A stretch of DNA of 56,433 nt from IMG/VR virus record IMGVR_UViG_3300025467_000526, positions 64,001 through 120,433 of that record. One strand, given 5' to 3'. Made by a program: the position numbers and the translations under genes. Numbering within the stretch: position 1 is the stretch's first letter; the number at the start of each line of letters is the position of its first letter. The notes beneath the pieces are model-generated. The model did not search any database. It was given only the letters and a program-made list of their open reading frames with translations, and was not told where the DNA came from. Below, piece by piece: positions 1 to 56,433 of the stretch. The DNA comes from a virus. Taxonomy: Duplodnaviria > Heunggongvirae > Uroviricota > Caudoviricetes.

Positions 1-1092
1 CGTGTAAGTGCAACAACCAATATTCCTAACGATACATTATTATACACACTGACTGGCGGAAGTTTACCTCCAGGACTAACTTTGACACTAGATGGTGAAA
101 TTGTAGGAATTCCTAATCAATATTATAATTCTACTACAGGCCAATTAGGTTTAACTACGTTCGACGGCGGATTGACTACATTTGATTTCAAAGAAACAAC
201 AAGCGATTTAACATATAATTTTACAGTGACCGTTAGCGATCAGTATGAATATAGTGCATTACCTCAAACATTTACTATAACATTGAGTGCTCCTAATAGT
301 GTTCCTTACAGTAATATTACTTGCCAACCTTTCTTGGCACCCGCACAACGAAGTGTATGGAAGGCATTTATTAATAATCCTACAATTTTTATACCTAGTG
401 ATATCTATCGAATCAATGATCCTAATTTTGGAATACAAAGCAACTTAAACATGTTAGTTTATGCAGGTATTCAAACAGAGGTAGCCGGTGCGTATGTAGG
501 TGCCATAGGACTAGGATTCAAACGTAAACAATTTAAATTTGGTAGTTTAAAAACTGCCATTGCTACTGATCCTATTACTAATGAAACTGTATATGAAGTA
601 GTTTATGTGCAGATGATTGATCCAAGAGAATCAAATGGAAATCACTTACCTCTAAATTTCAAGACTACCAGTTTAGAACCTAATGTTATAACTGTAGACG
701 AAAGCATAATAAATGCTAAACCTTTATACAATATAACTGTAGATAGTAAAGGATATTTGGTAAGTAATCCAAATACTGACGAATATTACCCAAACAGTAT
801 CACTAATTGGCAAACTAGATTGAGCGGAGTGGGCCTAACTGAACGTAATTATTTGCCGCTATGGATGCGTAGTATTCCGTTAGGGCAAAAAGCTCAACTA
901 GGATATGTGTTATGTGTACCACTTTGCTTCTGTAAGCCTGGAACTAGTAACGACATACTTTTAAATATTGAACACAGTGGGTTCAATTTTAACACAATAG
1001 ATTATACCGTAGACAGATTCATCATCTCTGCTGTCACCGGTTACGCAAGCGATAAATACCTTGTATTCAGAAACGATAGGATAACCGTATGA
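1..1092 (+). CDS. Virion structural protein, baseplate-wedge-like (5' truncated by window)
   Basis: Frame is open from base 1 (RVSATTN...GSLPPGLTLTLDGEIVG, an Ig-like He_PIG-type motif); C-terminal NYLPLWMRS / LGYVLCVPLCFCKPG / DYTVDRFII resembles jumbo-myovirus baseplate proteins. Confidence 0.6.
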   Translation, partial: RVSATTNIPNDTLLYTLTGGSLPPGLTLTLDGEIVGIPNQYYNSTTGQLGLTTFDGGLTTFDFKETTSDLTYNFTVTVSDQYEYSALPQTFTITLSAPNSVPYSNITCQPFLAPAQRSVWKAFINNPTIFIPSDIYRINDPNFGIQSNLNMLVYAGIQTEVAGAYVGAIGLGFKRKQFKFGSLKTAIATDPITNETVYEVVYVQMIDPRESNGNHLPLNFKTTSLEPNVITVDESIINAKPLYNITVDSKGYLVSNPNTDEYYPNSITNWQTRLSGVGLTERNYLPLWMRSIPLGQKAQLGYVLCVPLCFCKPGTSNDILLNIEHSGFNFNTIDYTVDRFIISAVTGYASDKYLVFRNDRITV

Positions 1093-2753
1093 CCAGTGCA
1101 ATTAACCCAAACACCATTTCGACAACTTTTCCCATAGAAGGACAAGATAATCCTAGCCAAGGATTTCGTACTAATTTTGCCGCGATTGCTGGTAATTTTA
1201 CAACTGCTTATAACGAAATAACAGATTTACAATCTAAAGCGTTAGTTTCTACACAACTAGGAACAGGAGTTAGTACACCCGCAGTTAATAATTTGCTGGG
1301 TGCTACTATTAGCAATGGTTTATATCAATTGTTTTCTGGAACTTATTATAGTGCCACTAATGTTAGCGGTGCTGTAAATATTGATCTAAGTCAAGGTGCT
1401 GTACAAAAATTTATTCTATCAGGTAATACTACATTTACATTTAGTTTAACTGGCGGTACAACAGGATTTCCAACTTATCCAGGTACAACAGGATTATATT
1501 CAAGTGCTATTATTTTAATACAAAGCACTGGAACTGCTGTATGTTCTCCTACATTTGCAACAACAGCAGGAACTATTTCTTACGATAATAATTTTCCAAT
1601 CAGTCCAAGTACAGGCACTTCTGGATTTGTAGTAGGTGGTGAAGGTGTTTCTTCTATTGTGGTATCTAATGCAGGATCGGGTTATACTAGCCCTGCTACT
1701 ATTTCTTTTACCGGTGGTAGTCCAATTACTAATGCTATTACACCAGTAGCAAGTGCAACTTATACTATTGTCAATGCTGGAACTTCATCCCTTACTCCAT
1801 TAACTAACAATACAACATTTGCAACATCAGTTGCTGTAACTGCAACTAGTGGAACAGGTTCTACTGTTACATTAACTTTTGCTCAAAACACACAGGCAAG
1901 TGGTATTACGCCATACACTATTGGTCAAACTATTGTTGTTTCAGGATTAGTTCCTGCTGGTTACAACGGAGTTTGGACTGTTACTGGTGGTAGTGCTACC
2001 ACAGTAACTTATAATTGTACAGCTACTGGTAATATGACTAGCAGTGCTGGTGCAGGAATTATTCAAGGTGGCATTGGCGGTAAAGGATATGCACTTGGCG
2101 ATCTTGTACAAATTGCAGGAGTTTCTAATACTACTTTTGCTGTGGCATCAATCGCAAATACATTTGTAGGAACTGTTAGTAATTCTTCATCTTCTATGAC
2201 TGTTTATGATTTTACTAATATTGCATCTGGAATGTCTATAACTACAACTACTGCTGGATTGATTCCAGCTGGTACATACATTGGAACTGTTACTCCTGGA
2301 TTTCCAGGATCTATTACACTAGTAGCCAGCAATGGTTCAACTCCTGTAGTGACCACCGGAGCAGGAACTGCTATATTCACATATAATCCTGCAAGTGGAA
2401 CTACTGTTGGCCCAATCGCAACATTAACCAGTTTCCCACAAGGAACACTTACAAGTCCTATTTCGTTAACTACATCATTGCGTAATATTATTACAGTTAG
2501 TGGTGGTGGAAGCGGAGCACGTTTAGCAGTTAGTTGCGGTATTGGTGCTATTAATGTTACTACTCCTGGTAAAGGTTATACATCGACAGCACCAACTGTT
2601 GTTATATCAAGCAACGGTAATCATACTGGTACTGACAATGCGGCAGGTACTGCTACATTAACCAGTGGCACAAGTCTTCAAACTACAAAAATACTAGCAT
2701 GGACTGTTAATAACGGCAGTAATGTTTATTTAAGATACGAAGGTCAATTCTAA
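1089..2753 (+). CDS. Virion structural / tail-fibre-like protein, Thr-Gly-Ser rich
   Basis: N-terminal FPIEGQDNPSQGFRTNF..EITDLQ coiled-coil head; beta-rich repeats such as SIVVSNAGSGYTSP and AINVTTPGKGYTSTAP; ATGA overlap with upstream gene. Confidence 0.65.
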   Translation: MTSAINPNTISTTFPIEGQDNPSQGFRTNFAAIAGNFTTAYNEITDLQSKALVSTQLGTGVSTPAVNNLLGATISNGLYQLFSGTYYSATNVSGAVNIDLSQGAVQKFILSGNTTFTFSLTGGTTGFPTYPGTTGLYSSAIILIQSTGTAVCSPTFATTAGTISYDNNFPISPSTGTSGFVVGGEGVSSIVVSNAGSGYTSPATISFTGGSPITNAITPVASATYTIVNAGTSSLTPLTNNTTFATSVAVTATSGTGSTVTLTFAQNTQASGITPYTIGQTIVVSGLVPAGYNGVWTVTGGSATTVTYNCTATGNMTSSAGAGIIQGGIGGKGYALGDLVQIAGVSNTTFAVASIANTFVGTVSNSSSSMTVYDFTNIASGMSITTTTAGLIPAGTYIGTVTPGFPGSITLVASNGSTPVVTTGAGTAIFTYNPASGTTVGPIATLTSFPQGTLTSPISLTTSLRNIITVSGGGSGARLAVSCGIGAINVTTPGKGYTSTAPTVVISSNGNHTGTDNAAGTATLTSGTSLQTTKILAWTVNNGSNVYLRYEGQF

Positions 2754-2983
2754 TGCATCCATTAGTTGGCGATTTAAAAGATTTAAAAGATTCTGAAATT
2801 GACAGTAAGATTAATGATCTTACTCAAAAATACTTTATGACTAGAAACCCTGGACTGCAAGCTCAAATGGTTGCTGTTTTGGAAACTTATAAAGAAGAAC
2901 AGCGAAAAAGACAAAAATTGGCTTTAGAAAAAATGATGGCCAATCGCGATAAAACACTTGACAAACTAGTCAAGGTCAGTTAA
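2753..2983 (+). CDS. Hypothetical helical protein (76 aa)
   Basis: TAATG-coupled ORF, amphipathic helices. Confidence 0.65.
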   Translation: MHPLVGDLKDLKDSEIDSKINDLTQKYFMTRNPGLQAQMVAVLETYKEEQRKRQKLALEKMMANRDKTLDKLVKVS

Positions 2984-2993
2984 AGTATAGGCT

Positions 2994-3503
2994 ATGCGCC
3001 TAGATAAATTCGGTAATCCTATTTTTAATTCACAAGATATATTCAAATTCCTTTATCAAGGAAAACTTACCAACCTCAAAGATATCACAGTAGACTATAC
3101 TGAAGAAATTGGAGAGTTGGAACAAACTGCTGGATTTACATTCCAAAGATTTAACGAACAGCTTGAATCTATCGATATTGCAGATTTCGATAGTGCATTA
3201 CAAAGTGACTGGTTCATGCCTCCCGAATATAGAGATTTCAATGTAGAAGAATGGTGTCTTGCCAAATGTACCACTCAGCAACAAAAAGACAGAGTGTTAG
3301 ATGAAATGAATGCTTACAACGAAAGAGGCATGTTACCGTTACTGCAATGGACTAAACATTTTGTGGACACTTGTAACGAAAATGGTATAGTTTGGGGTGT
3401 AGGACGAGGTTCTAGTGTAGCCAGTTTTGTACTGTATTTGCTAGGTGTACATCAAATAGATTCGGTCAAATATAATTTAGACTGGCAGGAATTCCTGAGA
3501 TAA
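2994..3503 (+). CDS. DNA polymerase III alpha (DnaE/PolC)-like N-terminal palm fragment
   Basis: VWGVGRGSSVASFVLYLLGVHQIDSVKYNLDWQEFLR matches the DnaE GxGRGS.AGSLV.Y.LGIT.IDP..Y.L.FERFL motif; ORF ends before PDIDxD. Confidence 0.8.
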   Translation: MRLDKFGNPIFNSQDIFKFLYQGKLTNLKDITVDYTEEIGELEQTAGFTFQRFNEQLESIDIADFDSALQSDWFMPPEYRDFNVEEWCLAKCTTQQQKDRVLDEMNAYNERGMLPLLQWTKHFVDTCNENGIVWGVGRGSSVASFVLYLLGVHQIDSVKYNLDWQEFLR

Positions 3504-3506
3504 GTA
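3501..3506 (+). promoter_or_regulatory. Putative late promoter (TAAGTA)
   Basis: TAA[A/G/T]TA box recurring at operon starts, followed by SD AAGGAG and ATG 3531. Confidence 0.5.
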
Positions 3507-3530
3507 GTAGTATATTAAGGAGAGTTAAAA

Positions 3531-3830
3531 ATGGCTCAAAAACAAATTTATAAATCAGCTCGCGGTAAAGAAGTCGATATGCTTAAACTTATGAAGCAGA
3601 ACGAAATGACTGTTGCTGTCGGCAATGCCAAAGTTAATGCTCGTGGAGATAAACTTGGAGTAAACGGAGAAATTATCAAGCGTAGAGAAGAGATCATAGC
3701 AGAAGGTGCAGGTGCTACTATTCCTAATCAAGTTAATGTTCGTCCCCAAGAAGAAAAAATTGTGCCAGCAGTGACAACAATTCCTACCAAAAAAGACATT
3801 AAAAATCAAGATCCGGAAGGGAACGAATAA
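3531..3830 (+). CDS. Conserved hypothetical protein (99 aa)
   Basis: Strong SD, TAATG coupling to next gene. Confidence 0.75.
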   Translation: MAQKQIYKSARGKEVDMLKLMKQNEMTVAVGNAKVNARGDKLGVNGEIIKRREEIIAEGAGATIPNQVNVRPQEEKIVPAVTTIPTKKDIKNQDPEGNE

Positions 3831-4264
3831 TGGATTTAAAAGGTATTGGTCACGAAGGTATTAAACCTAAAGTACGAGGCAAACTTATCCCGATACGTAA
3901 CAATGTTCTTGTTACTGATATGGATTTTGGAGAAAGAAAACTGGGTATGTTTATTTTACCTAGCGATGATGGCAAAGCCGAGGGTGTACGTCATCGTTGG
4001 TGTCGAGTTTGGGCAGTAGGCCCTGAACAAAAAGATGTCAAAGTCGGAGAATGGATCTTATTAGAACATGGTCGTTGGACTCGTGGTGTTACTGTTGTAG
4101 AAGATGACGGTACTGAAATCATCATTCGTCGTGCTGACGTAAACGCCATTCTAATGGTAAGTGATGATAAACCGGAAGAAAAATACCTAAATACATATGG
4201 CGCACACTCTAAAGTGCAACATCAAGAATGGGATCCCGCCCAGTTTGCCGGACCTCAATTTTAA
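3830..4264 (+). CDS. GroES-like co-chaperonin (Cpn10)
   Basis: LIPIRNNVLV, mobile loop GMFILP, RVWAVGPEQKDVKVGEWIL. Confidence 0.75.
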   Translation: MDLKGIGHEGIKPKVRGKLIPIRNNVLVTDMDFGERKLGMFILPSDDGKAEGVRHRWCRVWAVGPEQKDVKVGEWILLEHGRWTRGVTVVEDDGTEIIIRRADVNAILMVSDDKPEEKYLNTYGAHSKVQHQEWDPAQFAGPQF

Positions 4265-4285
4265 AATTAATTTTACCAAACTACT

Positions 4286-4312
4286 ACAGGACTCTAGACA
4301 AGTCCTGTTTTT
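4286..4312 (+). terminator. Intrinsic terminator overlapping the next promoter
   Basis: ACAGGAC-9nt-GTCCTGT followed by TTTT. Confidence 0.65.
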
Positions 4313-4323
4313 ACCTGTACAAT
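4295..4323 (+). promoter_or_regulatory. Sigma70-type promoter of clamp loader
   Basis: TAGACA-17 nt-TACAAT. Confidence 0.7.
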
Positions 4324-4343
4324 AAGCAAAACAAAGGAATCTT

Positions 4344-5261
4344 ATGAAAGAACTATGGGTAGAAAAATATCGTCCTAAAACAATCGATGGATATGTTTTT
4401 AGAGATACACATCAAAGAGAACAAATTGAAAGCTGGATTAAACAAGGAAGTATCCCTCATCTGTTATTCAGCGGTAATGCAGGAATTGGTAAAACTACCT
4501 TAGCTAAGATTCTACTAAATGAGTTAGAAGTAAATGATTTAGATGTATTAGAAATTAATGCAAGCCGTACCAACTCAGTTGAGGATGTACGTGATAAAAT
4601 TGTAAGTTTTGTCCAAATGATTCCGTTTGGCGACTTTAAGGTGGTGTTGTTAGATGAAGCAGATTATTTGTCTCCAAATGCTCAAGCGGCATTGCGTGGA
4701 GTTATGGAAGAGTATCACACTACTGCACGTTTTGTTCTTACTTGTAACTATCCTAATCGTATTATTCCTGCCTTACATAGTAGATGTCAAGGATTCCATA
4801 TTGAAAGGGTGGACATTACAGAGTTTACTGCTCGTGTTGCTACTATCCTAGTAGAAGAAAATGTCGATTTTGATTTAGATACACTAGATTCTTTTGTCAA
4901 AGGAACTTATCCAGATTTGCGTAAATGTATTAATACTGTACAGATGAATAGTATGGAAGGTAAATTGCATACACCCGAAAAGGCAGATACAGGGCAAGCT
5001 GATTATAAAATTCAAATGGTTGATTTATTTAAAGCAGGAAAGATTAGCGAAGCAAGAAAACTAGTATGTAGTCAAGCACGACCAGAAGAGATGGAAGAAA
5101 TTTACAGATGGTTGTATGACAATGTCGAGATATTCGGCGACGATGCTACACAAGAAAAAGCTATACTACGAATAAAACAAGGTTTAGCCGACAACACTCT
5201 TGTGAGTGATCCCGAAATAAACCTTGCCGCAACGTTAATTCATTTGAGTCATTTGGTGTAA
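4344..5261 (+). CDS. Clamp loader AAA+ subunit (RFC small / T4 gp44-like)
   Basis: WVEKYRP, Walker A GNAGIGKTT, INAS, Walker B VLLDEAD, SRC motif. Confidence 0.93.
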   Translation: MKELWVEKYRPKTIDGYVFRDTHQREQIESWIKQGSIPHLLFSGNAGIGKTTLAKILLNELEVNDLDVLEINASRTNSVEDVRDKIVSFVQMIPFGDFKVVLLDEADYLSPNAQAALRGVMEEYHTTARFVLTCNYPNRIIPALHSRCQGFHIERVDITEFTARVATILVEENVDFDLDTLDSFVKGTYPDLRKCINTVQMNSMEGKLHTPEKADTGQADYKIQMVDLFKAGKISEARKLVCSQARPEEMEEIYRWLYDNVEIFGDDATQEKAILRIKQGLADNTLVSDPEINLAATLIHLSHLV

Positions 5262-5268
5262 TAATACA

Positions 5269-5988
5269 CTAATCTCCATACACAGCTAACACCTCCTTCA
5301 CTGCGTTATGGCGTTCTATGTCTCTGGCATCGAATTCTACTATATCTAAATGTTTTAGAATTGGATGCTCTTGTAATAAATTACAAAAATCCATCAAGCC
5401 ATTGTCTTTTAAACGATCGGCTTGATTTAAATCTCCTGTCACTACCATTTTACTTCCCTCGCCTAAACGAGTCAACAGCATTTTCATTTGATTTACTGTA
5501 GCATTTTGCATTTCGTCTGCTACTATATATGCGTTTTTGAATGTACGGCCACGCATATAGGCCAATGGACTTATCTCAATAACACCTTCCTCTAGCATTT
5601 TTGCTATGTCTTTTTGATGATAATAGTCCGCAAATACATCAAATATAGGTCTTGTCCACGGTGCCATTTTTTCATTTAATGTACCTGGTAAGAATCCTAG
5701 ATCTTCATCTACGGACACGGCGGGTCTTGTCACTACGATTTTGTCCACAATCCCTTCTTGCAACATCTTAATACCATGCTGAACCGCTAGCATAGTTTTA
5801 CCTGTACCGGCAGGACCGATAGCAAATACTATACTTTTAGTTTCATCTTGGAGTTTTTGGACGTATGTGGCCTGATTAGAGTTACGTGGGTAAAGACTCA
5901 CTCTCGGCTTTTTCGCGGGAAGATACTGCGGAAAATCTATAATGTTAACTTCTGATGTAAAACGCTTTTTCACTCGTTGTTTACTCAT
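5269..5988 (-). CDS. phoH: PhoH-like ATPase
   Basis: GPAGTGKT, TRPAV..DEDLGFLPG, PLAYMRGRTF, DEMQN, TRLGEGSK, GDLNQAD, RHNAV. Confidence 0.96.
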   Translation of the reverse strand: MSKQRVKKRFTSEVNIIDFPQYLPAKKPRVSLYPRNSNQATYVQKLQDETKSIVFAIGPAGTGKTMLAVQHGIKMLQEGIVDKIVVTRPAVSVDEDLGFLPGTLNEKMAPWTRPIFDVFADYYHQKDIAKMLEEGVIEISPLAYMRGRTFKNAYIVADEMQNATVNQMKMLLTRLGEGSKMVVTGDLNQADRLKDNGLMDFCNLLQEHPILKHLDIVEFDARDIERHNAVKEVLAVYGD

Positions 5989-5996
5989 TAAGTTGC

Positions 5997-6069
5997 TCCT
6001 ACTTTACTGTTAAAGTAGGACTTGTAGTGACCGCCTTTGATAACTACAGAGGTCCTACACTATTATTTA
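5997..6069 (-). promoter_or_regulatory. phoH late promoter plus structured 5' leader with alternative hairpins
   Basis: TAAATA on minus strand (6069-6064); stems 6015-6021/6052-6058 and 6023-6028/6043-6048 versus 5997-6006/6011-6020, the latter covering the AGGAG SD. Confidence 0.7.
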
Positions 6070-6116
6070 ACGTATTCCTAGAAAAGTAAACTAATACGTT
6101 ATGATTTTGAACCAGC

Positions 6117-6126
6117 TAAATAAGTA
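6117..6126 (+). promoter_or_regulatory. Putative late promoter (overlapping TAAATA/TAAGTA), divergent from phoH
   Basis: TAAATAAGTA upstream of ATG 6149. Confidence 0.5.
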
Positions 6127-6148
6127 TAGAGAATTCTAGGATCAATAC

Positions 6149-6760
6149 ATGCACCACGACATATTAGATGTTATTAAAAACATACAAGAACTATACGAAA
6201 ACAATTCTAGCCTTGCGGTTTTGAAGGACTTTGAACGTGTTTTTGAAGAGATGGACGTATACGTCTATGAAAACTGGATCGATGGTGAATTAGCATACGG
6301 CCCTAAAGTGGACCGTCATTGGATTACAGCCGGCTTTATGTGGCCTAAAGACAAGATGCCTAATCCGACTGCTGGCAAGCGTTTAATGGAATTAGGTTGT
6401 AAAGTTACATATCAAAAGAGTCATTTGCTAGAACCACGCAAAATTAAAAGTCCCCAGGACCTACGTCCAGGAAGTAAAAAAGGTAAACTAGATCGTAAAC
6501 CTATTTGGATTGTAGAAGTACAGATGCCTAAACATATTGCTTTTGAAATTTATCAAGGCTACATGTTTAAGATGAAAGGTAAAGATAAAGACCATATGTT
6601 AACTAACGATCAAGGTAGTGCGCCAGCACCAGCACCGCAAGCACCAGGTGGTGGAATGCCTCCACCAGCACCAGGCGGAGCACCGGCACCAGGAGCCGCA
6701 CCAGGAGCCGCACCAGGCGGGGTAACTCCAGGCGGAGCACCAGGCGGAGTAGCACAATGA
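6149..6760 (+). CDS. Conserved jumbo-phage protein with Pro/Gly/Ala-rich C-tail
   Basis: Globular N-domain (YENWIDGEL..GPKVDRHW, KMPNP.AGKRL..LGCKV); low-complexity tail. Confidence 0.75.
   Translation: MHHDILDVIKNIQELYENNSSLAVLKDFERVFEEMDVYVYENWIDGELAYGPKVDRHWITAGFMWPKDKMPNPTAGKRLMELGCKVTYQKSHLLEPRKIKSPQDLRPGSKKGKLDRKPIWIVEVQMPKHIAFEIYQGYMFKMKGKDKDHMLTNDQGSAPAPAPQAPGGGMPPPAPGGAPAPGAAPGAAPGGVTPGGAPGGVAQ
6622..6755 (+). repeat. Coding GC-rich degenerate repeat (APG/PGGA units)
   Basis: Repeated GCACCAGG units, e.g. GCACCAGGAGCC twice in tandem. Confidence 0.8.
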
Positions 6761-7488
6761 AATTAGATGAAAATTTGCGAGCTGGAGATCTGAGAAACTT
6801 AGTTAAAAAAGTTTTTGAAATTGACAGTTATAAAAGTAAAATCGGTGATGATGAAGATATTTGTGTATTAAGTTTTACCGTAGACACTGAGGAACCTGCT
6901 AAAGATTTAGAAAATTTCTTTGAGATGGGTTATAGCTTTGTTTTGGATTCGGATGTTACTCCAGGTGAATTAGACGATGGTAAATATCGTGTATATGTTG
7001 AAATTGAAAGATCAAGACATATTGGCGAACAAATTTTTGAATTAATTGAAGGTGTTAAAAAATTAACAGGCATGGAAGACATGCGTTTTAGATATTTCAA
7101 AAGTTTTAAAAGCGAGCCTGCTACCGTCGAAAGTTTAAGTGCAATAGTACCTAAGGATAAAAATTCTTACAAAATTGCTACTCAAGAAAACAAACTAAAT
7201 AATTTTAGTGAATTTTTTAAACGTAGTTATGCTGACAACATAGTTGTCTTAGATGAAAGTATTACATTCAAAAGAGTGTACAGTGGTGAAGTAACATTTA
7301 ATATTGTAGAAAGTGGACCTAAAGATATAATTCACAATATGATCAAAGGTCCAATTTTATTAGAAAACAAAGACATGGCAGAAGTTATGTTTTTAACTAA
7401 AGTTATTGGTAACTATAACATTGTTAAAGTTGGCAAGACATTTATATTTGAAAATACAAACTGGGCTGTAGCCCTTGAAAGGAAATAA
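6757..7488 (+). CDS. Conserved jumbo-phage protein (243 aa)
   Basis: ATGA-coupled; N-terminal LDEN motif, EIDSYKSKIGDDEDICVLSF. Confidence 0.75.
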   Translation: MKLDENLRAGDLRNLVKKVFEIDSYKSKIGDDEDICVLSFTVDTEEPAKDLENFFEMGYSFVLDSDVTPGELDDGKYRVYVEIERSRHIGEQIFELIEGVKKLTGMEDMRFRYFKSFKSEPATVESLSAIVPKDKNSYKIATQENKLNNFSEFFKRSYADNIVVLDESITFKRVYSGEVTFNIVESGPKDIIHNMIKGPILLENKDMAEVMFLTKVIGNYNIVKVGKTFIFENTNWAVALERK

Positions 7489-8123
7489 TGATGGCAGACG
7501 GATTTACATTTGATTTTAGTTTAACAAAGTGTACAGCTATACTTGGAAATAACCCATACAGCGAACATTGGTATGAAGCATTGTGCAAAGTATTGCCCGA
7601 TTACGATATCAACACACCAGAGCGTGTAGCCTGTTTCTTAGGCCAGACCATGGTAGAATCAGCAGGCTATACAGCTATTGTTGAAAATCTAAACTATCGT
7701 CCAGAAACACTTATGAAAGTGTGGCCACACTATTTTCCTACAATGGAAATAGCAAATCAATATGCTCACCAACCAGAAAAGATTGCTAATCGTGCTTATG
7801 GCGGACGTATGGGCAATGGTCCTGAAGAATCAGGAGACGGTTTTAAATATTGCGGCCGTGGACTAATTCAATTGACTGGTAAAAGCAATTACGAACGTTT
7901 TGCAGAAAGCATTGATACTCCGCTAGAAGAAGTTCCAGAATTTTTAACAACATTTGAAGGCTGTGTACAATCAGCTTGCTGGTTCTGGGAAGCAAACAAT
8001 TTAAATGCACTAGCAGATCAAATTGATGTACTTGGATTAACTAAGAAAATTAATGGCGGTACATTAGGTCTACAAGAACGTCAACAACATACTGCTAACG
8101 CACAACAAGTATTACAGGGATAA
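7488..8123 (+). CDS. Endolysin, glycoside hydrolase family 19
   Basis: ACFLGQTMVES, ENLNY, YCGRGLIQLTGKSNY, SACWFW, KKINGG. Confidence 0.92.
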   Translation: MMADGFTFDFSLTKCTAILGNNPYSEHWYEALCKVLPDYDINTPERVACFLGQTMVESAGYTAIVENLNYRPETLMKVWPHYFPTMEIANQYAHQPEKIANRAYGGRMGNGPEESGDGFKYCGRGLIQLTGKSNYERFAESIDTPLEEVPEFLTTFEGCVQSACWFWEANNLNALADQIDVLGLTKKINGGTLGLQERQQHTANAQQVLQG

Positions 8124-8124
8124 T

Positions 8125-8577
8125 ATGTGGCAATTTCAATGGATGATGAGTCTAATACCTGATGCAATATTAAACTGGATTTACTGGGCTATAATTGCAG
8201 TAGGACTTACAGGTATGGTTGCAAGTTGGATTGGAAAATTTATTCCGTTCTACGGCAAATATGTAAGAATATTAAAACCTGTTGGAATTGCACTAGTAAT
8301 TTTAGGTGTATGGTTACGCGGCGGCTACGATGTCGAGATGGCGTGGAAAGCAAAAACAGCAGATCTCGAGTCTAAAGTAGCTGTGTCTGAAAAGCAAAGT
8401 AAGGATGCCAACAATCAATTACAAGATGCATTAAAAGGAAAAACTAAAGTTATCCACAATGTACAAGTTGTTGTCAAAGAACATATTGTACACGATGCTT
8501 CGGCCATAGATGCAGAATGTAAACTTGCTCCAGAAGCAATTAAGGATCTTAATGATGCCGCAGGAGTAATCAAATGA
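8125..8577 (+). CDS. Rz-like inner-membrane spanin
   Basis: N-terminal TM segments then coiled coil; follows endolysin, precedes lipoprotein. Confidence 0.7.
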   Translation: MWQFQWMMSLIPDAILNWIYWAIIAVGLTGMVASWIGKFIPFYGKYVRILKPVGIALVILGVWLRGGYDVEMAWKAKTADLESKVAVSEKQSKDANNQLQDALKGKTKVIHNVQVVVKEHIVHDASAIDAECKLAPEAIKDLNDAAGVIK

Positions 8578-8843
8578 AAAGATTACTAATTTTATCAATT
8601 ATTGTTTTACTTGCAGGATGCAGTACAGCAGTTCCTGTTCAAAGACATTTTCCAGATGTACCTGCTGATATGAAGGTAGCGTGTCCAGATTTAAAATTAA
8701 TCGATCCAAATACAAGCAAACTAAGCGATTTAATTTTAGTAGTCAGTGATAATTACGAACAATATAAAGAATGCAAAATTAAAATAGACGCATGGATTGA
8801 ATGGTATAATACTCAGGAAAAAATATTCGATAGCGTCAAATAA
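8574..8843 (+). CDS. Rz1-like outer-membrane spanin lipoprotein
   Basis: Signal peptide with lipobox LLAG-C; Pro-rich N-part, CP..L and Y..C motifs. Confidence 0.8.
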   Translation: MKRLLILSIIVLLAGCSTAVPVQRHFPDVPADMKVACPDLKLIDPNTSKLSDLILVVSDNYEQYKECKIKIDAWIEWYNTQEKIFDSVK

Positions 8844-8846
8844 ATA
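8841..8846 (+). promoter_or_regulatory. Putative late promoter of holin gene
   Basis: TAAATA followed by SD AGGAG and ATG 8871. Confidence 0.5.
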
Positions 8847-8870
8847 GTAGTACAACAAATAGGAGCGACT

Positions 8871-9347
8871 ATGTCAATGAGTCAGAGCGAAAAGAAAAAA
8901 GAAGATTGGATGAACAGTAAATGGCGTCCAATGATGGGCTGGATGTATATGCTAGTCTGTACTATGGATTTTGTAGGATTTCCAGTCCTATGGAGTTTAT
9001 TACAAGCCATGTCCCATGGGCAAGTTAATAGCCAATGGCAACCATTAACACTTCAAGGCGCCGGTTTATTCCATATCGCAATGGGTGCCATTATTGGTGT
9101 AAGTGCATACGGTCGTACACAGGAAAAATTAAACGGTGCTAACAACGGCGGATTAAGTATGCCAACTAATGTTGGAACAACATATACTCCACCTGCTCCA
9201 ATAACAACTCCTGTGCCAGCAGTAACACCAGTAGCAACTCCTGTAACAGCAGTAACACCAGTAGCAACTCCTGTAACAGCAGTAACACCAGCAGTAAACG
9301 CAAGCGGTAAGAAAGTTATTCCAACATTTTCGCAACCAGCACTATAA
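8871..9347 (+). CDS. Holin-like membrane protein (3TM holin family)
   Basis: KWRPMMGWMY, two hydrophobic helices, GAIIGVSAYGRTQEK; within lysis cassette. Confidence 0.7.
   Translation: MSMSQSEKKKEDWMNSKWRPMMGWMYMLVCTMDFVGFPVLWSLLQAMSHGQVNSQWQPLTLQGAGLFHIAMGAIIGVSAYGRTQEKLNGANNGGLSMPTNVGTTYTPPAPITTPVPAVTPVATPVTAVTPVATPVTAVTPAVNASGKKVIPTFSQPAL
9207..9296 (+). repeat. Three tandem in-frame 30-bp repeats (TPVTAVTPVA)
   Basis: ACTCCTGTAACAGCAGTAACACCAGTAGCA at 9207, 9237, 9267 with few mismatches. Confidence 0.95.
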
Positions 9348-9358
9348 GGAAAAATAAA

Positions 9359-9535
9359 ATGAAAAAAATATTAGCATTAGTAATTTCGGCATGTGTACTA
9401 GCTAGTACTCCTGCATTTGCAGAAACTAAAAAGCCAGCACCAAAAAAAGAAGTTAAACATCATAAAAAGGCAGAAGGTACAGAAATCGCAGGTACCAAAC
9501 CCGATACAGTAGTTCAAAAGAAAAAGAAAAAGTAA
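9359..9535 (+). CDS. Small secreted Lys-rich protein (58 aa; not in ORF track)
   Basis: SD AAGGA; MKKILALVISACVLASTPAFA-ETKKPAPKKEVKHHKKAEGTEIAGTKPDTVVQKKKKK; AFA signal-peptidase site. Confidence 0.8.
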   Translation: MKKILALVISACVLASTPAFAETKKPAPKKEVKHHKKAEGTEIAGTKPDTVVQKKKKK

Positions 9536-9544
9536 TTCAAATCT

Positions 9545-9573
9545 TTGACAGGCTCCGTTTAAGATAGTATAAT
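9545..9573 (+). promoter_or_regulatory. Consensus sigma70 promoter of dnaJ-def-clpA
   Basis: TTGACA-17 nt-TATAAT. Confidence 0.9.
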
Positions 9574-9599
9574 TACTATTATTAATTGGAGCCTTTTTT
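9550..9599 (+). terminator. Terminator-like hairpin enclosing the -10 box
   Basis: AGGCTCC (9550-9556) / GGAGCCT (9588-9594) plus T-run; inner ATAGT/ACTAT. Confidence 0.5.
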
Positions 9600-9605
9600 A
9601 CGACC

Positions 9606-10484
9606 ATGACTGATTATTACCAAACATTAGGTGTTAGCGAAACAGCTAGCCCAGAAGAAATTAAAAAAGCATACCGAAGCTTGGCTAATAAACATCATCC
9701 AGACAAGGGTGGAGATCAAGCCAAATTCAAAGATATCAGCGTTGCTTATGATACATTAAGTGATGCTCAAAAGAAAGCCGAATACGACCACCAACGACAG
9801 TTTGGAAACGGACAACAATTCCATTTTCATACAGGCAATCCGTTTGGAGGACAACCTGGGTTCGATCCGTTTGGTGGTATATTTGGTCAACAATTTCCGC
9901 AAGGTCACCCATTTGGGGATATTTTTGGACACATGCGCCGTGGACAACCTCAGCGTAATAGAGATTTAAACATTCAATGTACAATTAGTTTTTTAGATAG
10001 TTATACAGGCAAACAACTTGAAGCCAGCTATCAATTACCTAGCGGTAAGAAACAAAACGTAGTTATTAGTGTACCAGCAGGCGTTAATAATGGAGACACT
10101 ATTCGATATCAAGGGCTGGGCGATGACAGTATGCCTGGACCACGCGGTAATCTTAATGTTACAATTTTAGTTCAAGCAGAACCCGGTTATGAACGTAGAG
10201 GGGATGATATATTCCATGCTGTGGATATTACTCCCATCGAAGCAATGATCGGTTGCAGAAAACATGTAAAAAATTTATCAGGCACTGTATTAGATTTAGA
10301 TATCAGAGCTGGTATAGAACATGGTGCAGAATTTGCTAGTAACGGGCACGGGTTTCCAAATGTAAATAATGGATACAAAGGAAGATTTGTTACAGTAATC
10401 AAAATTAAACCAACTCCTGTAACCGACTCCGGAATTATTCAACAATTAAAAGATATCGATGCTAAAATTAATCAAAGAAACTGA
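9606..10484 (+). CDS. dnaJ: DnaJ/CbpA-type co-chaperone (no zinc finger)
   Basis: J domain with HPD, G/F-rich linker, C-terminal substrate-binding domain (GNLNVTI, RRGDDI). Confidence 0.92.
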   Translation: MTDYYQTLGVSETASPEEIKKAYRSLANKHHPDKGGDQAKFKDISVAYDTLSDAQKKAEYDHQRQFGNGQQFHFHTGNPFGGQPGFDPFGGIFGQQFPQGHPFGDIFGHMRRGQPQRNRDLNIQCTISFLDSYTGKQLEASYQLPSGKKQNVVISVPAGVNNGDTIRYQGLGDDSMPGPRGNLNVTILVQAEPGYERRGDDIFHAVDITPIEAMIGCRKHVKNLSGTVLDLDIRAGIEHGAEFASNGHGFPNVNNGYKGRFVTVIKIKPTPVTDSGIIQQLKDIDAKINQRN

Positions 10485-10965
10485 TCCCATATTAAAACAA
10501 CGTGCTGAAGATTGGGACTTTGGGTTAGATTCTAACGCAGATCAACTTGAAGATGAAATGATTGACATAATGATTGCCAACAATGGAATTGGGTTGGCGG
10601 CAAACCAAGTTGGCTTACTCAAGCGAGTATTTGTTATTAAGTTAGATAACGGTCGTAGGCTAGGAATGTTTAATCCAAGATTAATCAAATCTAGCGAAGA
10701 AATACAAATAGCTGAAGAAGGTTGTTTAAGTTTTCCAGATTTATTTCTAGATATTCCCCGTCCTCAACAAATCGACGTTGCATTTCTTGACAAAAATGCA
10801 CAAGAGTGTACAATGACATTATCAGGCATTACTGCTAGATGTTTCCTCCATGAATTGGATCATTTAAACGGTATATGTTTCACTGATAACATTAGTGTAT
10901 TGAAATTAGCAATGGCTCGTAAACGACAAAACAAGATAAGGAACAGTAATGGTCGAACCAAGTGA
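10459..10965 (+). CDS. def: Peptide deformylase
   Basis: GIGLAANQVG, EEGCLSFP, HELDHLNG. Confidence 0.96.
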   Translation: MLKLIKETDPILKQRAEDWDFGLDSNADQLEDEMIDIMIANNGIGLAANQVGLLKRVFVIKLDNGRRLGMFNPRLIKSSEEIQIAEEGCLSFPDLFLDIPRPQQIDVAFLDKNAQECTMTLSGITARCFLHELDHLNGICFTDNISVLKLAMARKRQNKIRNSNGRTK

Positions 10966-13228
10966 TAACCTACAAGCAGTTTTTGAAAAAGCAATTGATA
11001 CTGCTAAGAAACTACATCACGAATATCTAACAATAGAACATTTATTGTTTGCGATGTTATCCGATGAAGGGTTTACTACTACGATAACAGGGTTTGGTAG
11101 TAATCCTGATGCCCTTAAAATTAATTTAGAAGATTATTTGAATAATAAATGCAAAGAAATCGTACTGAATGAAGTAGTAATTAAACCTAAAAAGACTCAG
11201 AGTGTTGAACGTGTACTTAATCGTGCGTTCACTCAGGTATTATTTAATGGGCGTCAAAAAATTGAACCAACTGATGTGTTCCTTGCTATGATAGGCGAAA
11301 AACGTAGTTGGGCGTATTTTTATATTCATCAAGCTGGTATAGATAAAGATAAATTTGCAGAGTATCTTACAAATACTTCCGAAGAAGAATTTGAAGAATC
11401 TGGTCCACAAGAAGGTACAAGTAGAGCACTAGCGGCATTTACAACTAATTTAAATGAAGAAGTTACTAAGAAAAAGATTGATCCAGTAATTGGTCGTATC
11501 GATGAACTAGAAAACATTGCCCTGGCTTTAGGTCGTCGTAGTAAAAATAACGTAATCCTTGTAGGAGATCCAGGTGTTGGCAAAACTGCTATAGCAGAGG
11601 GGCTTGCCTATAATATCGTAAATGGTGCGGTCCCTGAGTTCTTAAAAGAATACAAGGTTTATAGTTTAGATATTTCAGCTATGCTAGCTGGTAGTAAGTA
11701 TCGTGGCGACTTTGAAGAACGTTTTAAACAAGTACTCAAAGGCCTAGCAAAGAAAGGCAAGACTGTGCTGTTTATCGATGAAGCACACATGATTAGCGGT
11801 GCTGGAAGTGCTAGCAATAGTGCCAACGATCTTGCCAATATGATGAAACCTGCTCTAAGCAAAGGCAACATCAAGGTTATAGCATCAACTACGTGGGAAG
11901 AATATCGTAAACACTTTGAAAAGGATCGTGCATTAATGCGTCGTTTCCAACGCATTACAGTTGATGAACCTACTCAAGAAGTTACACTACAAATTCTTAA
12001 AGGTATTAAGAAGTATTATGAACAATTCCATAATACAAAGATCAAAGACGATGCACTTAATGCCGCTATTAAACTGTCGGTTAAATATCAAACAGACAAA
12101 AAATTACCAGATAAGGCAATCGATTTGATTGACTTGGCATGTAGTCGTTTTAATTTAAAATTAGTTGAAGATCGTATTATTTCTGAACGCGAAATTCAAT
12201 TTGAATTAAGTAAATTGGTTAATATGCCTGAAGAAAAGATTATGGAAACAGAGTCTAGCAATATTGCTAGTTTGCAAACTAATCTTGAAAAAGAAGTGTA
12301 TGGACAAGACATGGCTCTTACAGAAATTGTTGACAAGATTATTGTTGCACAAGCTGGTCTTAAGACAGAAAACAAACCAGTTGGTAGCTTTGTATTCATG
12401 GGTCCTACAGGAACAGGTAAAACTGAAACTGCTAAATCGCTTGCTAAACACTTGGGTGTTAAACTATTGCGTTTTGATATGAGTGAATATCAAGAGAAAC
12501 ACAGTATTAGTAAGTTAATTGGTAGCCCACCAGGATATGTTGGCTTTGAAGAAGATGCTGGACAGTTGATTACACAAATTCAAGAAGCACCTAACGCTGT
12601 TCTGTTGCTAGACGAAGTTGAAAAGGCTCATCCAGATGTGATGACTGTACTGTTGCAACTAATGGACAATGGCTTTATTACCGGATCTAATGGTAAGAAA
12701 GCAGATTGCCGTAACATTATCCTTATTCTTACTACTAATGCTGGCGCAAATTCTGCAGAAAAGAACGCAATTGGGTTTGGTAAACAAGAAAAAGACTATA
12801 GTGATGCAGACTTGAAGAAGTTCCTGACTCCAGAGTTCCGTAATCGTTTGGACGGTGTTGTTACATTCAATAAACTCGGTAAAGATACTATGGTTAAGAT
12901 TGTTAACAAGTTTATTGACGAACTTAAAGAACAGGTTAAAGATAAAGCAGTACGTATTAAAATCAACAAAGAAGCAATTGAATGGTTGATTACTAAAGGA
13001 TTTGATCCTAAGATGGGTGCTCGTCCAGTACAACGAGTAATCGATAAAGAGATCAAACGCAATCTTGCTAAGATGATGTTGTTTGGAGAATTGAAGAATG
13101 GTGGCTGGGCTACTATTACACTCGATAATGATCAATTAGCGATTGTTGCTAAAGCAAAAGAATCTAAAGTACCCTTGCTAACTGTAGACTCTACTACTCC
13201 TTTAGTTGAAATACCAGATGCTGTATAA
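10949..13228 (+). CDS. clpA: ClpA-like Hsp100 AAA+ unfoldase
   Basis: Clp N-domain, two AAA modules (GDPGVGKT, GPTGTGKT), KYRGDFEER, GSPPGYVG, IGF ClpP-docking loop, no ClpB M-domain. Confidence 0.92.
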   Translation: MVEPSDNLQAVFEKAIDTAKKLHHEYLTIEHLLFAMLSDEGFTTTITGFGSNPDALKINLEDYLNNKCKEIVLNEVVIKPKKTQSVERVLNRAFTQVLFNGRQKIEPTDVFLAMIGEKRSWAYFYIHQAGIDKDKFAEYLTNTSEEEFEESGPQEGTSRALAAFTTNLNEEVTKKKIDPVIGRIDELENIALALGRRSKNNVILVGDPGVGKTAIAEGLAYNIVNGAVPEFLKEYKVYSLDISAMLAGSKYRGDFEERFKQVLKGLAKKGKTVLFIDEAHMISGAGSASNSANDLANMMKPALSKGNIKVIASTTWEEYRKHFEKDRALMRRFQRITVDEPTQEVTLQILKGIKKYYEQFHNTKIKDDALNAAIKLSVKYQTDKKLPDKAIDLIDLACSRFNLKLVEDRIISEREIQFELSKLVNMPEEKIMETESSNIASLQTNLEKEVYGQDMALTEIVDKIIVAQAGLKTENKPVGSFVFMGPTGTGKTETAKSLAKHLGVKLLRFDMSEYQEKHSISKLIGSPPGYVGFEEDAGQLITQIQEAPNAVLLLDEVEKAHPDVMTVLLQLMDNGFITGSNGKKADCRNIILILTTNAGANSAEKNAIGFGKQEKDYSDADLKKFLTPEFRNRLDGVVTFNKLGKDTMVKIVNKFIDELKEQVKDKAVRIKINKEAIEWLITKGFDPKMGARPVQRVIDKEIKRNLAKMMLFGELKNGGWATITLDNDQLAIVAKAKESKVPLLTVDSTTPLVEIPDAV

Positions 13229-13805
13229 AATCACTACAAAATTATTTAGAGGAAAATACCAGTACAAAATTGTACTGGTATGCAGTGTTTCTGCATGGTT
13301 CCGTTCGGGGGACATGCCTGAAACTATACAGCGAATTAAAGAATTAGACTCACCCAAACGTCAAGATGCTAAAGAATACGGTCTTAAGATAGCTTTAGAA
13401 CTTCTAAACCATCAAGATGTTGACGTTCGTGTAGAAAGTCCTTGGATTAGTGTATATACTAATGATAAAAAACTAATAGATCGTCTAGCTAAGATTGATA
13501 AAAATAATGTTAAGTACATTAGCGAACCAGCTGGTTCCCTAGAAGAAAATACTATTTTAATGCCCAAGATGAATTTTGATTATCGTATTACCCTGGGTAA
13601 AACTACTCAAGAACACAGTTCATTTATTGCATGGGCGGAATCTAACCCTAAATTAAAACTAACCCCAAGTTGCAAAAAGGATCTATTAAAGGAACGCACT
13701 TGGGGAGGCAAGCATTTTTATCTCACCGGAGATAACAATTTGCTATTGGCTAAGATGCATTTAGGTGGTAGTATAGCTAAAATCGAACGCATTGTTAAAA
13801 AATAA
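13218..13805 (+). CDS. Hypothetical protein
   Basis: Long ORF overlapping clpA end; likely start ATG 13218. Confidence 0.75.
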   Translation: MLYKITTKLFRGKYQYKIVLVCSVSAWFRSGDMPETIQRIKELDSPKRQDAKEYGLKIALELLNHQDVDVRVESPWISVYTNDKKLIDRLAKIDKNNVKYISEPAGSLEENTILMPKMNFDYRITLGKTTQEHSSFIAWAESNPKLKLTPSCKKDLLKERTWGGKHFYLTGDNNLLLAKMHLGGSIAKIERIVKK

Positions 13806-13822
13806 ACTCGTTACAAAAGCGA

Positions 13823-13828
13823 TAAATA
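13823..13828 (+). promoter_or_regulatory. Putative late promoter of head-protein cluster
   Basis: GATAAATACT. Confidence 0.55.
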
Positions 13829-13874
13829 CTCTAACCGCAGAGATTTCTGCTGATTTATTAAAACGGGCTTAAAA

Positions 13875-14249
13875 ATGCGTATACGTGAACTATTTGAAGG
13901 TAATTTTTTTAAAGATGCCGATTATGTACAAGCTAAAGAAGGTGGCGAGCGTGAAATTAACTACGATTTAGTTGATGATATAGCACACTTTATGGAACAA
14001 GACGATCACTGCTATCGTCGATTCTTTCATCCTGCATTGGATCGATTCCTTCATGTCAGAGAAAATAAAAAAGATCCTAAGCCTGAAATCTTTAAAGAAG
14101 CTGTCAAAGAATGTTATAAAATATACGTTCAAAAATTTCCCATCCGTGAACTACCAGATGAATTAGATGAAGATACACTAGGTCAAGTTTGTGAAAAATT
14201 GTATGATGAACACAGTACACATCATGCTGATGGCAAATACAAGGATTAA
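13875..14249 (+). CDS. Putative head-internal protein (MRIRELFEG N-terminus)
   Basis: Shared N-terminal motif with neighbours. Confidence 0.6.
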   Translation: MRIRELFEGNFFKDADYVQAKEGGEREINYDLVDDIAHFMEQDDHCYRRFFHPALDRFLHVRENKKDPKPEIFKEAVKECYKIYVQKFPIRELPDELDEDTLGQVCEKLYDEHSTHHADGKYKD

Positions 14250-14251
14250 TA

Positions 14252-17200
14252 GTGTTTCTTAGAGAATTATTTTATCGTAACCACTCTGCTTTAAACGAAG
14301 GCGGAAACCTTAGCATTGGCGATGCAGACAGTGGTGAACCAGTACACTATGCAGACAAGATAGATTTAGCAGTACATAATCGTACGTACATGGTTGGACT
14401 TTTAAATAAGTTATTGCATGACATTAATCTAGCATTTCATAAACAAACTAGAAAAAATTTATGGGAACCTAACCTACTAAAGAGCAAAGAATTCCTAAGC
14501 GGTAGTAGTTTGCATTTCTTTAACACTGAAGGTATTAGTGATGAGGAATTTGCCAAACATAAACCACGTGTGGGCGATATCGATACACAATGCAATAGAG
14601 ATTTAGAACCACAAGTTAAAGAATTCTTAACAAAATATACAAACAAACAGATCGGCGACACTACATTGCTAGGATTTGGTAGTGGTAATGAACAGTATAA
14701 CGCATTATTCCAATTTGCAAATCCTCCAATCAAAATACAAATCGATTTTGAATTTGGCGAGTATGAAGGCGGAGTTCCTAACGATTGGTTTAAATTTAGC
14801 CATAGCTCAGAGTGGAACGATGTTTCAAACAATATTAAAGGTGTGTTCCACAAATATTTGTATAGAGCATTAGCAGGTTCAATTAAAGTACATGCACATC
14901 TAAAATCATCGGAAGGTCGAGGCAAAGCCAAAGTAACTACAGTAACTCCCGATCATCTTTCAAAATATTCATTTGGGGTATCAGGTAAACAAGGCGGTGG
15001 TCTAAGTGAACCATACAGTCCAGTAGTGGGAGACAATGACGAGCCGCAAGAATTACCACATCCAGAAAATCCGCAACAACAGTTGCCAGTAATGCAAGTG
15101 GCAAAACCAGAAACTCGTGTATACGATCAGCATCTACATAGTCAATTTAAAAAACTATTTCTACGAAATAATCCTAATGCAGAACCTACTCCAGAAGATT
15201 TAAAATTACAATGGAGTTTCTTAGGTACTGTTGACTTAATAGGCAAATATCTATCTAAACAAGAACAACACGAAACAGTAAAACGTTTCTTTGAAATTTG
15301 TTTCGAACCTGGCAGTCAGATGATCGAGCGTGATGATCCTAAAAGTGATGCCGATATTAAATTTGCCGCTATTGATCAAATGTTAGAAAAATTGAATCTA
15401 ACAAATATGAGATCATTAGCAGTTGACATGGCAAAAGAATACGAGGGAGAATTTTTAGATTTAGAAAAATTTAAAAAGAGCTATCAGCGTACTCCAGACC
15501 AAGCTGGTAAAAAAATACAATACGGTAGACATAGAAAAGATGCTATTGCCGGCGGTACATGGCCAGATTGGCGTAAAAACTCAACCGAACAAATATTTGA
15601 AGCAGAAGTCAAAGCTCAACTTAGAAAAAATATGCCGCATATGAAAGATCTAAAAGCCATAGACTTTTTAGATCTAGTAGATGAATTACACGACAATGGT
15701 AAATTTCAACTAAAAAATATTCCATTAAATGTTAAAATAGATGGATTTGGTGGGCGGTTTGGTAAAGACTCGGAAGGTAAACCTTTCATGGGTACTAGTA
15801 ATACTCCTCCTAGATACGAAGCTGGTTTTTTAAAATATCATCAGGCAAAGGGCACACAGGATCCAGAAATACTAGGTCGTGCTAAAAAATTCGACGATTT
15901 ATTTAATGAAATGATCAAGGCAGTTAAACTAGTCGACGATGCCGCAGGTCCAGAGTTGCTTATGAATAAACAAGTAACTTGTGAAGTTTTATTTTTACCA
16001 TTTGCTACAGAAACTGAAGAAGGCAAATTAAAATTTGTTGGTATCCATTACAATAAATTACCAAGAGGTGTACAGTTAGCCTTAGTTCCATTCCGTGTAG
16101 CAGATGCAACTACTGGAGAAGATGTACCAGATGCGGCGAAGATTATTAAAACTATTACTAGCATTGGACAACAAGGTAGTATTATGTTTATCAGTAACGC
16201 ATTAACACAAAATAAACCGTTAGACGTAACTGAAATTATCAATGTTTTAGATAATATCGACGAACTTAAACGCATCGTTTCAGATACGCATGGTAAACGT
16301 GATCGTGCCAGTGTACAGTTAAGAAAAGAAGTTGAAGAAAAACTAGCACCAGTTAAACTTGAATTAGAAAAAGCTATTATTAATGATCCTAACATTGTTG
16401 GAAAAGATTTGCTAGGTAAAGACTACGAAGGTATTGTCATTAATAGTCGACTGGGTCCTATTAAAATTACTAGTCAAGAACAGCGAGATGTTATTAGTGC
16501 CAAAATGGCGGCTAAGGCAAGTGCAAGAACCGAACGTCCTCGTGAAAATTCTAACAAAACGGCTGTAGTTGCTATCGGTAGCTTTGTAGGCCACATCGGG
16601 CATGAGCAATTATTTGACTATACTATTAAAAAAGCACAACAAGTAGGAGGTGATCCTTATTTGTTTATTGGAAATGCTGAAGGCAAAAACGATCCTATCC
16701 CACCAAATGTTAAAGTTCAAACATGGCATAAAATGTATCCAAATTATGCCGCTAATATTAGTACAGTAACACACGAAGGCGGTACGCTAATTCAAAAAAT
16801 TAAACATGAATTAATTAATCCGTTACCGGGCAAGCCTCCACGATACGATAATATTATTATTATGGTAGGTGAAGATCAAGCAGGGTTGAATATGCCAGCC
16901 GCTTTAATGAAGGCAGTTAATAAGTTTCAAGGGTACGAACATGTAAAAGTTAGTTTAGAAACTACACCTCGTGGAACCGGTATGAGCTTTACTCAGTTGC
17001 GTAATATTCTTAAAGATCCAAAAGCTACTCCGCAACAACAGTTGGCGTTATGGGAAAAAGGGTTTGATGTTAACAAATTAGGCAGAGCATGGATTCAACA
17101 TCTAATGGATTTGACACGTAAGGGTATGGGAATTACAACACCAAAACATACACATCATGTTCAGAAACCTGCTATTCCTGCACCAGAACAAGAACCGCTA

Positions 17201-17653
17201 AATATAAAAGAAGCAAATTATTGGATTAGAAAAATGCGAGCAAACGAATTTATAAAAAAACAGTTGTCCGAAGGCGATATTCCAGCTAACGGTAAGAAAT
17301 TTGACAAAAGCGAAATGGATGCAGTTCGTGGAGCATTGAGTATGCCGGGCATCAGTATTAACAAAGCTAACGGTAATCCTTATTCTGGATATCGTTTTGG
17401 TATTGCTATGGCTGGCGCACACAGTAAAGCCAATCACGAACACCATCAAATAACTCCGCCAGCAGGACCTATGGCTGGGGATCCTTTGTTAACTGTGTTT
17501 GCTGATGAAGAATATGATATCATTAAAAATGCCGCTAAAATGGTAATGGCTGGTCCTATTGTTCAGCTTAGTGACATGCGTAGTCATGAATTACCCACAA
17601 CCAACAAAACAAGTCCTGTGGCTAATAAAAAACGTAACAAGTACGGTGTATAA
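14252..17653 (+). CDS. Multidomain protein: Pol-beta-like nucleotidyltransferase + ATP-dependent ligase-like domain + HIGH nucleotidyltransferase + C-terminal paralog module
   Basis: GS84-85...GD109ID111...D165; VK495IDG, CE578V, E726GIVI, IK738; H781IGH, MVGED, MSFTQLR; GTG start. Confidence 0.75.
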   Translation: MFLRELFYRNHSALNEGGNLSIGDADSGEPVHYADKIDLAVHNRTYMVGLLNKLLHDINLAFHKQTRKNLWEPNLLKSKEFLSGSSLHFFNTEGISDEEFAKHKPRVGDIDTQCNRDLEPQVKEFLTKYTNKQIGDTTLLGFGSGNEQYNALFQFANPPIKIQIDFEFGEYEGGVPNDWFKFSHSSEWNDVSNNIKGVFHKYLYRALAGSIKVHAHLKSSEGRGKAKVTTVTPDHLSKYSFGVSGKQGGGLSEPYSPVVGDNDEPQELPHPENPQQQLPVMQVAKPETRVYDQHLHSQFKKLFLRNNPNAEPTPEDLKLQWSFLGTVDLIGKYLSKQEQHETVKRFFEICFEPGSQMIERDDPKSDADIKFAAIDQMLEKLNLTNMRSLAVDMAKEYEGEFLDLEKFKKSYQRTPDQAGKKIQYGRHRKDAIAGGTWPDWRKNSTEQIFEAEVKAQLRKNMPHMKDLKAIDFLDLVDELHDNGKFQLKNIPLNVKIDGFGGRFGKDSEGKPFMGTSNTPPRYEAGFLKYHQAKGTQDPEILGRAKKFDDLFNEMIKAVKLVDDAAGPELLMNKQVTCEVLFLPFATETEEGKLKFVGIHYNKLPRGVQLALVPFRVADATTGEDVPDAAKIIKTITSIGQQGSIMFISNALTQNKPLDVTEIINVLDNIDELKRIVSDTHGKRDRASVQLRKEVEEKLAPVKLELEKAIINDPNIVGKDLLGKDYEGIVINSRLGPIKITSQEQRDVISAKMAAKASARTERPRENSNKTAVVAIGSFVGHIGHEQLFDYTIKKAQQVGGDPYLFIGNAEGKNDPIPPNVKVQTWHKMYPNYAANISTVTHEGGTLIQKIKHELINPLPGKPPRYDNIIIMVGEDQAGLNMPAALMKAVNKFQGYEHVKVSLETTPRGTGMSFTQLRNILKDPKATPQQQLALWEKGFDVNKLGRAWIQHLMDLTRKGMGITTPKHTHHVQKPAIPAPEQEPLNIKEANYWIRKMRANEFIKKQLSEGDIPANGKKFDKSEMDAVRGALSMPGISINKANGNPYSGYRFGIAMAGAHSKANHEHHQITPPAGPMAGDPLLTVFADEEYDIIKNAAKMVMAGPIVQLSDMRSHELPTTNKTSPVANKKRNKYGV

Positions 17654-18177
17654 TGAGAGCGAAAGAATTCATAGTTGAACAATCTGTAAAACCAACAGAT
17701 TCTCCTGCCAAGGCTTCTAAAAAAGCCAAACAAACCCAGGTTGTCAAACCCTACGTGGCTAAAGATTTTCCTATGAAGAAAAAATTAGGCGATTTTGGTC
17801 TAGATCCACACGAAGCACATAGTCAAAGTCAAAGCAACACCGAATATGGTAGTACTAAAGGAGATGTACCTATAGAGGCCGTAGCGGCTATGCCGGGTGC
17901 ATTTAGTGTTCAAGATATTCCTAGCGATTTCTACAGCATGTATCGTATTGGAGTAGCTATTGCCGGCGGTGAAAGAAACGTGGCTTCAAAAGATAATTTT
18001 GGTAAGCATCCATTCTTTATGCCTTTTTCAGAACAAGAACATGCTAAAATTACCAAAGATATTAAACGTATCGGTCACGACATTGAATTACGAACAACTC
18101 CTGAAAGTTTAGAATTGTCGACTGTAAACCAAAAAAGTCCAGTAGCTAAACGCAAGCCAAACAAATACGGTGTATAA
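17653..18177 (+). CDS. Putative head-internal protein, paralog of the C-terminal module of 14252-17653
   Basis: MRAKEFIVE start; MPG..Y..YR.G.A.AG; ends SPVAKRKPNKYGV. Confidence 0.7.
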   Translation: MRAKEFIVEQSVKPTDSPAKASKKAKQTQVVKPYVAKDFPMKKKLGDFGLDPHEAHSQSQSNTEYGSTKGDVPIEAVAAMPGAFSVQDIPSDFYSMYRIGVAIAGGERNVASKDNFGKHPFFMPFSEQEHAKITKDIKRIGHDIELRTTPESLELSTVNQKSPVAKRKPNKYGV

Positions 18178-18617
18178 TGGAACATAACAAATATCATTTA
18201 GCCCTTAAAACAGCATTTGCCAGTGAATTTAGTTTTTATCTAAAAGCACACAACTTTCATTGGAACGTAGAAGGTCCATTGTTTGAAAGTCTACATGCAT
18301 TGTTTGAAAGAATTTATTTAGAAGTATACGGTAGTATCGACACATTTGCAGAACATTTACGTGCATTACAAATTTATGCACCAGGAAGTTTACAAAAGTT
18401 TAGTATGTTAACTAATGTACGTGATGAAAATGATGTTCCAGGATTTCACGAGATGCTGAGCGAATTGTTACAAGACAGCGAAAAAATGGCTAATATTTTC
18501 CGTATTACTTTTGAAATGGCAGAACAAAATGGCGATCATGGATTAAGCAATTTCTTAGCCGACCGTCAAGATGCACATAAAAAGCATAGCTGGATGTTAA
18601 GAGCGAGCTTGAAGTAA
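18177..18617 (+). CDS. dps: Dps-family ferritin-like protein
   Basis: KAHNFHWNVEG..F..LH..FE, DTFAEH, HKKHSWML. Confidence 0.92.
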   Translation: MEHNKYHLALKTAFASEFSFYLKAHNFHWNVEGPLFESLHALFERIYLEVYGSIDTFAEHLRALQIYAPGSLQKFSMLTNVRDENDVPGFHEMLSELLQDSEKMANIFRITFEMAEQNGDHGLSNFLADRQDAHKKHSWMLRASLK

Positions 18618-18847
18618 TGGATGAACTAGCACGTCTTAAGAAGTTGGCAGGCATTAATGAATTTAAGGGCTTGCAACCTTATGGCGGAAGTAACATCAGT
18701 ATAACTGGTACAGAGAAACGCATTATCGAACGTGAACAAAATATACAACCTGGAACTGAAGAATGGTTCAAACTATGGTTTAGTTTACCTAAATTTATGG
18801 GTGGAGAACGTGCAGTAGGTAATGGGTTTAGAGGAATCAAAAAATGA
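18617..18847 (+). CDS. Small putative head protein (ELARLKKLAGINE)
   Basis: TAATG-coupled; motif shared with cluster. Confidence 0.65.
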   Translation: MDELARLKKLAGINEFKGLQPYGGSNISITGTEKRIIEREQNIQPGTEEWFKLWFSLPKFMGGERAVGNGFRGIKK

Positions 18848-19422
18848 AAATTAAAGAATTGTTAGAAGGCCCTTATGAAGATGGCGTAAATGATGGTAAA
18901 CGAGGTCATCGAAATCCACGTGCCAGTTCTATATATGGTCCTTCATCAGATCATTATGAAAAAGGTTACCAACACGGCGTCACCTTAGGAAAAAAAGAAG
19001 GTGAAGCAAACGTAAGAAGATATGAAGAGTGGCTTAAACCTTTTTCACATCTGTCAAATGAAGAACTTCACGACCTAGCAGAAAAATTTAGACGTAGTCC
19101 AGAAGATAGAATGGCAAATGGACAACCGTATCCATATAACAGTAAATTTCAAGCAATACATCAAGTATTAGGTCAGCGAAGACACAATCCAAATTATGGG
19201 TTAGATGCTAAACATGGTGTAGCGGAATCAGCTAGTGCAGGTGCTACAAGTAGTGCTAGTATTGCCAGTGTTCCTAACCCTAATTACGCCAATAATGCTA
19301 ATAAAAAACCTGTAAAAAGCGTTAGTGCCCTTGATCAAAATAGTGTAAGTTTATTTGGCGCACCTATGGAAACCATGAAAAACAAAACAGGTAAAAAGTT
19401 AGCAATAATCAAAAGACGCTAA
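18844..19422 (+). CDS. Putative head-internal protein (MKIKELLEG ... VAESASAGATSS)
   Basis: Shared N-terminal motif, ATGA-coupled. Confidence 0.65.
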   Translation: MKIKELLEGPYEDGVNDGKRGHRNPRASSIYGPSSDHYEKGYQHGVTLGKKEGEANVRRYEEWLKPFSHLSNEELHDLAEKFRRSPEDRMANGQPYPYNSKFQAIHQVLGQRRHNPNYGLDAKHGVAESASAGATSSASIASVPNPNYANNANKKPVKSVSALDQNSVSLFGAPMETMKNKTGKKLAIIKRR

Positions 19423-19425
19423 ATA
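19420..19425 (+). promoter_or_regulatory. Putative late promoter
   Basis: TAAATA then GGAG SD and ATG 19451. Confidence 0.5.
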
Positions 19426-19450
19426 TATAAAGATAACGGAGTTACATAAC

Positions 19451-20935
19451 ATGTCAGATTTAGATCAATTGAACCCAGGAATGGGCACAGCAGAAGCAGG
19501 GGCAGAAATGCCAGGCGATACTGCCGGTGGTCAAGAGCATCATCTAGAACTATCCCCTGAAGACAAACAGCAACAGGGCAAAATGGCCAAGGCCGATTTA
19601 TATAAATTAGCCAGCTATTCACACAAATTATTCAAACAGTTACACGATGATGACGAATTAGAAAACTGGGTTGAAGCCAAGATTACTAAAGCGGCAGACT
19701 ATATTGCTACTGTATATCACTATTTAGAATATGAAATGAAAGTAAACGAATTCGGCAAACATTTGAATGATGCTGAGATCACCAATGAGCAACGTGCTCA
19801 TATGGAAACTATGCTATCGGAGGCAAAAATGAAGATTGCTGAATTAAAGAAAACTCAAGCTGTTAAAATGTTAATGCGTGAAGAAAAATCATCAACTGGT
19901 GGAGATATTGATCGTTCAAAGCCAGGTGTAGTAAAACACAAACATAATCCAGATCGTTTCAGTGATGAGCCACACTCTGAGCCAGCAAGCAAAGCCAAAG
20001 GTCAATCAAGTGCTGAAAAGAAAGCTGGTCGTGATATGGATAAAGAAGAAAACAAACGTGGTAAAGAATGGGAAAAGAAATATCCTGGATCACGTCATAT
20101 TTACAAAGCTAAAGATGACAGTGATGATGGCATTGATGAAAGCATGGAAGATTGCGAGCATTGTGGCGGTTCAGGACAAGTTGCAAAAACTCCTCCTAAA
20201 GCACATCCAGATCATGCAGAAAAAATTAACAAGTATAAAACATTAAAGAACGCTGTTAAAGCTATTGTAAACGATCATAGCGAAGATGGTGAAATGGTTC
20301 CAGAAGGTAAAAAATCTAAGCCAGACTTTTTAGATTTAGACAAAGACGGTAACAAAAAAGAGCCAATGAAGAAGGCTGCCGCTGACAAGAAAAAAATGTC
20401 AGAAGCTAAAGCTAAGTGTTGCTGTGAAGAAAAAGGTAAAGCTAAATGCCCAGTTCACGGTAAAGTTGAAGAAAGCAAACCAAGTGCTGGATTGAGTGCC
20501 GCTAAGAAATCTGCTACAGTTAAGAAAGCTAAGTCCGGTGGAGACATTGGTAAACCAGGTAAGAACTTTGATAAGCTAGCTAAGAAAGCTGGTGGTGGTG
20601 AGAAAGGTGAAAAGATTGCCGCTGCCGCTATGTGGAAGAACATCAAAGAAACTACTGCATATATCGAAGAAAAGAAAGCAATTGAAAAGAAAGCTGACAA
20701 AGATTACGATGGAGATGGCAAAGTAGAATCTCCTAAAGATGAAGTTTGGGGTTCACGTGCAAAAGCCGCCGCTAAAGCAGGACATCCATTTGGTAAAAAA
20801 GAAACTGTTAAAGAATCTACAGAAGTAGATCGTATGCGTGAATTAACAGGTCGTCTGAATCGTAATGAAAACATTATCAACGAATCACGCGAAGCTGATA
20901 CTTTCCGTAAATTAACAAACATTCTTAAAGGGTAA
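19451..20935 (+). CDS. Highly charged putative head-internal/scaffold-like protein
   Basis: K/E-rich, many hxE-[S/G/A] sites, DLDKDG and DYDGDG loops. Confidence 0.7.
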   Translation: MSDLDQLNPGMGTAEAGAEMPGDTAGGQEHHLELSPEDKQQQGKMAKADLYKLASYSHKLFKQLHDDDELENWVEAKITKAADYIATVYHYLEYEMKVNEFGKHLNDAEITNEQRAHMETMLSEAKMKIAELKKTQAVKMLMREEKSSTGGDIDRSKPGVVKHKHNPDRFSDEPHSEPASKAKGQSSAEKKAGRDMDKEENKRGKEWEKKYPGSRHIYKAKDDSDDGIDESMEDCEHCGGSGQVAKTPPKAHPDHAEKINKYKTLKNAVKAIVNDHSEDGEMVPEGKKSKPDFLDLDKDGNKKEPMKKAAADKKKMSEAKAKCCCEEKGKAKCPVHGKVEESKPSAGLSAAKKSATVKKAKSGGDIGKPGKNFDKLAKKAGGGEKGEKIAAAAMWKNIKETTAYIEEKKAIEKKADKDYDGDGKVESPKDEVWGSRAKAAAKAGHPFGKKETVKESTEVDRMRELTGRLNRNENIINESREADTFRKLTNILKG

Positions 20936-20940
20936 TACCC

Positions 20941-22650
20941 GTGGACATGAAGCGTATCCTACAGGCTATGGATGGAGTTGCTACCAAGCCTGTAGTAGGC
21001 GCTAATGAAATGTCTAAATTTCTTCGTATTGTTAACGAAGACCCATATCAACGTTCAGGCGAATACGTCGACCTCGACGATCCTAAATACAAAAATGCTG
21101 TAGATGCAAGAGGCGGCCAAGTTCAAGGCGGTTCCGGCGAATGGGGCATGCAACAAATGTATCATGGATTCGGTTATTGTACTCAAGATAGTACAATGCG
21201 AGCTCAAGAACTTGCTAAGGCTATGAAAATAGACTGGAACAAAATTGGGCAGGAACTAGATGCATACAATAAGGACCATGTTAAAAAAGGTTCTAGATAT
21301 GTACGATATGCAACTTTAAACACAATACCAACTGAGCTCCTTGTCGATGGCGAATGGATTCCTATTCCTAAAAATCTTTATACTGGCGCTGAACGTGAAG
21401 TATTAGCAATGGGCGGTAGTACTGAACTTGATAGAATTGGAATGGATGATCCTGGAGTGGGTTGCGAGGACGATGCCCCGTTAGGGAAAGCACATCCTCT
21501 ACGTGGCAATCGTTATATCAAACCAGGAACTAAATTATTTTCCAAAGATCAAAATGGGCAACCTAATCAAAGTGCATCACCTACCGGTACTACTGCTCCG
21601 GCAGATCCTAAGATCATGCAGTTACAAAAAGAATTAATATCCGCGGGAGAACGCGGAAAACTAGGTCCATTTGGACCAAATCATGATGGAGTCGATGGAG
21701 TAATGGGAAAATATACTAAGGCCGCTATAAGTCGTCATCCTGATATTGCAAAGAAATATTTTCCAACAAGTACAGATGAAAGTATAAACAAATTTTTATC
21801 TATCATTGACAAAAATGATGTCAAAATTTTAAAAGAAGAAGTTAACAATAACACAGTTTTAAACGAAGGTGCCAATCCTCATAAAGTGTCATTGCCGGTA
21901 CAAATGGCGATGCAACACTATCAAGCACCGAAAGAAACTGTTATTTCAAAACCAACTGTTCTTAAATCTTATTTTAAAGAAGTTGAAGACCAACATTTAG
22001 AAGCTGTTACAGAAAAGAAACAACTAATGCGTCAGTACGCTAGCCATATTGCCGAACGTGTTTTAATGAAAGAATCCGCTAGTTCTAAAAAGCAGGATGT
22101 AGCAGAAGTTAAACAACGATTAGATGCTAAATGCTGGACAGGCAAACACAAAGAAGGCACCAAGATTAAAGGCGGTGTTCGTGTTAATAACTGTGTACCA
22201 AACGAAAGTGTTATTAGTGAAAAAAGTACTACAGAAAAACAAGCACGTACTATGGCCGCTGCCGCACATAATCCAGAGTTTGCTAAAAAATTAGGTATTA
22301 AATCTAGTGTTGCTAAAGAGTTTAATAAAGCCGATACAGGTACTAAAAAACTAAGCAATGCTATGAAGCATAAGAAGAAAGTTAAAGAAGATCAAAATTC
22401 AGATCACAGAATAGGGTTCGATCCTATGGGAGCAACTCCAGGAGTAATGGATGCAAAAGATGCTACACCAAGCGGCGGACATCTTAATTTAGAAGACGCT
22501 CAGTCAAAACTACATCCAACCAAACGTTATCGTATGATGCGCCGATTGAGCAAAAAAGGCGGTTACGATTTAAGTCATTTAGAACTTGCAAGCGATGAAG
22601 AACTACATCATCTATACGCACAGCATGGTTTAAAAGAAATCAGAAAATAA
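20941..22650 (+). CDS. Putative head-internal protein with peptidoglycan-binding domain
   Basis: IMQLQKELISAG...DGVDGVMGKYTKAAI (PG_binding_1-like); micro-modules CWTG..GTKIKGG..VNNCVP and MAAAAHNPEFAKKLGI. Confidence 0.65.
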   Translation: MDMKRILQAMDGVATKPVVGANEMSKFLRIVNEDPYQRSGEYVDLDDPKYKNAVDARGGQVQGGSGEWGMQQMYHGFGYCTQDSTMRAQELAKAMKIDWNKIGQELDAYNKDHVKKGSRYVRYATLNTIPTELLVDGEWIPIPKNLYTGAEREVLAMGGSTELDRIGMDDPGVGCEDDAPLGKAHPLRGNRYIKPGTKLFSKDQNGQPNQSASPTGTTAPADPKIMQLQKELISAGERGKLGPFGPNHDGVDGVMGKYTKAAISRHPDIAKKYFPTSTDESINKFLSIIDKNDVKILKEEVNNNTVLNEGANPHKVSLPVQMAMQHYQAPKETVISKPTVLKSYFKEVEDQHLEAVTEKKQLMRQYASHIAERVLMKESASSKKQDVAEVKQRLDAKCWTGKHKEGTKIKGGVRVNNCVPNESVISEKSTTEKQARTMAAAAHNPEFAKKLGIKSSVAKEFNKADTGTKKLSNAMKHKKKVKEDQNSDHRIGFDPMGATPGVMDAKDATPSGGHLNLEDAQSKLHPTKRYRMMRRLSKKGGYDLSHLELASDEELHHLYAQHGLKEIRK

Positions 22651-22682
22651 TCTAGTCTCTTTCATACACTGATAATTAGTGT

Positions 22683-23282
22683 ATGTACAAGAAAATCTCC
22701 AATAACACATATCAACGTTTACGCTATTTCCCAACCTATGCGTTGGACGATACTGTTTTTACGCTAAAAGAATTAGATCAAATTATAGAGCATACTTCCA
22801 AATTAGGATTAATGCCAGGAATAGATCGAGGAAACGTAAGAAAGAGTGATATAAATTTTATGCATCCTAACAAAGATAACTATTGGATCTTTGAAAGATT
22901 CAACGATGCACTGGATTATATGAATGAAAAATATTTCAATTTTGACATAAACGGTTACGAGTTCATACAATATTCAACTTATGAAGCTGATAAAGATGGA
23001 AGATATGATTTTCACATAGACATGGCGTTAGGTGAAATGATGAAAGATTGGCATGAAAATAGAAAATTGTCCATGACATTATTATTAAACGAACCTGGAG
23101 TCGATTTTGAAGGCGGAGATTTTGAATTTAATACATGTGGGGATAATAGAACCGAAAGACCAAAAATGCGTAAAGGTGCTTTGATTTTATTTCCAAGTTT
23201 TATGATGCATCGTGTTACACCCGTTACAAAGGGTATTAGAAAAAGTTTAGTTATTTGGTTAACCGGACCAAAATTTAAATAA
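22683..23282 (+). CDS. 2OG-Fe(II) oxygenase (prolyl-hydroxylase-like)
   Basis: YDFHID (HxD), RKLSMTLLL, FEGGDF, FPSFMMHRVTPV..G.RKSLV.W. Confidence 0.9.
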   Translation: MYKKISNNTYQRLRYFPTYALDDTVFTLKELDQIIEHTSKLGLMPGIDRGNVRKSDINFMHPNKDNYWIFERFNDALDYMNEKYFNFDINGYEFIQYSTYEADKDGRYDFHIDMALGEMMKDWHENRKLSMTLLLNEPGVDFEGGDFEFNTCGDNRTERPKMRKGALILFPSFMMHRVTPVTKGIRKSLVIWLTGPKFK

Positions 23283-23290
23283 AAAAAGTG

Positions 23291-23319
23291 TTGCTCTTAA
23301 GCAATAAATACTTTATAAT
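23291..23319 (+). promoter_or_regulatory. Sigma70-type promoter with embedded late box
   Basis: TTGCTC-17 nt-TATAAT; TAAATA at 23305-23310. Confidence 0.65.
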
Positions 23320-23339
23320 AGGCATATAAGGAGAGAACT

Positions 23340-23597
23340 ATGGCAGGCAGAAATTATGGCGCAGAAGAAAAAGCAAAATTAGAACGACTAATTAGCGAGG
23401 GTTCTACTGTATTACGTGAAGTAGAAGATTTGCAAGAAGGCTTAAAAGAAACTGTTAAAGCAGTTGCCGAAGAATTACAAATTAAACCTAGCGTTATTAA
23501 CAAGGCTATCAAGATTGCTCATAAAGGCGATTGGCAACAATATAACGAAGACTGGGAAGAAATTGAAGCAATTTTGGATATTACAAAACGTATTTAA
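23340..23597 (+). CDS. Small dsDNA-binding protein (T4 DsbA / GapR-like)
   Basis: Helical 85 aa: LERLISEG..VLREVEDLQEGLKE....AEEL.IKP.VINKAIK. Confidence 0.55.
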   Translation: MAGRNYGAEEKAKLERLISEGSTVLREVEDLQEGLKETVKAVAEELQIKPSVINKAIKIAHKGDWQQYNEDWEEIEAILDITKRI

Positions 23598-23599
23598 AT

Positions 23600-24121
23600 A
23601 TGCGAGTAGTACAACAGCCCAGTGCATTTTTAATTACTAAACTAGATCAGCACGAACTAATTAAAGAACACTTGCTTGAATCAATTAGTAAGTTAGGTGA
23701 ACATAGTATTATTGAAGAGAATGGATTGATTCCACAACGTATTTCAAATACTGACTGGGGTCAATCATTAAATTCGACATATTTTAATATAATGAGTCCG
23801 TTGCTCAAAGAGCATTGTAGACAAGTTAAAAATATGTTAAAATTACCATTTAATATTGATTGTATCGATTATTGGTTTCAACAATATCGTACAGGAGATT
23901 ATCACAGTTGGCATAGTCATGCTAATTGTCTATATTCGAATGTATACTATTTAGATTTACCAGAAGGCTCAAGTAAAACAACTTTTAAATTTATTGACGA
24001 AGAATTCGAAGTAGAAGTAACCGAAGGCGATATATTAACTTTTCCAGGGTCAGTGCTACATTGTAGTAAACCAAATAAAAGTGAACAGACAAAAACTGTT
24101 ATTGCTTTCAACACAAGATAA
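23600..24121 (+). CDS. Putative 2OG-Fe(II) oxygenase
   Basis: YHSWHSHANCLYSNVYYL, EGDILTFPGSVLHC, KTVIAFN. Confidence 0.8.
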   Translation: MRVVQQPSAFLITKLDQHELIKEHLLESISKLGEHSIIEENGLIPQRISNTDWGQSLNSTYFNIMSPLLKEHCRQVKNMLKLPFNIDCIDYWFQQYRTGDYHSWHSHANCLYSNVYYLDLPEGSSKTTFKFIDEEFEVEVTEGDILTFPGSVLHCSKPNKSEQTKTVIAFNTR

Positions 24122-24125
24122 AGGT

Positions 24126-24179
24126 CCAGCGAGCCAACAAATCGCACATGGGTATTTGCAAGCCTTAAATTGCATGGAG
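24126..24179 (+). promoter_or_regulatory. Twin hairpins in the polymerase 5' UTR (candidate translational operator)
   Basis: GCGA-GCCAACAAA-TCGC and TGCAA-GCCTTAAA-TTGCA directly before GGAG SD. Confidence 0.5.
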
Positions 24180-24189
24180 AAAAAAATTT

Positions 24190-26856
24190 ATGTCTTATGT
24201 AGACGCATGGTTTGACCGCGAGAACGATATTATAAAAATCGTTGAGCGAAATAAAGATGGCAAAAGAGTATTTAGAGATATTCCTGTACGCCATACATTT
24301 TATGTTAAAGACCCTAAGGGTAAACATACTTCAATTTACGGTGAGCAACTCACTCGTATCATTTGTAAAAACACAAAAGAACTACGCAAAGAACAAGCCA
24401 TCAATAGTGGCAAGGAAATGTACGAAGCAGACATTAATCCAATCTTTGTTACACTAAGCGAACACTATATTAATCAAGATGCTCCAAAGTTAAATGTAGC
24501 ATTTTTTGATATTGAGGTAGACTTTGATCCAGAACGTGGTTATGCAAGTCCAGACGATGCATTCATGCCAATTACTGCGATTGCTGTCTACCTACAATGG
24601 TTAGAAACTATGGTATGTATGGCTATTCCTCCTAAGGGTCTTGAGATGGAAGAAGCTAAAGAAATGGTCAAAGACTTTCCTAATACATACTTGTTTGATA
24701 ACGAAGCAGATTTGTTGGATATGTTTTTGGATCTAATTAAAGATGCTGATGTTATTAGCGGTTGGAACTCAGAAGGATTTGATATTCCTTACACAACTAA
24801 TCGCGTGACAAAAGTATTGAGTAAAGAAGACACAAGACGTTTTTGTTTGTTTGATCAATTTCCAAAACGTAGAGAATATGAAAAGTTTGGTCGAAATAGT
24901 GTAACCTATGACTATATTGGTCGCGTTCATTTAGACTATCTCGAATTGTACCGCAAGTATACGTATGAAGAACGCCACAGTTATAGACTTGATGCGATTG
25001 CAGAATATGAGCTAGGCAAACGTAAAACACAATATGAAGGTACACTAGATCAATTATACAACAATGATTTTAAAACATTCGTTGAATACAACATCAATGA
25101 CTGTAAACTTCTTGACGATTTAGATAAAAAATTAAAATTCATGGATTTAGCCAATACACTGGCACATGAAAATACAGTATTGCTACAAACTACAATGGGT
25201 GCCGTGGCTGTAACTGAACAAGCTATTATTAACGAAGCACATCGTAGAGGTATGCAAGTTCCTAATCGAACAAAAATGAGTGAACGTGAGGATACTGCGG
25301 CTGCCGGTGCTTATGTTGCTGTTCCTAAAGAAGGTATTGTGGACTGGGTTGGATCATTAGACATTAACAGTCTTTATCCAAGTGCTATTCGTGCATTAAA
25401 TATGGGACCGGAAACTATTATTGGTCAACTACGTCAAACTAAAACAGAAGAATACATTGAACTTCAAATGGCCAAAGGCAAATCATTTGCGGCTAGTTGG
25501 GAAGGTAAATTTGGTAGTGATGAATACGAAGCTGTAATGAATCAAGAAATTGGTACTGATATTACAATTGACTGGGAAAATGGCGACGTTGATGTATTAA
25601 GTGCGGCAGAAGTATATAGATTAATTTACGAAAGCAATCAGCCTTGGATGCTTTCGGCAAATGGTACTATCTTCACCTATGAAATTGAAGGTATAATTCC
25701 AGGGCTATTGAAAAGGTGGTATGCAGAACGCAAGGAAATGCAGGCCAAATTAAAAGATGCAATTAAAGCTGGAAACAAAGTTGAAGAAGAATACTGGGAC
25801 AAACGACAACTTGTTAAGAAGATTAATCTTAACAGTCTGTATGGCGCTATTCTTAATAGCGGTTGTAGATTCTTTGATAAACGAATTGGACAATCGACCA
25901 CACTCACAGGACGTCAGATTGTCCGGCATATGGCGGCCAAAGTAAACGAGATTATCACAGGCGAATATGATTACAGAGGAAAGGCAATTATATATGGTGA
26001 CACTGATAGTTGTTATTTTAGTGCTTATCGCACTTTACAGAAGGACATCGAAGCGGGATTGATTCCTTGGAGTAAAGAGAATGTAATTTCATTATACGAT
26101 CAAATTGGGGAAGAAGTTAATCAAACATTTCCACAATTTATGTTAGATACTTTTCATTGTCCAAAGACTCGTGGAGAAGTTATTCGTGCCGGTCGTGAAA
26201 TTGTTGGCAGTAAAGCCCTTTTTATTACTAAGAAACGCTATGCTGTTCTTTACTATGATAAAGAAGGTAAACGTGCAGACATAGATGGCAAAGCAGGAAA
26301 GATTAAAGCCATGGGGTTGGATCTGAAACGTAGTGATACTCCAGAATTTATTCAAGACTTCTTAAGCGATGTTCTTGAAATGGTATTGATGGGTAAACCT
26401 GAACAAGAAGTTCTGGATCATATTAGTGAATTCCGTATTCGTTTCAAAGCTCGTCCAGGATGGGAAAAAGGTAGTCCCAAACGTGCTAATAATATTACTG
26501 ATTATGGTGCTAAAGAAAAGAAACAAGGTAAGACCAATATGCCAGGGCATGTCCGTGCTAGTATCAATTGGAATACATTAAAACGTATGTATGACGACAA
26601 GTATAGCATGGCTATTACAGACGGTGCTAAGGTTATTGTTTGTAAACTTAAACCTAATCCGTTAGGTTATACATCGGTTGCTTATCCAGTAGATGAACTG
26701 AGATTACCACAGTGGTTCAAAGATTTACCTTTTGATCATGCTGAAATGGAGGCAACAATTATCGACAATAAGTTAGATAATTTAATTGGTGTACTAAAGT
26801 GGGACCTAAATAGTACCGAAGAAAAAAATACTTTTAATAGTTTATTTGAGTTTTAA
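24190..26856 (+). CDS. DNA polymerase family B (T4 gp43-like)
   Basis: Exo FFDIE, GWNSEGFDIPY, YNINDC; pol SLDINSLYPS, K..LNSLYG, YGDTDS, KKRYA, KAMGL; no intein or intron. Confidence 0.97.
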   Translation: MSYVDAWFDRENDIIKIVERNKDGKRVFRDIPVRHTFYVKDPKGKHTSIYGEQLTRIICKNTKELRKEQAINSGKEMYEADINPIFVTLSEHYINQDAPKLNVAFFDIEVDFDPERGYASPDDAFMPITAIAVYLQWLETMVCMAIPPKGLEMEEAKEMVKDFPNTYLFDNEADLLDMFLDLIKDADVISGWNSEGFDIPYTTNRVTKVLSKEDTRRFCLFDQFPKRREYEKFGRNSVTYDYIGRVHLDYLELYRKYTYEERHSYRLDAIAEYELGKRKTQYEGTLDQLYNNDFKTFVEYNINDCKLLDDLDKKLKFMDLANTLAHENTVLLQTTMGAVAVTEQAIINEAHRRGMQVPNRTKMSEREDTAAAGAYVAVPKEGIVDWVGSLDINSLYPSAIRALNMGPETIIGQLRQTKTEEYIELQMAKGKSFAASWEGKFGSDEYEAVMNQEIGTDITIDWENGDVDVLSAAEVYRLIYESNQPWMLSANGTIFTYEIEGIIPGLLKRWYAERKEMQAKLKDAIKAGNKVEEEYWDKRQLVKKINLNSLYGAILNSGCRFFDKRIGQSTTLTGRQIVRHMAAKVNEIITGEYDYRGKAIIYGDTDSCYFSAYRTLQKDIEAGLIPWSKENVISLYDQIGEEVNQTFPQFMLDTFHCPKTRGEVIRAGREIVGSKALFITKKRYAVLYYDKEGKRADIDGKAGKIKAMGLDLKRSDTPEFIQDFLSDVLEMVLMGKPEQEVLDHISEFRIRFKARPGWEKGSPKRANNITDYGAKEKKQGKTNMPGHVRASINWNTLKRMYDDKYSMAITDGAKVIVCKLKPNPLGYTSVAYPVDELRLPQWFKDLPFDHAEMEATIIDNKLDNLIGVLKWDLNSTEEKNTFNSLFEF

Positions 26857-26857
26857 T

Positions 26858-27634
26858 ATGAAAAAAATTATAATTGCGGGTCACGGATTTGTTGGCAAAG
26901 CAGTAGCCAACTCATTGAAAGAAACTATAATACACGTTGTCGATCCAAAATATACAACTGGAGAAATAAAACACTACCCAGATGCAGACGGGGTTATTAT
27001 TTGTGTTGGTACTCCTAGTACACAATTAGGAGATTGTGATGTTAGTCAAATCTATAGTGTAATGGAACAAGTTCCCGAATCTATGCCGGTATTGATCAAA
27101 TGTACCGTACGTCCAGACTATTTGAATAAGATTGTAACAGATTTTCCTAAACATAGTATTGCGTATAGTCCAGAATTTTTACGTGCGGTAAGTGCTAACG
27201 AAGACTTTGCTAATCAAGAATATATGATTTTAGGCGGTGCTAACCCCAACAATATTTGGAGTGAATTATTTACTAGTTCACTTAAAAACCTAAATACAAT
27301 TGAATATTGCACACTGACAGAAGCAAGTATGTTGAAATATACCACTAATTGTTTCCTAAGTGTCAAGGTAGCGTTCTTTAATCAAATTTATGATATGTGT
27401 CAATTAAATGGTGCAGATTATAATACAATTATTGAACTGTTAAAGTTGGATGAGCGTATGGGTAGTAGCCATATGCAAGTTCCAGGTTCCGACGGCAGTA
27501 GAGGATTTGGTGGTGCTTGTTTCCCCAAGGATACAAATGCATTTATACATTATGCTGATAGTGTACAAATATCTCACACATTGGTAGAATCGGCAGTAAA
27601 ATACAATAAACGAGTTAGAAAAACATTGACATAG
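26858..27634 (+). CDS. UDP-glucose/GDP-mannose dehydrogenase family (short form)
   Basis: GHGFVG Rossmann, ICVGTP, YSPEFLR, LKYTTNCF, GFGGACFPKD with catalytic Cys; C-terminal domain absent. Confidence 0.88.
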   Translation: MKKIIIAGHGFVGKAVANSLKETIIHVVDPKYTTGEIKHYPDADGVIICVGTPSTQLGDCDVSQIYSVMEQVPESMPVLIKCTVRPDYLNKIVTDFPKHSIAYSPEFLRAVSANEDFANQEYMILGGANPNNIWSELFTSSLKNLNTIEYCTLTEASMLKYTTNCFLSVKVAFFNQIYDMCQLNGADYNTIIELLKLDERMGSSHMQVPGSDGSRGFGGACFPKDTNAFIHYADSVQISHTLVESAVKYNKRVRKTLT

Positions 27635-27655
27635 TCACAAAAACCTATATAATAA
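27626..27655 (+). promoter_or_regulatory. Sigma70 promoter of clamp-dpdA operon
   Basis: TTGACA-16 nt-TATAAT; 15-mer AAACCTATATAATAA shared with folE promoter. Confidence 0.75.
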
Positions 27656-27673
27656 ACAAACATGGAGAATCAT

Positions 27674-28405
27674 ATGAAAGACTTTTTACAAGACCTAGTA
27701 GCACATACACACAGCCTGGGCTTTTTGCCGTTGGTTAGAGTTAGTTCTACTACTAAAGAAACTAAGATAGAATCGATTGCCGAAGATCGTTCGGTTATTG
27801 TTGATGCAAAAACACATAACCCAATCGACCAGTTGGAAGGCGTATTTGGTATGCCGGATCTTAATAAACTAGATTTGCATTTAAAATGCCCAGAATATAA
27901 AGAAGGTGCCGGTATCAGTGTAGTTAAACAAGACCGTAACGGCGAAATTATTCCAACAGGACTACATTTTCAAAATGCATTAGGCGACTTTGAAAATGAT
28001 TATCGTTTTATGAATGAACAGATCATTAACGAAAAATTAAAGAGTGCTAAATTCAAAGGAACTACATGGGATGTTGAATTTGAACCAGCAGTTGCCAGTA
28101 TTCAGAAATTAAAATATCAAGCGGCAGCCCACACAGAAGAAAAAACATTTCAAGTTAAAACTGAAAATGGAAATTTAGTATTTTATTTTGGCGATGCTAA
28201 TACACACGCAGGTAGCTTTATATTCCAATCAGGTGTTACTGGTAAATTAAAACAAATGTGGGCATGGCCTGTGAACGCTGTACAAGCAATTTTGGCACTA
28301 TCAGGTGACAAGACTATGCGTATTGCAGATGCAGGTGCATTACAAATTACAGTAGATAGCGGTATCGCAGTTTACAATTATATCTTACCAGCACAGAGCA
28401 AATAA
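27674..28405 (+). CDS. Probable sliding clamp (gp45-like)
   Basis: About 245 aa two-domain beta-rich pattern near polB; recalled resemblance to jumbo-phage clamps; start after GGAG SD. Confidence 0.6.
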   Translation: MKDFLQDLVAHTHSLGFLPLVRVSSTTKETKIESIAEDRSVIVDAKTHNPIDQLEGVFGMPDLNKLDLHLKCPEYKEGAGISVVKQDRNGEIIPTGLHFQNALGDFENDYRFMNEQIINEKLKSAKFKGTTWDVEFEPAVASIQKLKYQAAAHTEEKTFQVKTENGNLVFYFGDANTHAGSFIFQSGVTGKLKQMWAWPVNAVQAILALSGDKTMRIADAGALQITVDSGIAVYNYILPAQSK

Positions 28406-28406
28406 T

Positions 28407-28760
28407 ATGACACAGGATCAAATACTGCTAGCATGCGGTGTATGGCTAATACTAATGGTTATTAGCTATACACATAGCGGTTGGCACAATATGCGTGACT
28501 GCTATATGATGTGGTTTACAAAAGAGTATTGGACTGCTTATAATACAGTCGAGTTTATCAGCTGGTTAGCTAAGGCAATTATTATTATTCCTGGATTAAT
28601 TTTTGGTATTCAAATTTGGGAACTATATTATTTGACCTTATTAACCAGTGTAACCCTTATTTGGGCCAGCCGTAAAAAGGCATTGCCAACACTTGTAGGT
28701 TTTAATACCATGTGGGCTTGGTTAAGTCTTATGGTTCTAGCACAACATTGGATAAAATGA
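28407..28760 (+). CDS. Small multi-pass membrane protein
   Basis: About four hydrophobic segments; stop overlaps dpdA-like start (ATGA). Confidence 0.75.
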   Translation: MTQDQILLACGVWLILMVISYTHSGWHNMRDCYMMWFTKEYWTAYNTVEFISWLAKAIIIIPGLIFGIQIWELYYLTLLTSVTLIWASRKKALPTLVGFNTMWAWLSLMVLAQHWIK

Positions 28761-30460
28761 ATAAAAATTTAACAGCTACTCAGAATGATTATGCGTACTT
28801 CCTGCCGGCAACGTCGGGATTCTTTAGTACATACATAGGTAAACAACGGTATGGCAACTATGTTGATCCTGCACGTATTCCTGCTAGCTTTGGACCCATG
28901 GGGGTTGAAGCAATGAACTATCTAAATCCCAAAGCGGCATTTTACTTTGACCATTGTTTGTACTCAGCTGGACATGCTAATTTAGATTTGACTAAACCTG
29001 ATCCAAGCGAAGATATGTTTCGCAATAGAGATCGTAGTACTAGTTGGGTACTAGGAGATTCAGGCGGATTCCAAATTGGTAAAGGTGTGTGGGCCGGTGA
29101 ATGGCGAGATCCGCTTGGACCAGAAGTTGCGGCCAAATGGATAGAAGTTAATGCAAAAGGTGTTGAGCTCGTTCCACAACTAGATGCCACAGGTAATCCT
29201 AAATTAGACAAGAATGGAAATCCTAAAATGTCTAAAATTGATCATCCAAAATTGTATCAAGCACAGTTAGATGCGGCACAAAAGAAACGTGAACAAGTTC
29301 TTGCTTGGATGGACGCCTTAATGGATTATGGCATGGTACTTGATATTCCTGCATGGGTTGAACGTAGTCCTGTTGGACGTGCGGCCACTGGTATTGAAAG
29401 TTATCAACAGGCTGTAGCGGCAACCAAGTATAACAATGAATATTTCATTAAACATCGCACAGGTGCTTGTAAATTCTTAAATGTATTACAAGGTGAAAAT
29501 CACGCACAGGCAGAAGACTGGTATCAACAAATGAAAGACTTTTGCGATCCTAAGAAATATGACAAACCATTTAATGGTTGGGCTATGGGCGGACAAAATA
29601 TGTGCGATATTCACTTGACGTTAAAACGTCTAGTGGCGTTACGCTTTGATGGACTTCTTGAAAAAGGACATCAGGACTGGATGCATTTCTTGGGCACCAG
29701 TAAGTTAGAGTGGGCATTAATTTTAACCGACATACAACGTGCTATAAGGAAATATCATAATGAAAACTTTACCATCTCTTTTGATTGCGCCTCGCCGTTC
29801 CTTGCAACAGCAAATGGACAAATCTATGTCCAAACAGAAATTACCGATAGAGAAAAATGGCTCTACCGCATGTTGCCGTCTCTTGATGACAAAAAGTACG
29901 CTCAAGACACAAGACTCTTCCAAGACGTAGTAGTACAAGACGGACATTTTGATAGTTTTACCACAAGCCCTATCATGGATGGTGTCAAAGTTAACGAAAT
30001 TTGTATCTATGGTCCAAATGATATGAATAAAATTGGTAAGATTGGCAAGACTAGTTGGGATAGTTTTACCTATGCTATCATGATGGGACATAATGTTTGG
30101 ATGCATATCAATGCTGTACAGGAAGCCAATCGTCAATATGATGCAGGTAAGTGTCCGACTATGCTGGTACAAGAAAAATTTGATAGGCTTTATGCTAAAG
30201 ATGTAATCGAAGCTATATTTGCTACAGATGATCGAGATACTGCCAACGCTATTATTGATGAATTTAGTAAATTTTGGATGGCTATTCCCGGAACACGTGG
30301 CTATACTGGTAAAAAGACAGTTAATGCTACTACCAAATATTTCGAATTGTTTGACGAAGTAGACGCAACGAGTGTACAATTAGAAGATGAACCAGACTTT
30401 TCTGAAGAAGTTAGTGACAAACTTGACGAACTCGAGGCCAGTGTACATGACATTACCTGA
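28757..30460 (+). CDS. dpdA: TGT-fold guanine transglycosylase, DpdA-like (DNA 7-deazaguanine insertion)
   Basis: TGT motifs in order: GDSGGFQ, VLDIP, VLQG, GWAMGG, HFLG, SFDCAS, GHN; lacks the CxCxxC zinc site of tRNA Tgt; clustered with folE/queE. Confidence 0.78.
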   Translation: MNKNLTATQNDYAYFLPATSGFFSTYIGKQRYGNYVDPARIPASFGPMGVEAMNYLNPKAAFYFDHCLYSAGHANLDLTKPDPSEDMFRNRDRSTSWVLGDSGGFQIGKGVWAGEWRDPLGPEVAAKWIEVNAKGVELVPQLDATGNPKLDKNGNPKMSKIDHPKLYQAQLDAAQKKREQVLAWMDALMDYGMVLDIPAWVERSPVGRAATGIESYQQAVAATKYNNEYFIKHRTGACKFLNVLQGENHAQAEDWYQQMKDFCDPKKYDKPFNGWAMGGQNMCDIHLTLKRLVALRFDGLLEKGHQDWMHFLGTSKLEWALILTDIQRAIRKYHNENFTISFDCASPFLATANGQIYVQTEITDREKWLYRMLPSLDDKKYAQDTRLFQDVVVQDGHFDSFTTSPIMDGVKVNEICIYGPNDMNKIGKIGKTSWDSFTYAIMMGHNVWMHINAVQEANRQYDAGKCPTMLVQEKFDRLYAKDVIEAIFATDDRDTANAIIDEFSKFWMAIPGTRGYTGKKTVNATTKYFELFDEVDATSVQLEDEPDFSEEVSDKLDELEASVHDIT

Positions 30461-30707
30461 TGAACGCTTTAGAAGTATACAGCGAACAGAAGAATTTTTA
30501 CAGGATTTAATGAATCCTCAAAAGACTCCACGTATTCCAAAAGAAGTACGTGAGCAAGCTCGTTGGTGTTTGCGTCATTATCCTAGCTATCATAATTTAA
30601 AAGAAATCGAACGTGCGGCTCCAGAAGTTATAACCGAACGGATGGAAGATGTACAACGTATGATTAAGTATTGGGAAGAAGGGAAGAAGTTTACAAATGA
30701 AAACTAG
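30447..30707 (+). CDS. BPSL0761-like small protein
   Basis: MTLPDERFRS...TPRIPKEVREQARWCLRHYP (family recalled from memory). Confidence 0.65.
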   Translation: MTLPDERFRSIQRTEEFLQDLMNPQKTPRIPKEVREQARWCLRHYPSYHNLKEIERAAPEVITERMEDVQRMIKYWEEGKKFTNEN

Positions 30708-31578
30708 TCTTGTTGTAGGCATGGGTATTGGCAATCTATATGCTACCGTATTAGGTAAACTTGGTCACGGTATTGTTACTGTAGATAGCGATCCTGCTAA
30801 AGGTGCAGACTTTTTAACAGTGGATGCGGCTATTGTAGCATGTCATATGTTTGATACAGTACATATTTGTACTCCTAATTTTACACACTTTGATATTGCT
30901 ACTAAGGTTGCTAAATGTTCTAGTATGGTGTTTATCGAAAAACCTGGCGTCAGCACTAGTAATATATGGTATACCTTAGTTAAGACATTTCCAAGTACAC
31001 GCTTTATGATGGTTAAAAACAATATGTGGCGTAGTAATATTACCGAATTATCAGAATCAGCAAGGCGAGCTAAGTCCGTAAATATCGAATGGACACGTAA
31101 GAACTGTATACCTAGTCCCGGCAGTTGGTTTACTACACGCAAACTGGCTTTTGGCGGAGTTAGTCGAGACTTAATGCCTCACTTGCTAAGTCTATATATT
31201 GCTATGAATCCTGATTGGCGCAAGGATCAAGTAAATGGTCGAGGCGCACAGATGATGTGGGAACTAAAAGACATAGATAGTACAGAGTATGGCGTTGTTA
31301 ATCCGAATGGCACATACGATGTGGATGACAAGTGTAATATAAACTTTGGTAATAAATGGCATTGTAGTGCTAATTGGCGAAGTATGGACTATGAAAATAG
31401 TGCCATAGAGTTTATAATGCAAGATAACACAGTAGAACGTTTTGATTTAGGTTGGTGTCCGGAAGATGCTTACCTAAATATGATTAAAGATGCTGTTGAA
31501 AACCTAAATAACGATAACTTCTGGCAAAAACAACTAGAACAAGATATATGGATACACAAACAAATCGAAGTTTTATGA
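30697..31578 (+). CDS. Gfo/Idh/MocA-family oxidoreductase
   Basis: VVGMGIG, HICTPNFTH, FIEKPG, GGVSRDLMPH. Confidence 0.85.
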   Translation: MKTSLVVGMGIGNLYATVLGKLGHGIVTVDSDPAKGADFLTVDAAIVACHMFDTVHICTPNFTHFDIATKVAKCSSMVFIEKPGVSTSNIWYTLVKTFPSTRFMMVKNNMWRSNITELSESARRAKSVNIEWTRKNCIPSPGSWFTTRKLAFGGVSRDLMPHLLSLYIAMNPDWRKDQVNGRGAQMMWELKDIDSTEYGVVNPNGTYDVDDKCNINFGNKWHCSANWRSMDYENSAIEFIMQDNTVERFDLGWCPEDAYLNMIKDAVENLNNDNFWQKQLEQDIWIHKQIEVL

Positions 31579-32480
31579 TGGTTAAATGTTTACAAACTGT
31601 CGGCGACGGTGTATTCAAAGAAGTAGATTATGCCAAAAACGATATAGCATTTAACGAAATTGAAGTTAAAGCAGTTATGACTGGTGTTTGTCGCAGTGAC
31701 ATCGACATGATGATGGGCGATTTCGGGCCACTACCATTGCACATGCAAGGGCACGAAGGTATCGGTCAAGTGACTAATATTGGTTCTCAAGTACGAACAG
31801 TTAATATCGGTGACTTTGTTGCTACACGTGGTGAACCGGCCTATGCCGACTACTACAATGTTAAAGAAGATGAATATGTTAAAATTCCCGAAGCACATCC
31901 TCGTTACATTTTAGAACCTGTAGCTTGTGGCATTAATCTTATTAATCAATCTAAGACGTATTTCCAGGACAAGCAAGGCAGAAATGAAAATAACAGAGTA
32001 CTAATTATTGGCAGTGGGTTTCTTGCCTGGGTAGCTTATCATACACTACGGCTAAATGGTTATATCTTCCACGTGGATGTGCTAGGACATAGTAATCGAG
32101 CCCTATGGAAGGATAAACTATTGTCCAGTACTATTGAAAACTATGATATTGTTATCGATCTAAGTGGTAACTATGAGCTAGGTACACAGATTAACCTAAA
32201 TAACAATGCGGTCATTATCGACGGAGTTGGCAAGGCTGTTAGCAAACAAGAAGCACAGGCTCAACTTTGGAAGGCTGTTACTACCATCAAACCAAGTCCA
32301 CGCAATCCAGAATTTATAGATTGTATGCATATGGCAAAATATTGGATTGAAAAAGGCTACTTAGAGGTTGATTCTTTTTGGACAAGATGTTACAATCGTA
32401 CTACAGAATGGCAACAAGCGTTTGCGGACGGCGTTAATCGTCCGAAGGGTTACAGCAGAGGTTATATCAAATGGGATTAA
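31575..32480 (+). CDS. Zn-dependent MDR (alcohol/polyol dehydrogenase-like) oxidoreductase
   Basis: GVCRSD, GHEG.G.V, GDFV, LEPVAC, IIGSG; structural-Zn Cys loop absent. Confidence 0.85.
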   Translation: MMVKCLQTVGDGVFKEVDYAKNDIAFNEIEVKAVMTGVCRSDIDMMMGDFGPLPLHMQGHEGIGQVTNIGSQVRTVNIGDFVATRGEPAYADYYNVKEDEYVKIPEAHPRYILEPVACGINLINQSKTYFQDKQGRNENNRVLIIGSGFLAWVAYHTLRLNGYIFHVDVLGHSNRALWKDKLLSSTIENYDIVIDLSGNYELGTQINLNNNAVIIDGVGKAVSKQEAQAQLWKAVTTIKPSPRNPEFIDCMHMAKYWIEKGYLEVDSFWTRCYNRTTEWQQAFADGVNRPKGYSRGYIKWD

Positions 32481-33010
32481 ACACAGAAGAACGACAAGGT
32501 GTCGTTTACTTTACAGGTTATGAAGTAGAGCATACTATTTGTCATGGCATGTTTACATTATTTGTTGTAGGCACGCCACCTGTAGAAGATATCCTGCGTA
32601 TTGCCGATGACAGTCAAGCAATGTTAGATGAATCTAAACGTATCAAGCATATCTATTTTGGTACTAGCCAAAGTTTTAATCCTAAAGCAATTAGCCACGA
32701 AGAATATCGAGCGTGGGATAATGTTATTATTCCATGTTTAAAGAAAGACTACTGGGTGACTTTAGATTTTGATGTCAGTCACTCTGAAGGTGTACTTGAA
32801 TCTGGATACAGTGAATATCCGAGATTCGTACCTATGATTAGTGTTAAGTTACCTTACATTAATCAACACAACTATAACGCCACACTTAAACTGGATGATC
32901 GCACTTGGGGTGCTACAAATCCAGGTGTGTGGACACATCAACTACATGATCTAATGAGTATGGACAAATATACTCACTGGGATCAGTATACACAAGACAC
33001 ATCATTATGA
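32471..33010 (+). CDS. Conserved hypothetical protein in modification locus (179 aa)
   Basis: EVEHT, TLFVVG, HIYFG, LKLDD..WGATNPGVWTH; overlaps both neighbours. Confidence 0.75.
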   Translation: MGLNTEERQGVVYFTGYEVEHTICHGMFTLFVVGTPPVEDILRIADDSQAMLDESKRIKHIYFGTSQSFNPKAISHEEYRAWDNVIIPCLKKDYWVTLDFDVSHSEGVLESGYSEYPRFVPMISVKLPYINQHNYNATLKLDDRTWGATNPGVWTHQLHDLMSMDKYTHWDQYTQDTSL

Positions 33011-33609
33011 ATACACAAATTCGACAACTTATAGAACAGCAGATTTGTCAACCATTAGTCGGACTTATAGTTCCAACTAACCAAGGAGGAAAAGCTGGTC
33101 GCCATGTTGAACTTATACTACGAAATATGGGCGTTCCTATCCAACCCGGAGAAGGTGCCGATTTTACGTTAGTACTTAATTTATTTAATATTACATACTA
33201 TGTAGAAGTTAAGACTAGAGATGTATCTGCTACAAGTCCTCATACTATTGGAACTATACATCCTTCAAAAGTTGCCAATACATTATATGAAGATTCAAGC
33301 ATTTGGCAAAAATTACAATATCAGATAAGAGTTACTACAGAAAATTTTAAAATTATCAAAGCTGAATTATTTGATTTTACAGTTCCACATATTCAACAAA
33401 AATTTAAAGAAGCATTTATTCACGGAAAAGATCAAATTGTTTCTAACACAGCCTTAAGTTGTACACATGTCAAAGGTCATTGGGGATATTTTGAAAAATG
33501 TAATTCTAGATCCGATAGTTTTTACTTTAGATTAAGTAAAGATGATATGCCAGCAATAGAAAGAATGTCCCGTTCAAATTATCAAAACCTTTTTGAGGAA
33601 ACTATATGA
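33007..33609 (+). CDS. PD-(D/E)xK restriction-endonuclease-like protein
   Basis: E..L....GEGADF...VEVKT catalytic pattern; AT-richer than flanks. Confidence 0.6.
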   Translation: MNTQIRQLIEQQICQPLVGLIVPTNQGGKAGRHVELILRNMGVPIQPGEGADFTLVLNLFNITYYVEVKTRDVSATSPHTIGTIHPSKVANTLYEDSSIWQKLQYQIRVTTENFKIIKAELFDFTVPHIQQKFKEAFIHGKDQIVSNTALSCTHVKGHWGYFEKCNSRSDSFYFRLSKDDMPAIERMSRSNYQNLFEETI

Positions 33610-34004
33610 CACAAAGTACACTACGTCAAGACTGGCGACCAAACAAGATGATCTGGGTCACCTTCCAAAAAGAAGGCATCCATGCTTATCCAGCGGCCGC
33701 AACTGATCCAAACTTAGCAACAGGAGATGAATATGATGTATCGTTTTTGGCTACTCCTCATCGTCATATATTCCATTTTCGTGTTTGGCTTTCAGTTACC
33801 CACAACGACCGTGATGTCGAATTCATCCAGTTCAAACGCTGGTTGGAAAATTTATACAAAGACAGTATACTAAAACTGGATTATAAAAGTTGCGAGATGA
33901 TGTCAGACGATTTGTATGACATGATTTCACAAAAGTATCCAAGCCGTGAGGTTTGGATTGAGGTCTCCGAAGACGGAGAAAATGGTTCATTTATTAAATA
34001 TTAA
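33606..34004 (+). CDS. QueD-like T-fold protein, DpdL-type (predicted CDG decarboxylase)
   Basis: EGIH, LATPHRHIF (LxxxHRHxF), EFIQFKR, SCEMM; no QueD catalytic Cys before HxH. Confidence 0.7.
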   Translation: MTQSTLRQDWRPNKMIWVTFQKEGIHAYPAAATDPNLATGDEYDVSFLATPHRHIFHFRVWLSVTHNDRDVEFIQFKRWLENLYKDSILKLDYKSCEMMSDDLYDMISQKYPSREVWIEVSEDGENGSFIKY

Positions 34005-34015
34005 GGAAAGCTATA

Positions 34016-34273
34016 ATGGCTAAGAATTACAAGGACTTTAGTTATTTCGAAACACGTCCCGATATTGTTAAATTATTTGATGATCTCGAGGCATTCCATG
34101 ATTGGTGCCGTACAGAACTCTGCGAGTTTAACGAAGCTCACCTCTACAACAGAGAAAGCTGGCAGTGGCGTAACTTCGACAAGACACGTCGTCCTAAGAA
34201 GCCTTTCACAGGCGAACGTAAACCTTATCTAGGTAAAAATCCGAGATACAATAATGACCGTATTTCTAATTGA
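34016..34273 (+). CDS. Hypothetical protein (85 aa, basic C-tail)
   Basis: SD AAGGA, overlaps next gene. Confidence 0.7.
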   Translation: MAKNYKDFSYFETRPDIVKLFDDLEAFHDWCRTELCEFNEAHLYNRESWQWRNFDKTRRPKKPFTGERKPYLGKNPRYNNDRISN

Positions 34274-35354
34274 TTTAGAAGCTGTTGAAACTAGGTACAC
34301 GGGTCAATGGAAGACTCATGTACCTGCTCTCTTACGAAAGGCAGGACACAATGTTCAAATTATATCTGGGCCTACGGATATTCCTACAGCCACTACTCCT
34401 GGTGCTTTTCTTAATTTTGGCGGCACCAATATATATAAGTCTCGACAAGTGGAACAAATGGGGCGTCTATTTTGCTCCGGATCAGTTCAGCCTGGCGATC
34501 ATTTCATCTTCACTGATGCTTGGCACCCTGGTATCATAAACTTAAAGTATATGAGTGAGTTGTTGCAAATTCCTGTAACAACACACGGCCTATGGCATGC
34601 TGGCAGTTATGATCCTCAAGATTTCTTAGGACGTCTAGTCGGTGCTAAACCTTGGGTTAGACACGCTGAACAAAGTTTTTATCATGCGTTTGATCATAAT
34701 TACTTTGCTACTAAATTTCATATGGAATTATTCTTTAGAGAATTACTCAACGGAGGATTTCAAAATGAAAATCCTTGGTATGAAGAAGATTTAGCCGAAG
34801 TATTAGACAGTAAATTTCCCAAGATGCAACAAACAGGGTGGCCGATGGAGTATATGGAAGATATACTACTCATGTATAAGAACATGCCCAAGCGTAATCT
34901 AATTCTTTTCCCTCATCGCATCGCACCCGAGAAGCAAGTTGAGATTTTCAGAGACTTAGCTACGCATTTACCGCAGTATGAATTTGTAGTGTGTCAGGAT
35001 CAACAGCTAACAAAAAATGAATATCATAACTTGTTAGGCGAAGCAAAGATGGTGTTTAGTGCTAACTTACAAGAAACACTAGGCATTAGTTGCTATGAAG
35101 GTGCGGTAGTTGATGCTATTCCGCTAGTACCCGATAGACTTAGTTACAGCGAAATGTATTATGAAGGATTTAAATATCCAAGCAAATGGACAGAAGATTT
35201 TAATGCTTATACTGTATATCGTCCCGATCTGTGTCGTAAGATTATAGAGTTAATGGACAATCATACACGCATGATTCCCACTGTTCGAAAACAAACAAAG
35301 GACTTACATGACAACTTCTTCAGTGCTAACAAACTCCTTCAATTGGTCAAGTGA
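34254..35354 (+). CDS. GT-B (GT4-like) glycosyltransferase
   Basis: FPHRIAPEKQ, ExxxxxxxE motif ETLGISCYE, PLVPDRLSY. Confidence 0.85.
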   Translation: MTVFLIDLEAVETRYTGQWKTHVPALLRKAGHNVQIISGPTDIPTATTPGAFLNFGGTNIYKSRQVEQMGRLFCSGSVQPGDHFIFTDAWHPGIINLKYMSELLQIPVTTHGLWHAGSYDPQDFLGRLVGAKPWVRHAEQSFYHAFDHNYFATKFHMELFFRELLNGGFQNENPWYEEDLAEVLDSKFPKMQQTGWPMEYMEDILLMYKNMPKRNLILFPHRIAPEKQVEIFRDLATHLPQYEFVVCQDQQLTKNEYHNLLGEAKMVFSANLQETLGISCYEGAVVDAIPLVPDRLSYSEMYYEGFKYPSKWTEDFNAYTVYRPDLCRKIIELMDNHTRMIPTVRKQTKDLHDNFFSANKLLQLVK

Positions 35355-35742
35355 TTCTGTTGGTATAACAGCTCAAGAAATACAACCGTTAACGTCTGAT
35401 CAAATATCTGCCCTAAGTAATATTACTATTAATAGTACTACAGGGTCTAGTTATTACTATACAGGTGCAGGAATATCGAGTGGTAATGCTTTTACCATTA
35501 GTAGTACTGGTGCTGTTTCAGGTACTATCGGTTCGGGTCCTACTATTACTCTTACAGGTTCAGCAGGCTACGAATATAAGATGCCTATAGAATTTGTAGA
35601 TACATTGCCCGATATAAGTAGAATACAAAAAATGTGCGATGAATATCCTGGATTAAAAATAGCATTTGAAAAATTTAAAACAACTTATCAACTAGTGAAA
35701 GACCATTATGATACTCCAGAAGATCAAAGACCTCGTCCTTAA
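35308..35742 (+). CDS. Hypothetical protein, Ser/Thr-rich N-part and YPGLK helical C-part
   Basis: ORF; similar architecture to 36177-36569. Confidence 0.65.
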   Translation: MTTSSVLTNSFNWSSDSVGITAQEIQPLTSDQISALSNITINSTTGSSYYYTGAGISSGNAFTISSTGAVSGTIGSGPTITLTGSAGYEYKMPIEFVDTLPDISRIQKMCDEYPGLKIAFEKFKTTYQLVKDHYDTPEDQRPRP

Positions 35743-36199
35743 TTGGCTTGAACGCCATGACCGTAAACGCATCATTATGGATCGTGCAGAGAACGAACCA
35801 TATCTCGAACGTTACTATGTTCTATTCAAAGAACGTGTAACATTCCCTTACAACGTATTTTTACACAAGTTCTTAAAATCAGATCCAGATGATGTTCATG
35901 ATCATCCTTGGAACTATTTTACTATTATTCTTGCTGGCGGCTACTATGAGTGGATCGCTCAATTTAACGAAGATGGTACAAAGAACTGTGAAGTAAGAGT
36001 ATGGCGTGGCCCCGGCAGTTTCCGTTTTGGTAACACACATACCTTCCATCGTATTGAATTAAAAGAAGGCGTTACTCCATGGACATTGTTCTTTGTGGGC
36101 AAACGCCAACGCGAGTGGGGATTTATTGTAGAAAATAAATGGATCCACTTTGAAAAATATTTAAGTGATAGAAAGAATGGCCTACTTCCCAACAATTAA
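35708..36199 (+). CDS. Cupin-fold protein
   Basis: HKFLKSD.DDVHDHPW and HRIEL cupin motifs. Confidence 0.75.
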   Translation: MILQKIKDLVLNWLERHDRKRIIMDRAENEPYLERYYVLFKERVTFPYNVFLHKFLKSDPDDVHDHPWNYFTIILAGGYYEWIAQFNEDGTKNCEVRVWRGPGSFRFGNTHTFHRIELKEGVTPWTLFFVGKRQREWGFIVENKWIHFEKYLSDRKNGLLPNN

Positions 36200-36569
36200 T
36201 ACAACTGCTACTTCAGTATATACTAATGGTACCAGCACAGCTACTATACCAAATGGTGGTTATTTAACGTCGACTGGAACTAACACTGTCTGGACTACTG
36301 GTACTAGTGTTGCCAATCCTTATGATGCCGCACTGACAATCAGTCAATCCAACCCGCCTACATTAGATGTCAAAGGTAATCTTGTAATAAATGGCCGCGA
36401 TCTGGAAGAACGGCTAAAGACAATTGAAAAAGTCTTGCAAATTCCAGAAAGAGATGTTACACTAGAACGTAAACATCCAAAGCTAAAGAAGTTATATGAT
36501 GACTACATCAATGCTTTGGGCAAATATAGAACATTTGAAGCAATTAAAGGAGATGAAGATGCAAGTTGA
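36177..36569 (+). CDS. Hypothetical protein, Thr-rich N-part and HPKLK helical C-part
   Basis: ORF; likely start ATG 36177. Confidence 0.65.
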   Translation: MAYFPTINTTATSVYTNGTSTATIPNGGYLTSTGTNTVWTTGTSVANPYDAALTISQSNPPTLDVKGNLVINGRDLEERLKTIEKVLQIPERDVTLERKHPKLKKLYDDYINALGKYRTFEAIKGDEDAS

Positions 36570-36798
36570 ACAATTACACGAATCAATTAAAGATACCTAC
36601 AAAGAAATAGTTATCAAAGAACAAGAAGGTTTTCGACTTGTGTTAAAGAAACACGAAGTACTTGCTCCAAAAGGTTTGTTTGCTCTTGATTTAGAACAGC
36701 AACATTTAAAAGATGGCGAAGTTGTTGACTCACAAACATATAATTTCTTTATGACTAAGGAAGAATGCCAAACATTGGCAAGTGGCCTAACAGCATGA
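36559..36798 (+). CDS. Hypothetical protein
   Basis: AGGAG SD before ATG 36559. Confidence 0.65.
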   Translation: MQVEQLHESIKDTYKEIVIKEQEGFRLVLKKHEVLAPKGLFALDLEQQHLKDGEVVDSQTYNFFMTKEECQTLASGLTA

Positions 36799-37286
36799 AA
36801 AAAATCCACTACACTTGGCAACAAGTCGAAGGAGCGGTATTAGATATCGCTCGCCAAATGTCGGCACACTATTGGCGTCCCGACTATATTGTAGGTATAA
36901 CCCGCGGTGGACTTGTGCCAGCTAATTTATTAAGTCAGTATACCGGTATTCCGATGAAATCGTTAGACGTAAGTCTACGCGACGGAGGAGATTGTGTTAG
37001 TAACTGTAATATGGCCGAAGATGCTTATGAAGGTAAACGGATTCTTGTTGTTGATGACATCAATGATCAAGGATCTACTGTCGCTTGGATTAAAAAAGAT
37101 TGGCAATCTAGTTGTTTACCCGGTGAGACCCAATGGCAATATGTTTGGGGCGATACAGTTCGCTTTGCAGTTTTAACACACAACCTCAGCAGTGAATTCA
37201 AAGACCCAGACTATTATGTTTGGTCTGTAAACAAAGCAGAAGAAGACTGCTGGTTAGTTTATCCTTGGGAGGATTTTTGGTTATGA
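36795..37286 (+). CDS. Type I phosphoribosyltransferase (Gpt/Hpt-like)
   Basis: IVGITRGGLVPA, PRPP loop ILVVDDINDQGST, WLVYPWE. Confidence 0.9.
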   Translation: MKKIHYTWQQVEGAVLDIARQMSAHYWRPDYIVGITRGGLVPANLLSQYTGIPMKSLDVSLRDGGDCVSNCNMAEDAYEGKRILVVDDINDQGSTVAWIKKDWQSSCLPGETQWQYVWGDTVRFAVLTHNLSSEFKDPDYYVWSVNKAEEDCWLVYPWEDFWL

Positions 37287-37480
37287 CTATGACTTCAGCA
37301 TTAATAAAACTTACATTTGGTATTGCATTTATTGTAATTGCAGTTGTATTTGGACCCCTTGTAGGTATTTGGAGTTTGAATACTTTATTTCCAGTATTAA
37401 ATATCCCATTTACTTGGCAAACTTGGTTAGCTTTCAATGTATTATTTGGAGGCAGTCTTGCTACGAGGTTAAAGAAATGA
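37283..37480 (+). CDS. Small two-TM membrane protein
   Basis: Hydrophobic ORF, ATGA-coupled. Confidence 0.6.
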   Translation: MTMTSALIKLTFGIAFIVIAVVFGPLVGIWSLNTLFPVLNIPFTWQTWLAFNVLFGGSLATRLKK

Positions 37481-37635
37481 ATGAGTTAACTGTTTCAGAA
37501 ATTGAAGATAAGATTAAAAAAGTCGAAGAAGATTTGAGATCTGCCGATACAGAAAATGCACGTATGGCACTAACTAGCTACATTGATTATCTTCAAGATG
37601 AATTAAAAGAAGCAAAATTAAATGGACGTTACTGA
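37477..37635 (+). CDS. Small coiled-coil protein (52 aa)
   Basis: MNELTVSEIEDKIKK...; ATGA-coupled, 3' part of track ORF 37369-37635. Confidence 0.6.
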   Translation: MNELTVSEIEDKIKKVEEDLRSADTENARMALTSYIDYLQDELKEAKLNGRY

Positions 37636-37840
37636 TATCCTTTGGGAAATCAAAGTACCTTGGCAGGGTCAAAAAGAATATTGGTGGAATGAATTATGTG
37701 CCGATATTGTAGAAGTGTTTGGATTGCCCGGTGATAGATATACTAGTCATCCCCATACTAATTGTATGTTTTTTCGTTTTAAATCAAAAAAAGATTACCA
37801 TTTATGCAAAATACTTTTATCAGACAAAATTGGGATGTAA
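37622..37840 (+). CDS. Hypothetical protein (72 aa)
   Basis: Overlapping chain of small genes. Confidence 0.6.
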   Translation: MDVTDILWEIKVPWQGQKEYWWNELCADIVEVFGLPGDRYTSHPHTNCMFFRFKSKKDYHLCKILLSDKIGM

Positions 37841-38007
37841 TCACAATCCTTATTATAGCATTAACTGCCTGCATCTATACAGCATGGTATGTAACTGTAC
37901 ATCCTGCCATTACTGTAAAATATGATTGTTCAATTTCGGAAATTAGTCCTGACTATCCTATACCTGTTAAAGAAGCATGCCGTAAACTTCGAGCACAAAA
38001 TAATTGA
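37804..38007 (+). CDS. Small membrane-anchored protein
   Basis: One TM; YDCSISEISPDYP..VKEACR. Confidence 0.55.
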   Translation: MQNTFIRQNWDVITILIIALTACIYTAWYVTVHPAITVKYDCSISEISPDYPIPVKEACRKLRAQNN

Positions 38008-38035
38008 CAACGACCTAAATAAACCTATATAATAA
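38004..38035 (+). promoter_or_regulatory. Sigma70 promoter of folE-queE operon with embedded late box
   Basis: TTGACA-18 nt-TATAAT; TAAATA 38016-38021. Confidence 0.75.
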
Positions 38036-38050
38036 CACATAGGAGTAATA

Positions 38051-38821
38051 ATGACTGAATCCAGAATATACGAACACGAAAACATTCTTGCTGGCGCAGA
38101 ACAGCAAGGCGATGATGACAAAAATTATAAAGAATGTAATCTAGCAGATGTTATCCGCTTTCAAATGAAACGACGAGGCAAACGTTTTTGGGCCGGTGAC
38201 AACATTAGCGAGTTTGTCGACGAAGAACAAAAAGAAGTCTTAATCGAAGAAGCTACTAAGGCTTTTGAAAAAGTATTAGATTGTTTGCTTATTGATCGTG
38301 AAAATGATCCTAATAGCAAAGGTACAGCCAAGCGATTAGCTAAAATGTATTTCAACGAAATAATGAGTGGCAGATATGAACCAGCACCAGACGCAACAGC
38401 ATTTCCCAACGACTCGGTGGATCGATACGAAGGTATGTTGGTGGTACGTAGTGAGCTCCGCTCTATGTGCAGTCATCATCATCAGCCCGTTACTGGTGTC
38501 GCTTACATTGGCATCATCGCCGCACAAAAACTTATTGGTTTGTCTAAGTACACTCGTATTGCTCAGTGGTGTGCTCGTCGCGGGACTCTCCAGGAAGAGT
38601 TGTGTAACGATATTGCTAGGGAAATCCAAAAAGCTACAGGAGCCATGGATTTAGGTGTGTATATTCAAGCTACACATGGTTGCTGTGAGAATCGCGGTAT
38701 TATGGCCAAGAGTAGTTTAACACAGACCACAGTACTCAAAGGTGCGTTTACTAATGATGCTGGCACAAAGAAAGAATTCTTTGACAATATTAAAATGCAA
38801 CAGGAGTATGCTTCTAAATGA
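38051..38821 (+). CDS. folE: GTP cyclohydrolase I
   Basis: TAKRLAKMY, SMCSHHHQP, GLSKYTRI, LQEEL, HGCCENRG. Confidence 0.96.
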   Translation: MTESRIYEHENILAGAEQQGDDDKNYKECNLADVIRFQMKRRGKRFWAGDNISEFVDEEQKEVLIEEATKAFEKVLDCLLIDRENDPNSKGTAKRLAKMYFNEIMSGRYEPAPDATAFPNDSVDRYEGMLVVRSELRSMCSHHHQPVTGVAYIGIIAAQKLIGLSKYTRIAQWCARRGTLQEELCNDIAREIQKATGAMDLGVYIQATHGCCENRGIMAKSSLTQTTVLKGAFTNDAGTKKEFFDNIKMQQEYASK

Positions 38822-39186
38822 CTGACCTAAGAATACAAGTACCAGCTGAAGGTATTATGCAAACTAACGACTGGGGTAAGAGTAAAGTCTACCGAGTTGC
38901 CTGTGAGTGTGGTGCTTCTGAGCACGATCATCATGTATGGGTAGAAGCTGACGATCATGGCGAAGTCAGTGTTACTGTTTATACAACTGTAAGAAGCAAT
39001 TGGTGGAGCAAGGATCGCTGGCATCATATTTGGACATTGTTAACTAAAGGCTATATCGATACAGAGTCTACCCTAGTTATGCGTAAACAACAAGCATTTA
39101 ACTATGCTCATACACTATTAAGTGCTGTTGAAGATGTTGAAAAATTCAAAGAGGAACGAGATGCAGAACGCCAAACAAATAACTGA
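38818..39186 (+). CDS. Hypothetical protein (CECG..H..H)
   Basis: ATGA-coupled; possible zinc site. Confidence 0.7.
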   Translation: MTDLRIQVPAEGIMQTNDWGKSKVYRVACECGASEHDHHVWVEADDHGEVSVTVYTTVRSNWWSKDRWHHIWTLLTKGYIDTESTLVMRKQQAFNYAHTLLSAVEDVEKFKEERDAERQTNN

Positions 39187-39391
39187 TGAATTAATTCACC
39201 GTATGAAAACTACAGACCTAAATAAGTTTGAGATCAAACGTGAAGTCGGTGACAATTGGATTCCTAATGGAACTGTTCCTTTTGATATTAGTGCTAGTAA
39301 AGGTATCGCTACATTTACAGTATGGGCAGAAAGTATACAAGATGCAGAAGATCAAGTAAGTCAATATTTAGAGAAAGATGAAGATGAGTAA
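39161..39391 (+). CDS. Hypothetical protein
   Basis: GAGG SD before ATG 39161. Confidence 0.6.
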   Translation: MQNAKQITDELIHRMKTTDLNKFEIKREVGDNWIPNGTVPFDISASKGIATFTVWAESIQDAEDQVSQYLEKDEDE

Positions 39392-40229
39392 AATTAAAAT
39401 TGCAGAATTATTTTATAGTGTACAGGGCGAGGGTAGATATATGGGAGTACCTAGCGTGTTCCTTAGAACTTTTGGCTGCAATTTTTCTTGTAAGGGCTTC
39501 GGTATGCCACGTGGTGAGTTAAGTACGGAAGCAGAAGATATTTCAGAAGTAGTACATTTATATAACAAGTATGAAGAACTTCCGTTAGTTTCTACTGGTT
39601 GCGATAGTTATGCTAGCTGGCATCCTAGTTTTAAAGATCTAAGTCCAATGCTTACTAGTGAAGCTATCACAGATCGTATTATGGAAATTATTCCACATGG
39701 TGAATGGCACGACGAGCATTTAGTTATTACAGGCGGTGAACCTTTACTAGGTTGGCAACGTGCTTATCCAGACTTATTGAACAATCCTAAAATGAAGGCA
39801 TTAAAAGAGATCACGTTTGAAACAAACGGTACTCAGAAACTTACGCCAGAGTTTAAAGGATACTTGACTAAATGGAATAGTGAAGTAGGTAAAGAACTTA
39901 CATTCAGTGTAAGTGCTAAACTTCCGGCTAGTGGTGAAAAGTGGGAGGAAGCTATTCTCCCAGAAGTTGTTTGTGAATATGAACAAGTTGGAACAACGTA
40001 TTTGAAATTTGTAGTAGCAACAGAAGAGGATGTTAAAGATGCAGAACGAGCAGTTAAACAATTTAGAGAAGCGGGTTTTAAAGGTCACGTATATCTTATG
40101 CCTGTCGGTGGTGTTGAGTCTGTTTATAATCTCAATGCTAAAGCCATTGCCCTTGCCGCAATGAAGCGTGGCTGGCGTTATAGCGATAGATTGCAAGTTC
40201 CATTATTTAAAAACGAATGGGGTACCTAA
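39378..40229 (+). CDS. queE: 7-carboxy-7-deazaguanine synthase (radical SAM)
   Basis: ELFYSVQGEG, FLRTFGCNFSC...CDS (CX3CX36C), VITGGEPLL, ETNGT, KFVV, YLMP, RLQV. Confidence 0.92.
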   Translation: MKMSKIKIAELFYSVQGEGRYMGVPSVFLRTFGCNFSCKGFGMPRGELSTEAEDISEVVHLYNKYEELPLVSTGCDSYASWHPSFKDLSPMLTSEAITDRIMEIIPHGEWHDEHLVITGGEPLLGWQRAYPDLLNNPKMKALKEITFETNGTQKLTPEFKGYLTKWNSEVGKELTFSVSAKLPASGEKWEEAILPEVVCEYEQVGTTYLKFVVATEEDVKDAERAVKQFREAGFKGHVYLMPVGGVESVYNLNAKAIALAAMKRGWRYSDRLQVPLFKNEWGT

Positions 40230-40369
40230 TGTTAGAGATGATTGTTGCATTACTTTTAGTAGCAGTTTTAATAGGAGTGATTATGATTAATACTCCTAAA
40301 AATAATACGGCATGTACTGGTAATTGCCGACAAGGTAGACTTTGTGATTGTAAGGATAAAAATGATTAA
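40229..40369 (+). CDS. Small TM protein with Cys cluster (46 aa; not in ORF track)
   Basis: TAATG-coupled to queE; MLEMIVALLLVAVLIGVIMINTPKNNTACTGNCRQGRLCDCKDKND; stop overlaps next ATG. Confidence 0.7.
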   Translation: MLEMIVALLLVAVLIGVIMINTPKNNTACTGNCRQGRLCDCKDKND

Positions 40370-40790
40370 ACTATTAAAAAAATGGATGGGAATTGATAAG
40401 TTAGAAGCAAACTTAGAAAATCTTAAAAAACAAGAAGCCGATGCTATTGCATCAACAGCTACAGCTCAACAAGCTGAACAAAAAGCAAAGATGACTCCAA
40501 AAGAACGTGCCACTGCCAAAGGTGAGCCGTGGGTAGCTGTTTTGGACACCCATGTTAATAAAGATAATATTAGAAATGGATTCTTTGAGCTTGACTGGAA
40601 CCCAGAATTTATTGTACAATTAAAGCAAGAGGGCTACGGATTTGAAGGTGATCCAGAAGAGGAAATTGTGGATCGTTGGTTCCGAGATTTGGCAAGAAAC
40701 ATGTTAGCCGAAGAAGGACAAGACACAAGTCGTGGCATGGGTTATATTAACGTAAGTAAATTGCCTAATGGCAGAGCACAAATAGAATGA
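40362..40790 (+). CDS. Conserved jumbo-phage protein
   Basis: GEPWVAVL, GFFELDWN, EEIVDRWF. Confidence 0.75.
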   Translation: MIKLLKKWMGIDKLEANLENLKKQEADAIASTATAQQAEQKAKMTPKERATAKGEPWVAVLDTHVNKDNIRNGFFELDWNPEFIVQLKQEGYGFEGDPEEEIVDRWFRDLARNMLAEEGQDTSRGMGYINVSKLPNGRAQIE

Positions 40791-41782
40791 CATACATTAT
40801 AGTAGATACTGCTAACACTTTCTTTCGTGCTAGACACGTTGTTCAAGGCAGTGCCGATATCAAACTTGGCATGGCCTTTCATATTACACTCAACAGTATC
40901 AAAAAAGCATGGCAAGATTTTAACGGTAGTCATATTGTTTTCTGCCTCGAAGGTCGCTCGTGGCGTAAGGACTACTACAAGCCTTACAAAGCAAATAGGC
41001 AAGAAACTCGTGCGGCTATGACGCAGAAAGAACAAGATGAAGACAAGTTATTCTGGGAAGCATTTGACGAGTTTAAAAATTTCATTACAGAAAAGACCAA
41101 TGCTACTGTAATGCAACATCCTAATCTAGAAGCTGACGATTTAATTGCTGGTTGGATACAGGCGCATCCAGATGCAAAACACGTTATTGTTTCAACAGAT
41201 GGAGATTTTGCACAACTTATCGGTCCTAATGTAAGTCAGTACAACGGTGTAGGTGATTTACATATTACACACGAAGGAACATTCGATGCCAAAGGTAAAC
41301 CCGTTAAAGACAAAAAGACAGGCGAGCCTAAACCAGCACAAGACCCAGAGTGGATGCTGTTCGAAAAATGCATGCGTGGTGATACCAGTGATAATGTCTT
41401 CTCGGCGTATCCAGGTGTGCGTACTAAAGGTTCTAAAAACAAAGTTGGTCTTACTGAAGCGTTCGAAGACCGTAAAAGCAAAGGATTTGCGTGGAACAAT
41501 CTCATGCTTCAGAGATGGGTTGACCACAATGGAGTCGAACACAGAGTTTTAGAAGATTATCATCGTAATGTTCAATTATGCGATCTTACAGCACAACCAG
41601 AAGATATTAAAGTTAAAATTAGAGAAACTATCGAAGCTAATGCAAAACCTAAAACAGTAGATCAGGTTGGTATCCGTATGCTAAAATTCTGCAATGCATG
41701 GGATATGAAGAAAATTGCAGACAACATTCAGCAGTATGCAGAACCGTTCCAAGCAAAGTATCCAGAAAAGGAAACAGTATAA
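40787..41782 (+). CDS. 5'-3' exonuclease / flap endonuclease (T4 RNase H-like)
   Basis: IVDTAN, EGRSWRK...YKANR, LEADDLIA, STDGDF, GDTSDNV. Confidence 0.93.
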   Translation: MTYIIVDTANTFFRARHVVQGSADIKLGMAFHITLNSIKKAWQDFNGSHIVFCLEGRSWRKDYYKPYKANRQETRAAMTQKEQDEDKLFWEAFDEFKNFITEKTNATVMQHPNLEADDLIAGWIQAHPDAKHVIVSTDGDFAQLIGPNVSQYNGVGDLHITHEGTFDAKGKPVKDKKTGEPKPAQDPEWMLFEKCMRGDTSDNVFSAYPGVRTKGSKNKVGLTEAFEDRKSKGFAWNNLMLQRWVDHNGVEHRVLEDYHRNVQLCDLTAQPEDIKVKIRETIEANAKPKTVDQVGIRMLKFCNAWDMKKIADNIQQYAEPFQAKYPEKETV

Positions 41783-42699
41783 TGGCAACTAGAGAAGAAA
41801 AACAAGAATTGATGGAAATTCTTAAATTTACACCACGTACTTATAAAATCTCAATGTGGGGTTACGGTGGTGAAAAAGTCATGGGTACCGTAGATCGAAA
41901 GATTTATGATTACTTTAAACAACGTAGGCTTGATCTAAGCGACTATTGCTGGAACAGTGACTATGCAGAAGATCATAACATTCCTGAAGACATGCAACCT
42001 TTTCCTTCTGGTAGCTGGTACGAAGGCGACGGCATGGGTCATGCAGGTGGAGTAAGTCGTAGTGCTGGCACACTACAGATTGAAGACGAAAACGGTAATA
42101 CTGTCTTTGAACGCAGTTTAGAAGATATGGACGGCGGCAGCGATGACAGTGTAGAATGGGAATGTAACGATGAAGTCTGGATTGGTAGTCAACCTGACGG
42201 TACTGTGGTATTCCTTGGTAACTCAAATGAAAAAGGTACATTCTTTGAAGCAGACTTAGAATTAAAAATGCCTTTTGATATTACTAAATTAACACTAGGC
42301 TACGATGAAATTGACGGTGAAGAAATTGTTAATGCTGTAAAATACGATGGCGAGGATATTGACAACTGGGGCGGCAGTACTGATGGCAAAAGTAGTGACT
42401 TTGGTTTCTATATTGCCGGCAGTAAAGATGCTACGGGCAAGTGGGAAAAGTACACCAACATGGATGATATTGAATATCCCATGACCGAATGGTTCCCTAA
42501 AAAGAGCAAACCTGTCCGTGTAGGCAATTACATGATTAAAACCGCAGGTAAAAAGTCCTGGACTCATCGAGGGCTTTGGACTGGTACAAAATGGGTAAGC
42601 TCATGGACCGAAGAATCAGAATTTGACACAGCAGAAGAAATCAAAATTAAAGAATGGCAAGGACTTGCCATTGATCCAGATGCAGAGGCATCGGTATAA
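41782..42699 (+). CDS. Acidic hypothetical protein with Trp-rich C-terminal module
   Basis: TAATG-coupled; D/E-rich body. Confidence 0.75.
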   Translation: MATREEKQELMEILKFTPRTYKISMWGYGGEKVMGTVDRKIYDYFKQRRLDLSDYCWNSDYAEDHNIPEDMQPFPSGSWYEGDGMGHAGGVSRSAGTLQIEDENGNTVFERSLEDMDGGSDDSVEWECNDEVWIGSQPDGTVVFLGNSNEKGTFFEADLELKMPFDITKLTLGYDEIDGEEIVNAVKYDGEDIDNWGGSTDGKSSDFGFYIAGSKDATGKWEKYTNMDDIEYPMTEWFPKKSKPVRVGNYMIKTAGKKSWTHRGLWTGTKWVSSWTEESEFDTAEEIKIKEWQGLAIDPDAEASV

Positions 42700-43436
42700 T
42701 GTTATTTTTCTTTAAACCATCTGTTATTACTGTAGATTGTTTCTGTAATGATGAAATTATTTTTAGTAATTTCAAACCTGACAGGGCAAATAAATTTGTC
42801 CCTGAATATTGGAAATCTTTACCAGCTTATTTAGAACAATCTGTAAGAGGTAATAATTCCGATAGTCAGTTAAAAATACAAGTAGGAACATTGAAAAAAT
42901 GTAACGGCTTTACTGACTTGTTTAGTAACGGATTTATTATTCCTAGTTGGGGTGATTTTCAAATAGAAGTATTAAAAGATGGTAAGTTTATAGTTGCAGG
43001 GCATCAAACTACAGAACCAAATGTTAGAGTATCCAACCATAGTAAGCTACAATATGGATACGAACTTTATAAAAACTCAGGACATGTTAAAATAGAAAGT
43101 CCTTGGTTTTTAAAAGAAAAGACAGGTGTTAAATTTGTTTGGAATGGGTGCAGTTGGCATAATACAGATAATTTAGAAAATTTCTATGTTCTGTCAGCAA
43201 TCGTAGACTACAAATATCAGGCAGGAACTAATATCAATGCATTCCAGCGTAAGAATACTATAGTAAAATTCAATGCCGGCGATCCGTTGGTACATGTTAT
43301 TCCTATGAGTGAAAAGAAACTTAAAATGAAACATCATCTAGTTAGTAGAGATGAATATGAAAAAATGTTGACTAAAGAACAGTCAACCGTACATTATCAC
43401 AATGCAAGAGAATTAAGAGCTAAATGTCCAATCTAA
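42699..43436 (+). CDS. Hypothetical beta-rich protein
   Basis: KKCNGF, GFIIPSW, KIESPW, GDPLVHVIP pattern typical of aquatic phage proteins. Confidence 0.7.
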   Translation: MLFFFKPSVITVDCFCNDEIIFSNFKPDRANKFVPEYWKSLPAYLEQSVRGNNSDSQLKIQVGTLKKCNGFTDLFSNGFIIPSWGDFQIEVLKDGKFIVAGHQTTEPNVRVSNHSKLQYGYELYKNSGHVKIESPWFLKEKTGVKFVWNGCSWHNTDNLENFYVLSAIVDYKYQAGTNINAFQRKNTIVKFNAGDPLVHVIPMSEKKLKMKHHLVSRDEYEKMLTKEQSTVHYHNARELRAKCPI

Positions 43437-43927
43437 GGAAAAATATGATGACAGAGATACACGCAAAACCAATTGTAGATGGAAAATTTTGGATCGTTGA
43501 ACAAGACGGAACTAAAATTGCTACACTACATAAAAAAGAAAACAATAAATTTGTCTTGAGTAGTACTAAAGGCGAAGTGATGTTTAATAAAAAAGATGAT
43601 TTGACTAAACAATTCGGTACTGAGTTCTTCTTGTCTAGTACCAAAGTTAAAGTTACAGCATCAGACGTACACGAGTGTCATGGTTATCCTACTAGTGTTA
43701 AACCTTACAATGCCATGTACGATATAAGACATAAACTACCATTATTCACTAAAAGCAATGCTAGTAAAAGTTTGTATTGTGCAGGTTATTACACAATTCA
43801 ATTTAACAAAGGTTGGGTCAAATCATTTTGTCCTAAACTAATTACATTAGAACGTAATCCTTATAAAGGTCCGTTTAAAACTGAATTTGAAATGAAACAG
43901 GTGCTTGCTAATGCAAAATCAGATTAA
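43424..43927 (+). CDS. Conserved hypothetical protein
   Basis: ORF; YCAGYY, FCPKLITL. Confidence 0.7.
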   Translation: MSNLRKNMMTEIHAKPIVDGKFWIVEQDGTKIATLHKKENNKFVLSSTKGEVMFNKKDDLTKQFGTEFFLSSTKVKVTASDVHECHGYPTSVKPYNAMYDIRHKLPLFTKSNASKSLYCAGYYTIQFNKGWVKSFCPKLITLERNPYKGPFKTEFEMKQVLANAKSD

Positions 43928-44156
43928 TTTAACTCCCATTACACAATTTATTCAGGTACTCCGTAGTGCAGAACTTGCTCAACAAAAAGAAATAAAAATA
44001 CCTATTCAAACTGCCAGGTTGCTAAGTTTGGCACTTAATGAAATACAAGATAAGTTACTGCAAGATTACGAAAGTATGTATAATACGCTTAAACGTAGTC
44101 AAGAAACCGAAATTGTACAAGTTCAACTAGATGGTGGTGGGTTCGAAGACAAATAA
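43905..44156 (+). CDS. Hypothetical protein
   Basis: ORF in overlapping chain. Confidence 0.65.
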   Translation: MLMQNQINLTPITQFIQVLRSAELAQQKEIKIPIQTARLLSLALNEIQDKLLQDYESMYNTLKRSQETEIVQVQLDGGGFEDK

Positions 44157-44157
44157 G

Positions 44158-44165
44158 TATAAATA
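44158..44165 (+). promoter_or_regulatory. T4-type late promoter
   Basis: Exact TATAAATA in intergenic gap. Confidence 0.65.
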
Positions 44166-44191
44166 TACGTAGTTAATTGGATACGTATATT

Positions 44192-44476
44192 ATGTCAAGA
44201 CCTAAACCACGAATACTGTTAGATTACACTAACAAAAAAACTTATAAGACAGAGCAGGTTTTAGAAGCTGACGCCATTTGGGCTGTATTCTATAAAAACG
44301 AGCCTTTCAATTTGAAAAGTTTTAATAGCCTTACAAGTTATCCAGGACCAAAATATAAAAAAGTTTCATTCAGTAATCCTGGACATGCACGTAACTTGGC
44401 AAAAAAACTAAACGCAATTTTTGGTGTCGATGATTTCGAAGTTGTCAAGCTAACACAAGGTACTGTTGTAAAATGA
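44192..44476 (+). CDS. Conserved hypothetical protein
   Basis: MSRPKP, YPGPKYKKVSFSNPGHA. Confidence 0.7.
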   Translation: MSRPKPRILLDYTNKKTYKTEQVLEADAIWAVFYKNEPFNLKSFNSLTSYPGPKYKKVSFSNPGHARNLAKKLNAIFGVDDFEVVKLTQGTVVK

Positions 44477-44880
44477 TAACAAGAGATGCCCTTACAAAGA
44501 TTTTTTTACAGCAATGGGGCAAAAGTACAGACGATGTAAATTTTAAAATTTATAGTCGTAAATGGTGGCAAAGTAATCGAGCCGGTAAACAAACTGCATT
44601 TCGACTAACCGACGAAGGTTATGAGTTTTTGATAAAAGAATTGGAATTGAAAGACTACGAAATTCCATTTACCGAACCAATTGAACTTAGTCCTCAAACT
44701 ATTGTATTTTTGGAAAGGTATGTAGACTGTCCTTACTACCTTACCAATATGTCAATTACAGTATTTTCCGAACGCAAAAGTTTTGAACTGTATTTGTTCT
44801 CAGATGACATACGCAAATTTGGACTAATTAAGGCTATGAATGAGCGTGAAAAAGAACTAGCAACGCCTAAAGACAGTTGA
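44473..44880 (+). CDS. Conserved hypothetical protein
   Basis: ATGA-coupled. Confidence 0.7.
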   Translation: MITRDALTKIFLQQWGKSTDDVNFKIYSRKWWQSNRAGKQTAFRLTDEGYEFLIKELELKDYEIPFTEPIELSPQTIVFLERYVDCPYYLTNMSITVFSERKSFELYLFSDDIRKFGLIKAMNEREKELATPKDS

Positions 44881-44905
44881 CACATCCTGCTTCCTAACGT
44901 ATAAT
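44877..44905 (+). promoter_or_regulatory. Consensus sigma70 promoter of AAA ATPase
   Basis: TTGACA-17 nt-TATAAT. Confidence 0.9.
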
Positions 44906-44960
44906 ACATACATACAGCGTTAATTCAACAACACTTTTTTTAATTAAGATAGGAAGCAAA

Positions 44961-46049
44961 ATGGCAGAAATCGTCAGTCGCACAGTGGGCCCAAGCGGTG
45001 CCAAAAAATCTTTGCGTAAAGCATTTAAAAATCAGCGTCCACTGTTCCTTTGGGGTCCCCCAGGCATTGGTAAGTCTGACATTATTAAACAACTTGGCAC
45101 TGAGCTAGATGCTCACGTGATCGATGTTCGTTTAAGTCTTTGGGAACCTACTGATATTAAAGGTATTCCATATTTTGATTCTAACGATGGCACAATGCGT
45201 TGGGCTCCGCCAAGTGAGTTGCCAAGCAAGACATTTGCCGCAAATCATAAACAAATTATCCTATTCTTGGATGAAATGAACTCTGCGGCACCTAGTGTAC
45301 AGGCCGCGGCTTATCAACTAATTTTGAATCGTCGTGTTGGCGCATACGAATTGCCAGACAATGTTGTAATTGTTGCGGCTGGTAACCGTGAAACTGATAA
45401 GGGTGTTACATTCCGTATGCCTGCTCCGTTGGCAAACCGGTTTGTTCACTTGGAAATGCAAGTTGATTGGGCTGACTGGTTCGACTGGGCTGTGGACAAT
45501 AAGATTCACAAAGACGTAGTTGGTTATTTGACCTTTGCTAAAAAGGACTTGTACGATTTTGATCCAAAAAGCTCAAGCCGTGCATTTGCTACTCCACGTA
45601 GCTGGTCTTTTGTAAGCGAATTACTTACAGATGATGACACGGATGTGGATACACTTACCGATTTAACTTGTGGTTCAATCGGTGAAGGATTGGCTATTAA
45701 GTTTATGGCTCACCGTAAACATGCATCTAAAATGCCTAATCCAACCGAAATCTTAAATGGTAAGGTTAAAAAGATGGAATCCAAAGAAATTTCAGCTATG
45801 TACTCTTTGACTGTGTCACTGTGCTACGAATTGAAAGATGCTTGCGATAAAAAAGCTAAAACTTGGAATGACATGACTAATAACTTCTTCGAATTTATGA
45901 TGAATAATTTCGAAACAGAATTGGTTATTATGGGTACTAAGTTGGCATTGTCGACTTACAAGTTGCCTTTGGACCCAGATGAGATCAAATGCTTTGACGA
46001 TTTCCATGCCAAATACGGCAAATACATTAGCCAAGCTACTGAAAAGTAA
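44961..46049 (+). CDS. MoxR-like AAA+ ATPase
   Basis: WGPPGIGKS, FLDEMN, VAAGNR, PLANRF, TPRSW. Confidence 0.9.
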   Translation: MAEIVSRTVGPSGAKKSLRKAFKNQRPLFLWGPPGIGKSDIIKQLGTELDAHVIDVRLSLWEPTDIKGIPYFDSNDGTMRWAPPSELPSKTFAANHKQIILFLDEMNSAAPSVQAAAYQLILNRRVGAYELPDNVVIVAAGNRETDKGVTFRMPAPLANRFVHLEMQVDWADWFDWAVDNKIHKDVVGYLTFAKKDLYDFDPKSSSRAFATPRSWSFVSELLTDDDTDVDTLTDLTCGSIGEGLAIKFMAHRKHASKMPNPTEILNGKVKKMESKEISAMYSLTVSLCYELKDACDKKAKTWNDMTNNFFEFMMNNFETELVIMGTKLALSTYKLPLDPDEIKCFDDFHAKYGKYISQATEK

Positions 46050-46065
46050 TTAAATTTGGTACTAT

Positions 46066-46094
46066 TTGACAGGACCTTCGGGTCCTGTTATAAT
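46066..46094 (+). promoter_or_regulatory. Consensus sigma70 promoter containing a C(UUCG)G hairpin
   Basis: TTGACA-17 nt-TATAAT; ACAGGACC-TTCG-GGTCCTGT at 46069-46088. Confidence 0.85.
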
Positions 46095-46119
46095 ATATAC
46101 ATACAGTAAAGGAGCATTC

Positions 46120-47304
46120 ATGTCACATACAGATCCAATTATCGACAAAATTATCGTAGCCCGTGTGGGTCTACTACTTCGCCATCCATTCTTTGGTAAT
46201 TTGGCTACTCGTTTACAAATCAAAGAAGGCACAGATTGGTTACCGACAGCCGCTACAGACGGACGTCATATCTATTTTAATCGCGATTTCTTTAGTAATT
46301 TGTCTATTAAACAAGTAGAATTTGTTATTGCACACGAAATCTTGCACAATGTATTTGATCATATGGGACGTCGAGAAGGACGTGATCCACAAATTTTTAA
46401 CATTGCCGCTGACTATTGTGTTAACGGACAAATTGTGCGTGATCGCATCGGAGAGCACAACATCGATGGCATCAAAATCTTTCATGATCCAAAATACTAT
46501 GGCTGGGGTGCAGAACAGGTTTACGATGAGATTTACGAAAAGTACAGTGAAGAACAACTTAAACAGTTGGGTCAATTATTGGACGAACATATTGACTGGG
46601 GTGAGAACGGTAAAGACGGTCAGCCAAAGTATAGTAAAGAAGAACTAAAACAGATTCGTGACGAAATGCGTGAAGCTACAATGCAGGCCGCACAGGCCGC
46701 AGGTGCAGGTAATGTTCCTGAAAGTGTAGCACGTATGATTAAAGATTTTACAGAACCTAAGATGAATTGGCGTGAAATTTTGCGTCAACAAATCCAAAGT
46801 GTTATTAAGAATGACTTTAGTTTTATGCGTCCTAATCGTAAAGGTTGGCATATGAATGCTATCCTACCAGGTCAACAATTCCAAGAAACTATCGATATCT
46901 GTGTAGCAATTGACATGTCAGGCTCAATCGGTGACGAGCAGGCCAAAGACTTCTTGTCAGAGATTAAGGGTATTATGCAAGAGTATAAAGACTTTAAGAT
47001 TAAAGTATGGTGCTTTGACACTCGAGTGTATAATGAGGCAGACTTTGACGGTTACAACATTGACGAGTTTGATGAATATGAACCAATGGGCGGTGGCGGA
47101 ACTGAGTTCGATGCCAACTGGGAATACATGAAGGAACATGACATTCAACCTAAAAAGTTTATCATGTTTACAGACGGTTATCCTTGGGGTAGCTGGGGCG
47201 ATGAAAACTACTGTGATACAGTATTCATTATTCACGGCAATGACAAGATTGTTCCTCCATTTGGAGAACATGCTTATTACGATTTTGCAAAGGCAACAGC
47301 ATAA
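46120..47304 (+). CDS. HExxH metallopeptidase-like + vWA domain protein (MoxR partner)
   Basis: TAATDG, AHEILH, NIAADY; MIDAS DMSGS, GGGT, FTDGY; start after GGAG. Confidence 0.88.
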   Translation: MSHTDPIIDKIIVARVGLLLRHPFFGNLATRLQIKEGTDWLPTAATDGRHIYFNRDFFSNLSIKQVEFVIAHEILHNVFDHMGRREGRDPQIFNIAADYCVNGQIVRDRIGEHNIDGIKIFHDPKYYGWGAEQVYDEIYEKYSEEQLKQLGQLLDEHIDWGENGKDGQPKYSKEELKQIRDEMREATMQAAQAAGAGNVPESVARMIKDFTEPKMNWREILRQQIQSVIKNDFSFMRPNRKGWHMNAILPGQQFQETIDICVAIDMSGSIGDEQAKDFLSEIKGIMQEYKDFKIKVWCFDTRVYNEADFDGYNIDEFDEYEPMGGGGTEFDANWEYMKEHDIQPKKFIMFTDGYPWGSWGDENYCDTVFIIHGNDKIVPPFGEHAYYDFAKATA

Positions 47305-47582
47305 TGGCATTAAAATCAGGCAAACCTAATCCTTTAAATTATTTCAATTTACGCAGGGTTGAGTTTGCCTGCCCGCATTTTAAATACACTACTATAAGCA
47401 AATTTAATCCAAGTCTAGCTAAAAGCCTAGATAGTTGGATTAGGCAAAATCTTAACAATAGATATTACATAGGACAGGGTTTAGAACTAGATAATACCAA
47501 TACTATAGTATACAATACTACTATTGGATTTGAGTCAGAAAAAGAACTAAGTTTTTTCACAATTGCCTGTCCATATCTTTAA
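47304..47582 (+). CDS. Conserved hypothetical protein
   Basis: TAATG-coupled; GFE..KELSFF. Confidence 0.7.
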   Translation: MALKSGKPNPLNYFNLRRVEFACPHFKYTTISKFNPSLAKSLDSWIRQNLNNRYYIGQGLELDNTNTIVYNTTIGFESEKELSFFTIACPYL

Positions 47583-47619
47583 AGAAGATAATTAAGTATG
47601 TACTTTAAAGGAGATACTA

Positions 47620-47880
47620 ATGACAGATACAGTACAACAACCACAACAAGAAAGCACAGATCTTACCATTAACGATTTGAACGCATTAAAGACAATCATC
47701 GATATTGCTAGCTCACGTGGTGCATTTAAACCAAATGAAATGGTAGCAGTTGGTCAAACTTATACTAAATTAGATACGTTCTTGGCAACAGTTGCTAAAC
47801 AACAACAAGCCGCCCAAGCTCAACAACCAGCTCAAACCCCAGCCGATCAAGCAGTTGCTAATACGGTAGCAGGAGTCTAA
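47620..47880 (+). CDS. Small conserved protein (SRGAFK motif), Gln-rich ends
   Basis: AAGGAG SD; TAATTA/TAAGTA late boxes at 47589-47598. Confidence 0.75.
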   Translation: MTDTVQQPQQESTDLTINDLNALKTIIDIASSRGAFKPNEMVAVGQTYTKLDTFLATVAKQQQAAQAQQPAQTPADQAVANTVAGV

Positions 47881-47881
47881 T

Positions 47882-48523
47882 ATGGCCGAACTCAAACACG
47901 TAGGCCGTGTTAAAGCCACTAACAAAAAATGTTTAGTGGCTTATCGCACGTTACCTGGCGATGCATACTATTGTCTAGTTATTCCGACAGAAAATTTACC
48001 AGACATCTATCACGATGCTTTGATCAATTTAGTCGAGAGTACATCTGGACAAGATGCATACGAATTTGCAGAAGCATTGGATCGTACACAATTTCCAGAC
48101 GGCAGTAACATGCTACGTAACTTACATGCAAGTGGAAGATTGATCAAAGTTGGAACAAGTGATATTGAAATGACTCCTACTACAGGATTTTCAATTCAAT
48201 TATCTGAACTTAATCAACTTATTGCCGAACAGCGTGGTCTATCAGTTGACGACTTATCTTTAAAATCTAGCACAGATCCAAAAGATAATGCAGTTCCAAA
48301 AGTTACAGATGAACAATTAGTTAAAAACGACAAAGCCGTTGAAACTAAAAAAGCAGATGCTAAACCAACTGCTACAGTAACTACAACTCCGAAAGCAGAT
48401 GCTAGTCCAGAAGAACAAGCAAAATTCTTCCGTAGTCAAGCAGACAAGTTAGCTAAAGAAGCTGCCGAGATGCGTCGCAAAGCAGAGGAATTGGTTCCGA
48501 CCAAGAAAAAAATAGTTAAATGA
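47882..48523 (+). CDS. Conserved jumbo-phage protein
   Basis: KHVG, RTLPGD..CLV, HDAL, DGSNML..LH. Confidence 0.75.
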   Translation: MAELKHVGRVKATNKKCLVAYRTLPGDAYYCLVIPTENLPDIYHDALINLVESTSGQDAYEFAEALDRTQFPDGSNMLRNLHASGRLIKVGTSDIEMTPTTGFSIQLSELNQLIAEQRGLSVDDLSLKSSTDPKDNAVPKVTDEQLVKNDKAVETKKADAKPTATVTTTPKADASPEEQAKFFRSQADKLAKEAAEMRRKAEELVPTKKKIVK

Positions 48524-48840
48524 AGCCTAGGGGAAGAGTTCTTCCCAAGGATGTCATAGCAAACTGGCCAGAAGTATTCGGAGACGTACATCTAAACGTG
48601 TTACCTTTAGGGTATCTCCACTCCGTTTTGGTCAATTTTAAGGATGGCAAAACTTGGGAAATTAAAATAACACAGCAAACCAAACGTGGTGGATGGTCCA
48701 CTTTTGAAAAAAATCTGTCCGAGTTAGTTAAAAATTACGAAGAAAAAATCGATAATATAGATTTTAAATTAGATACAACCCGTGTTAGAAAAGATATAGA
48801 AAAATCAACCCAAAAATTCCTTAAGAAAAAGAAGTTATAA
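48520..48840 (+). CDS. Hypothetical protein
   Basis: ATGA-coupled. Confidence 0.7.
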   Translation: MKPRGRVLPKDVIANWPEVFGDVHLNVLPLGYLHSVLVNFKDGKTWEIKITQQTKRGGWSTFEKNLSELVKNYEEKIDNIDFKLDTTRVRKDIEKSTQKFLKKKKL

Positions 48841-48843
48841 ATA

Positions 48844-49530
48844 ATGCATGTTCGATTACTTAGTTTCTCTCAGCCAACAGAAGAGTTTGCATCAATGGGC
48901 ATTGAAGACGCACAGGAACTCATTGCGTATTGTGCCCGTGTCAGCAATCCCTCCAACCAACTTAACACCGAAACATCAGCAAAACTCATACAATACCTCA
49001 TCCGACACCAACATTGGAGCCCGCTCGAAATGGTGTCAGCCTGTATTGAAATCACCACTACCAGAGATATTGCCCGTCAAATACTTAGACACAGAAGTTT
49101 CAGTTTCCAAGAATTCAGTCAGCGATATGCTGACCCTACTAAAGACTTGTCGTTTGTATTGCGAGATGCACGAAAACAAGATAACAAAAATAGACAAAAC
49201 AGTATAGAACTTGATATTCATAATAACGATGAAGATCGATTCCTTGCCTATCAATGGGAACGTATGCAAGAGTTAGTTATTAAACAAAGCCGTGATGCAT
49301 ACGAATGGGCGATTAATAAAGGTATTGCTAAAGAACAAGCTCGTGCTGTATTGCCAGAAGGACTTATTGAAAGTCGATTATATATGAACGGCACACTACG
49401 CAGTTGGATTCATTTTATTGAATTACGGTCGGCTAATGGTACACAAAAAGAACATCAAGAAGTTGCTATAGCTTGTGCTCAAGTGATAGCTCAGATATTC
49501 CCGCTTGCCACTGATCTTTTAGCCAAGTAA
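48844..49530 (+). CDS. thyX: FAD-dependent thymidylate synthase
   Basis: AYCARVS, HWSPLE, RQILRHRSFSFQEFSQRY, EQARAVLP, LRSWIHF. Confidence 0.95.
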   Translation: MHVRLLSFSQPTEEFASMGIEDAQELIAYCARVSNPSNQLNTETSAKLIQYLIRHQHWSPLEMVSACIEITTTRDIARQILRHRSFSFQEFSQRYADPTKDLSFVLRDARKQDNKNRQNSIELDIHNNDEDRFLAYQWERMQELVIKQSRDAYEWAINKGIAKEQARAVLPEGLIESRLYMNGTLRSWIHFIELRSANGTQKEHQEVAIACAQVIAQIFPLATDLLAK

Positions 49531-50158
49531 AATCATTTATCCTAGCAAGTGCCTCCGGATTGGAGGCATTTTTTTCTCCGTACATTTTACCAGAAATAGC
49601 ACCCATATAAGCATATCCGCCAAATGATGCATTGTTGTTTAGTTGTGTCCAAAAATATAATCTAGTAATGGATTCTTCATTATTAATTACTGCCAATTTG
49701 CAACACTCTCTAAATGCACTACGCCAAGTAGTAAATGGATCTGTATTGAATGCTGTAATATTACTAGCCTGATCTATTGCTTTAAATTTTGTACTAATAT
49801 TGGTAGTCATATCTACTGTATCTGTACTCATATTCATTGTGAGAAATTTTGGTAATAATTTAACTCCGCCATAACCATATGTTAGACTATTAATAGGATT
49901 AATACTACGCCATACGTGAACAACATCTAAATCCCATTCACTTACTTCATAGTCAAAATTGAAATCATTTAATATAACAGCGTCTGCATCGACTGCCCAA
50001 AACATTTTAGTCATAGCTTTTTTGGCAGCCGAAATGTGTGCTTGATGTATACCTTTAATTCCATGTACACGTTTTGCAAGAGGAAAACGTTCTTTTAAAC
50101 TGGCAAAGTTTTCATCTGCATTTTCTTCATCGTATGAAATAAAAATAATATCGTACAT
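49466..50158 (-). CDS. GT-A-fold glycosyltransferase-like protein
   Basis: IFISYDE, KRVHGIKG, VDADA (DxD), YGYGGVKL, WRSAFRE. Confidence 0.72.
   Translation of the reverse strand: MYDIIFISYDEENADENFASLKERFPLAKRVHGIKGIHQAHISAAKKAMTKMFWAVDADAVILNDFNFDYEVSEWDLDVVHVWRSINPINSLTYGYGGVKLLPKFLTMNMSTDTVDMTTNISTKFKAIDQASNITAFNTDPFTTWRSAFRECCKLAVINNEESITRLYFWTQLNNNASFGGYAYMGAISGKMYGEKNASNPEALARINDFTWLKDQWQAGISELSLEHKL
49550..49575 (+). terminator. Intrinsic terminator after thyX
   Basis: TGCCTCC-GGATT-GGAGGCA-TTTTTTT. Confidence 0.85.
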
Positions 50159-51057
50159 TATTTGCGTCTTCCAATAATGCGTGGAGTATTAAGATATACA
50201 GTTTTGAAAAACTTACTGCCTGCACCGTCTAAATTAGCAATTTCTAATCCGCCATGCTTGTTTAATTCTTTACCTAAAAAATTAATGTATTTTGTCATTT
50301 CTTCCGGGTCTGCTAGTTCATGCGTAGTTTCCCAGAAGTTAGTTAACCATTCAAAATCACGTACCTGGCTATAATCCCAATCAGTAAACATTGTCTTATA
50401 ACAGCCTTCTCTGGCACCTAGTATTGACCAAATACCGTGTTCTACATCTGCGCCAACACTACACCAAATCAATAATCTGTGATAATTTTGCCACCAGATT
50501 TTTTTAAGGTCATTTGTTTTTCCGCCCTGCTCTAATGACATTTTTACCCCTTCTCTAAAGCCTGCTCTCCATGCTTGAAACGGTGTAGCATTAGTAAAGC
50601 TCTCGCTATAGTTTTCATTAAATTGGTAGTATCGATGATCAAAACAAAATTCAACACGACCTTTTACATCCATTGGATCCGAGTTTTCATGTGTACGCAT
50701 TTCATTGACAAATTTACGTGTCCATAATTTAAGTCCGCCATTACCATACATAAGTCCGTTAACATGAACTTTACCACACCAACTAAAAACATTTTCGCTA
50801 GTAAGACCCAACGCATCTAAATCAATTTCTACATTTAAAAATTCTGGGCTAACGATATTATCAGCATCTACTGTAACAAAATATTCAGTTTCACTTAGTG
50901 CCGCACAAGCCTTATGTGCCGCATCACTACCTTTAACACCATGTACACGTTTTGCCCAAGGCATTTTTGTTAGTAAATCTGCATAATTTTTTTCGGCGTT
51001 TGGCTCATCATAACTGAGAAATATGATGTCCTGATCAATAATTTTAATTTTATCCAT
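50158..51057 (-). CDS. GT-A-fold glycosyltransferase-like protein, paralog of 49466-50158
   Basis: IFLSYDE, KRVHGVKG, VDADN, YGNGGLKL, WRAGFRE. Confidence 0.75.
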   Translation of the reverse strand: MDKIKIIDQDIIFLSYDEPNAEKNYADLLTKMPWAKRVHGVKGSDAAHKACAALSETEYFVTVDADNIVSPEFLNVEIDLDALGLTSENVFSWCGKVHVNGLMYGNGGLKLWTRKFVNEMRTHENSDPMDVKGRVEFCFDHRYYQFNENYSESFTNATPFQAWRAGFREGVKMSLEQGGKTNDLKKIWWQNYHRLLIWCSVGADVEHGIWSILGAREGCYKTMFTDWDYSQVRDFEWLTNFWETTHELADPEEMTKYINFLGKELNKHGGLEIANLDGAGSKFFKTVYLNTPRIIGRRK

Positions 51058-51637
51058 TTTTAATTAGTCCGTAACTTTGAAAATATATCCTAGAGGATAT
51101 CGATATCTTATCTATTTGAGTTTCTATTTTACTAGTGAAAGGAATACGCACTTCGGGTTCTTCCATTAATTCCTTAACATTAACTAGCATAGTTCTTATT
51201 AAGAAATCAAAATCATTTTTAAGCATTATAAAAAATACTGCATTACTAGTTATGCTATCTGCAAGTCTTGTTTTAGCTTTTTGTGAAAGAGTAAAAATCC
51301 AAGTTTGGTTTTCTAAATTCCATTCAACTGTTAGTTCTGTTGTTTTTGTTGGAGGGTTTTTAATCCATTGAAATATGTTATTTCTAAATCCGTATAACTG
51401 ATTAGATACTTGTATTAAAGATAGTTCAGTTTTACCTGTAACACCTTTAGTATATCCAATTACATAGTCCCGTGTGTACTTTTCTTTTTCTAAAAACGAC
51501 ACATACTCTTCTGCCGATATTTCGTAAGCATATTTTTCAGCAGGATCTTTTTGATTAGTAAGACTAGTTATAATTCCTGTTTTTTTATCATACACTAGGT
51601 AATATTTTTGAGGAGGCGTAAATTTAAACTTTGGCAT
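51050..51637 (-). CDS. Hypothetical protein within GT operon
   Basis: Overlaps both neighbours. Confidence 0.7.
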   Translation of the reverse strand: MPKFKFTPPQKYYLVYDKKTGIITSLTNQKDPAEKYAYEISAEEYVSFLEKEKYTRDYVIGYTKGVTGKTELSLIQVSNQLYGFRNNIFQWIKNPPTKTTELTVEWNLENQTWIFTLSQKAKTRLADSITSNAVFFIMLKNDFDFLIRTMLVNVKELMEEPEVRIPFTSKIETQIDKISISSRIYFQSYGLIKNG

Positions 51638-52475
51638 CGATTAACTCCTCTAGCTGAGATATAATTTCTTTTGATAAGAAATCTTTTTCAACATAATGAA
51701 ATAATTGCGGTTGTTTAATATTACCTACAACTAGTTCTCCTTTATTGTTCAGTACAAAAGGTACAATATCCTGCCATCTATCTGCACCAGATGGCCACCC
51801 TTGTAATGGAATTTTCATATGAACAAATTTCATAGGGTTTAATCTATCTATTGCAGTCTGTTGTAGTCCTGTTATTTCAATAGTAATGGCAGCGGCCAAA
51901 TCCATACTAAGCCATTTTTGATAGTAATCTGGGGCATATATAGTGTAGCATGCTTCCCAGTTATTACAAACAAATTCTAGTACTTTGTAAAAATCGTAAG
52001 CAATATCTGATTTTTTAAAATAATGACATGCAAAATACGGGTTAGTTAATCGATTTGCAATAAAAGTTTTTCTATGAAAAGTATCTAACGGAATATGTTC
52101 TTGTTTATAATTATTAATATGTGAGCAAAATTTAATGTCAAAATTACTACAATATGTCCACCAATCACTGATATCACCGGACATTAACATGTCTGTATCC
52201 AACACTATTGTTTCATGATAAGGTGTTACGTGATAAAATTTCCAACGGTGTTCTGCCGCTAACGGGCTATTACCAATTTCTTCAAACCATGGAATAGGAA
52301 TTATTTGATCAAATGCTCGTAGATATTTTTTAGGAACTGTGTTGTTAGTAATTAAAGAAACATTGGTTATTTCTTTTTGACTATTTTTAATACTTAACGC
52401 CAGTGCATAGGCCTGTTGAACATAGTCAACTGTGTCGGTATTTTGTGCAAATAATAAAAATCCTTTAGACACCAT
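51624..52475 (-). CDS. GT8-like glycosyltransferase
   Basis: GFLLFAQN, ALSIK, TPYHETIVLDTDM, MDLAAAI, HMK, FHY. Confidence 0.78.
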   Translation of the reverse strand: MVSKGFLLFAQNTDTVDYVQQAYALALSIKNSQKEITNVSLITNNTVPKKYLRAFDQIIPIPWFEEIGNSPLAAEHRWKFYHVTPYHETIVLDTDMLMSGDISDWWTYCSNFDIKFCSHINNYKQEHIPLDTFHRKTFIANRLTNPYFACHYFKKSDIAYDFYKVLEFVCNNWEACYTIYAPDYYQKWLSMDLAAAITIEITGLQQTAIDRLNPMKFVHMKIPLQGWPSGADRWQDIVPFVLNNKGELVVGNIKQPQLFHYVEKDFLSKEIISQLEELIDAKV

Positions 52476-53313
52476 AACCTCCGTCGATGTAACGATTTAA
52501 ACTAAATTTATTCATTACATGGACATCCAATCCTGTAGTCTTAATAAGAGTATATTCGCCTAGATGACTTTTCTTTTCAATTAAGAATTTCATTTTATTA
52601 TCATCTGTACTTACTAAAACATCCTTATCGGATGTATATGTCATTTGTCCAGGTAATTCAATTACAAAATTACCTTCTGTTTTTCCATTAAAAATATGTA
52701 TAGCAATACTGAACGCATAATCATTTCTAAAAGTGTTTGTCTCAATAGCATATAGAGTTCTGAAATAAACCCAATTATTTTTAATGTATTCAATCATATC
52801 AAAAAAAGATTGCATTAATATATTTTTATCAAATATAAAAACACTTGCCCAATAAAAAGGAATGCTATAGGGATTTATTCTCTTAAATGCATCTTCATTT
52901 CTATCCGATGCTAGATCAAAACTTTTTCTGTATATTTGAAATTCGTATTGATTATGTAACGCAGGTTTTAAAATACTAGAATTTAAAATATAATCTGTAT
53001 CCATGACCAATGTGCGATCGTAAGGCGATAAATTATAAACACTGGTACGACTAAAATTTTTCCATTCGGACGTTACTCCTGTAATAGATCCGTCGAAAAA
53101 TTTTCTTGTTTGGATTGGTCCTGTTGTGTCTAGTTCTATAACTTGATCAAACCCGTGATTAGGATAATTACTAGACAACCATCGTGTATTATCTGTAATT
53201 AAACTAACAGGAATATCTAAATATTTTTTAATTCTACTAGCGGCAAAAATTGCCATTTTGATGTAATCAATTTTAGAATTATTCTGTGCAATTAGTACAG
53301 CACCTATTGTCAT
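52465..53313 (-). CDS. GT8-like glycosyltransferase, paralog of 51624-52475
   Basis: GAVLIAQN, SLITD, SPYDRTLVMDTDY, RNDYAFSIA, HVMNK. Confidence 0.78.
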   Translation of the reverse strand: MTIGAVLIAQNNSKIDYIKMAIFAASRIKKYLDIPVSLITDNTRWLSSNYPNHGFDQVIELDTTGPIQTRKFFDGSITGVTSEWKNFSRTSVYNLSPYDRTLVMDTDYILNSSILKPALHNQYEFQIYRKSFDLASDRNEDAFKRINPYSIPFYWASVFIFDKNILMQSFFDMIEYIKNNWVYFRTLYAIETNTFRNDYAFSIAIHIFNGKTEGNFVIELPGQMTYTSDKDVLVSTDDNKMKFLIEKKSHLGEYTLIKTTGLDVHVMNKFSLNRYIDGGYGV

Positions 53314-53660
53314 AATTCAACTATGTCCGCAATCTTTCTTTTACGTTTTAATTCATTATACTTTGCCGCATAATCGTTAGTTGATTCAAAATATACAAAT
53401 ACAATATCATTTAAAAATTTCTGTACGTCTTCAATTAGTACAGGCAAATCATTAGAGTCGACAAATACTGCATCAGTTGTATATCCTAGATCAATAACTG
53501 TTTTAATAAACGTAATTAATTCAGAATTTATTTTGAATGCCGCACCGTTGGTATAATATACCAATTTTTGATTGTATTCTTCTAGTATTATTCTGCGTTG
53601 ATTTGAAAGTGTAGCAGTATAATTGGCTACAGCAAACGCTTTTTCAATTCTCTCATCCAT
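53310..53660 (-). CDS. Conserved hypothetical protein heading the GT operon
   Basis: GGAG SD before ATG 53660. Confidence 0.7.
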   Translation of the reverse strand: MDERIEKAFAVANYTATLSNQRRIILEEYNQKLVYYTNGAAFKINSELITFIKTVIDLGYTTDAVFVDSNDLPVLIEDVQKFLNDIVFVYFESTNDYAAKYNELKRKRKIADIVEL

Positions 53661-53681
53661 AAACAAACTCCGTAGTGTACT

Positions 53682-53710
53682 ATATTACACTAGTATAATT
53701 AGCTTGTCAA
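53682..53710 (-). promoter_or_regulatory. Sigma70-type promoter of GT operon with embedded late box
   Basis: Minus strand TTGACA-17 nt-TAATAT; TAATTA at 53696-53701; inverted repeat TAGTGTA/TACACTA (53673-53692) over the -10. Confidence 0.65.
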
Positions 53711-53714
53711 TGAT

Positions 53715-55553
53715 TTAGAATGATGAAACTTGGGCAACTGTCGGCAAATAACTATAAGTATTGATACCAGTTGTTTGGTTAGCTGTTACATGGCTGCCTG
53801 ATGCATACGTGATATTGACTTGAGCGGCTACTGTGCCAGTAACGTCCTCATCTATATCAAAGGTATTTCCGCTACTCTTGTAAGTGTCTTCCGTTGCGGC
53901 TGTCGACAAATCTTGCAATTCAATTTTAAATGTTAATACACTACCGCCAGCATCTAATTTTGCCAATATGTCATATTGGTTTGGTGCATATAACACAGAT
54001 CCTGAACTGCCTAAACTAGCTGTATATATAGTAACATATGAACCGCCTTTATTTGCTAAAAAATAATTCCAGCCATTACTAGTATTTCCAGCAGTTGTTG
54101 TAGCAGAACGTGTGCCAGTTAAACCAAAAGAAATAGTTCCCATGTTGTTTAACAATGTGTACCAGGAATCATTTTTATTTGCAGGTACAACTGTTGCAGG
54201 AGGATAAGTTGCAGGTATTGTTGCACTAGCAGTTGATGTTCCTGCTTCACTCATACTGGCAGTAAATTGTATTAGTCCGCCCGAATTAAAGAAATACTGT
54301 GCGGCTTGTGCGGCAGTATATGAACCTCCACCGCCGTATGTACCACCATTCCATGTCACTGTGAACACATTATTAATTGTTTGAATATTACTTTCAATAA
54401 CGTTAAGATTGTACGTCATTGTCGTTGTAGCAACTGATTGAGATATGTTAACTGAGTAACTTGTAGCAATAAATGGACGACTTGGAGAAGGTAATCCTGG
54501 TCCTCCCACTGACTGACTTAAATTGACATACCATTGAGATCCGCCGGCAAAGCCATTAATAATTGTACCTTGCGTAACACCTCCGTAAGCATCTCCTGTT
54601 CCGCCGCCATACAACATCATATTAACAGCAAGAGTACCGCTTGTAATACTAGTAATAGTTAATGTACTATTGACAATATATCCTGAAAAAACACAAGTGT
54701 TTACCGATGTGATCTTTGTGCCAGATGCAACTCCAGAACCTGTTACTGTCATGCCTGCAACAAGAGATGCACTTGGAAATGCAGTTGTTGTCATTATATT
54801 TCCAACAATATATGCACTTGCTGTAGGGTTTGGGTTTGGATTTGTTATAGTTGATCCACCCCAAGGATACGATGAACCTACTCTATACGCAGTATACGGA
54901 AAATTATTTAAAGGAGAAGATAATCCTGTAGTGCTAGCTAGCATTGTGCCTGGAGGTGTTGCATAACATCCAGGATACGTGACTCCGTTCACAGTAGTAC
55001 TACTAGAATTAGCTAATGCTGATGCTATTACACCATATGCTATTTTATCAACTTCTCGAATGTCTGTGCTTGTTGTAGGTATTGTAAGAGCAGGACTAGT
55101 AGCTACACCTAACTGATGATAATTTAAATTTGTAATATCTAAATATAAATTATTCCAATCGCTTACTTTAACTTTACCTCCGGCACCTGCTAACTGAGAA
55201 CTATTTAAAATTTGCCCGTAACCGGGATACACGCCACCACCCGAAGTATACACGCTCATAATATTATATACTATTGTTTGAATAGCATTATAATCTTCAT
55301 AAACAATTGGTATCACAGTACCTGTGAACGTTGTTGGAGAACCCGAACTTCCTACTGTTTGACTAGTGCTAACAGTATAAGTTCCTGTACCTCCAGTTCC
55401 TGTACCTTGAGCAAGTATATAAGTACTATTTGCACCAGCATTCCATGTAATAAGCATTGGCACTATTACAGGTTGGTTGGCAGTAACAGAGGTAACAGTT
55501 AATGTTGTCCCTGAAATATAACCAGAAAATGTTTCAGCTGTTGGAAAAGTCAT
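53715..55553 (-). CDS. Thr/Gly/Ser-rich virion structural (tail/fibre-like) protein
   Basis: Repeated FSGYI..T.LT.TS..YxVxxSQxV modules; conserved C-domain FFNSGG.I.F.AS, SWYTLLNNMGTI, DIDEDVTGT. Confidence 0.7.
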   Translation of the reverse strand: MTFPTAETFSGYISGTTLTVTSVTANQPVIVPMLITWNAGANSTYILAQGTGTGGTGTYTVSTSQTVGSSGSPTTFTGTVIPIVYEDYNAIQTIVYNIMSVYTSGGGVYPGYGQILNSSQLAGAGGKVKVSDWNNLYLDITNLNYHQLGVATSPALTIPTTSTDIREVDKIAYGVIASALANSSSTTVNGVTYPGCYATPPGTMLASTTGLSSPLNNFPYTAYRVGSSYPWGGSTITNPNPNPTASAYIVGNIMTTTAFPSASLVAGMTVTGSGVASGTKITSVNTCVFSGYIVNSTLTITSITSGTLAVNMMLYGGGTGDAYGGVTQGTIINGFAGGSQWYVNLSQSVGGPGLPSPSRPFIATSYSVNISQSVATTTMTYNLNVIESNIQTINNVFTVTWNGGTYGGGGSYTAAQAAQYFFNSGGLIQFTASMSEAGTSTASATIPATYPPATVVPANKNDSWYTLLNNMGTISFGLTGTRSATTTAGNTSNGWNYFLANKGGSYVTIYTASLGSSGSVLYAPNQYDILAKLDAGGSVLTFKIELQDLSTAATEDTYKSSGNTFDIDEDVTGTVAAQVNITYASGSHVTANQTTGINTYSYLPTVAQVSSF

Positions 55554-55554
55554 A

Positions 55555-56433
55555 TTAGAGAGGATTTACTGTTGTAATGTTTGGCAAATAATTATAAACG
55601 TTTTGTCCGGTAGCATTTACCATAGTTACATAATTACCAGAAGCGTAAGATATGTTTACTTCACTGGATAATGTTCCTGTAACATCCTCATCGATATCAT
55701 AAGGATTAGTACCGCCTGAACCAAATGCAACTTGTTTATAGTAATCTTCAGTTCCTGCCGCTTGGAAAGATGTTCCAGATAATGTAGCTGTAATTAAATT
55801 ACTAATTACAATGGGTGTGGCTGCCGTAGCATTATTATAACTAGTGGCTAGTGTAACACTATTGTTACCGGCATTTACACTTGCTACATAATAAGTTGTT
55901 GCTGAAGATCCTGTGCCTCCAGTCAATCCATTTCCGCCAGTACCTGTTAATATAATAATTGTTCCTTGTAGTATGCTTGAAATATTGCCTTGCGAAATAT
56001 TTAAAAATACTGAGCTAGGAGCACCTGTACTGGAAACTGTTCCTGTTACTGTAGGGAAACTACTTGATAAATCTTCAAAATCAATCTGGAATGTCAATTG
56101 ATTTGCTTGAGCATTTAATTGTGCCCAAATTGTATATTGGTTCGGTGCATATAAATTGGTACCTGGAGTACCTGCACTCTGTACAAATATTGGAGTAAAT
56201 TGATTTCCAGCCTGTGATAGGAAATATTGCCAACCATAACTAGTTCCAGTACCGCCCGATCCACTTTGTGTAACACCATAATAACTAAAATTAATAGTAC
56301 CCATGTTGTTTAACAAGGTATACCATGAATAATTTTTAGTACCAGTAGTAGGAATAGCACCGGCACTGGTAGGAATTGTAGGTGTTAATGTTCCTGGACT
56401 ACTCATGCTGGCATTAAACTGTATACTACCACC
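55555..56433 (-). CDS. Paralogous virion structural protein (5' truncated by window)
   Basis: Frame open to window end (GGSIQFNASMSSPG); shares SWYTLLNNMGTI, LYAPNQY, DIDEDVTGT with 53715-55553. Confidence 0.72.
   Translation of the reverse strand, partial: GGSIQFNASMSSPGTLTPTIPTSAGAIPTTGTKNYSWYTLLNNMGTINFSYYGVTQSGSGGTGTSYGWQYFLSQAGNQFTPIFVQSAGTPGTNLYAPNQYTIWAQLNAQANQLTFQIDFEDLSSSFPTVTGTVSSTGAPSSVFLNISQGNISSILQGTIIILTGTGGNGLTGGTGSSATTYYVASVNAGNNSVTLATSYNNATAATPIVISNLITATLSGTSFQAAGTEDYYKQVAFGSGGTNPYDIDEDVTGTLSSEVNISYASGNYVTMVNATGQNVYNYLPNITTVNPL

Follow-up and report, generated by a model that had tools for sequence, protein, structure and literature searches.

The window analysed here, a stretch of 56,433 nt of viral DNA, is part of a 120-kb IMG/VR contig with an estimated completeness of 33%. 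Its minus strand carries phoH at positions 5269–5988, coding for a protein of 239 amino acids that matches the Pfam family PF02562 (PhoH) with 243 bits (E = 2e-72). PhoH proteins are P-loop ATPases with relatives among the RNA helicases and a link to the YbeY RNase. The gene belongs to the most widespread host-like genes of aquatic phages and serves as a diversity marker; to our knowledge, neither the function nor the regulation of phage phoH is understood.

Within a long run of plus-strand genes, phoH is the only sizeable gene on the minus strand. Being alone there, it must have its own promoter in the spacer of 160 nt that separates it from the divergent gene at position 6149, and the minus-strand leader element described here lies inside this spacer. 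On its other side, phoH adjoins a gene for a gp44-type clamp loader (4344–5261, plus strand). These two genes are convergent with only 7 nt between their stop codons (window positions 5259–5271), which leaves no space for a terminator, so that termination signals, if there are any, should lie within coding sequence. The divergent neighbour (6149–6760, plus strand) encodes a protein of 203 amino acids without a Pfam match, the C-terminal tail of which, approximately 50 residues long, is rich in Pro, Ala and Gly.

Relatives of this PhoH protein, with 75–100% amino-acid identity, occur in about 430–480 viral contigs; three related contigs are 345–383 kb long and 94–100% complete. The locus itself was found in 20 public DNA runs, which come from freshwater and lake metagenomes, and no RNA run was listed for it. 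Judged from these runs with the window's own locus, the habitat of the contigs with PhoH relatives is freshwater and lakes. The gp44-type clamp loader and the late-promoter motif presented below agree with an assignment to the T4-like phages.

A putative late-type promoter box upstream of phoH

In the 120-kb contig there are 19 occurrences of NATAAATA; 18 are intergenic, and each precedes a gene on the same strand. The hexamer TAAATA is intergenic in 37 of its 107 copies, a five-fold enrichment given that intergenic DNA makes up 7.4% of the sequence. We infer that NATAAATA is the late-promoter motif of this phage, which makes the TAAATA box upstream of phoH (6064–6069, minus strand) a putative late-type promoter core of the T4 gp55-like kind. 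The box is preceded by GT (A, G or T in relatives), and the related loci have GTTAAATA, AGTAAATA, TGTAAATA, AATAAATA or even TATAAATA at this place, with TAAGTA in a minority. In T4 late promoters the box is located at about -13 to -6. With this geometry, a box at 6064–6069 predicts +1 at G6058, and by analogy the phoH transcript probably starts at or beside this nucleotide, the first base of the 5′ hairpin. A start at the base of the first stem, as had been proposed in a preliminary description of the locus, thus agrees with the late-promoter motif and with the T4 geometry.

Other late-type leaders in the contig are mostly 10–35 nt long and nearly all unstructured. Among those located next to a called gene start, the phoH leader is an outlier, with 81 nt from the box to the AUG and a folding energy of -23 kcal/mol. 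Several genes have only 10–14 nt between late box and AUG, which suggests that several late mRNAs are near-leaderless.

The spacer contains a second late-type box, CTAAATAA, at 6117–6122 on the plus strand and 32 nt upstream of the reading frame 6149–6760; its reverse complement forms a block of about 0.96–1.0 identity in the relatives. With oppositely pointing boxes at 6064–6069 and 6117–6122, the spacer would hold two divergent late-type promoters. Between them lies a semi-conserved block (6083–6113, minus strand) with a consensus of roughly TGGTTTAAAATCATAACGTATCAGTTTAYT, which includes TTTACT at 6090–6085, 17 bp before AATAAT. Either a weak promoter of the sigma-70 type that overlaps the late box or the site of a regulator could account for this block.

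Three copies of one word in the phoH leader

One word recurs three times in the leader: as GUAGGA at its 5′ end, as UCCUAC in its central part and once more as GUAGGA inside the ribosome-binding site. Five bases after the box begins the 5′ strand GUAGGAC (6052–6058, minus strand like all following elements), which has the same hexamer as the Shine-Dalgarno (SD) strand and is therefore an SD mimic or anti-anti-SD. It is followed by UGUAGU (6043–6048), the 5′ arm of an inner helix, and by the apical region of the 5′ hairpin (6029–6042), in which AUC (6039–6041) and GGU (6030–6032) can form a mini-stem and which ends with GGUC (6029–6032). Then come ACUACA (6023–6028) and the shared strand GUCCUAC (6015–6021), which is the anti-SD. 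UUUA (6011–6014) and UAAA (6003–6006) form the upper stem of the SD hairpin around a loop at 6007–6010, the whole extending over 6003–6014. The SD strand GUAGGAG (5996–6002) provides GUAGGA (5997–6002) as the 3′ arm of this hairpin and contains GGAG (5996–5999), with 7 nt between GGAG and the phoH start codon AUG (5988–5986).

Three pairings can be drawn for these strands. In State 1, GUAGGAC (6058–6052) pairs with GUCCUAC (6021–6015) in an outer helix of 7 bp, and UGUAGU (6048–6043) pairs with ACUACA (6028–6023) in an inner helix of 6 bp, so that the SD is free. In State 2, the SD hairpin, UCCUACUUUA (6020–6011) and UAAAGUAGGA (6006–5997) form a perfect helix of 10 bp closed by the loop ACAG, which buries the SD. 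Both states use positions 6015–6020, hence the SD-free and the SD-buried folds are mutually exclusive. These are the helices of the preliminary description for 5986–6069; all of them are present, every pairing is exact and the exclusiveness claimed for them is real. State 3 is a register-shifted form of the 5′ hairpin, in which UGUAG-GACC (6059–6051) pairs with GGUC-A-CUACA (6032–6023): ACUACA then serves as partner of UGUAG (6055–6059) instead of the inner helix, and the apical GGUC as the alternative partner of GACC. This shifted hairpin is compatible with the SD hairpin, and the two coexist in the minimum free energy (MFE) structure.

The 5′ end of the leader also contains a start-stop GUG UAG (6060–6055), which is AUG, UUG or CUG plus UAG in relatives, TG-TAG being invariant. 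A leader-peptide reading was rejected, as this NUG-UAG at the extreme 5′ end, which has no SD, is the sole frame; it probably results incidentally from the pairing word UGUAG.

Predicted folds and their energies

The 83-nt leader has an MFE of -23.9 kcal/mol compared with a mean of -15.1 kcal/mol for dinucleotide shuffles (z = -3.0), and one in 200 shuffles folds as well. State 1 reaches -14.8 kcal/mol in the form first drawn and -18.7 kcal/mol if the AUC/GGU mini-stem forms in the loop. Taken by itself, the SD hairpin has -11.5 kcal/mol, an intermediate consisting of the inner hairpin and the SD hairpin has -19.0 kcal/mol, and the State 3 hairpin together with the SD hairpin has -23.0 kcal/mol. 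In the window sequence the SD-buried (OFF) fold is thus favoured over the SD-free (ON) fold by about 4–5 kcal/mol, and in the predicted ensemble the SD strand (5997–6002) is paired with a probability of >0.99. The barriers among the three folds were estimated at about 5 and 11 kcal/mol. For the nascent chain, the best fold is the shifted hairpin at 36–40 nt, the long hairpin at 44–60 nt and the SD-buried fold from 64 nt onwards.

The State 3 pairing means that the two states are not isoenergetic in the window sequence, and the SD-buried fold is the predicted default, thermodynamically as well as co-transcriptionally. Of the two-state system proposed in the preliminary description, the two exclusive helices therefore stand, while the balance between them does not. 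Given the 4–5 kcal/mol in favour of OFF and the earlier formation of the shifted hairpin during transcription, the ON fold may never be populated unaided in this sequence.

For 116 leaders, the difference ON minus OFF has a median of +3.1 kcal/mol (quartiles 1.5 and 4.5, range -4.4 to +8.4). Among the negative extremes, those of L022, L046 and L191 are artefacts of the constraints, in which the SD strand was mis-assigned in a few leaders with GUAGAGUAGGAG, and they do not affect the median. The balance is loosely tuned, spanning 12 kcal/mol across the family. The modelled gap is near enough to zero that a modest input could flip the fold, without amounting to a fine balance.

Distribution and specificity

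Four overlapping sets of 80 loci among the about 430–480 related contigs provided 117 distinct leaders for inspection, and in every one of these relatives the element is located directly upstream of phoH. A pattern scan of IMG/VR with the hairpin loop yielded the full motif only directly upstream of PhoH reading frames; the remaining pattern matches are chance occurrences within coding DNA. A covariance model built from 83 leaders found exactly one match per locus in 100 loci (423 kb searched) and one significant match in each of the three near-complete genomes (345–383 kb, 94–100% complete). In the window, searched with filters off, it gave one match of 103 bits, the next best having 18.6 bits.

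A search of positions 5200–6900 on both strands against Rfam 15 (cmscan, E ≤ 10) returned only noise and no relevant family, in line with the earlier statement that this is not a known Rfam family, and a literature search on phoH and riboswitches found no description of a phoH leader RNA. The nearest PhoH proteins of cultured phages, those of the Pseudomonas PA5oct group, Sinorhizobium phage Phosso and Agrobacterium phage Atu_ph07, are at most 54% identical, and no homologous structure was found in their phoH leaders. The element constitutes an RNA family that is new but of a familiar regulatory kind, so far confined to one clade of uncultured freshwater giant (~350-kb) T4-like phages.

Conservation and covariation of the leader

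Conservation was calculated as the mean pairwise identity per alignment column over 112 extended loci. TAARTA is kept in all 112 leaders, with an identity of 1.0 at five of the six positions of the box and A (93 leaders) or G (19 leaders) at the fourth. The 5′ hairpin has an identity of 0.86–0.93, with GGCGGU in its apical region nearly invariant, and the SD strand of 0.85–1.0, compared with 0.25–0.5 for the loop of the SD hairpin and 0.46–0.6 for the spacer upstream of the box. Codon positions 1, 2 and 3 of phoH have values of 0.82, 0.91 and 0.52, so that the constraint on the 5′ hairpin equals that on the second codon positions of the gene.

Covariation was evaluated in a model-based alignment (A2) of 100 distinct leaders that was fitted to State 1 and the upper SD stem, the cells counted being sequences and not events. 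An unfitted MAFFT alignment (A1) gave the same picture with smaller numbers. As the preliminary description had suggested, the phoH leaders of related phages were aligned, and in both alignments both helices are conserved, each with compensatory changes. Taken together, the comparative data make chance a very remote explanation of the element.

For State 1, 99.3% of the cells in A2 are paired compared with 21–61% in slid controls, and four pairs with seven cells are changed on both sides, which none of 500 shuffles reaches. In the outer helix the paired fraction is 99.6%, and compensatory changes occur at three of the seven pairs. The changes in State 1 include A-U to G-C in L024, L181 and L301 and G-C to A-U in L072. 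In L330 and L335 (IMG/VR contigs 3300042691_016530 and 3300042868_005134, with the leader about 75 nt before phoH), U-A is changed once to C-G and once to G-C, the latter at the closing pair of the inner helix. These compensatory events are few and independent, having arisen in at least three lineages. In addition, the apical mini-stem has changed from AUCG/CGGU to ACUG/CGGU in one clade with its pairs kept, and the family consensus given by RNAalifold is State 1.

The 5′ hairpin of L330 and L335 is a perfect stem of 13 bp with the apical loop shortened from 14 to 8 nt, and the complementarity of SD and anti-SD is retained. In this clade the ON hairpin is predicted to win by about 4 kcal/mol; it would be a natural 'locked-ON' variant and a useful control.

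For State 2, 93.9% of the cells in A2 are paired and four pairs with 31 cells are changed on both sides; none of 500 shuffles matches either the cell count or the covariation score. The lower, shared part of the SD hairpin changes by wobble only, as expected if both partners of the shared strand carry the same word. In the upper stem, U-A has become A-U in six leaders, and the arms remain complementary while the length of the loop varies from ~3 to 12 nt. G-U pairs are frequent: the pair that closes the inner helix is G-U in 45% of cases, and four SD-hairpin pairs are G-U in 15–27%. Since the plus strand would have A-C mismatches in their place, we take the structure to be read as phoH-sense RNA.

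The State 3 pairing is 99% paired with zero covariation. It is kept paired through conservation and is compatible with the data, and it explains why U6059 and the GGUC of the loop are invariant. The argument for OFF as the default depends on this covariation-free pairing.

In one sub-clade, GUC(G) is inserted directly 5′ of the anti-SD and pairs in both folds. In the long hairpin it pairs with an altered 5′ internal loop (CUC changed to CAC or GAAC), in the SD hairpin with GAC, which consists of the last G of GGAG and a following AC. This AC is present after GGAG in nine of nine leaders with the TC(G) insertion and in four of 86 without, the altered internal loop in eight of nine and in one of 86, respectively. 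The shared strand is thereby extended from 6 to about 10 nt, and the ON–OFF balance is still near +3 to +4 kcal/mol. Selection on the competition between folds predicts such a co-extension of both helices, which would be odd for two unrelated hairpins. In this reading nature provides, in this sub-clade, a neat case in which the competition between folds, and not a single fold, is the target of selection; we consider the co-extension our most telling observation.

A proposed bistable leader and its alternatives

We lean towards the interpretation that the element is a phoH-specific, cis-acting bistable leader of the sequestrator/anti-sequestrator type that throttles translation. The late-type promoter would give rise to an mRNA whose first nucleotide is the first of the 5′ strand. 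Pairing of the middle strand with the SD strand would form the 10-bp hairpin and block binding of the 30S subunit, while its pairing with the 5′ strand would yield the long three-part hairpin and leave GGAG free. With the middle strand engaged in the SD hairpin, the 5′ strand would fall back on the register-shifted partner in its own hairpin, and this fallback pairing would make the SD-buried fold the default, both during transcription and at equilibrium. As a net effect, the synthesis of PhoH would be strongly throttled and released by whatever shifts the fold towards the long 5′ hairpin or opens the SD hairpin.

Most plausible as release factors are a trans-acting protein, an RNA helicase, for which PhoH itself is a candidate, or temperature; the ribosome may also be named, and a small-molecule ligand is unlikely. 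Searches for RegA (PF01818) and RegB (PF10715) gave no match in the contig, in the three near-complete relatives or in the control genomes and, with the controls negative too, carry no information. It is an unlikely, if attractive, extension of the bistable-leader interpretation that an autoregulatory loop has this leader as its operator, in which PhoH would bind or remodel the RNA and thereby open the SD hairpin or stabilize one of the folds. If this were true, a phage PhoH would for the first time have an identified nucleic-acid target, and the function of a widespread 'auxiliary' phage gene would become directly testable. Irrespective of the factor, a leader found only at phoH and as conserved as second codon positions shows strong selection in this clade on how much PhoH is made or when, and with 70 nt it is a compact object for in vitro tests.

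The strongest alternative, possible yet in our judgement rather doubtful, is static. A 5′-terminal stem-loop would guard the late mRNA against decay that depends on its 5′ end, a separate SD hairpin would constitutively dampen translation, and the strand would be shared for reasons of compactness, without any switching. The predicted ground state does contain both the shifted 5′ hairpin and the SD hairpin, the hairpin begins at the predicted +1 without a single-stranded overhang, which is the geometry of stabilizing 5′ stem-loops, and the ON–OFF balance differs widely among relatives. However, the compensatory changes back the long pairing of State 1 and not the shifted hairpin, and the change in L072 restores State 1 yet leaves a mismatch in the shifted form. 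Moreover, the insertion in the variant clade lengthens both competing helices at once, and nearly all 117 leaders retain the 5′-terminal SD-mimic hexamer. These features argue against the static reading.

Regulation could also reside in promoter-dependent 5′ ends, which we regard as distinctly improbable. Here the late box would double as the sigma-70-type -10 element AATAAT, with the semi-conserved TTTAYT 17 bp upstream. Early transcripts of the host polymerase would start a few bases inside the 5′ strand and be locked OFF, whereas late transcripts, having the complete SD mimic, would be able to open. A scan matches TTTACT-17-AATAAT at 6090–6062 in 9 of 12 positions, TTTA is found 18–21 nt upstream of the box in about 90% of the relatives, and transcript-start-dependent SD hairpins are used by the T4 genes e and I-TevI (PMC3014915). 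Yet the -35 element is matched poorly and shuffled sequences give hits of this kind just as often (7 found, 6.1 expected), the start positions are purely inferred, and the upstream block might owe its conservation to the divergent promoter.

A metabolite-sensing riboswitch, as considered in the preliminary description, would use the SD hairpin as expression platform and the 5′ hairpin as an aptamer, with phosphate, a nucleotide or an alarmone as the ligand. Mutually exclusive helices controlling the SD and a very highly conserved hairpin sequence are what such an element would need, and we nevertheless consider it very improbable. The candidate aptamer is a single hairpin with neither junction nor pseudoknot, and there was no match in Rfam even at E ≤ 10. 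Any pocket would have to be built from loops that some sub-clades have exchanged or lost while preserving the architecture: the internal loop CUC/A has turned into a helix in the variant clade and is absent in L330, L335 and L279, and the apical loop varies in length and sequence except for (G)CGGU, which has pairing partners. The alternative pairings account for all conserved bases.

Least credible of all is a function at the DNA level or on the plus strand, as a terminator or insulator against plus-strand read-through or as an intrinsic attenuator on the phoH strand: phoH is the lone opposite-strand gene, a short U run follows State 1 and an AU-rich run its complement, but the frequent G-U pairs are mismatches on the plus strand, the complementarity of the SD strand would be left without a role, and an intrinsic terminator or attenuator was rejected because no U tract directly follows the hairpin (3 U here, 0 in the variant clade) and a terminator scan made no call at the site.

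Comparison with known systems

The closest functional analogue of the phoH leader, if it switches as its sequence predicts, is the lambda cIII mRNA. Altuvia et al. reportedly described in 1989 that cIII translation is set by alternative structures and that these are shifted by RNase III and temperature, not by a metabolite. Both are phage mRNA leaders in which one of two mutually exclusive folds occludes the ribosome-binding site and the other exposes it. The two are unrelated in sequence, however, and the alternative pairing of cIII takes in coding sequence, whereas all strands of the phoH element lie in a 5′ leader of 70 nt that has the releasing SD mimic at its 5′ end and a third pairing. 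With translational riboswitch platforms and ermC/cat-type attenuators the leader shares the sequestrator/anti-sequestrator principle, in which one strand takes part in two helices; unlike these, it has no recognizable aptamer, Rfam match or leader peptide.

SD-sequestering hairpins associated with a late promoter of the TATAAATA type have been described for the T4 genes e, soc, 49 and I-TevI (PMC3014915). There, the late promoter is located inside or after the 5′ arm of the hairpin, so that late transcripts are free of this arm and are translated and the long early ones are silent (PMC3014915). According to the same review of 2010 on post-transcriptional control in T4, no riboswitch or comparable regulatory RNA had been functionally characterized in this phage (PMC3014915). 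The phoH leader resembles these T4 cases in that the SD is buried in an intramolecular helix and a late-type promoter box is associated with it. It differs in that the phoH box lies 43 nt upstream of the anti-SD arm (6011–6020), which places the arm downstream of the predicted start. The late phoH transcript would thus carry the whole inhibitory hairpin plus an anti-sequestrator in cis, unlike the e/I-TevI type. Same-strand read-through into phoH is unlikely, since its upstream neighbours are all on the other strand.

The 5′ hairpin invites a further comparison with the stabilizing 5′ stem-loops of the ompA type, which were reportedly described by Emory et al. in 1992. As in these, a stable hairpin is predicted from the first transcribed base of the phoH mRNA; unlike in these, its 3′ arm doubles as the anti-SD.

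Follow-up and report, generated by a model that had tools for sequence, protein, structure and literature searches.

A predicted polyprotein with three nucleotidyltransferase folds and a T4-type targeting-like leader in an uncultured giant lake phage

Known injected phage proteins include the T4 inhibitor IPI, the ADP-ribosyltransferase Alt, the N4/phiKZ-like RNA polymerases, and the P1 Dar anti-restriction proteins. In 2017, Iyer, Burroughs, Anand, de Souza, and Aravind reportedly described polyvalent proteins, in phages as well as in conjugative elements. The targeting leader (CTS) of T4 is MKTYQEFIAE (PMC8442874), and gp21 cleaves the injected T4 enzyme Alt at two sites, ITE-6 and LTE-619 (PMC5694885). 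Jumbo-phage and bacterial RNA repair combines an RNA ligase with RlaP or a CCA-adding Pol-beta nucleotidyltransferase (Burroughs and Aravind; PMC7824862). Experiments have placed the T4-GC190 "cytidyltransferase" of the cyanophage core in the virion (PMC3037559), and PHM2_162 and PHM2_163 of P-HM2 are assigned to "Late" clusters of gene expression (PMC5082946 supplement). Furthermore, the product of gene 1-56 of Campylobacter phage IBB_35 was detected in purified virions with 17% coverage (PMC3322345 Table S2).

Here, we analyzed a window of 56,433 nucleotides within a 120-kb contig of a giant, uncultured T4-related lake phage. A single open reading frame (ORF) on the + strand (14252-17653, 1133 codons), whose GTG start lies 3 nt beyond the stop of the upstream gene, encodes a precursor of about 125 kDa, referred to here as the triple enzyme. 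Its family is large, with 1205 cluster representatives recovered by a profile search, and near-identical copies are present in lake metagenomes from 2017, 2018, and 2020; our literature search found no publication on this family. Searches with the whole triple enzyme against PDB chains (phmmer and profile) and against Pfam and NCBIfam gave no match for modules 1 and 2 (Table 1). A first-pass annotation had proposed that the polypeptide carries three distinct nucleotidyltransferase folds, and our data agree, with modules 1 and 2 assigned by confident models and fold searches and module 3 by profile homology. All of the motifs that it had claimed for modules 1, 2, and 3 were found, residue for residue, and are invariant among relatives. 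Each of the three enzymes looks catalytically competent.

Table 1. Features of the triple-enzyme locus, in window positions (a slash marks a predicted cut)
Feature	Position	Strand	Description
Late-promoter-like box ATAAATA	13822..13828	+	46 nt ahead of the 124-aa gene, the first with a leader
124-aa protein	13875..14249	+	Leader MRIRELFE/G
Leader, residues 1-16	14252..14299	+	Capsid-targeting-like VFLRELF...ALNE16/GGN
Module 1, residues 17-450	14300..15601	+	Pol-beta-superfamily nucleotidyltransferase: palm and thumb like a minimal family-X polymerase, then a helical C-terminal part
Predicted protease site I448-F-E450/A451	15593..15604	+	Linker between modules 1 and 2
Module 2, residues 451-760	15602..16531	+	Nucleotidyltransferase domain of the ATP-dependent ligase type (covalent lysyl-NMP); no OB domain
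Module 3, residues 761-965	16532..17146	+	HxGH (cytidylyltransferase-like) nucleotidyltransferase
Linker, residues 966-1007	17147..17272	+	I-K-E987/A, then internal leader-like MRANEFIKKQLSE1007/G
Module 4, residues 1008-1133	17273..17650	+	Tail module ending ...SPVA.KK.NKYGV, next-gene paralogue
174-aa protein	17653..18177	+	Leader MRAKEFIVE/Q; module-4 paralogue
192-aa protein	18844..19422	+	Leader MKIKELLE/G
CW..G..K.GTK.KGG..V.NCVP motif	22225..22359	+	Within a 569-aa ORF; motif also ends many triple-enzyme relatives

The AlphaFold2 model of residues 17-450 (pLDDT 94) is a Pol-beta/family-X-like nucleotidyltransferase. The signs of the Pol-beta superfamily (hG[GS], a DxD pair, and a third carboxylate on the adjacent strand) are all present in module 1 as G84-S85, D109-I-D111, and D165, and the model contains the Pol-beta palm fold. 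Across 111 aligned sequences (identity down to 27%, mean column identity 26%), residues G84, S85, D109, D111, Q163, D165, D190, K196, D366, and K370 are invariant. The gap between GS and DxD is 24 residues compared to the usual 9-13, and the fold alignments span the palm and thumb only (pol beta residues 142-335), with no counterpart of the 8-kDa/HhH DNA-binding domains of family X. The Pfam DNA_pol_B_palm/thumb profiles matched neither the triple enzyme nor any of the 111 members, RlaP (PF10127) gave no match to the triple enzyme at E<=0.1 or to any member at E<=0.01, and scanning the members one by one against Pfam assigned no family. The nearest shapes to module 1 are mini-PolX and giant-virus PolX-ligase fusions, while its best-supported fold neighbors are family-X polymerases and RNA tailing enzymes. 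The models suggest that module 1 is like a minimal ASFV-type PolX, short of full family-X membership. Since module 1 looks closer to a minimal family-X DNA polymerase than to a CCA-adding enzyme, DNA gap filling and sealing is at least as likely as RNA repair.

Module 2 contains the motifs of covalent nucleotidyltransferases (capping enzymes and ATP-dependent ligases), in order, on its predicted fold: I (KxDG; K495-I-D-G), III (E578), IV (EGxV; E726-G-I-V-I), and V (K738). We found that K495, D497, G498, E578, E726, G727, K738, and T740 are invariant in an alignment of 38 sequences with identity down to 28%. The OB domain is absent from the model, and the HxGH module comes next instead. Module 2 is closer to RNA ligases than to DNA ligases, its fold neighbors being polynucleotide ligases only, and it lies outside the named families (Rnl1-5, DNA ligases), having neither their flanking domains (OB, Rnl1/Rnl2 C-domain, or Rnl5 N-terminal OB) nor their Pfam profiles. 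RNA_ligase, RNA_lig_T4_1, and DNA_ligase_A_M of Pfam matched none of the 38 members, to which the one-by-one Pfam scan assigned no family. The DUF6267 profile (PF19782) gave no match to module 2, the two shapes compare at TM 0.66, and hhalign to the P-HM2 DUF6267 protein is weak (E 0.013). The module 2 family is best read as a sister of DUF6267, which is mentioned in no paper of the literature searched.

The signs of the HxGH superfamily in module 3 are H781-I-G-H784 and a C-terminal [ST]x[ST]xxR-type motif with R917 in MSFTQLR (911-917), with MVGED at 870-874 between them; the invariant residues (n=36) are H781, G783, H784, G873, D875, and R917. Module 3 matches the PHROG cytidyltransferase family (E 2.6e-11) and the P-HM2 T4-GC190 "cytidyltransferase" PHM2_163 (hhalign 98.5%, E 3.5e-15), which scores 28.5 bits against Pfam CTP_transf_like (cut-off 21). 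The HxGH stretch matches RibF (E 6e-4), NCBIfam gave weak RibF-type matches with no NMNAT profile among them, and the triple enzyme's own FAD_syn matches stay below threshold. No family profile of NMNAT, PPAT, or FMNAT reached threshold for module 3. The 162-aa cytidylyltransferase of Xanthomonas phage BUDD was set aside as a module-3 counterpart, since it matches only at E 0.012 and belongs to a different branch of the HxGH superfamily.

The first-pass annotation also placed h-x-E sites at the module boundaries, and all four are present (L14-N-E16/G17, I448-F-E450/A451, I985-K-E987/A988, and L1005-S-E1007/G1008), although they are not equally conserved. The E16 site is kept in 118/120 close relatives and the E450 site in 118/121, each followed by G or A (after Glu450, A in 112), whereas E987 and E1007, in a variable region, are kept in only 13/64 and 12/34 relatives. 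Linker residues 444-450 are disordered (pLDDT <50), and stand-alone module-2 proteins start at about the E450/A451 site. Among diverse module-1 relatives, 78 have leaders of 5-22 residues, every one ending in h-x-E before an invariant GGN, and 25 have no leader and start at MGGN, so both classes would give a mature GGN N-terminus. The invariant E-GGN could also be a structural element instead of a cleavage site. The cyanophage module-3 homologue, which has no leader, still occurs in virions. The leaderless relatives, together with the leaderless cyanophage homologues, show that CTS targeting is dispensable for these enzymes.

Four adjacent genes have the T4 CTS-like start M-x-x-[RK]-E-[LF]-[FIL], and they were the only matches when we scanned all ORFs >100 aa of the whole contig for such leaders. 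Homologues of the upstream 124-aa protein form N-terminal extensions in relatives P0063, P0040, P0048, and others, joined via L-M-E/GGN; a predicted complex of this protein with module 1, run without controls, scored 0.00 against a mark of 0.32, which speaks neither for nor against an interaction. The paralogy claimed between the C-terminal module and the next gene held, with BLASTP of module 4 against ORF 17653-18177 giving 33% identity over 115 residues (E 8e-12), and the leader-like segment in the preceding linker is similar to that gene's N-terminus, MRAKEFIVEQ. Relatives contain zero to two copies of the 174-aa protein, whose Atlas model is disordered (pLDDT 0.36) and for which an Atlas search gave only sub-0.9 leads. 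The C-terminal ending of module 4 recurs in relatives and in small neighboring proteins. The motif in the 569-aa ORF matches PHROG "virion structural protein" families (E 1e-10), is linked by tblastn to the 121Q gp51 "structural protein" and relatives, and is found at the C-termini of relatives P0017, P0022, P0029, and P0063.

The original placement of the locus in a late head-protein cluster holds only loosely. The leader-tagged cluster does look late, but it lies within a region of replication genes: the gene is located between those for the clamp loader and the DNA polymerase rather than among head genes, with a ClpB-like ATPase and Dps as further neighbors, and no canonical head gene was found in the window or the 120-kb contig. 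PF03420 and PF07068 (protease, capsid) gave no match in this contig, but as it is a fragment approximately 33% complete, their absence carries no weight. Peptidase_S77 (the T4 gp21 family) scores above the Pfam cut-off in four of five long relative contigs carrying the gene. The consensus of T4 late promoters is TATAAATA. This strict form was rejected as the box, with two copies in the window, below chance, and none near the gene. The enriched box is the shorter ATAAATA, which occurs 15 times on the + strand of the 120-kb contig: ten copies lie within the 4% of the DNA that is intergenic, and 14 lie 50 nt or less upstream of a + strand gene start. In 6 of the 7 relatives' loci examined, the 124-aa gene is preceded by the box at a distance of 26-53 nt. 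Genes for 7-deazaguanine DNA modification occur in CP220, BUDD, and this window, and a link to this modification was dropped as co-occurrence only.

Relatives of the modules are found in cultured phages. Gene 1-56 of IBB_35 is a module-1 homologue (E 2e-18), and its CP220 orthologue carries the leader MKLSELMFILE/GGN. PHM2_162 and PHM2_163, adjacent DUF6267 and cytidyltransferase genes, are the P-HM2 homologues of modules 2 and 3; the neighboring PHM2_161 and PHM2_164 have no similarity to modules 1 or 2. The modules are separate adjacent genes in BUDD, where the 333-aa gene that separates the module-1-like gene from the module-2-like one has no significant similarity to either module. Since the modules are adjacent genes in BUDD, a gene pair in P-HM2, and fused in several orders among relatives, we reasoned that they work together.

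We hypothesized that the triple enzyme is a late polyprotein that undergoes CTS-type prohead loading, gp21-type cutting, and injection, and that it works on broken nucleic-acid ends, a reading to which we give about an even chance. That the protein is packaged and protease-processed, as first suggested, is well but indirectly supported by the leader and GGN, E450/A, the gp21-type protease in relatives, the late-type box, and the virion homologues. What we infer is the packaging and cleavage of the triple enzyme, its injection, and all that we say of its substrates. The functions suggested in the first-pass annotation, such as tRNA repair, CCA addition, NAD+ rebuilding, AMPylation, or action against PrrC, PARIS, Thoeris, or DSR, are conjectural. 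The late-made polyprotein would be loaded into the prohead through its T4-type N-terminal leader, and a gp21-type protease would most likely cut it at two sites, after Glu16 and after Glu450; further cuts after Glu987 and after Glu1007 are possible. The products would be a free Pol-beta/family-X-like nucleotidyltransferase (residues 17-450) with the mature N-terminus GGN, a unit of ligase-type and HxGH nucleotidyltransferases (residues 451 to about 987), and a small tail module, which would remain in the head and enter the cell along with the DNA. There, they would most likely handle broken nucleic-acid ends before any phage gene expression: module 1 would extend a 3'-OH with nucleotides, as fill-in or tailing; module 2, passing through a lysyl-AMP intermediate, would close a nick between a 3'-OH and a 5'-phosphate; and module 3 would either transfer a nucleotide to a phosphorylated substrate or produce a nucleotide cofactor. 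A further proposal, which we regard as rather unlikely, is a capsid-borne "extend, activate and seal" kit of large aquatic T4-related phages that mends incoming DNA or host tRNAs. Here, the head protease would free mini-PolX-like, RNA-ligase-like, and HxGH enzymes from one precursor for injection with the genome, and they would act ahead of the first phage gene expression, on breaks that nucleases or sunlight have made in the incoming DNA or on host tRNAs that have been cut. This would be repair and counter-defence made in advance, of a kind not known to have been described for any phage.

The packaged and injected protein might instead act on small molecules or host proteins, with module 3 serving NAD+ or cofactor synthesis, and module 1 serving signal-nucleotide synthesis or protein nucleotidylylation, for host takeover or the blunting of nucleotide-based immunity. 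We consider this unlikely: the ligase-type module has polynucleotide-ligase fold neighbors only, the best neighbors of module 1 are family-X polymerases and RNA tailing enzymes, and the NMNAT, PPAT, and FMNAT profiles stay below threshold for module 3.

Alternatively, the triple enzyme might be a cytoplasmic, non-packaged accessory of DNA repair or replication, likened to giant-virus PolX-ligase fusions and bacterial LigD, in which the PolX-like and ligase modules fill and seal gaps in the phage's own replicating or modified DNA and the N-terminal leader has no targeting role. The position between clamp loader and DNA polymerase, the shape of module 1, the many relatives without a leader, and the split BUDD genes, which adjoin primase/helicase and 7-deazaguanine genes, all fit such a role. 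Against it, homologues of modules 1 and 3 are present in purified virions, the P-HM2 homologues are late genes, the leader/h-x-E/GGN pattern and the late-type box are conserved, neighboring genes bear the same leader, and module 2, without an OB domain, is nearer to RNA than to DNA ligases; taken together, these make it distinctly unlikely. It is highly improbable that the protein serves chiefly as structure or scaffold of the head, with inactive enzyme relics, as its clustering with low-complexity Lys/Glu-rich proteins and the tail modules it has in common with proteins annotated as structural might suggest, since all catalytic residues of the three folds are invariant in hundreds of sequences at 27-60% identity, which is unexpected for relics.

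If our preferred reading is true, a packaged nucleotidyltransferase trio would add nucleic-acid end chemistry to the first seconds of infection. The finding also links three orphan observations: a Campylobacter phage virion protein, the cyanophage core "cytidyltransferase" virion protein, and Pfam DUF6267. Cultured phages in which the question can be tested are CP220/IBB_35, P-HM2/Syn9, and Xanthomonas phage BUDD.

Among known systems, the T4 internal head proteins IPI-III and Alt, which are CTS-targeted, processed by gp21, and injected, resemble the triple enzyme in their short leader (cf. MKTYQEFIAE), predicted cuts after Glu in h-x-E, a gp21-family protease (here in relatives), late-looking expression, and virion homologues, and in Alt the cargo is likewise an enzyme. 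Unlike them, the triple enzyme combines three nucleotidyltransferases within a single precursor that has a predicted internal cut site, and it has no sequence homology to the T4 proteins, its processing and injection being what we infer. The cyanophage pair T4-GC71 (DUF6267) and T4-GC190 (PHM2_162/163) has the same order and adjacency, with homology of T4-GC190 to module 3 (hhalign 98.5%) and, in T4-GC71, a DUF6267 shape similar to module 2 (TM 0.66) with the same KxDG, EGxV, and K motifs; furthermore, the cyanophage genes are late and T4-GC190 occurs in virions. In contrast, the cyanophage genes are separate and have no leader and no module 1, and module 2 falls short of the DUF6267 Pfam profile.

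The RNA repair modules (PMC7824862) also couple a Pol-beta-fold nucleotidyltransferase genomically to an ATP-dependent RNA-ligase-type enzyme, with the same proposed logic of restoring lost nucleotides and then sealing. However, module 1 is not RlaP (no PF10127) and is more mini-PolX-like, and the triple enzyme has no kinase or phosphatase end-healing module and is fused, leader-tagged, and apparently packaged. PolX and ligase pairs (ASFV, giant-virus fusions, LigD) are similar to it at the fold level only (TM 0.34-0.66); module 2, which is closer to RNA ligases, has no OB or DNA-binding domains, and the triple enzyme contains no AP endonuclease or phosphoesterase. Similar to polyvalent proteins, the triple enzyme is one long protein of several unrelated, swappable enzymatic modules thought to enter with the DNA, but its module set is a different one, and its T4-type leader and protease sites suggest packaging in the head and cutting apart.

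The triple-enzyme gene (14252-17653, + strand) comprises 1133 codons in one uninterrupted frame and begins with GTG, 3 nt past the stop of the upstream gene. Its product joins a Pol-beta-type module 1 (residues 17-450), a ligase-type module 2 (451-760), an HxGH module 3 (761-965) and a tail module (1008-1133). Our data indicate that the polyprotein is real, widespread and so far undescribed, and we found no description of the three-module fusion in the literature searched. A word-index search returned 692 relatives of similar length, approximately 60% identical over the first ~965 residues and variable at their C-termini (total length 972-1919 residues among the matches listed). A full profile search with HMMER against 1.84 billion cluster representatives returned 1205 proteins at E<=1e-3. 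Among 147 representatives, modules also occur free-standing or partly combined (1+2, 2+3, 2 alone, 3 alone, all three), with module 1 alone making up 66. Every motif named in the first-pass annotation lies at the residue it gave, and the putative catalytic residues are invariant in alignments that include distant stand-alone forms: G84, S85, D109, D111 and D165, as well as Q163, D190, K196, D366 and K370, in module 1 (111 sequences, mean column identity 26%); K495, D497, G498, E578, E726, G727, K738 and T740 in module 2 (38 sequences); and H781, G783, H784, G873, D875 and R917 in module 3 (36 sequences). The tail is indeed paralogous to the next gene, with whose product the last 115 residues align (E 8e-12).

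The proposal of three nucleotidyl-transfer folds stands on AlphaFold2 models and fold matches for modules 1 and 2, and on profile homology for module 3. Modules 1 and 2 were unrecognised by Pfam, NCBIfam and PDB sequence searches, also member by member. Models built on the family alignments reached pLDDT 93.9 (residues 17-450) and 95.6 (residues 451-765). The module 1 model matches the DNA polymerase beta palm and thumb (Foldseek, probability 1.0, E 5e-4). In the ESM Atlas, a 193-aa viral mini-PolX (TM 0.66 by hit) and giant-virus PolX-ligase fusions are the closest Pfam-labelled shapes beyond its own family, and cGAS-like receptors give weak whole-domain matches. Given these matches, module 1 forms a new family within the Pol-beta superfamily; it most closely resembles a minimal family-X polymerase, with an added helical C-terminal part. 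It does not belong to RlaP, having no match to PF10127. The module 2 model matches ATP-dependent RNA ligases and lacks an OB domain; its shape also resembles Pfam DUF6267 (TM 0.66), a family for which we found no mention in the literature searched, and viral fusions of DUF6267 with CTP_transf_like. Residues 763-921 of module 3 match a PHROG 'cytidyltransferase' family (E 2.6e-11), and a RibF match (E 6e-4) covers its HxGH stretch. Furthermore, module 3 is homologous along its full length to the 'cytidyltransferase' T4-GC190 of the cultured cyanophage P-HM2 (hhalign 98.5%, E 3.5e-15), which itself passes Pfam CTP_transf_like.

The three modules belong together and co-occur across phages. The cultured Xanthomonas phage BUDD carries homologues of module 1 (hhalign E 1e-52) and module 2 (E 2e-23), again with module 1 first; an unrelated 333-aa gene separates them, and a Pfam CTP_transf_like protein comes after the second. 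P-HM2 has a DUF6267 gene that contains KWDG, EGYV and VKL motifs and overlaps the beginning of the T4-GC190 gene, and in the representative P0208 a BUDD-type cytidylyltransferase is fused ahead of module 1. Other relatives carry C-terminal HD_4, amidoligase, second NTP_transf_2 or DUF6934 modules. The split BUDD homologues (6530-9398) adjoin the 7-deazaguanine genes TGT and QueE, and a stand-alone homologue in Campylobacter phage CP220 (83807-85975) adjoins a radical-SAM gene; this placement may reflect a lineage coincidence or a functional link.

The viral contig of which the window forms the right-hand part is 120 kb long and ~33% complete (CheckV), suggesting a genome of roughly 350 kb. Near-identical sequence to window 13200-18200 (0.97-0.99 of sampled words) is present in 20 freshwater/lake metagenome runs of 2017, 2018 and 2020 (9 not flagged as possible source), which suggests persistence of the phage over several years; this stretch was present in no RNA run. 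T4-type replication genes surround the triple-enzyme gene, with a ClpB-like ATPase directly upstream and a Dps/ferritin gene just downstream.

Features of the window around the triple-enzyme gene
Feature	Position	Remarks
gp44-like clamp loader	4344-5261	PHROG match
Perfect sigma-70 consensus promoter	9545-9573	TTGACA, 17 nt, TATAAT
DnaJ-like gene	9606-10484	
Peptide-deformylase-like gene	10459-10965	judged from N-terminus only
ClpB-like two-ring AAA+ ATPase	10949-13228	
199-aa protein	after ClpB-like gene, within 9545-13805	
Leader-tagged gene	13875	MRIRELFEG; 124-aa product
Leader-tagged gene (triple enzyme)	14252	VFLRELF...ALNEGG
Leader-tagged gene	17653	MRAKEFIVEQ
Dps/ferritin-like gene	18177-18617	Pfam Ferritin, E 2e-22; without leader
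76-aa protein	18617-18847	starts MDELARLKKLAGI, motif recurring in relatives; position conserved
Leader-tagged gene	18844	MKIKELLEG
494-aa Lys/Glu/Ala-rich protein	19451-20935	Cys clusters CEHCGG, KCCCEE...CPVHG; position conserved
569-aa neighbour ORF	20941-22650	CW..NCVP motif at 22225-22359
gp43-like DNA polymerase	24190-26856	PHROG match
Exonuclease of the replication set		PHROG match

The Dps/ferritin-like gene sits inside the leader-tagged late cluster, a position kept in relatives. The gene may hint at shielding of DNA from oxidative damage; its conservation in the cluster is compatible with a genome-protection theme and proves nothing. The 76-aa and 494-aa proteins match no known family. 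Two ORFs of ~175-200 aa (22683-23282 and 23600-24121) resemble 2OG-Fe(II) oxygenases by eye (e.g., ...FPSFMMHRVTPV...).

The order of the DnaJ-like, deformylase-like, ClpB-like and 199-aa genes is the same in all relatives examined, and this set is probably an early chaperone module whose genes up to ClpB would be driven by the predicted sigma-70 promoter. Since these genes have their own promoter, the leader-tagged cluster seems to form a distinct late unit. The contig has 15 copies of ATAAATA on its + strand, 10 of them within the intergenic 4% of the sequence and 14 lying <=50 nt ahead of a gene start. The 124-aa gene has a copy 46 nt upstream, and 6 of 7 relatives examined have the box 26-53 nt upstream of that gene, with gene order also conserved. 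In P-HM2, both the DUF6267 gene and the T4-GC190 gene belong to 'Late' expression clusters, in the light as well as in the dark (PMC5082946 supplement 3).

The products of the four adjacent leader-tagged genes begin M-x-x-[RK]-E-[LF]-[FIL]; T4 uses MKTYQEFIAE as its capsid targeting sequence (PMC8442874). T4 gp21 cleaves after Glu, and cuts Alt at ITE-6 and LTE-619 (PMC5694885). Across 78 diverse module-1 proteins the leader varies from 5 to 22 residues, yet hydrophobic-x-Glu (h-x-E), a predicted gp21-type site, always stands directly before an invariant GGN; 25 further proteins start at MGGN. Both classes predict a mature protein starting at GGN, and this variable leader with a fixed h-x-E/GGN junction (slash, predicted cut) is the strongest comparative point for the putative targeting and processing. 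I-F-E450/A451, within a disordered linker, is kept in 118 of 121 close relatives, and stand-alone module-2 proteins start at this point. Between modules 2 and 3 no h-x-E with a hydrophobic P3 was found, in keeping with the frequent occurrence of 2+3 as a free-standing unit. Some relatives have the 124-aa upstream protein fused ahead of module 1 through L-M-E/GGN, and within the triple enzyme MRANEFIKKQLSEG stands ahead of the module paralogous to the 17653 product. The phage's own contig (~33% complete) contains no head genes; of five contigs from relatives (200-229 kb), four encode a Peptidase_S77 (gp21-type) protease that scores above the Pfam cut-off.

Homologues have been found in virions. 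In Campylobacter phage vB_CcoM-IBB_35, the homologue of module 1 (tblastn E 2e-18; contig 1, 39251-40417, gene 1-56) is among 38 proteins detected by ESI-MS/MS in purified particles, with 17% coverage (PMC3322345 Table S2), and its CP220 orthologue gp100 starts MKLSELMFILE/GGN. T4-GC190 has been described as a core cyanophage protein whose place in the virion structure was determined by experiment, and its supplementary-table row gives P-HM2 coordinates 146351-146902, marked YES (PMC3037559). A CW...NCVP motif ends many triple-enzyme relatives, recurs in the 569-aa neighbour and matches proteins annotated as 'structural protein' in 121Q/PBECO4/Rak2-like 350-kb phages, where (121Q genes 49-51) it likewise adjoins a DnaJ-like gene. 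This hints at a set of head-internal proteins common to the lake phage group and the Asteriusvirus-like jumbo phages. We consider it likely that the triple enzyme is packaged in the head, as the first-pass annotation had proposed. Once packaged, the precursor would be split into three products, namely module 1, modules 2+3 and a tail peptide, and these would then be injected.

A role in nucleic-acid repair is a more tentative proposal, to which we give rather less than even weight. To judge from sequence, all three conserved modules are apparently active nucleotidyltransferases. The pairing of a mini-PolX-like enzyme with a ligase of the nick-sealing type points to 'extend and seal' chemistry at broken ends; module 3 might serve cofactor synthesis or adenylylate a 5'-phosphate. 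A ribonucleotide-patch mechanism, which is speculation, would reconcile the PolX-like module with the RNA-ligase-like one. By analogy, DNA gap repair would fit the module set, as PolX and ligase are paired in ASFV and giant viruses, and in LigD. RNA repair would also fit, following the logic of RlaP plus ligase (PMC7824862).

Follow-up and report, generated by a model that had tools for sequence, protein, structure and literature searches.

A QueC-less 7-deazaguanine DNA-modification locus with a companion GT4-type glycosyltransferase in an uncultured jumbo phage

The gene block at positions 26858-40229 of the window (the whole analysed stretch of 56,433 nucleotides, from an uncultured jumbo phage) lies on the + strand with overlapping starts and stops, and the analysis supports its identification as a QueC-less, DpdL/DpdA-type 7-deazaguanine module. 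It also encodes a glycosyltransferase (GT), whose link to the deazapurine genes, seen across many unrelated phages, is well founded. The best explanation of this combination, to which we give about an even chance, is a deazaguanine DNA modification of the DpdL/DpdA type with an added glycosylation step. The earlier note on this DNA had proposed that the phage builds an unusual NDP-sugar and attaches it to a 7-substituted deazaguanine; all genes that it named are present on the + strand where it placed them, and its interpretation is supported in part. It knew of no glycosylated deazaguanine in DNA, and the literature searched, which covered few subscription journals, yielded no report of one either, so that the product, if real, would be a sugar-bearing purine in phage DNA for which no published description was found.

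The genes of the deazaguanine core and the GT gene are the following.
28757..30460, + strand: long, divergent DpdA-like transglycosylase of the TGT superfamily, 567 aa (motifs, profile against PDB)
33606..34004, + strand: DpdL-type T-fold protein, predicted CDG decarboxylase
34254..35354, + strand: GT-B/GT4-type (retaining-type) glycosyltransferase, 366 aa (Pfam matches of homologues, AF2 model, structure search)
38051..38821, + strand: GTP cyclohydrolase I, FolE (Pfam, 7e-38)
39378..40229, + strand: QueE-like radical-SAM CDG synthase (phrog_2076, 3e-53; weak Pfam Radical_SAM match)

The T-fold protein, described earlier as QueD/DpdL-like, is of the DpdL type, its LATPHRHIF motif fitting the published LxxxHRHxF signature (Cui et al. 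2023), while the canonical QueD/PTPS is a separate gene of the contig that lies beyond the window (contig 40869-41345). The identity of the DpdL-type protein is 33% to the phiST DpdL gene region and 53-65% to the corresponding regions of ACP17, PA5oct and Phosso; the decarboxylase activity is predicted. No QueC was found on the contig, which is about 33% of the genome and makes absences provisional, and none scored above the Pfam cut-off in five complete GT-positive phage genomes.

The GT and DpdA-like proteins of the window fall below Pfam thresholds and were assigned via homologues, profiles and predicted structure. The DpdA-like protein carries the motifs DSGGFQ, QG, HxLG and FDC, and in its family DSGGxQ, D196, QG, HxLG and D343 (of FDC) are invariant. 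The ten best PDB matches of a six-sequence family profile are all TGT (best E=0.002), an atlas search with the protein leads to TGT/DpdA clusters, and in both PA5oct and Vibrio phage 2.275.O a homologue has Que genes as neighbours.

As for the GT, 54 of 72 homologues match Pfam Glycos_transf_1, and the AF2 model (pLDDT 95.3) aligns with BshA, MshA, SPS, GlgM and PglA at Z 20-26 (Foldseek and VIA). The conserved residues are E274-x7-E282 (the EX7E motif, intact), R222 and K227. On this evidence, the 366-aa gene product is a genuine GT-B/GT4 glycosyltransferase with its catalytic motif intact. Structurally it is closest to GT4 enzymes, a good many of them with small-molecule acceptors, and tetrahydrobiopterin glucosyltransferases are among these matches (5zes, Z 20.9; 9v0l, Z 20.8). 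The likeness to T4 glucosyltransferases suggested earlier holds for the GT-B fold and goes no further, the T4 enzymes being absent from the best 50 structural matches.

Among 50,697 phage records, 22 have a GT homologue, 28 a DpdL homologue and 17 both, against about 0.01 expected; the pairing is therefore not due to chance, though the sampled GT family members share ancestry and represent about a dozen independent lineages, not hundreds. The family adjoins DpdL and/or DpdA in six cultured lineages (PA5oct, Phosso, ACP17, X1/BUDD, BCSR5 and the phage's own clade), with the gene orders DpdA-GT-DpdL in PA5oct, DpdL-GT-x-FolE...QueE in Phosso, QueD-FolE-g179-DpdA-GT-DpdL-QueE in ACP17 (g179 being a 179-aa companion protein) and GT-DpdA-DpdL-QueE in X1. 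The same neighbourhood is seen in 80 close relatives in the presence matrix, and DpdL adjoins GT in all seven informative distant metagenomic contigs (GT identity 29-39%). Since so many unrelated phages carry the GT family in company with DpdL and DpdA, its link to deazapurines is well founded, such neighbourhoods being evidence of a functional link and not of a reaction. The genes of the Gfo/Idh/MocA and medium-chain (MDR) dehydrogenases co-vary with each other and are accessory, roughly half of the GT-bearing close relatives being without them.

These data bear on the possibility, which we consider unlikely, that the DNA contains plain dDG as in phiST (PMC10516641), GT being linked to the pathway and decorating something else (a host molecule, a different base of the DNA, or one of the system's own proteins, for instance DpdA or the clamp). 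The FolE/QueD/QueE/DpdL/DpdA set does correspond to the published dDG set, 7-deazaguanine offers no obvious O-nucleophile, and acceptors of GT4 enzymes are very diverse. However, in every informative lineage sampled GT occurs only beside DpdL and/or DpdA, which makes an acceptor unrelated to deazapurine hard to explain. Moreover, the GT profile has no match in the DpdL phages RHph_I1_18, Bakedbeans and phiST (positive controls ACP17 and X1), and since such GT-negative DpdL phages exist, GT is not required for a generic step.

A second alternative, in our view quite improbable, is that GT adds the sugar to a free intermediate, a deazapurine or a pterin-like compound, which stays out of DNA. The product would then be a small molecule of the huimycin kind, or else a storage form or detoxified form, and would serve as an effector or pathway intermediate. 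It is favoured by the small-molecule GT4 enzymes among the closest structures, by the precedent of HuiG, and by Phosso, where GT stays with DpdL, FolE and QueE about 170 kb from the DpdA-like gene. Nevertheless, a DpdA-type gene is seen in every complete genome or long-enough contig examined, directly adjoining GT in PA5oct, ACP17, X1, BCSR5, L094 and L097, the modules are located among replication genes, and the enzyme-resistance pattern of PA5oct DNA points to a modified G (PMC12191111).

Under the preferred explanation, DNA modification with glycosylation, FolE, QueD and QueE, by family membership, would convert GTP to 7-carboxy-7-deazaguanine (CDG), which the DpdL-type protein would convert to 7-deazaguanine, and the long DpdA-like transglycosylase would exchange guanine in DNA for the deazapurine (both steps by analogy with Cui et al. 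2023). GT, nearly always beside DpdL and/or DpdA, would transfer a sugar from a host NDP-sugar to the deazapurine, and virion DNA would carry a glycosylated 7-deazaguanine derivative in place of plain dDG. We slightly favour a route in which the sugar is added to the free base, or to a precursor, before rather than after insertion by DpdA, because in Phosso GT accompanies base-synthesis genes far from the DpdA-like gene, because the nearest GT4 structures include enzymes with small-molecule acceptors, and because HuiG glycosylates a free preQ0-derived base. As 7-deazaguanine has no hydroxyl handle, the options for attachment are N2, C7 (as a C-glycoside) and the carboxyl of CDG.

The genes in which the earlier note saw sugar activation provide much weaker evidence than GT.
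26858..27634, + strand: short UGDH-family dehydrogenase, 258 aa, ATG start (Pfam, PDB alignment)
30697..31578, + strand: Gfo/Idh/MocA oxidoreductase, accessory (Pfam 26.8 bits, cut-off 24; atlas 0.98)
31548..32480, + strand: medium-chain (Zn-type) dehydrogenase MDR, accessory (Pfam ADH_N, NCBIfam; motifs GVCRSD, GHEG)

The first of them, named earlier a UDP-sugar 6-dehydrogenase, does belong to the UGDH family (Pfam UDPG_MGDP_dh, central domain 9e-23, N domain 1e-11) and retains the Rossmann GxGxxG and the catalytic-Cys motif GFGGACFPKD, but it is a short form that aligns to residues 74-303 of the 446 of PDB 4a7p, and the PDB alignment and translation show the C-terminal UDP-binding domain to be absent. 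The short form recurs in relatives, sometimes directly 3' of GT, and adjoins a GT in Microbacterium phages. In Campylobacter phage CP220, whose modified base is reported to be dADG, without a sugar, it lies two genes away from QueE.

We consider it very unlikely that this protein, Gfo and MDR follow WbpA/WbpB logic to make an unusual NDP-uronic acid, which GT would then use as donor. The retained catalytic motif, the position of the short gene after or beside GT in some phages, and the location of Gfo and MDR between dpdA and dpdL in the window would agree with such a role. Against it, besides the lost UDP-binding domain and the occurrence near QueE in CP220, Gfo and MDR are missing from about half of the close GT-positive relatives, in PA5oct a Gfo-MDR-g179 cassette lies 25 kb from dpdA with no UGDH-like gene among the matches listed, and no aminotransferase, acetyltransferase or nucleotidyltransferase, nor any WbpE- or WbpD-type gene, was found in the locus. 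The proposed WbpA/WbpB-type module is thus not upheld. In the explanation that we prefer, the short UGDH-like protein, Gfo, MDR and the cupin would be clade-specific tailoring oxidoreductases that may act on the attached sugar.

The remaining features of the block are as follows.
27626..27653, + strand: perfect sigma-70-like consensus TTGACA-16-TATAAT (consensus match only)
27662..28405, + strand: clamp-like protein, 247 aa (phrog_12062)
30387..30707, + strand: 106-aa protein, conserved in the clade
32471..33010, + strand: 179-aa protein (g179), core companion gene (presence matrix, gene order)
33007..33609, + strand: 200-aa insertion gene, nearest relatives only (presence matrix)
34016..34273, + strand: basic protein of 85 aa, conserved in the clade (gene between those of DpdL and GT)
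35708..36199, + strand: cupin-type metalloprotein (phrog_4786, 3e-36)
36765..37286, + strand: purine (xanthine/hypoxanthine-guanine type) phosphoribosyltransferase (Pfam Pribosyltran; NCBIfam XPRT, 2.4e-11)
38004..38033, + strand: perfect sigma-70-like consensus TTGACA-18-TATAAT upstream of folE (consensus match only)

The first consensus, just upstream of the clamp-like gene, is probably the head of a transcription unit that includes the genes from dpdA to GT. The coordinates agree with the overlaps described earlier from dpdA to the T-fold gene: starts precede the previous stops (30387 vs 30460, 30697 vs 30707, 31548 vs 31578, 32471 vs 32480), followed by ATGA overlaps at 33007/33010 and 33606/33609, and GT does follow via one small gene, that of the 85-aa protein. 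The clamp-like gene is syntenic after PolB in relatives, with homologues in Phosso (annotated as a sliding clamp) and PA5oct. The g179 gene has DpdA as a neighbour in ACP17 and GT in L093, and in PA5oct it is the third gene of the Gfo-MDR cassette; its AF2 model (pLDDT 81) gave no convincing fold match. The 200-aa protein, earlier read as nuclease-like, has no match in Pfam, PHROG or NCBIfam. The cupin gene is frequent in the clade, in some relatives directly 3' of GT, and the phosphoribosyltransferase could plausibly salvage the released guanine.

Of the known systems, the WbpA/WbpB pathway of Pseudomonas O-antigen UDP-uronic acids resembles the locus in combining UGDH-family and Gfo/Idh/MocA genes, whereas here the UDP-binding domain is missing from the UGDH-like protein, there are no equivalents of WbpE, WbpD and WbpI, and the two genes are neither adjacent nor co-varying across relatives. 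The T4 alpha- and beta-glucosyltransferases, phage GT-B enzymes that add sugar to a modified base (5-hmC) against restriction, are a functional analogy; they act in DNA on the hydroxymethyl group of a pyrimidine, while the acceptor of the GT described here may be an analogue of a purine in free form. HuiG from huimycin biosynthesis in Kutzneria albida transfers GlcNAc to a preQ0-derived free base (PMC7439116), and GTs of the huimycin gene cluster family carry the GT4 domain PF13439 (bioRxiv 2026.04.15.718813). Its gene also neighbours FolE, QueD, QueE and QueC homologues, the comparison with the phage GT being by description; unlike the phage locus, that secondary-metabolite cluster has no DpdA, the acceptor is a cyano/methoxy deazapurine, and the product is a free small molecule.

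The Pseudomonas jumbo phage PA5oct (Wroclawvirus), whose DNA withstood restriction enzymes with G-containing sites in experiments (PMC12191111), is syntenic (PolB, clamp-like, small gene, DpdA-like, GT, DpdL, QueE, RNase H), with identities of 31% for DpdA-like, 43% for GT, 56% for DpdL and 33/40/42% for the Gfo-MDR-g179 cassette; it differs in that GT directly follows DpdA and the cassette is remote. Finally, the DpdL/DpdA3-type dDG system of Cellulophaga phage phiST (FolE, QueD, QueE, DpdL, DpdA; Cui, Hutinet et al., NAR 2023, PMC10516641) shares with this phage FolE, QueD, QueE, the LxxxHRHxF T-fold protein, a divergent TGT-fold DNA transglycosylase, the lack of QueC and a location beside replication genes. 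At 567 aa, the DpdA-like protein of the present phage is far longer, and the CxCxxC zinc motif is missing from it. While phiST, with plain dDG in its DNA, has no member of the GT family, this phage adds the GT4 enzyme, the 179-aa protein, the purine phosphoribosyltransferase and several oxidoreductases.

All of the genes described between positions 23600 and 43436 lie on the + strand, and the deazaguanine and glycosyltransferase genes are arranged among them as follows (g106, g179, g200 and g85 are proteins without an assigned function, named by length in amino acids).

23600-24121, +, 2OG-Fe(II) oxygenase, directly upstream of PolB
24190-26856, +, PolB
26858-27634, +, short protein of the UDP-glucose/GDP-mannose 6-dehydrogenase (UGDH) family, the true ATG being at 26858
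27626-27653, perfect (12/12) sigma-70 consensus, just upstream of the clamp-like gene
after the UGDH-family gene and before the DpdA-like gene, +, clamp-like protein, then small membrane protein
28757-30460, +, DpdA-like protein, 567 aa
after the DpdA-like gene, +, in this order: g106, Gfo/Idh/MocA oxidoreductase, MDR dehydrogenase, g179
33007-33609, +, g200 (200 aa), flanked by g179 and dpdL, both junctions being ATGA overlaps
33606-34004, +, DpdL-type T-fold protein, 132 aa, with the motif LATPHRHIF
after the T-fold gene, +, in this order: g85, 366-aa glycosyltransferase (GT, 34254-35354), cupin
36765-37286, +, purine (xanthine/HG-type) phosphoribosyltransferase, after the cupin and before FolE
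38004-38033, perfect (12/12) sigma-70 consensus, just upstream of folE
after the phosphoribosyltransferase, +, in this order: FolE, QueE, 5'-3' exonuclease

The source viral record comprises 120,433 bases (the window being its positions 64001-120433), with an estimated completeness of about 33%. The overlaps of start and stop codons described in the earlier note are borne out by the gene coordinates, and the two sigma-70 consensus sites suggest that both halves of the locus may be transcribed by the host polymerase, early or in the middle of infection. A megablast search with the complete locus found zero matches among 50,697 phage records, and direct Pfam, PHROG and NCBIfam scans yielded none for GT, the DpdA-like protein, g179, g200, g106 and g85. 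The 2OG-Fe(II) oxygenase has one 32% match among 80 relatives and is otherwise missing, and for this reason it is probably a passenger outside the module. g200 is confined to two near-identical contigs, apart from a few others that hold weak matches (28-42%), and seems to have been inserted recently; the earlier reading of the sequence had it as a putative PD-(D/E)xK nuclease-like protein. For g179, Foldseek found nothing in PDB at E<=0.001, and the best match in a wide structural search (VIA) had Z 6.7. QueE chains reached Z 5.7-6.4 in that search, but a QueE-like assignment was rejected, as hhalign against a QueE alignment gave a probability of 0.1%. The language-model atlas matches g179 to relaxase-like proteins with a score of 0.89, which is under the trust level.

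The locus very likely represents a deazaguanine DNA-modification module of the DpdL/DpdA type. FolE and QueE are clearly identified by domain and family searches. The motif LATPHRHIF of the T-fold protein matches exactly the pattern LxxxHRHxF, which replaces CxxxHGH of QueD and is the signature of DpdL, the predicted decarboxylase of 7-carboxy-7-deazaguanine (Cui et al. 2023, PMC10516641). Moreover, this protein matches the phiST DpdL gene region, located between MazG and an ATPase (33% identity, E=5e-8). The contig also encodes a canonical QueD/PTPS, at a position beyond the window, and no QueC was found on it, so that the co-occurrence pattern of DpdL (FolE, QueD, QueE and DpdA-like present, QueC absent) is reproduced here.

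The 567-aa DpdA-like protein matches no Pfam TGT or DpdA model, including those run on the contig, and phmmer found no match to it in PDB. In its alignment with homologues from PA5oct, Vibrio phage 2.275.O, ACP17, X1 and BCSR5, DSGGxQ, QG, HxLG and the FDC aspartate are kept; D101-S-G-G-x-Q106 and D343 are invariant and stand in register with DSGGFQ and FDCV of Z. mobilis TGT. The top matches of the profile of this alignment against PDB are TGT structures only (E=0.002), the link to TGT coming solely from this search and from the language-model atlas. The sequence contains no CxCxxC...H zinc site, while the BCSR5 homologue carries CNCPIC. Despite the missing zinc motif, we accept the protein as a putative divergent enzyme of the DpdA type.

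The 366-aa protein is a real and probably active GT-B/GT4 enzyme, because family matches, the predicted model, structural superposition and conserved residues agree. The GT itself has no Pfam Glycos_transf_1 or Glyco_transf_4 match and its family has no curated model of its own, but of 72 family representatives, 54 match Glycos_transf_1 with E values of 0.1 or lower, the lowest being 4.5e-9. The AF2 model (pLDDT 95.3, pTM 0.92) has the two-Rossmann GT-B fold and superposes over its full length with GT4-type enzymes (Z 20-26 across 285-320 residues), in particular with the retaining enzymes SPS, BshA, MshA, GlgM and PglA (Z 22-26), and with tetrahydrobiopterin glucosyltransferases (Z about 21). 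E274 (conserved in at least 90%) and the invariant E282 are eight residues apart and form EX7E, the GT4 signature, and the C-terminal domain contains R222 and K227 (both conserved in at least 90%), basic residues for the NDP phosphate. The GT-B/GT4 assignment made from the sequence alone is thereby confirmed. T4 BGT and AGT are not among the top 50 Foldseek or VIA matches, which does not exclude this family, and queuosine mannosyltransferase is absent from the top structural matches, which concerns the matches listed only. The best PDB sequence match, 8xsg, was rejected as a DNA-related relative, being a glucoside glucosyltransferase of Actinobacillus (PMC12159676). A 370-aa gene following DpdA in Vibrio phage 2.275.O was also rejected as a GT candidate, having no GT homology.

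In cultured phages, GT homologues adjoin DpdL and/or DpdA within FolE/QueE clusters, with the following gene orders (x, other gene).

PA5oct: DpdA-GT-DpdL
Phosso: clamp-x-DpdL-GT-x-FolE...QueE, the DpdA-like gene being about 170 kb distant
ACP17: QueD-FolE-g179-DpdA-GT-DpdL-QueE
X1/BUDD: GT-DpdA-DpdL-QueE
BCSR5: GT-DpdA-x-QueE

The same association is seen in a distant sample, where representatives of the GT family have only 29-39% identity: a DpdL-type gene lies directly beside the GT in each of the seven contigs whose flanks are long enough, and in an eighth, short contig the GT is adjoined by g179. Among the isolates, 22 records are GT-positive and 28 are DpdL-positive, 17 belonging to both groups, and no QueC was found in five complete GT-positive phage genomes. 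DpdL also occurs without GT: the GT profile has no match in RHph_I1_18, Bakedbeans and phiST, with ACP17 and X1 as positive controls (for Ahp1 the profile was run only without a positive control). The occurrence of DpdL with and without the GT marks the GT as an optional addition that is specific to the branch of the pathway using DpdL. In Bakedbeans (5212-6363 of its record), an annotated ORF of 383 aa without a Pfam match has the DpdL match at its C-terminal end, which may reflect a fusion of DpdL to an unassigned N-terminal domain or a mis-called start. Two distant contigs contain a second GT: in one, a canonical GT4 and a member of the GT family share a deazaguanine cluster (L094, 6289-9077), and in the other, one of two family paralogues adjoins DpdL and the other DpdA (L097, 8001-9032 and 11582-12679). 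Such pairs may point to two acceptors or to the building of a disaccharide.

These data bear on the role of the GT. That it adds a sugar to a deazapurine and that this sugar ends in DNA is, in our estimate, about evenly balanced; within this reading we slightly prefer glycosylation of the free deazapurine base, which would precede insertion into DNA. The DNA of phiST contains plain dDG (2'-deoxy-7-deazaguanosine; PMC10516641), and the same base in the window phage, with the GT serving another acceptor, is unlikely: the FolE, QueD, QueE, DpdL and DpdA set agrees with that published for dDG, but the company that the GT keeps with DpdL and/or DpdA in every informative lineage sampled speaks for a shared pathway, and the GT-less DpdL phages show that the GT is not required for a generic step. 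Expression of dpdA and dpdL of ACP17 in E. coli yielded no dDG, and the authors suggested that additional enzymes might be required (PMC10516641); a role of the GT may explain this result. The DNA of PA5oct is reported to show a resistance pattern to several enzymes that suggests modified G (PMC12191111). A glycosylated small molecule that stays outside DNA would be in line with the likeness of the GT model to tetrahydrobiopterin glucosyltransferases, and less so with the position of the GT next to DpdA; we regard it as quite unlikely. The phosphoribosyltransferase is kept with the module in the clade of the window, weakly in PA5oct, and in one distant contig it is a neighbor of the GT. Salvage of guanine freed by base exchange is one possible function, synthesis of a deazapurine nucleotide another.

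The oxidoreductases show a different pattern. The UGDH-like protein, called a UDP-sugar 6-dehydrogenase in the earlier note, retains the N-terminal (NAD-binding) and central Pfam domains, the Rossmann motif GHGFVG, and GFGGACFPKD aligned to the catalytic-Cys motif GYGGSCFPKD of 4a7p, but lacks the C-terminal UDP-sugar-binding domain: it stops at residue 258, about residue 303 of the 446-aa 4a7p, where this domain should start. No ORF of the locus matches UDPG_MGDP_dh_C, and the NCBIfam scores of the protein are far under the equivalog cut-offs. The short form is kept in relatives, its position within the locus shifting (directly after the GT in some), and it also adjoins GTs in Microbacterium phages. 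Campylobacter phage CP220 has a short UGDH-like gene as well (256 aa, 6995-7765), located two genes after one that is QueE-like and near a second radical-SAM gene; the DNA base of CP220 is reported to be sugar-free dADG, which replaces G. Gfo and MDR co-vary, UGDH-like and Gfo vary independently, and the co-occurrence with dpdA suggested earlier as a test for GT, Gfo and MDR holds for the GT, which keeps company with DpdL/DpdA, and not for Gfo and MDR, which roughly half of those close relatives lack that keep DpdA, g179, DpdL and GT. In PA5oct (250869-253146), a Gfo-MDR-g179 cassette in the same order (33, 40 and 42% identity) lies 25 kb from DpdA-GT-DpdL.

A WbpA/WbpB-type pathway would be expected to show partner genes and steady co-occurrence of its dehydrogenases, and the locus shows neither: Pfam identified no aminotransferase, acetyltransferase or epimerase partners within 23600-43436, and domain searches found no nucleotidyltransferase or Wbp-type partner genes at the locus. 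Because of these absences, the missing UDP domain and the frequent lack of Gfo/MDR, the sugar-activation module proposed earlier is unproven and finds no support here; a Wbp-like donor pathway, as a sub-case of the sugar-in-DNA reading, is very unlikely; in its favor are the retained catalytic-Cys motif of the UGDH-like protein, the position of its gene after or beside a GT in some phages, and the placement of Gfo and MDR between dpdA and dpdL. From their distribution, UGDH-like, Gfo and MDR are putative accessory tailoring enzymes. As a speculation, the loss of the UDP domain is compatible with action of the UGDH-like protein on an already transferred sugar. It is possible, though improbable, that the virion DNA of this clade contains a tailored glycosyl-7-deazaguanine, where a hexose added by the GT4 would be oxidized to a hexuronate by the UDP-domain-less UGDH and then changed by Gfo, MDR and cupin.

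If so, neither a glycosylated purine in DNA nor the tailoring of a sugar directly on a nucleobase would have a precedent. Any sugar-bearing deazapurine would represent a new class of DNA hypermodification, bearing on restriction, CRISPR and glycosylase-based defences, as well as on environmental jumbo phage sequencing and enzymatic DNA labelling. Clustered at 50% identity, the GT family comprises at least 1,112 groups, and at 90% their number exceeds 8,000; the trait would therefore be widespread in nature. Our literature search found no description of a glycosylated deazaguanine in DNA. To our knowledge, glycosylated DNA bases are pyrimidines only (glucosyl-hmC, base J, glycosylated 5hmC and 5hoC), and the 7-deazaguanine bases known from DNA all have small 7-substituents. 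A precedent for a GT acting on a free 7-deazaguanine base, as proposed here for the GT of the window, is HuiG, which glycosylates a preQ0-derived base in huimycin biosynthesis (PMC7439116).
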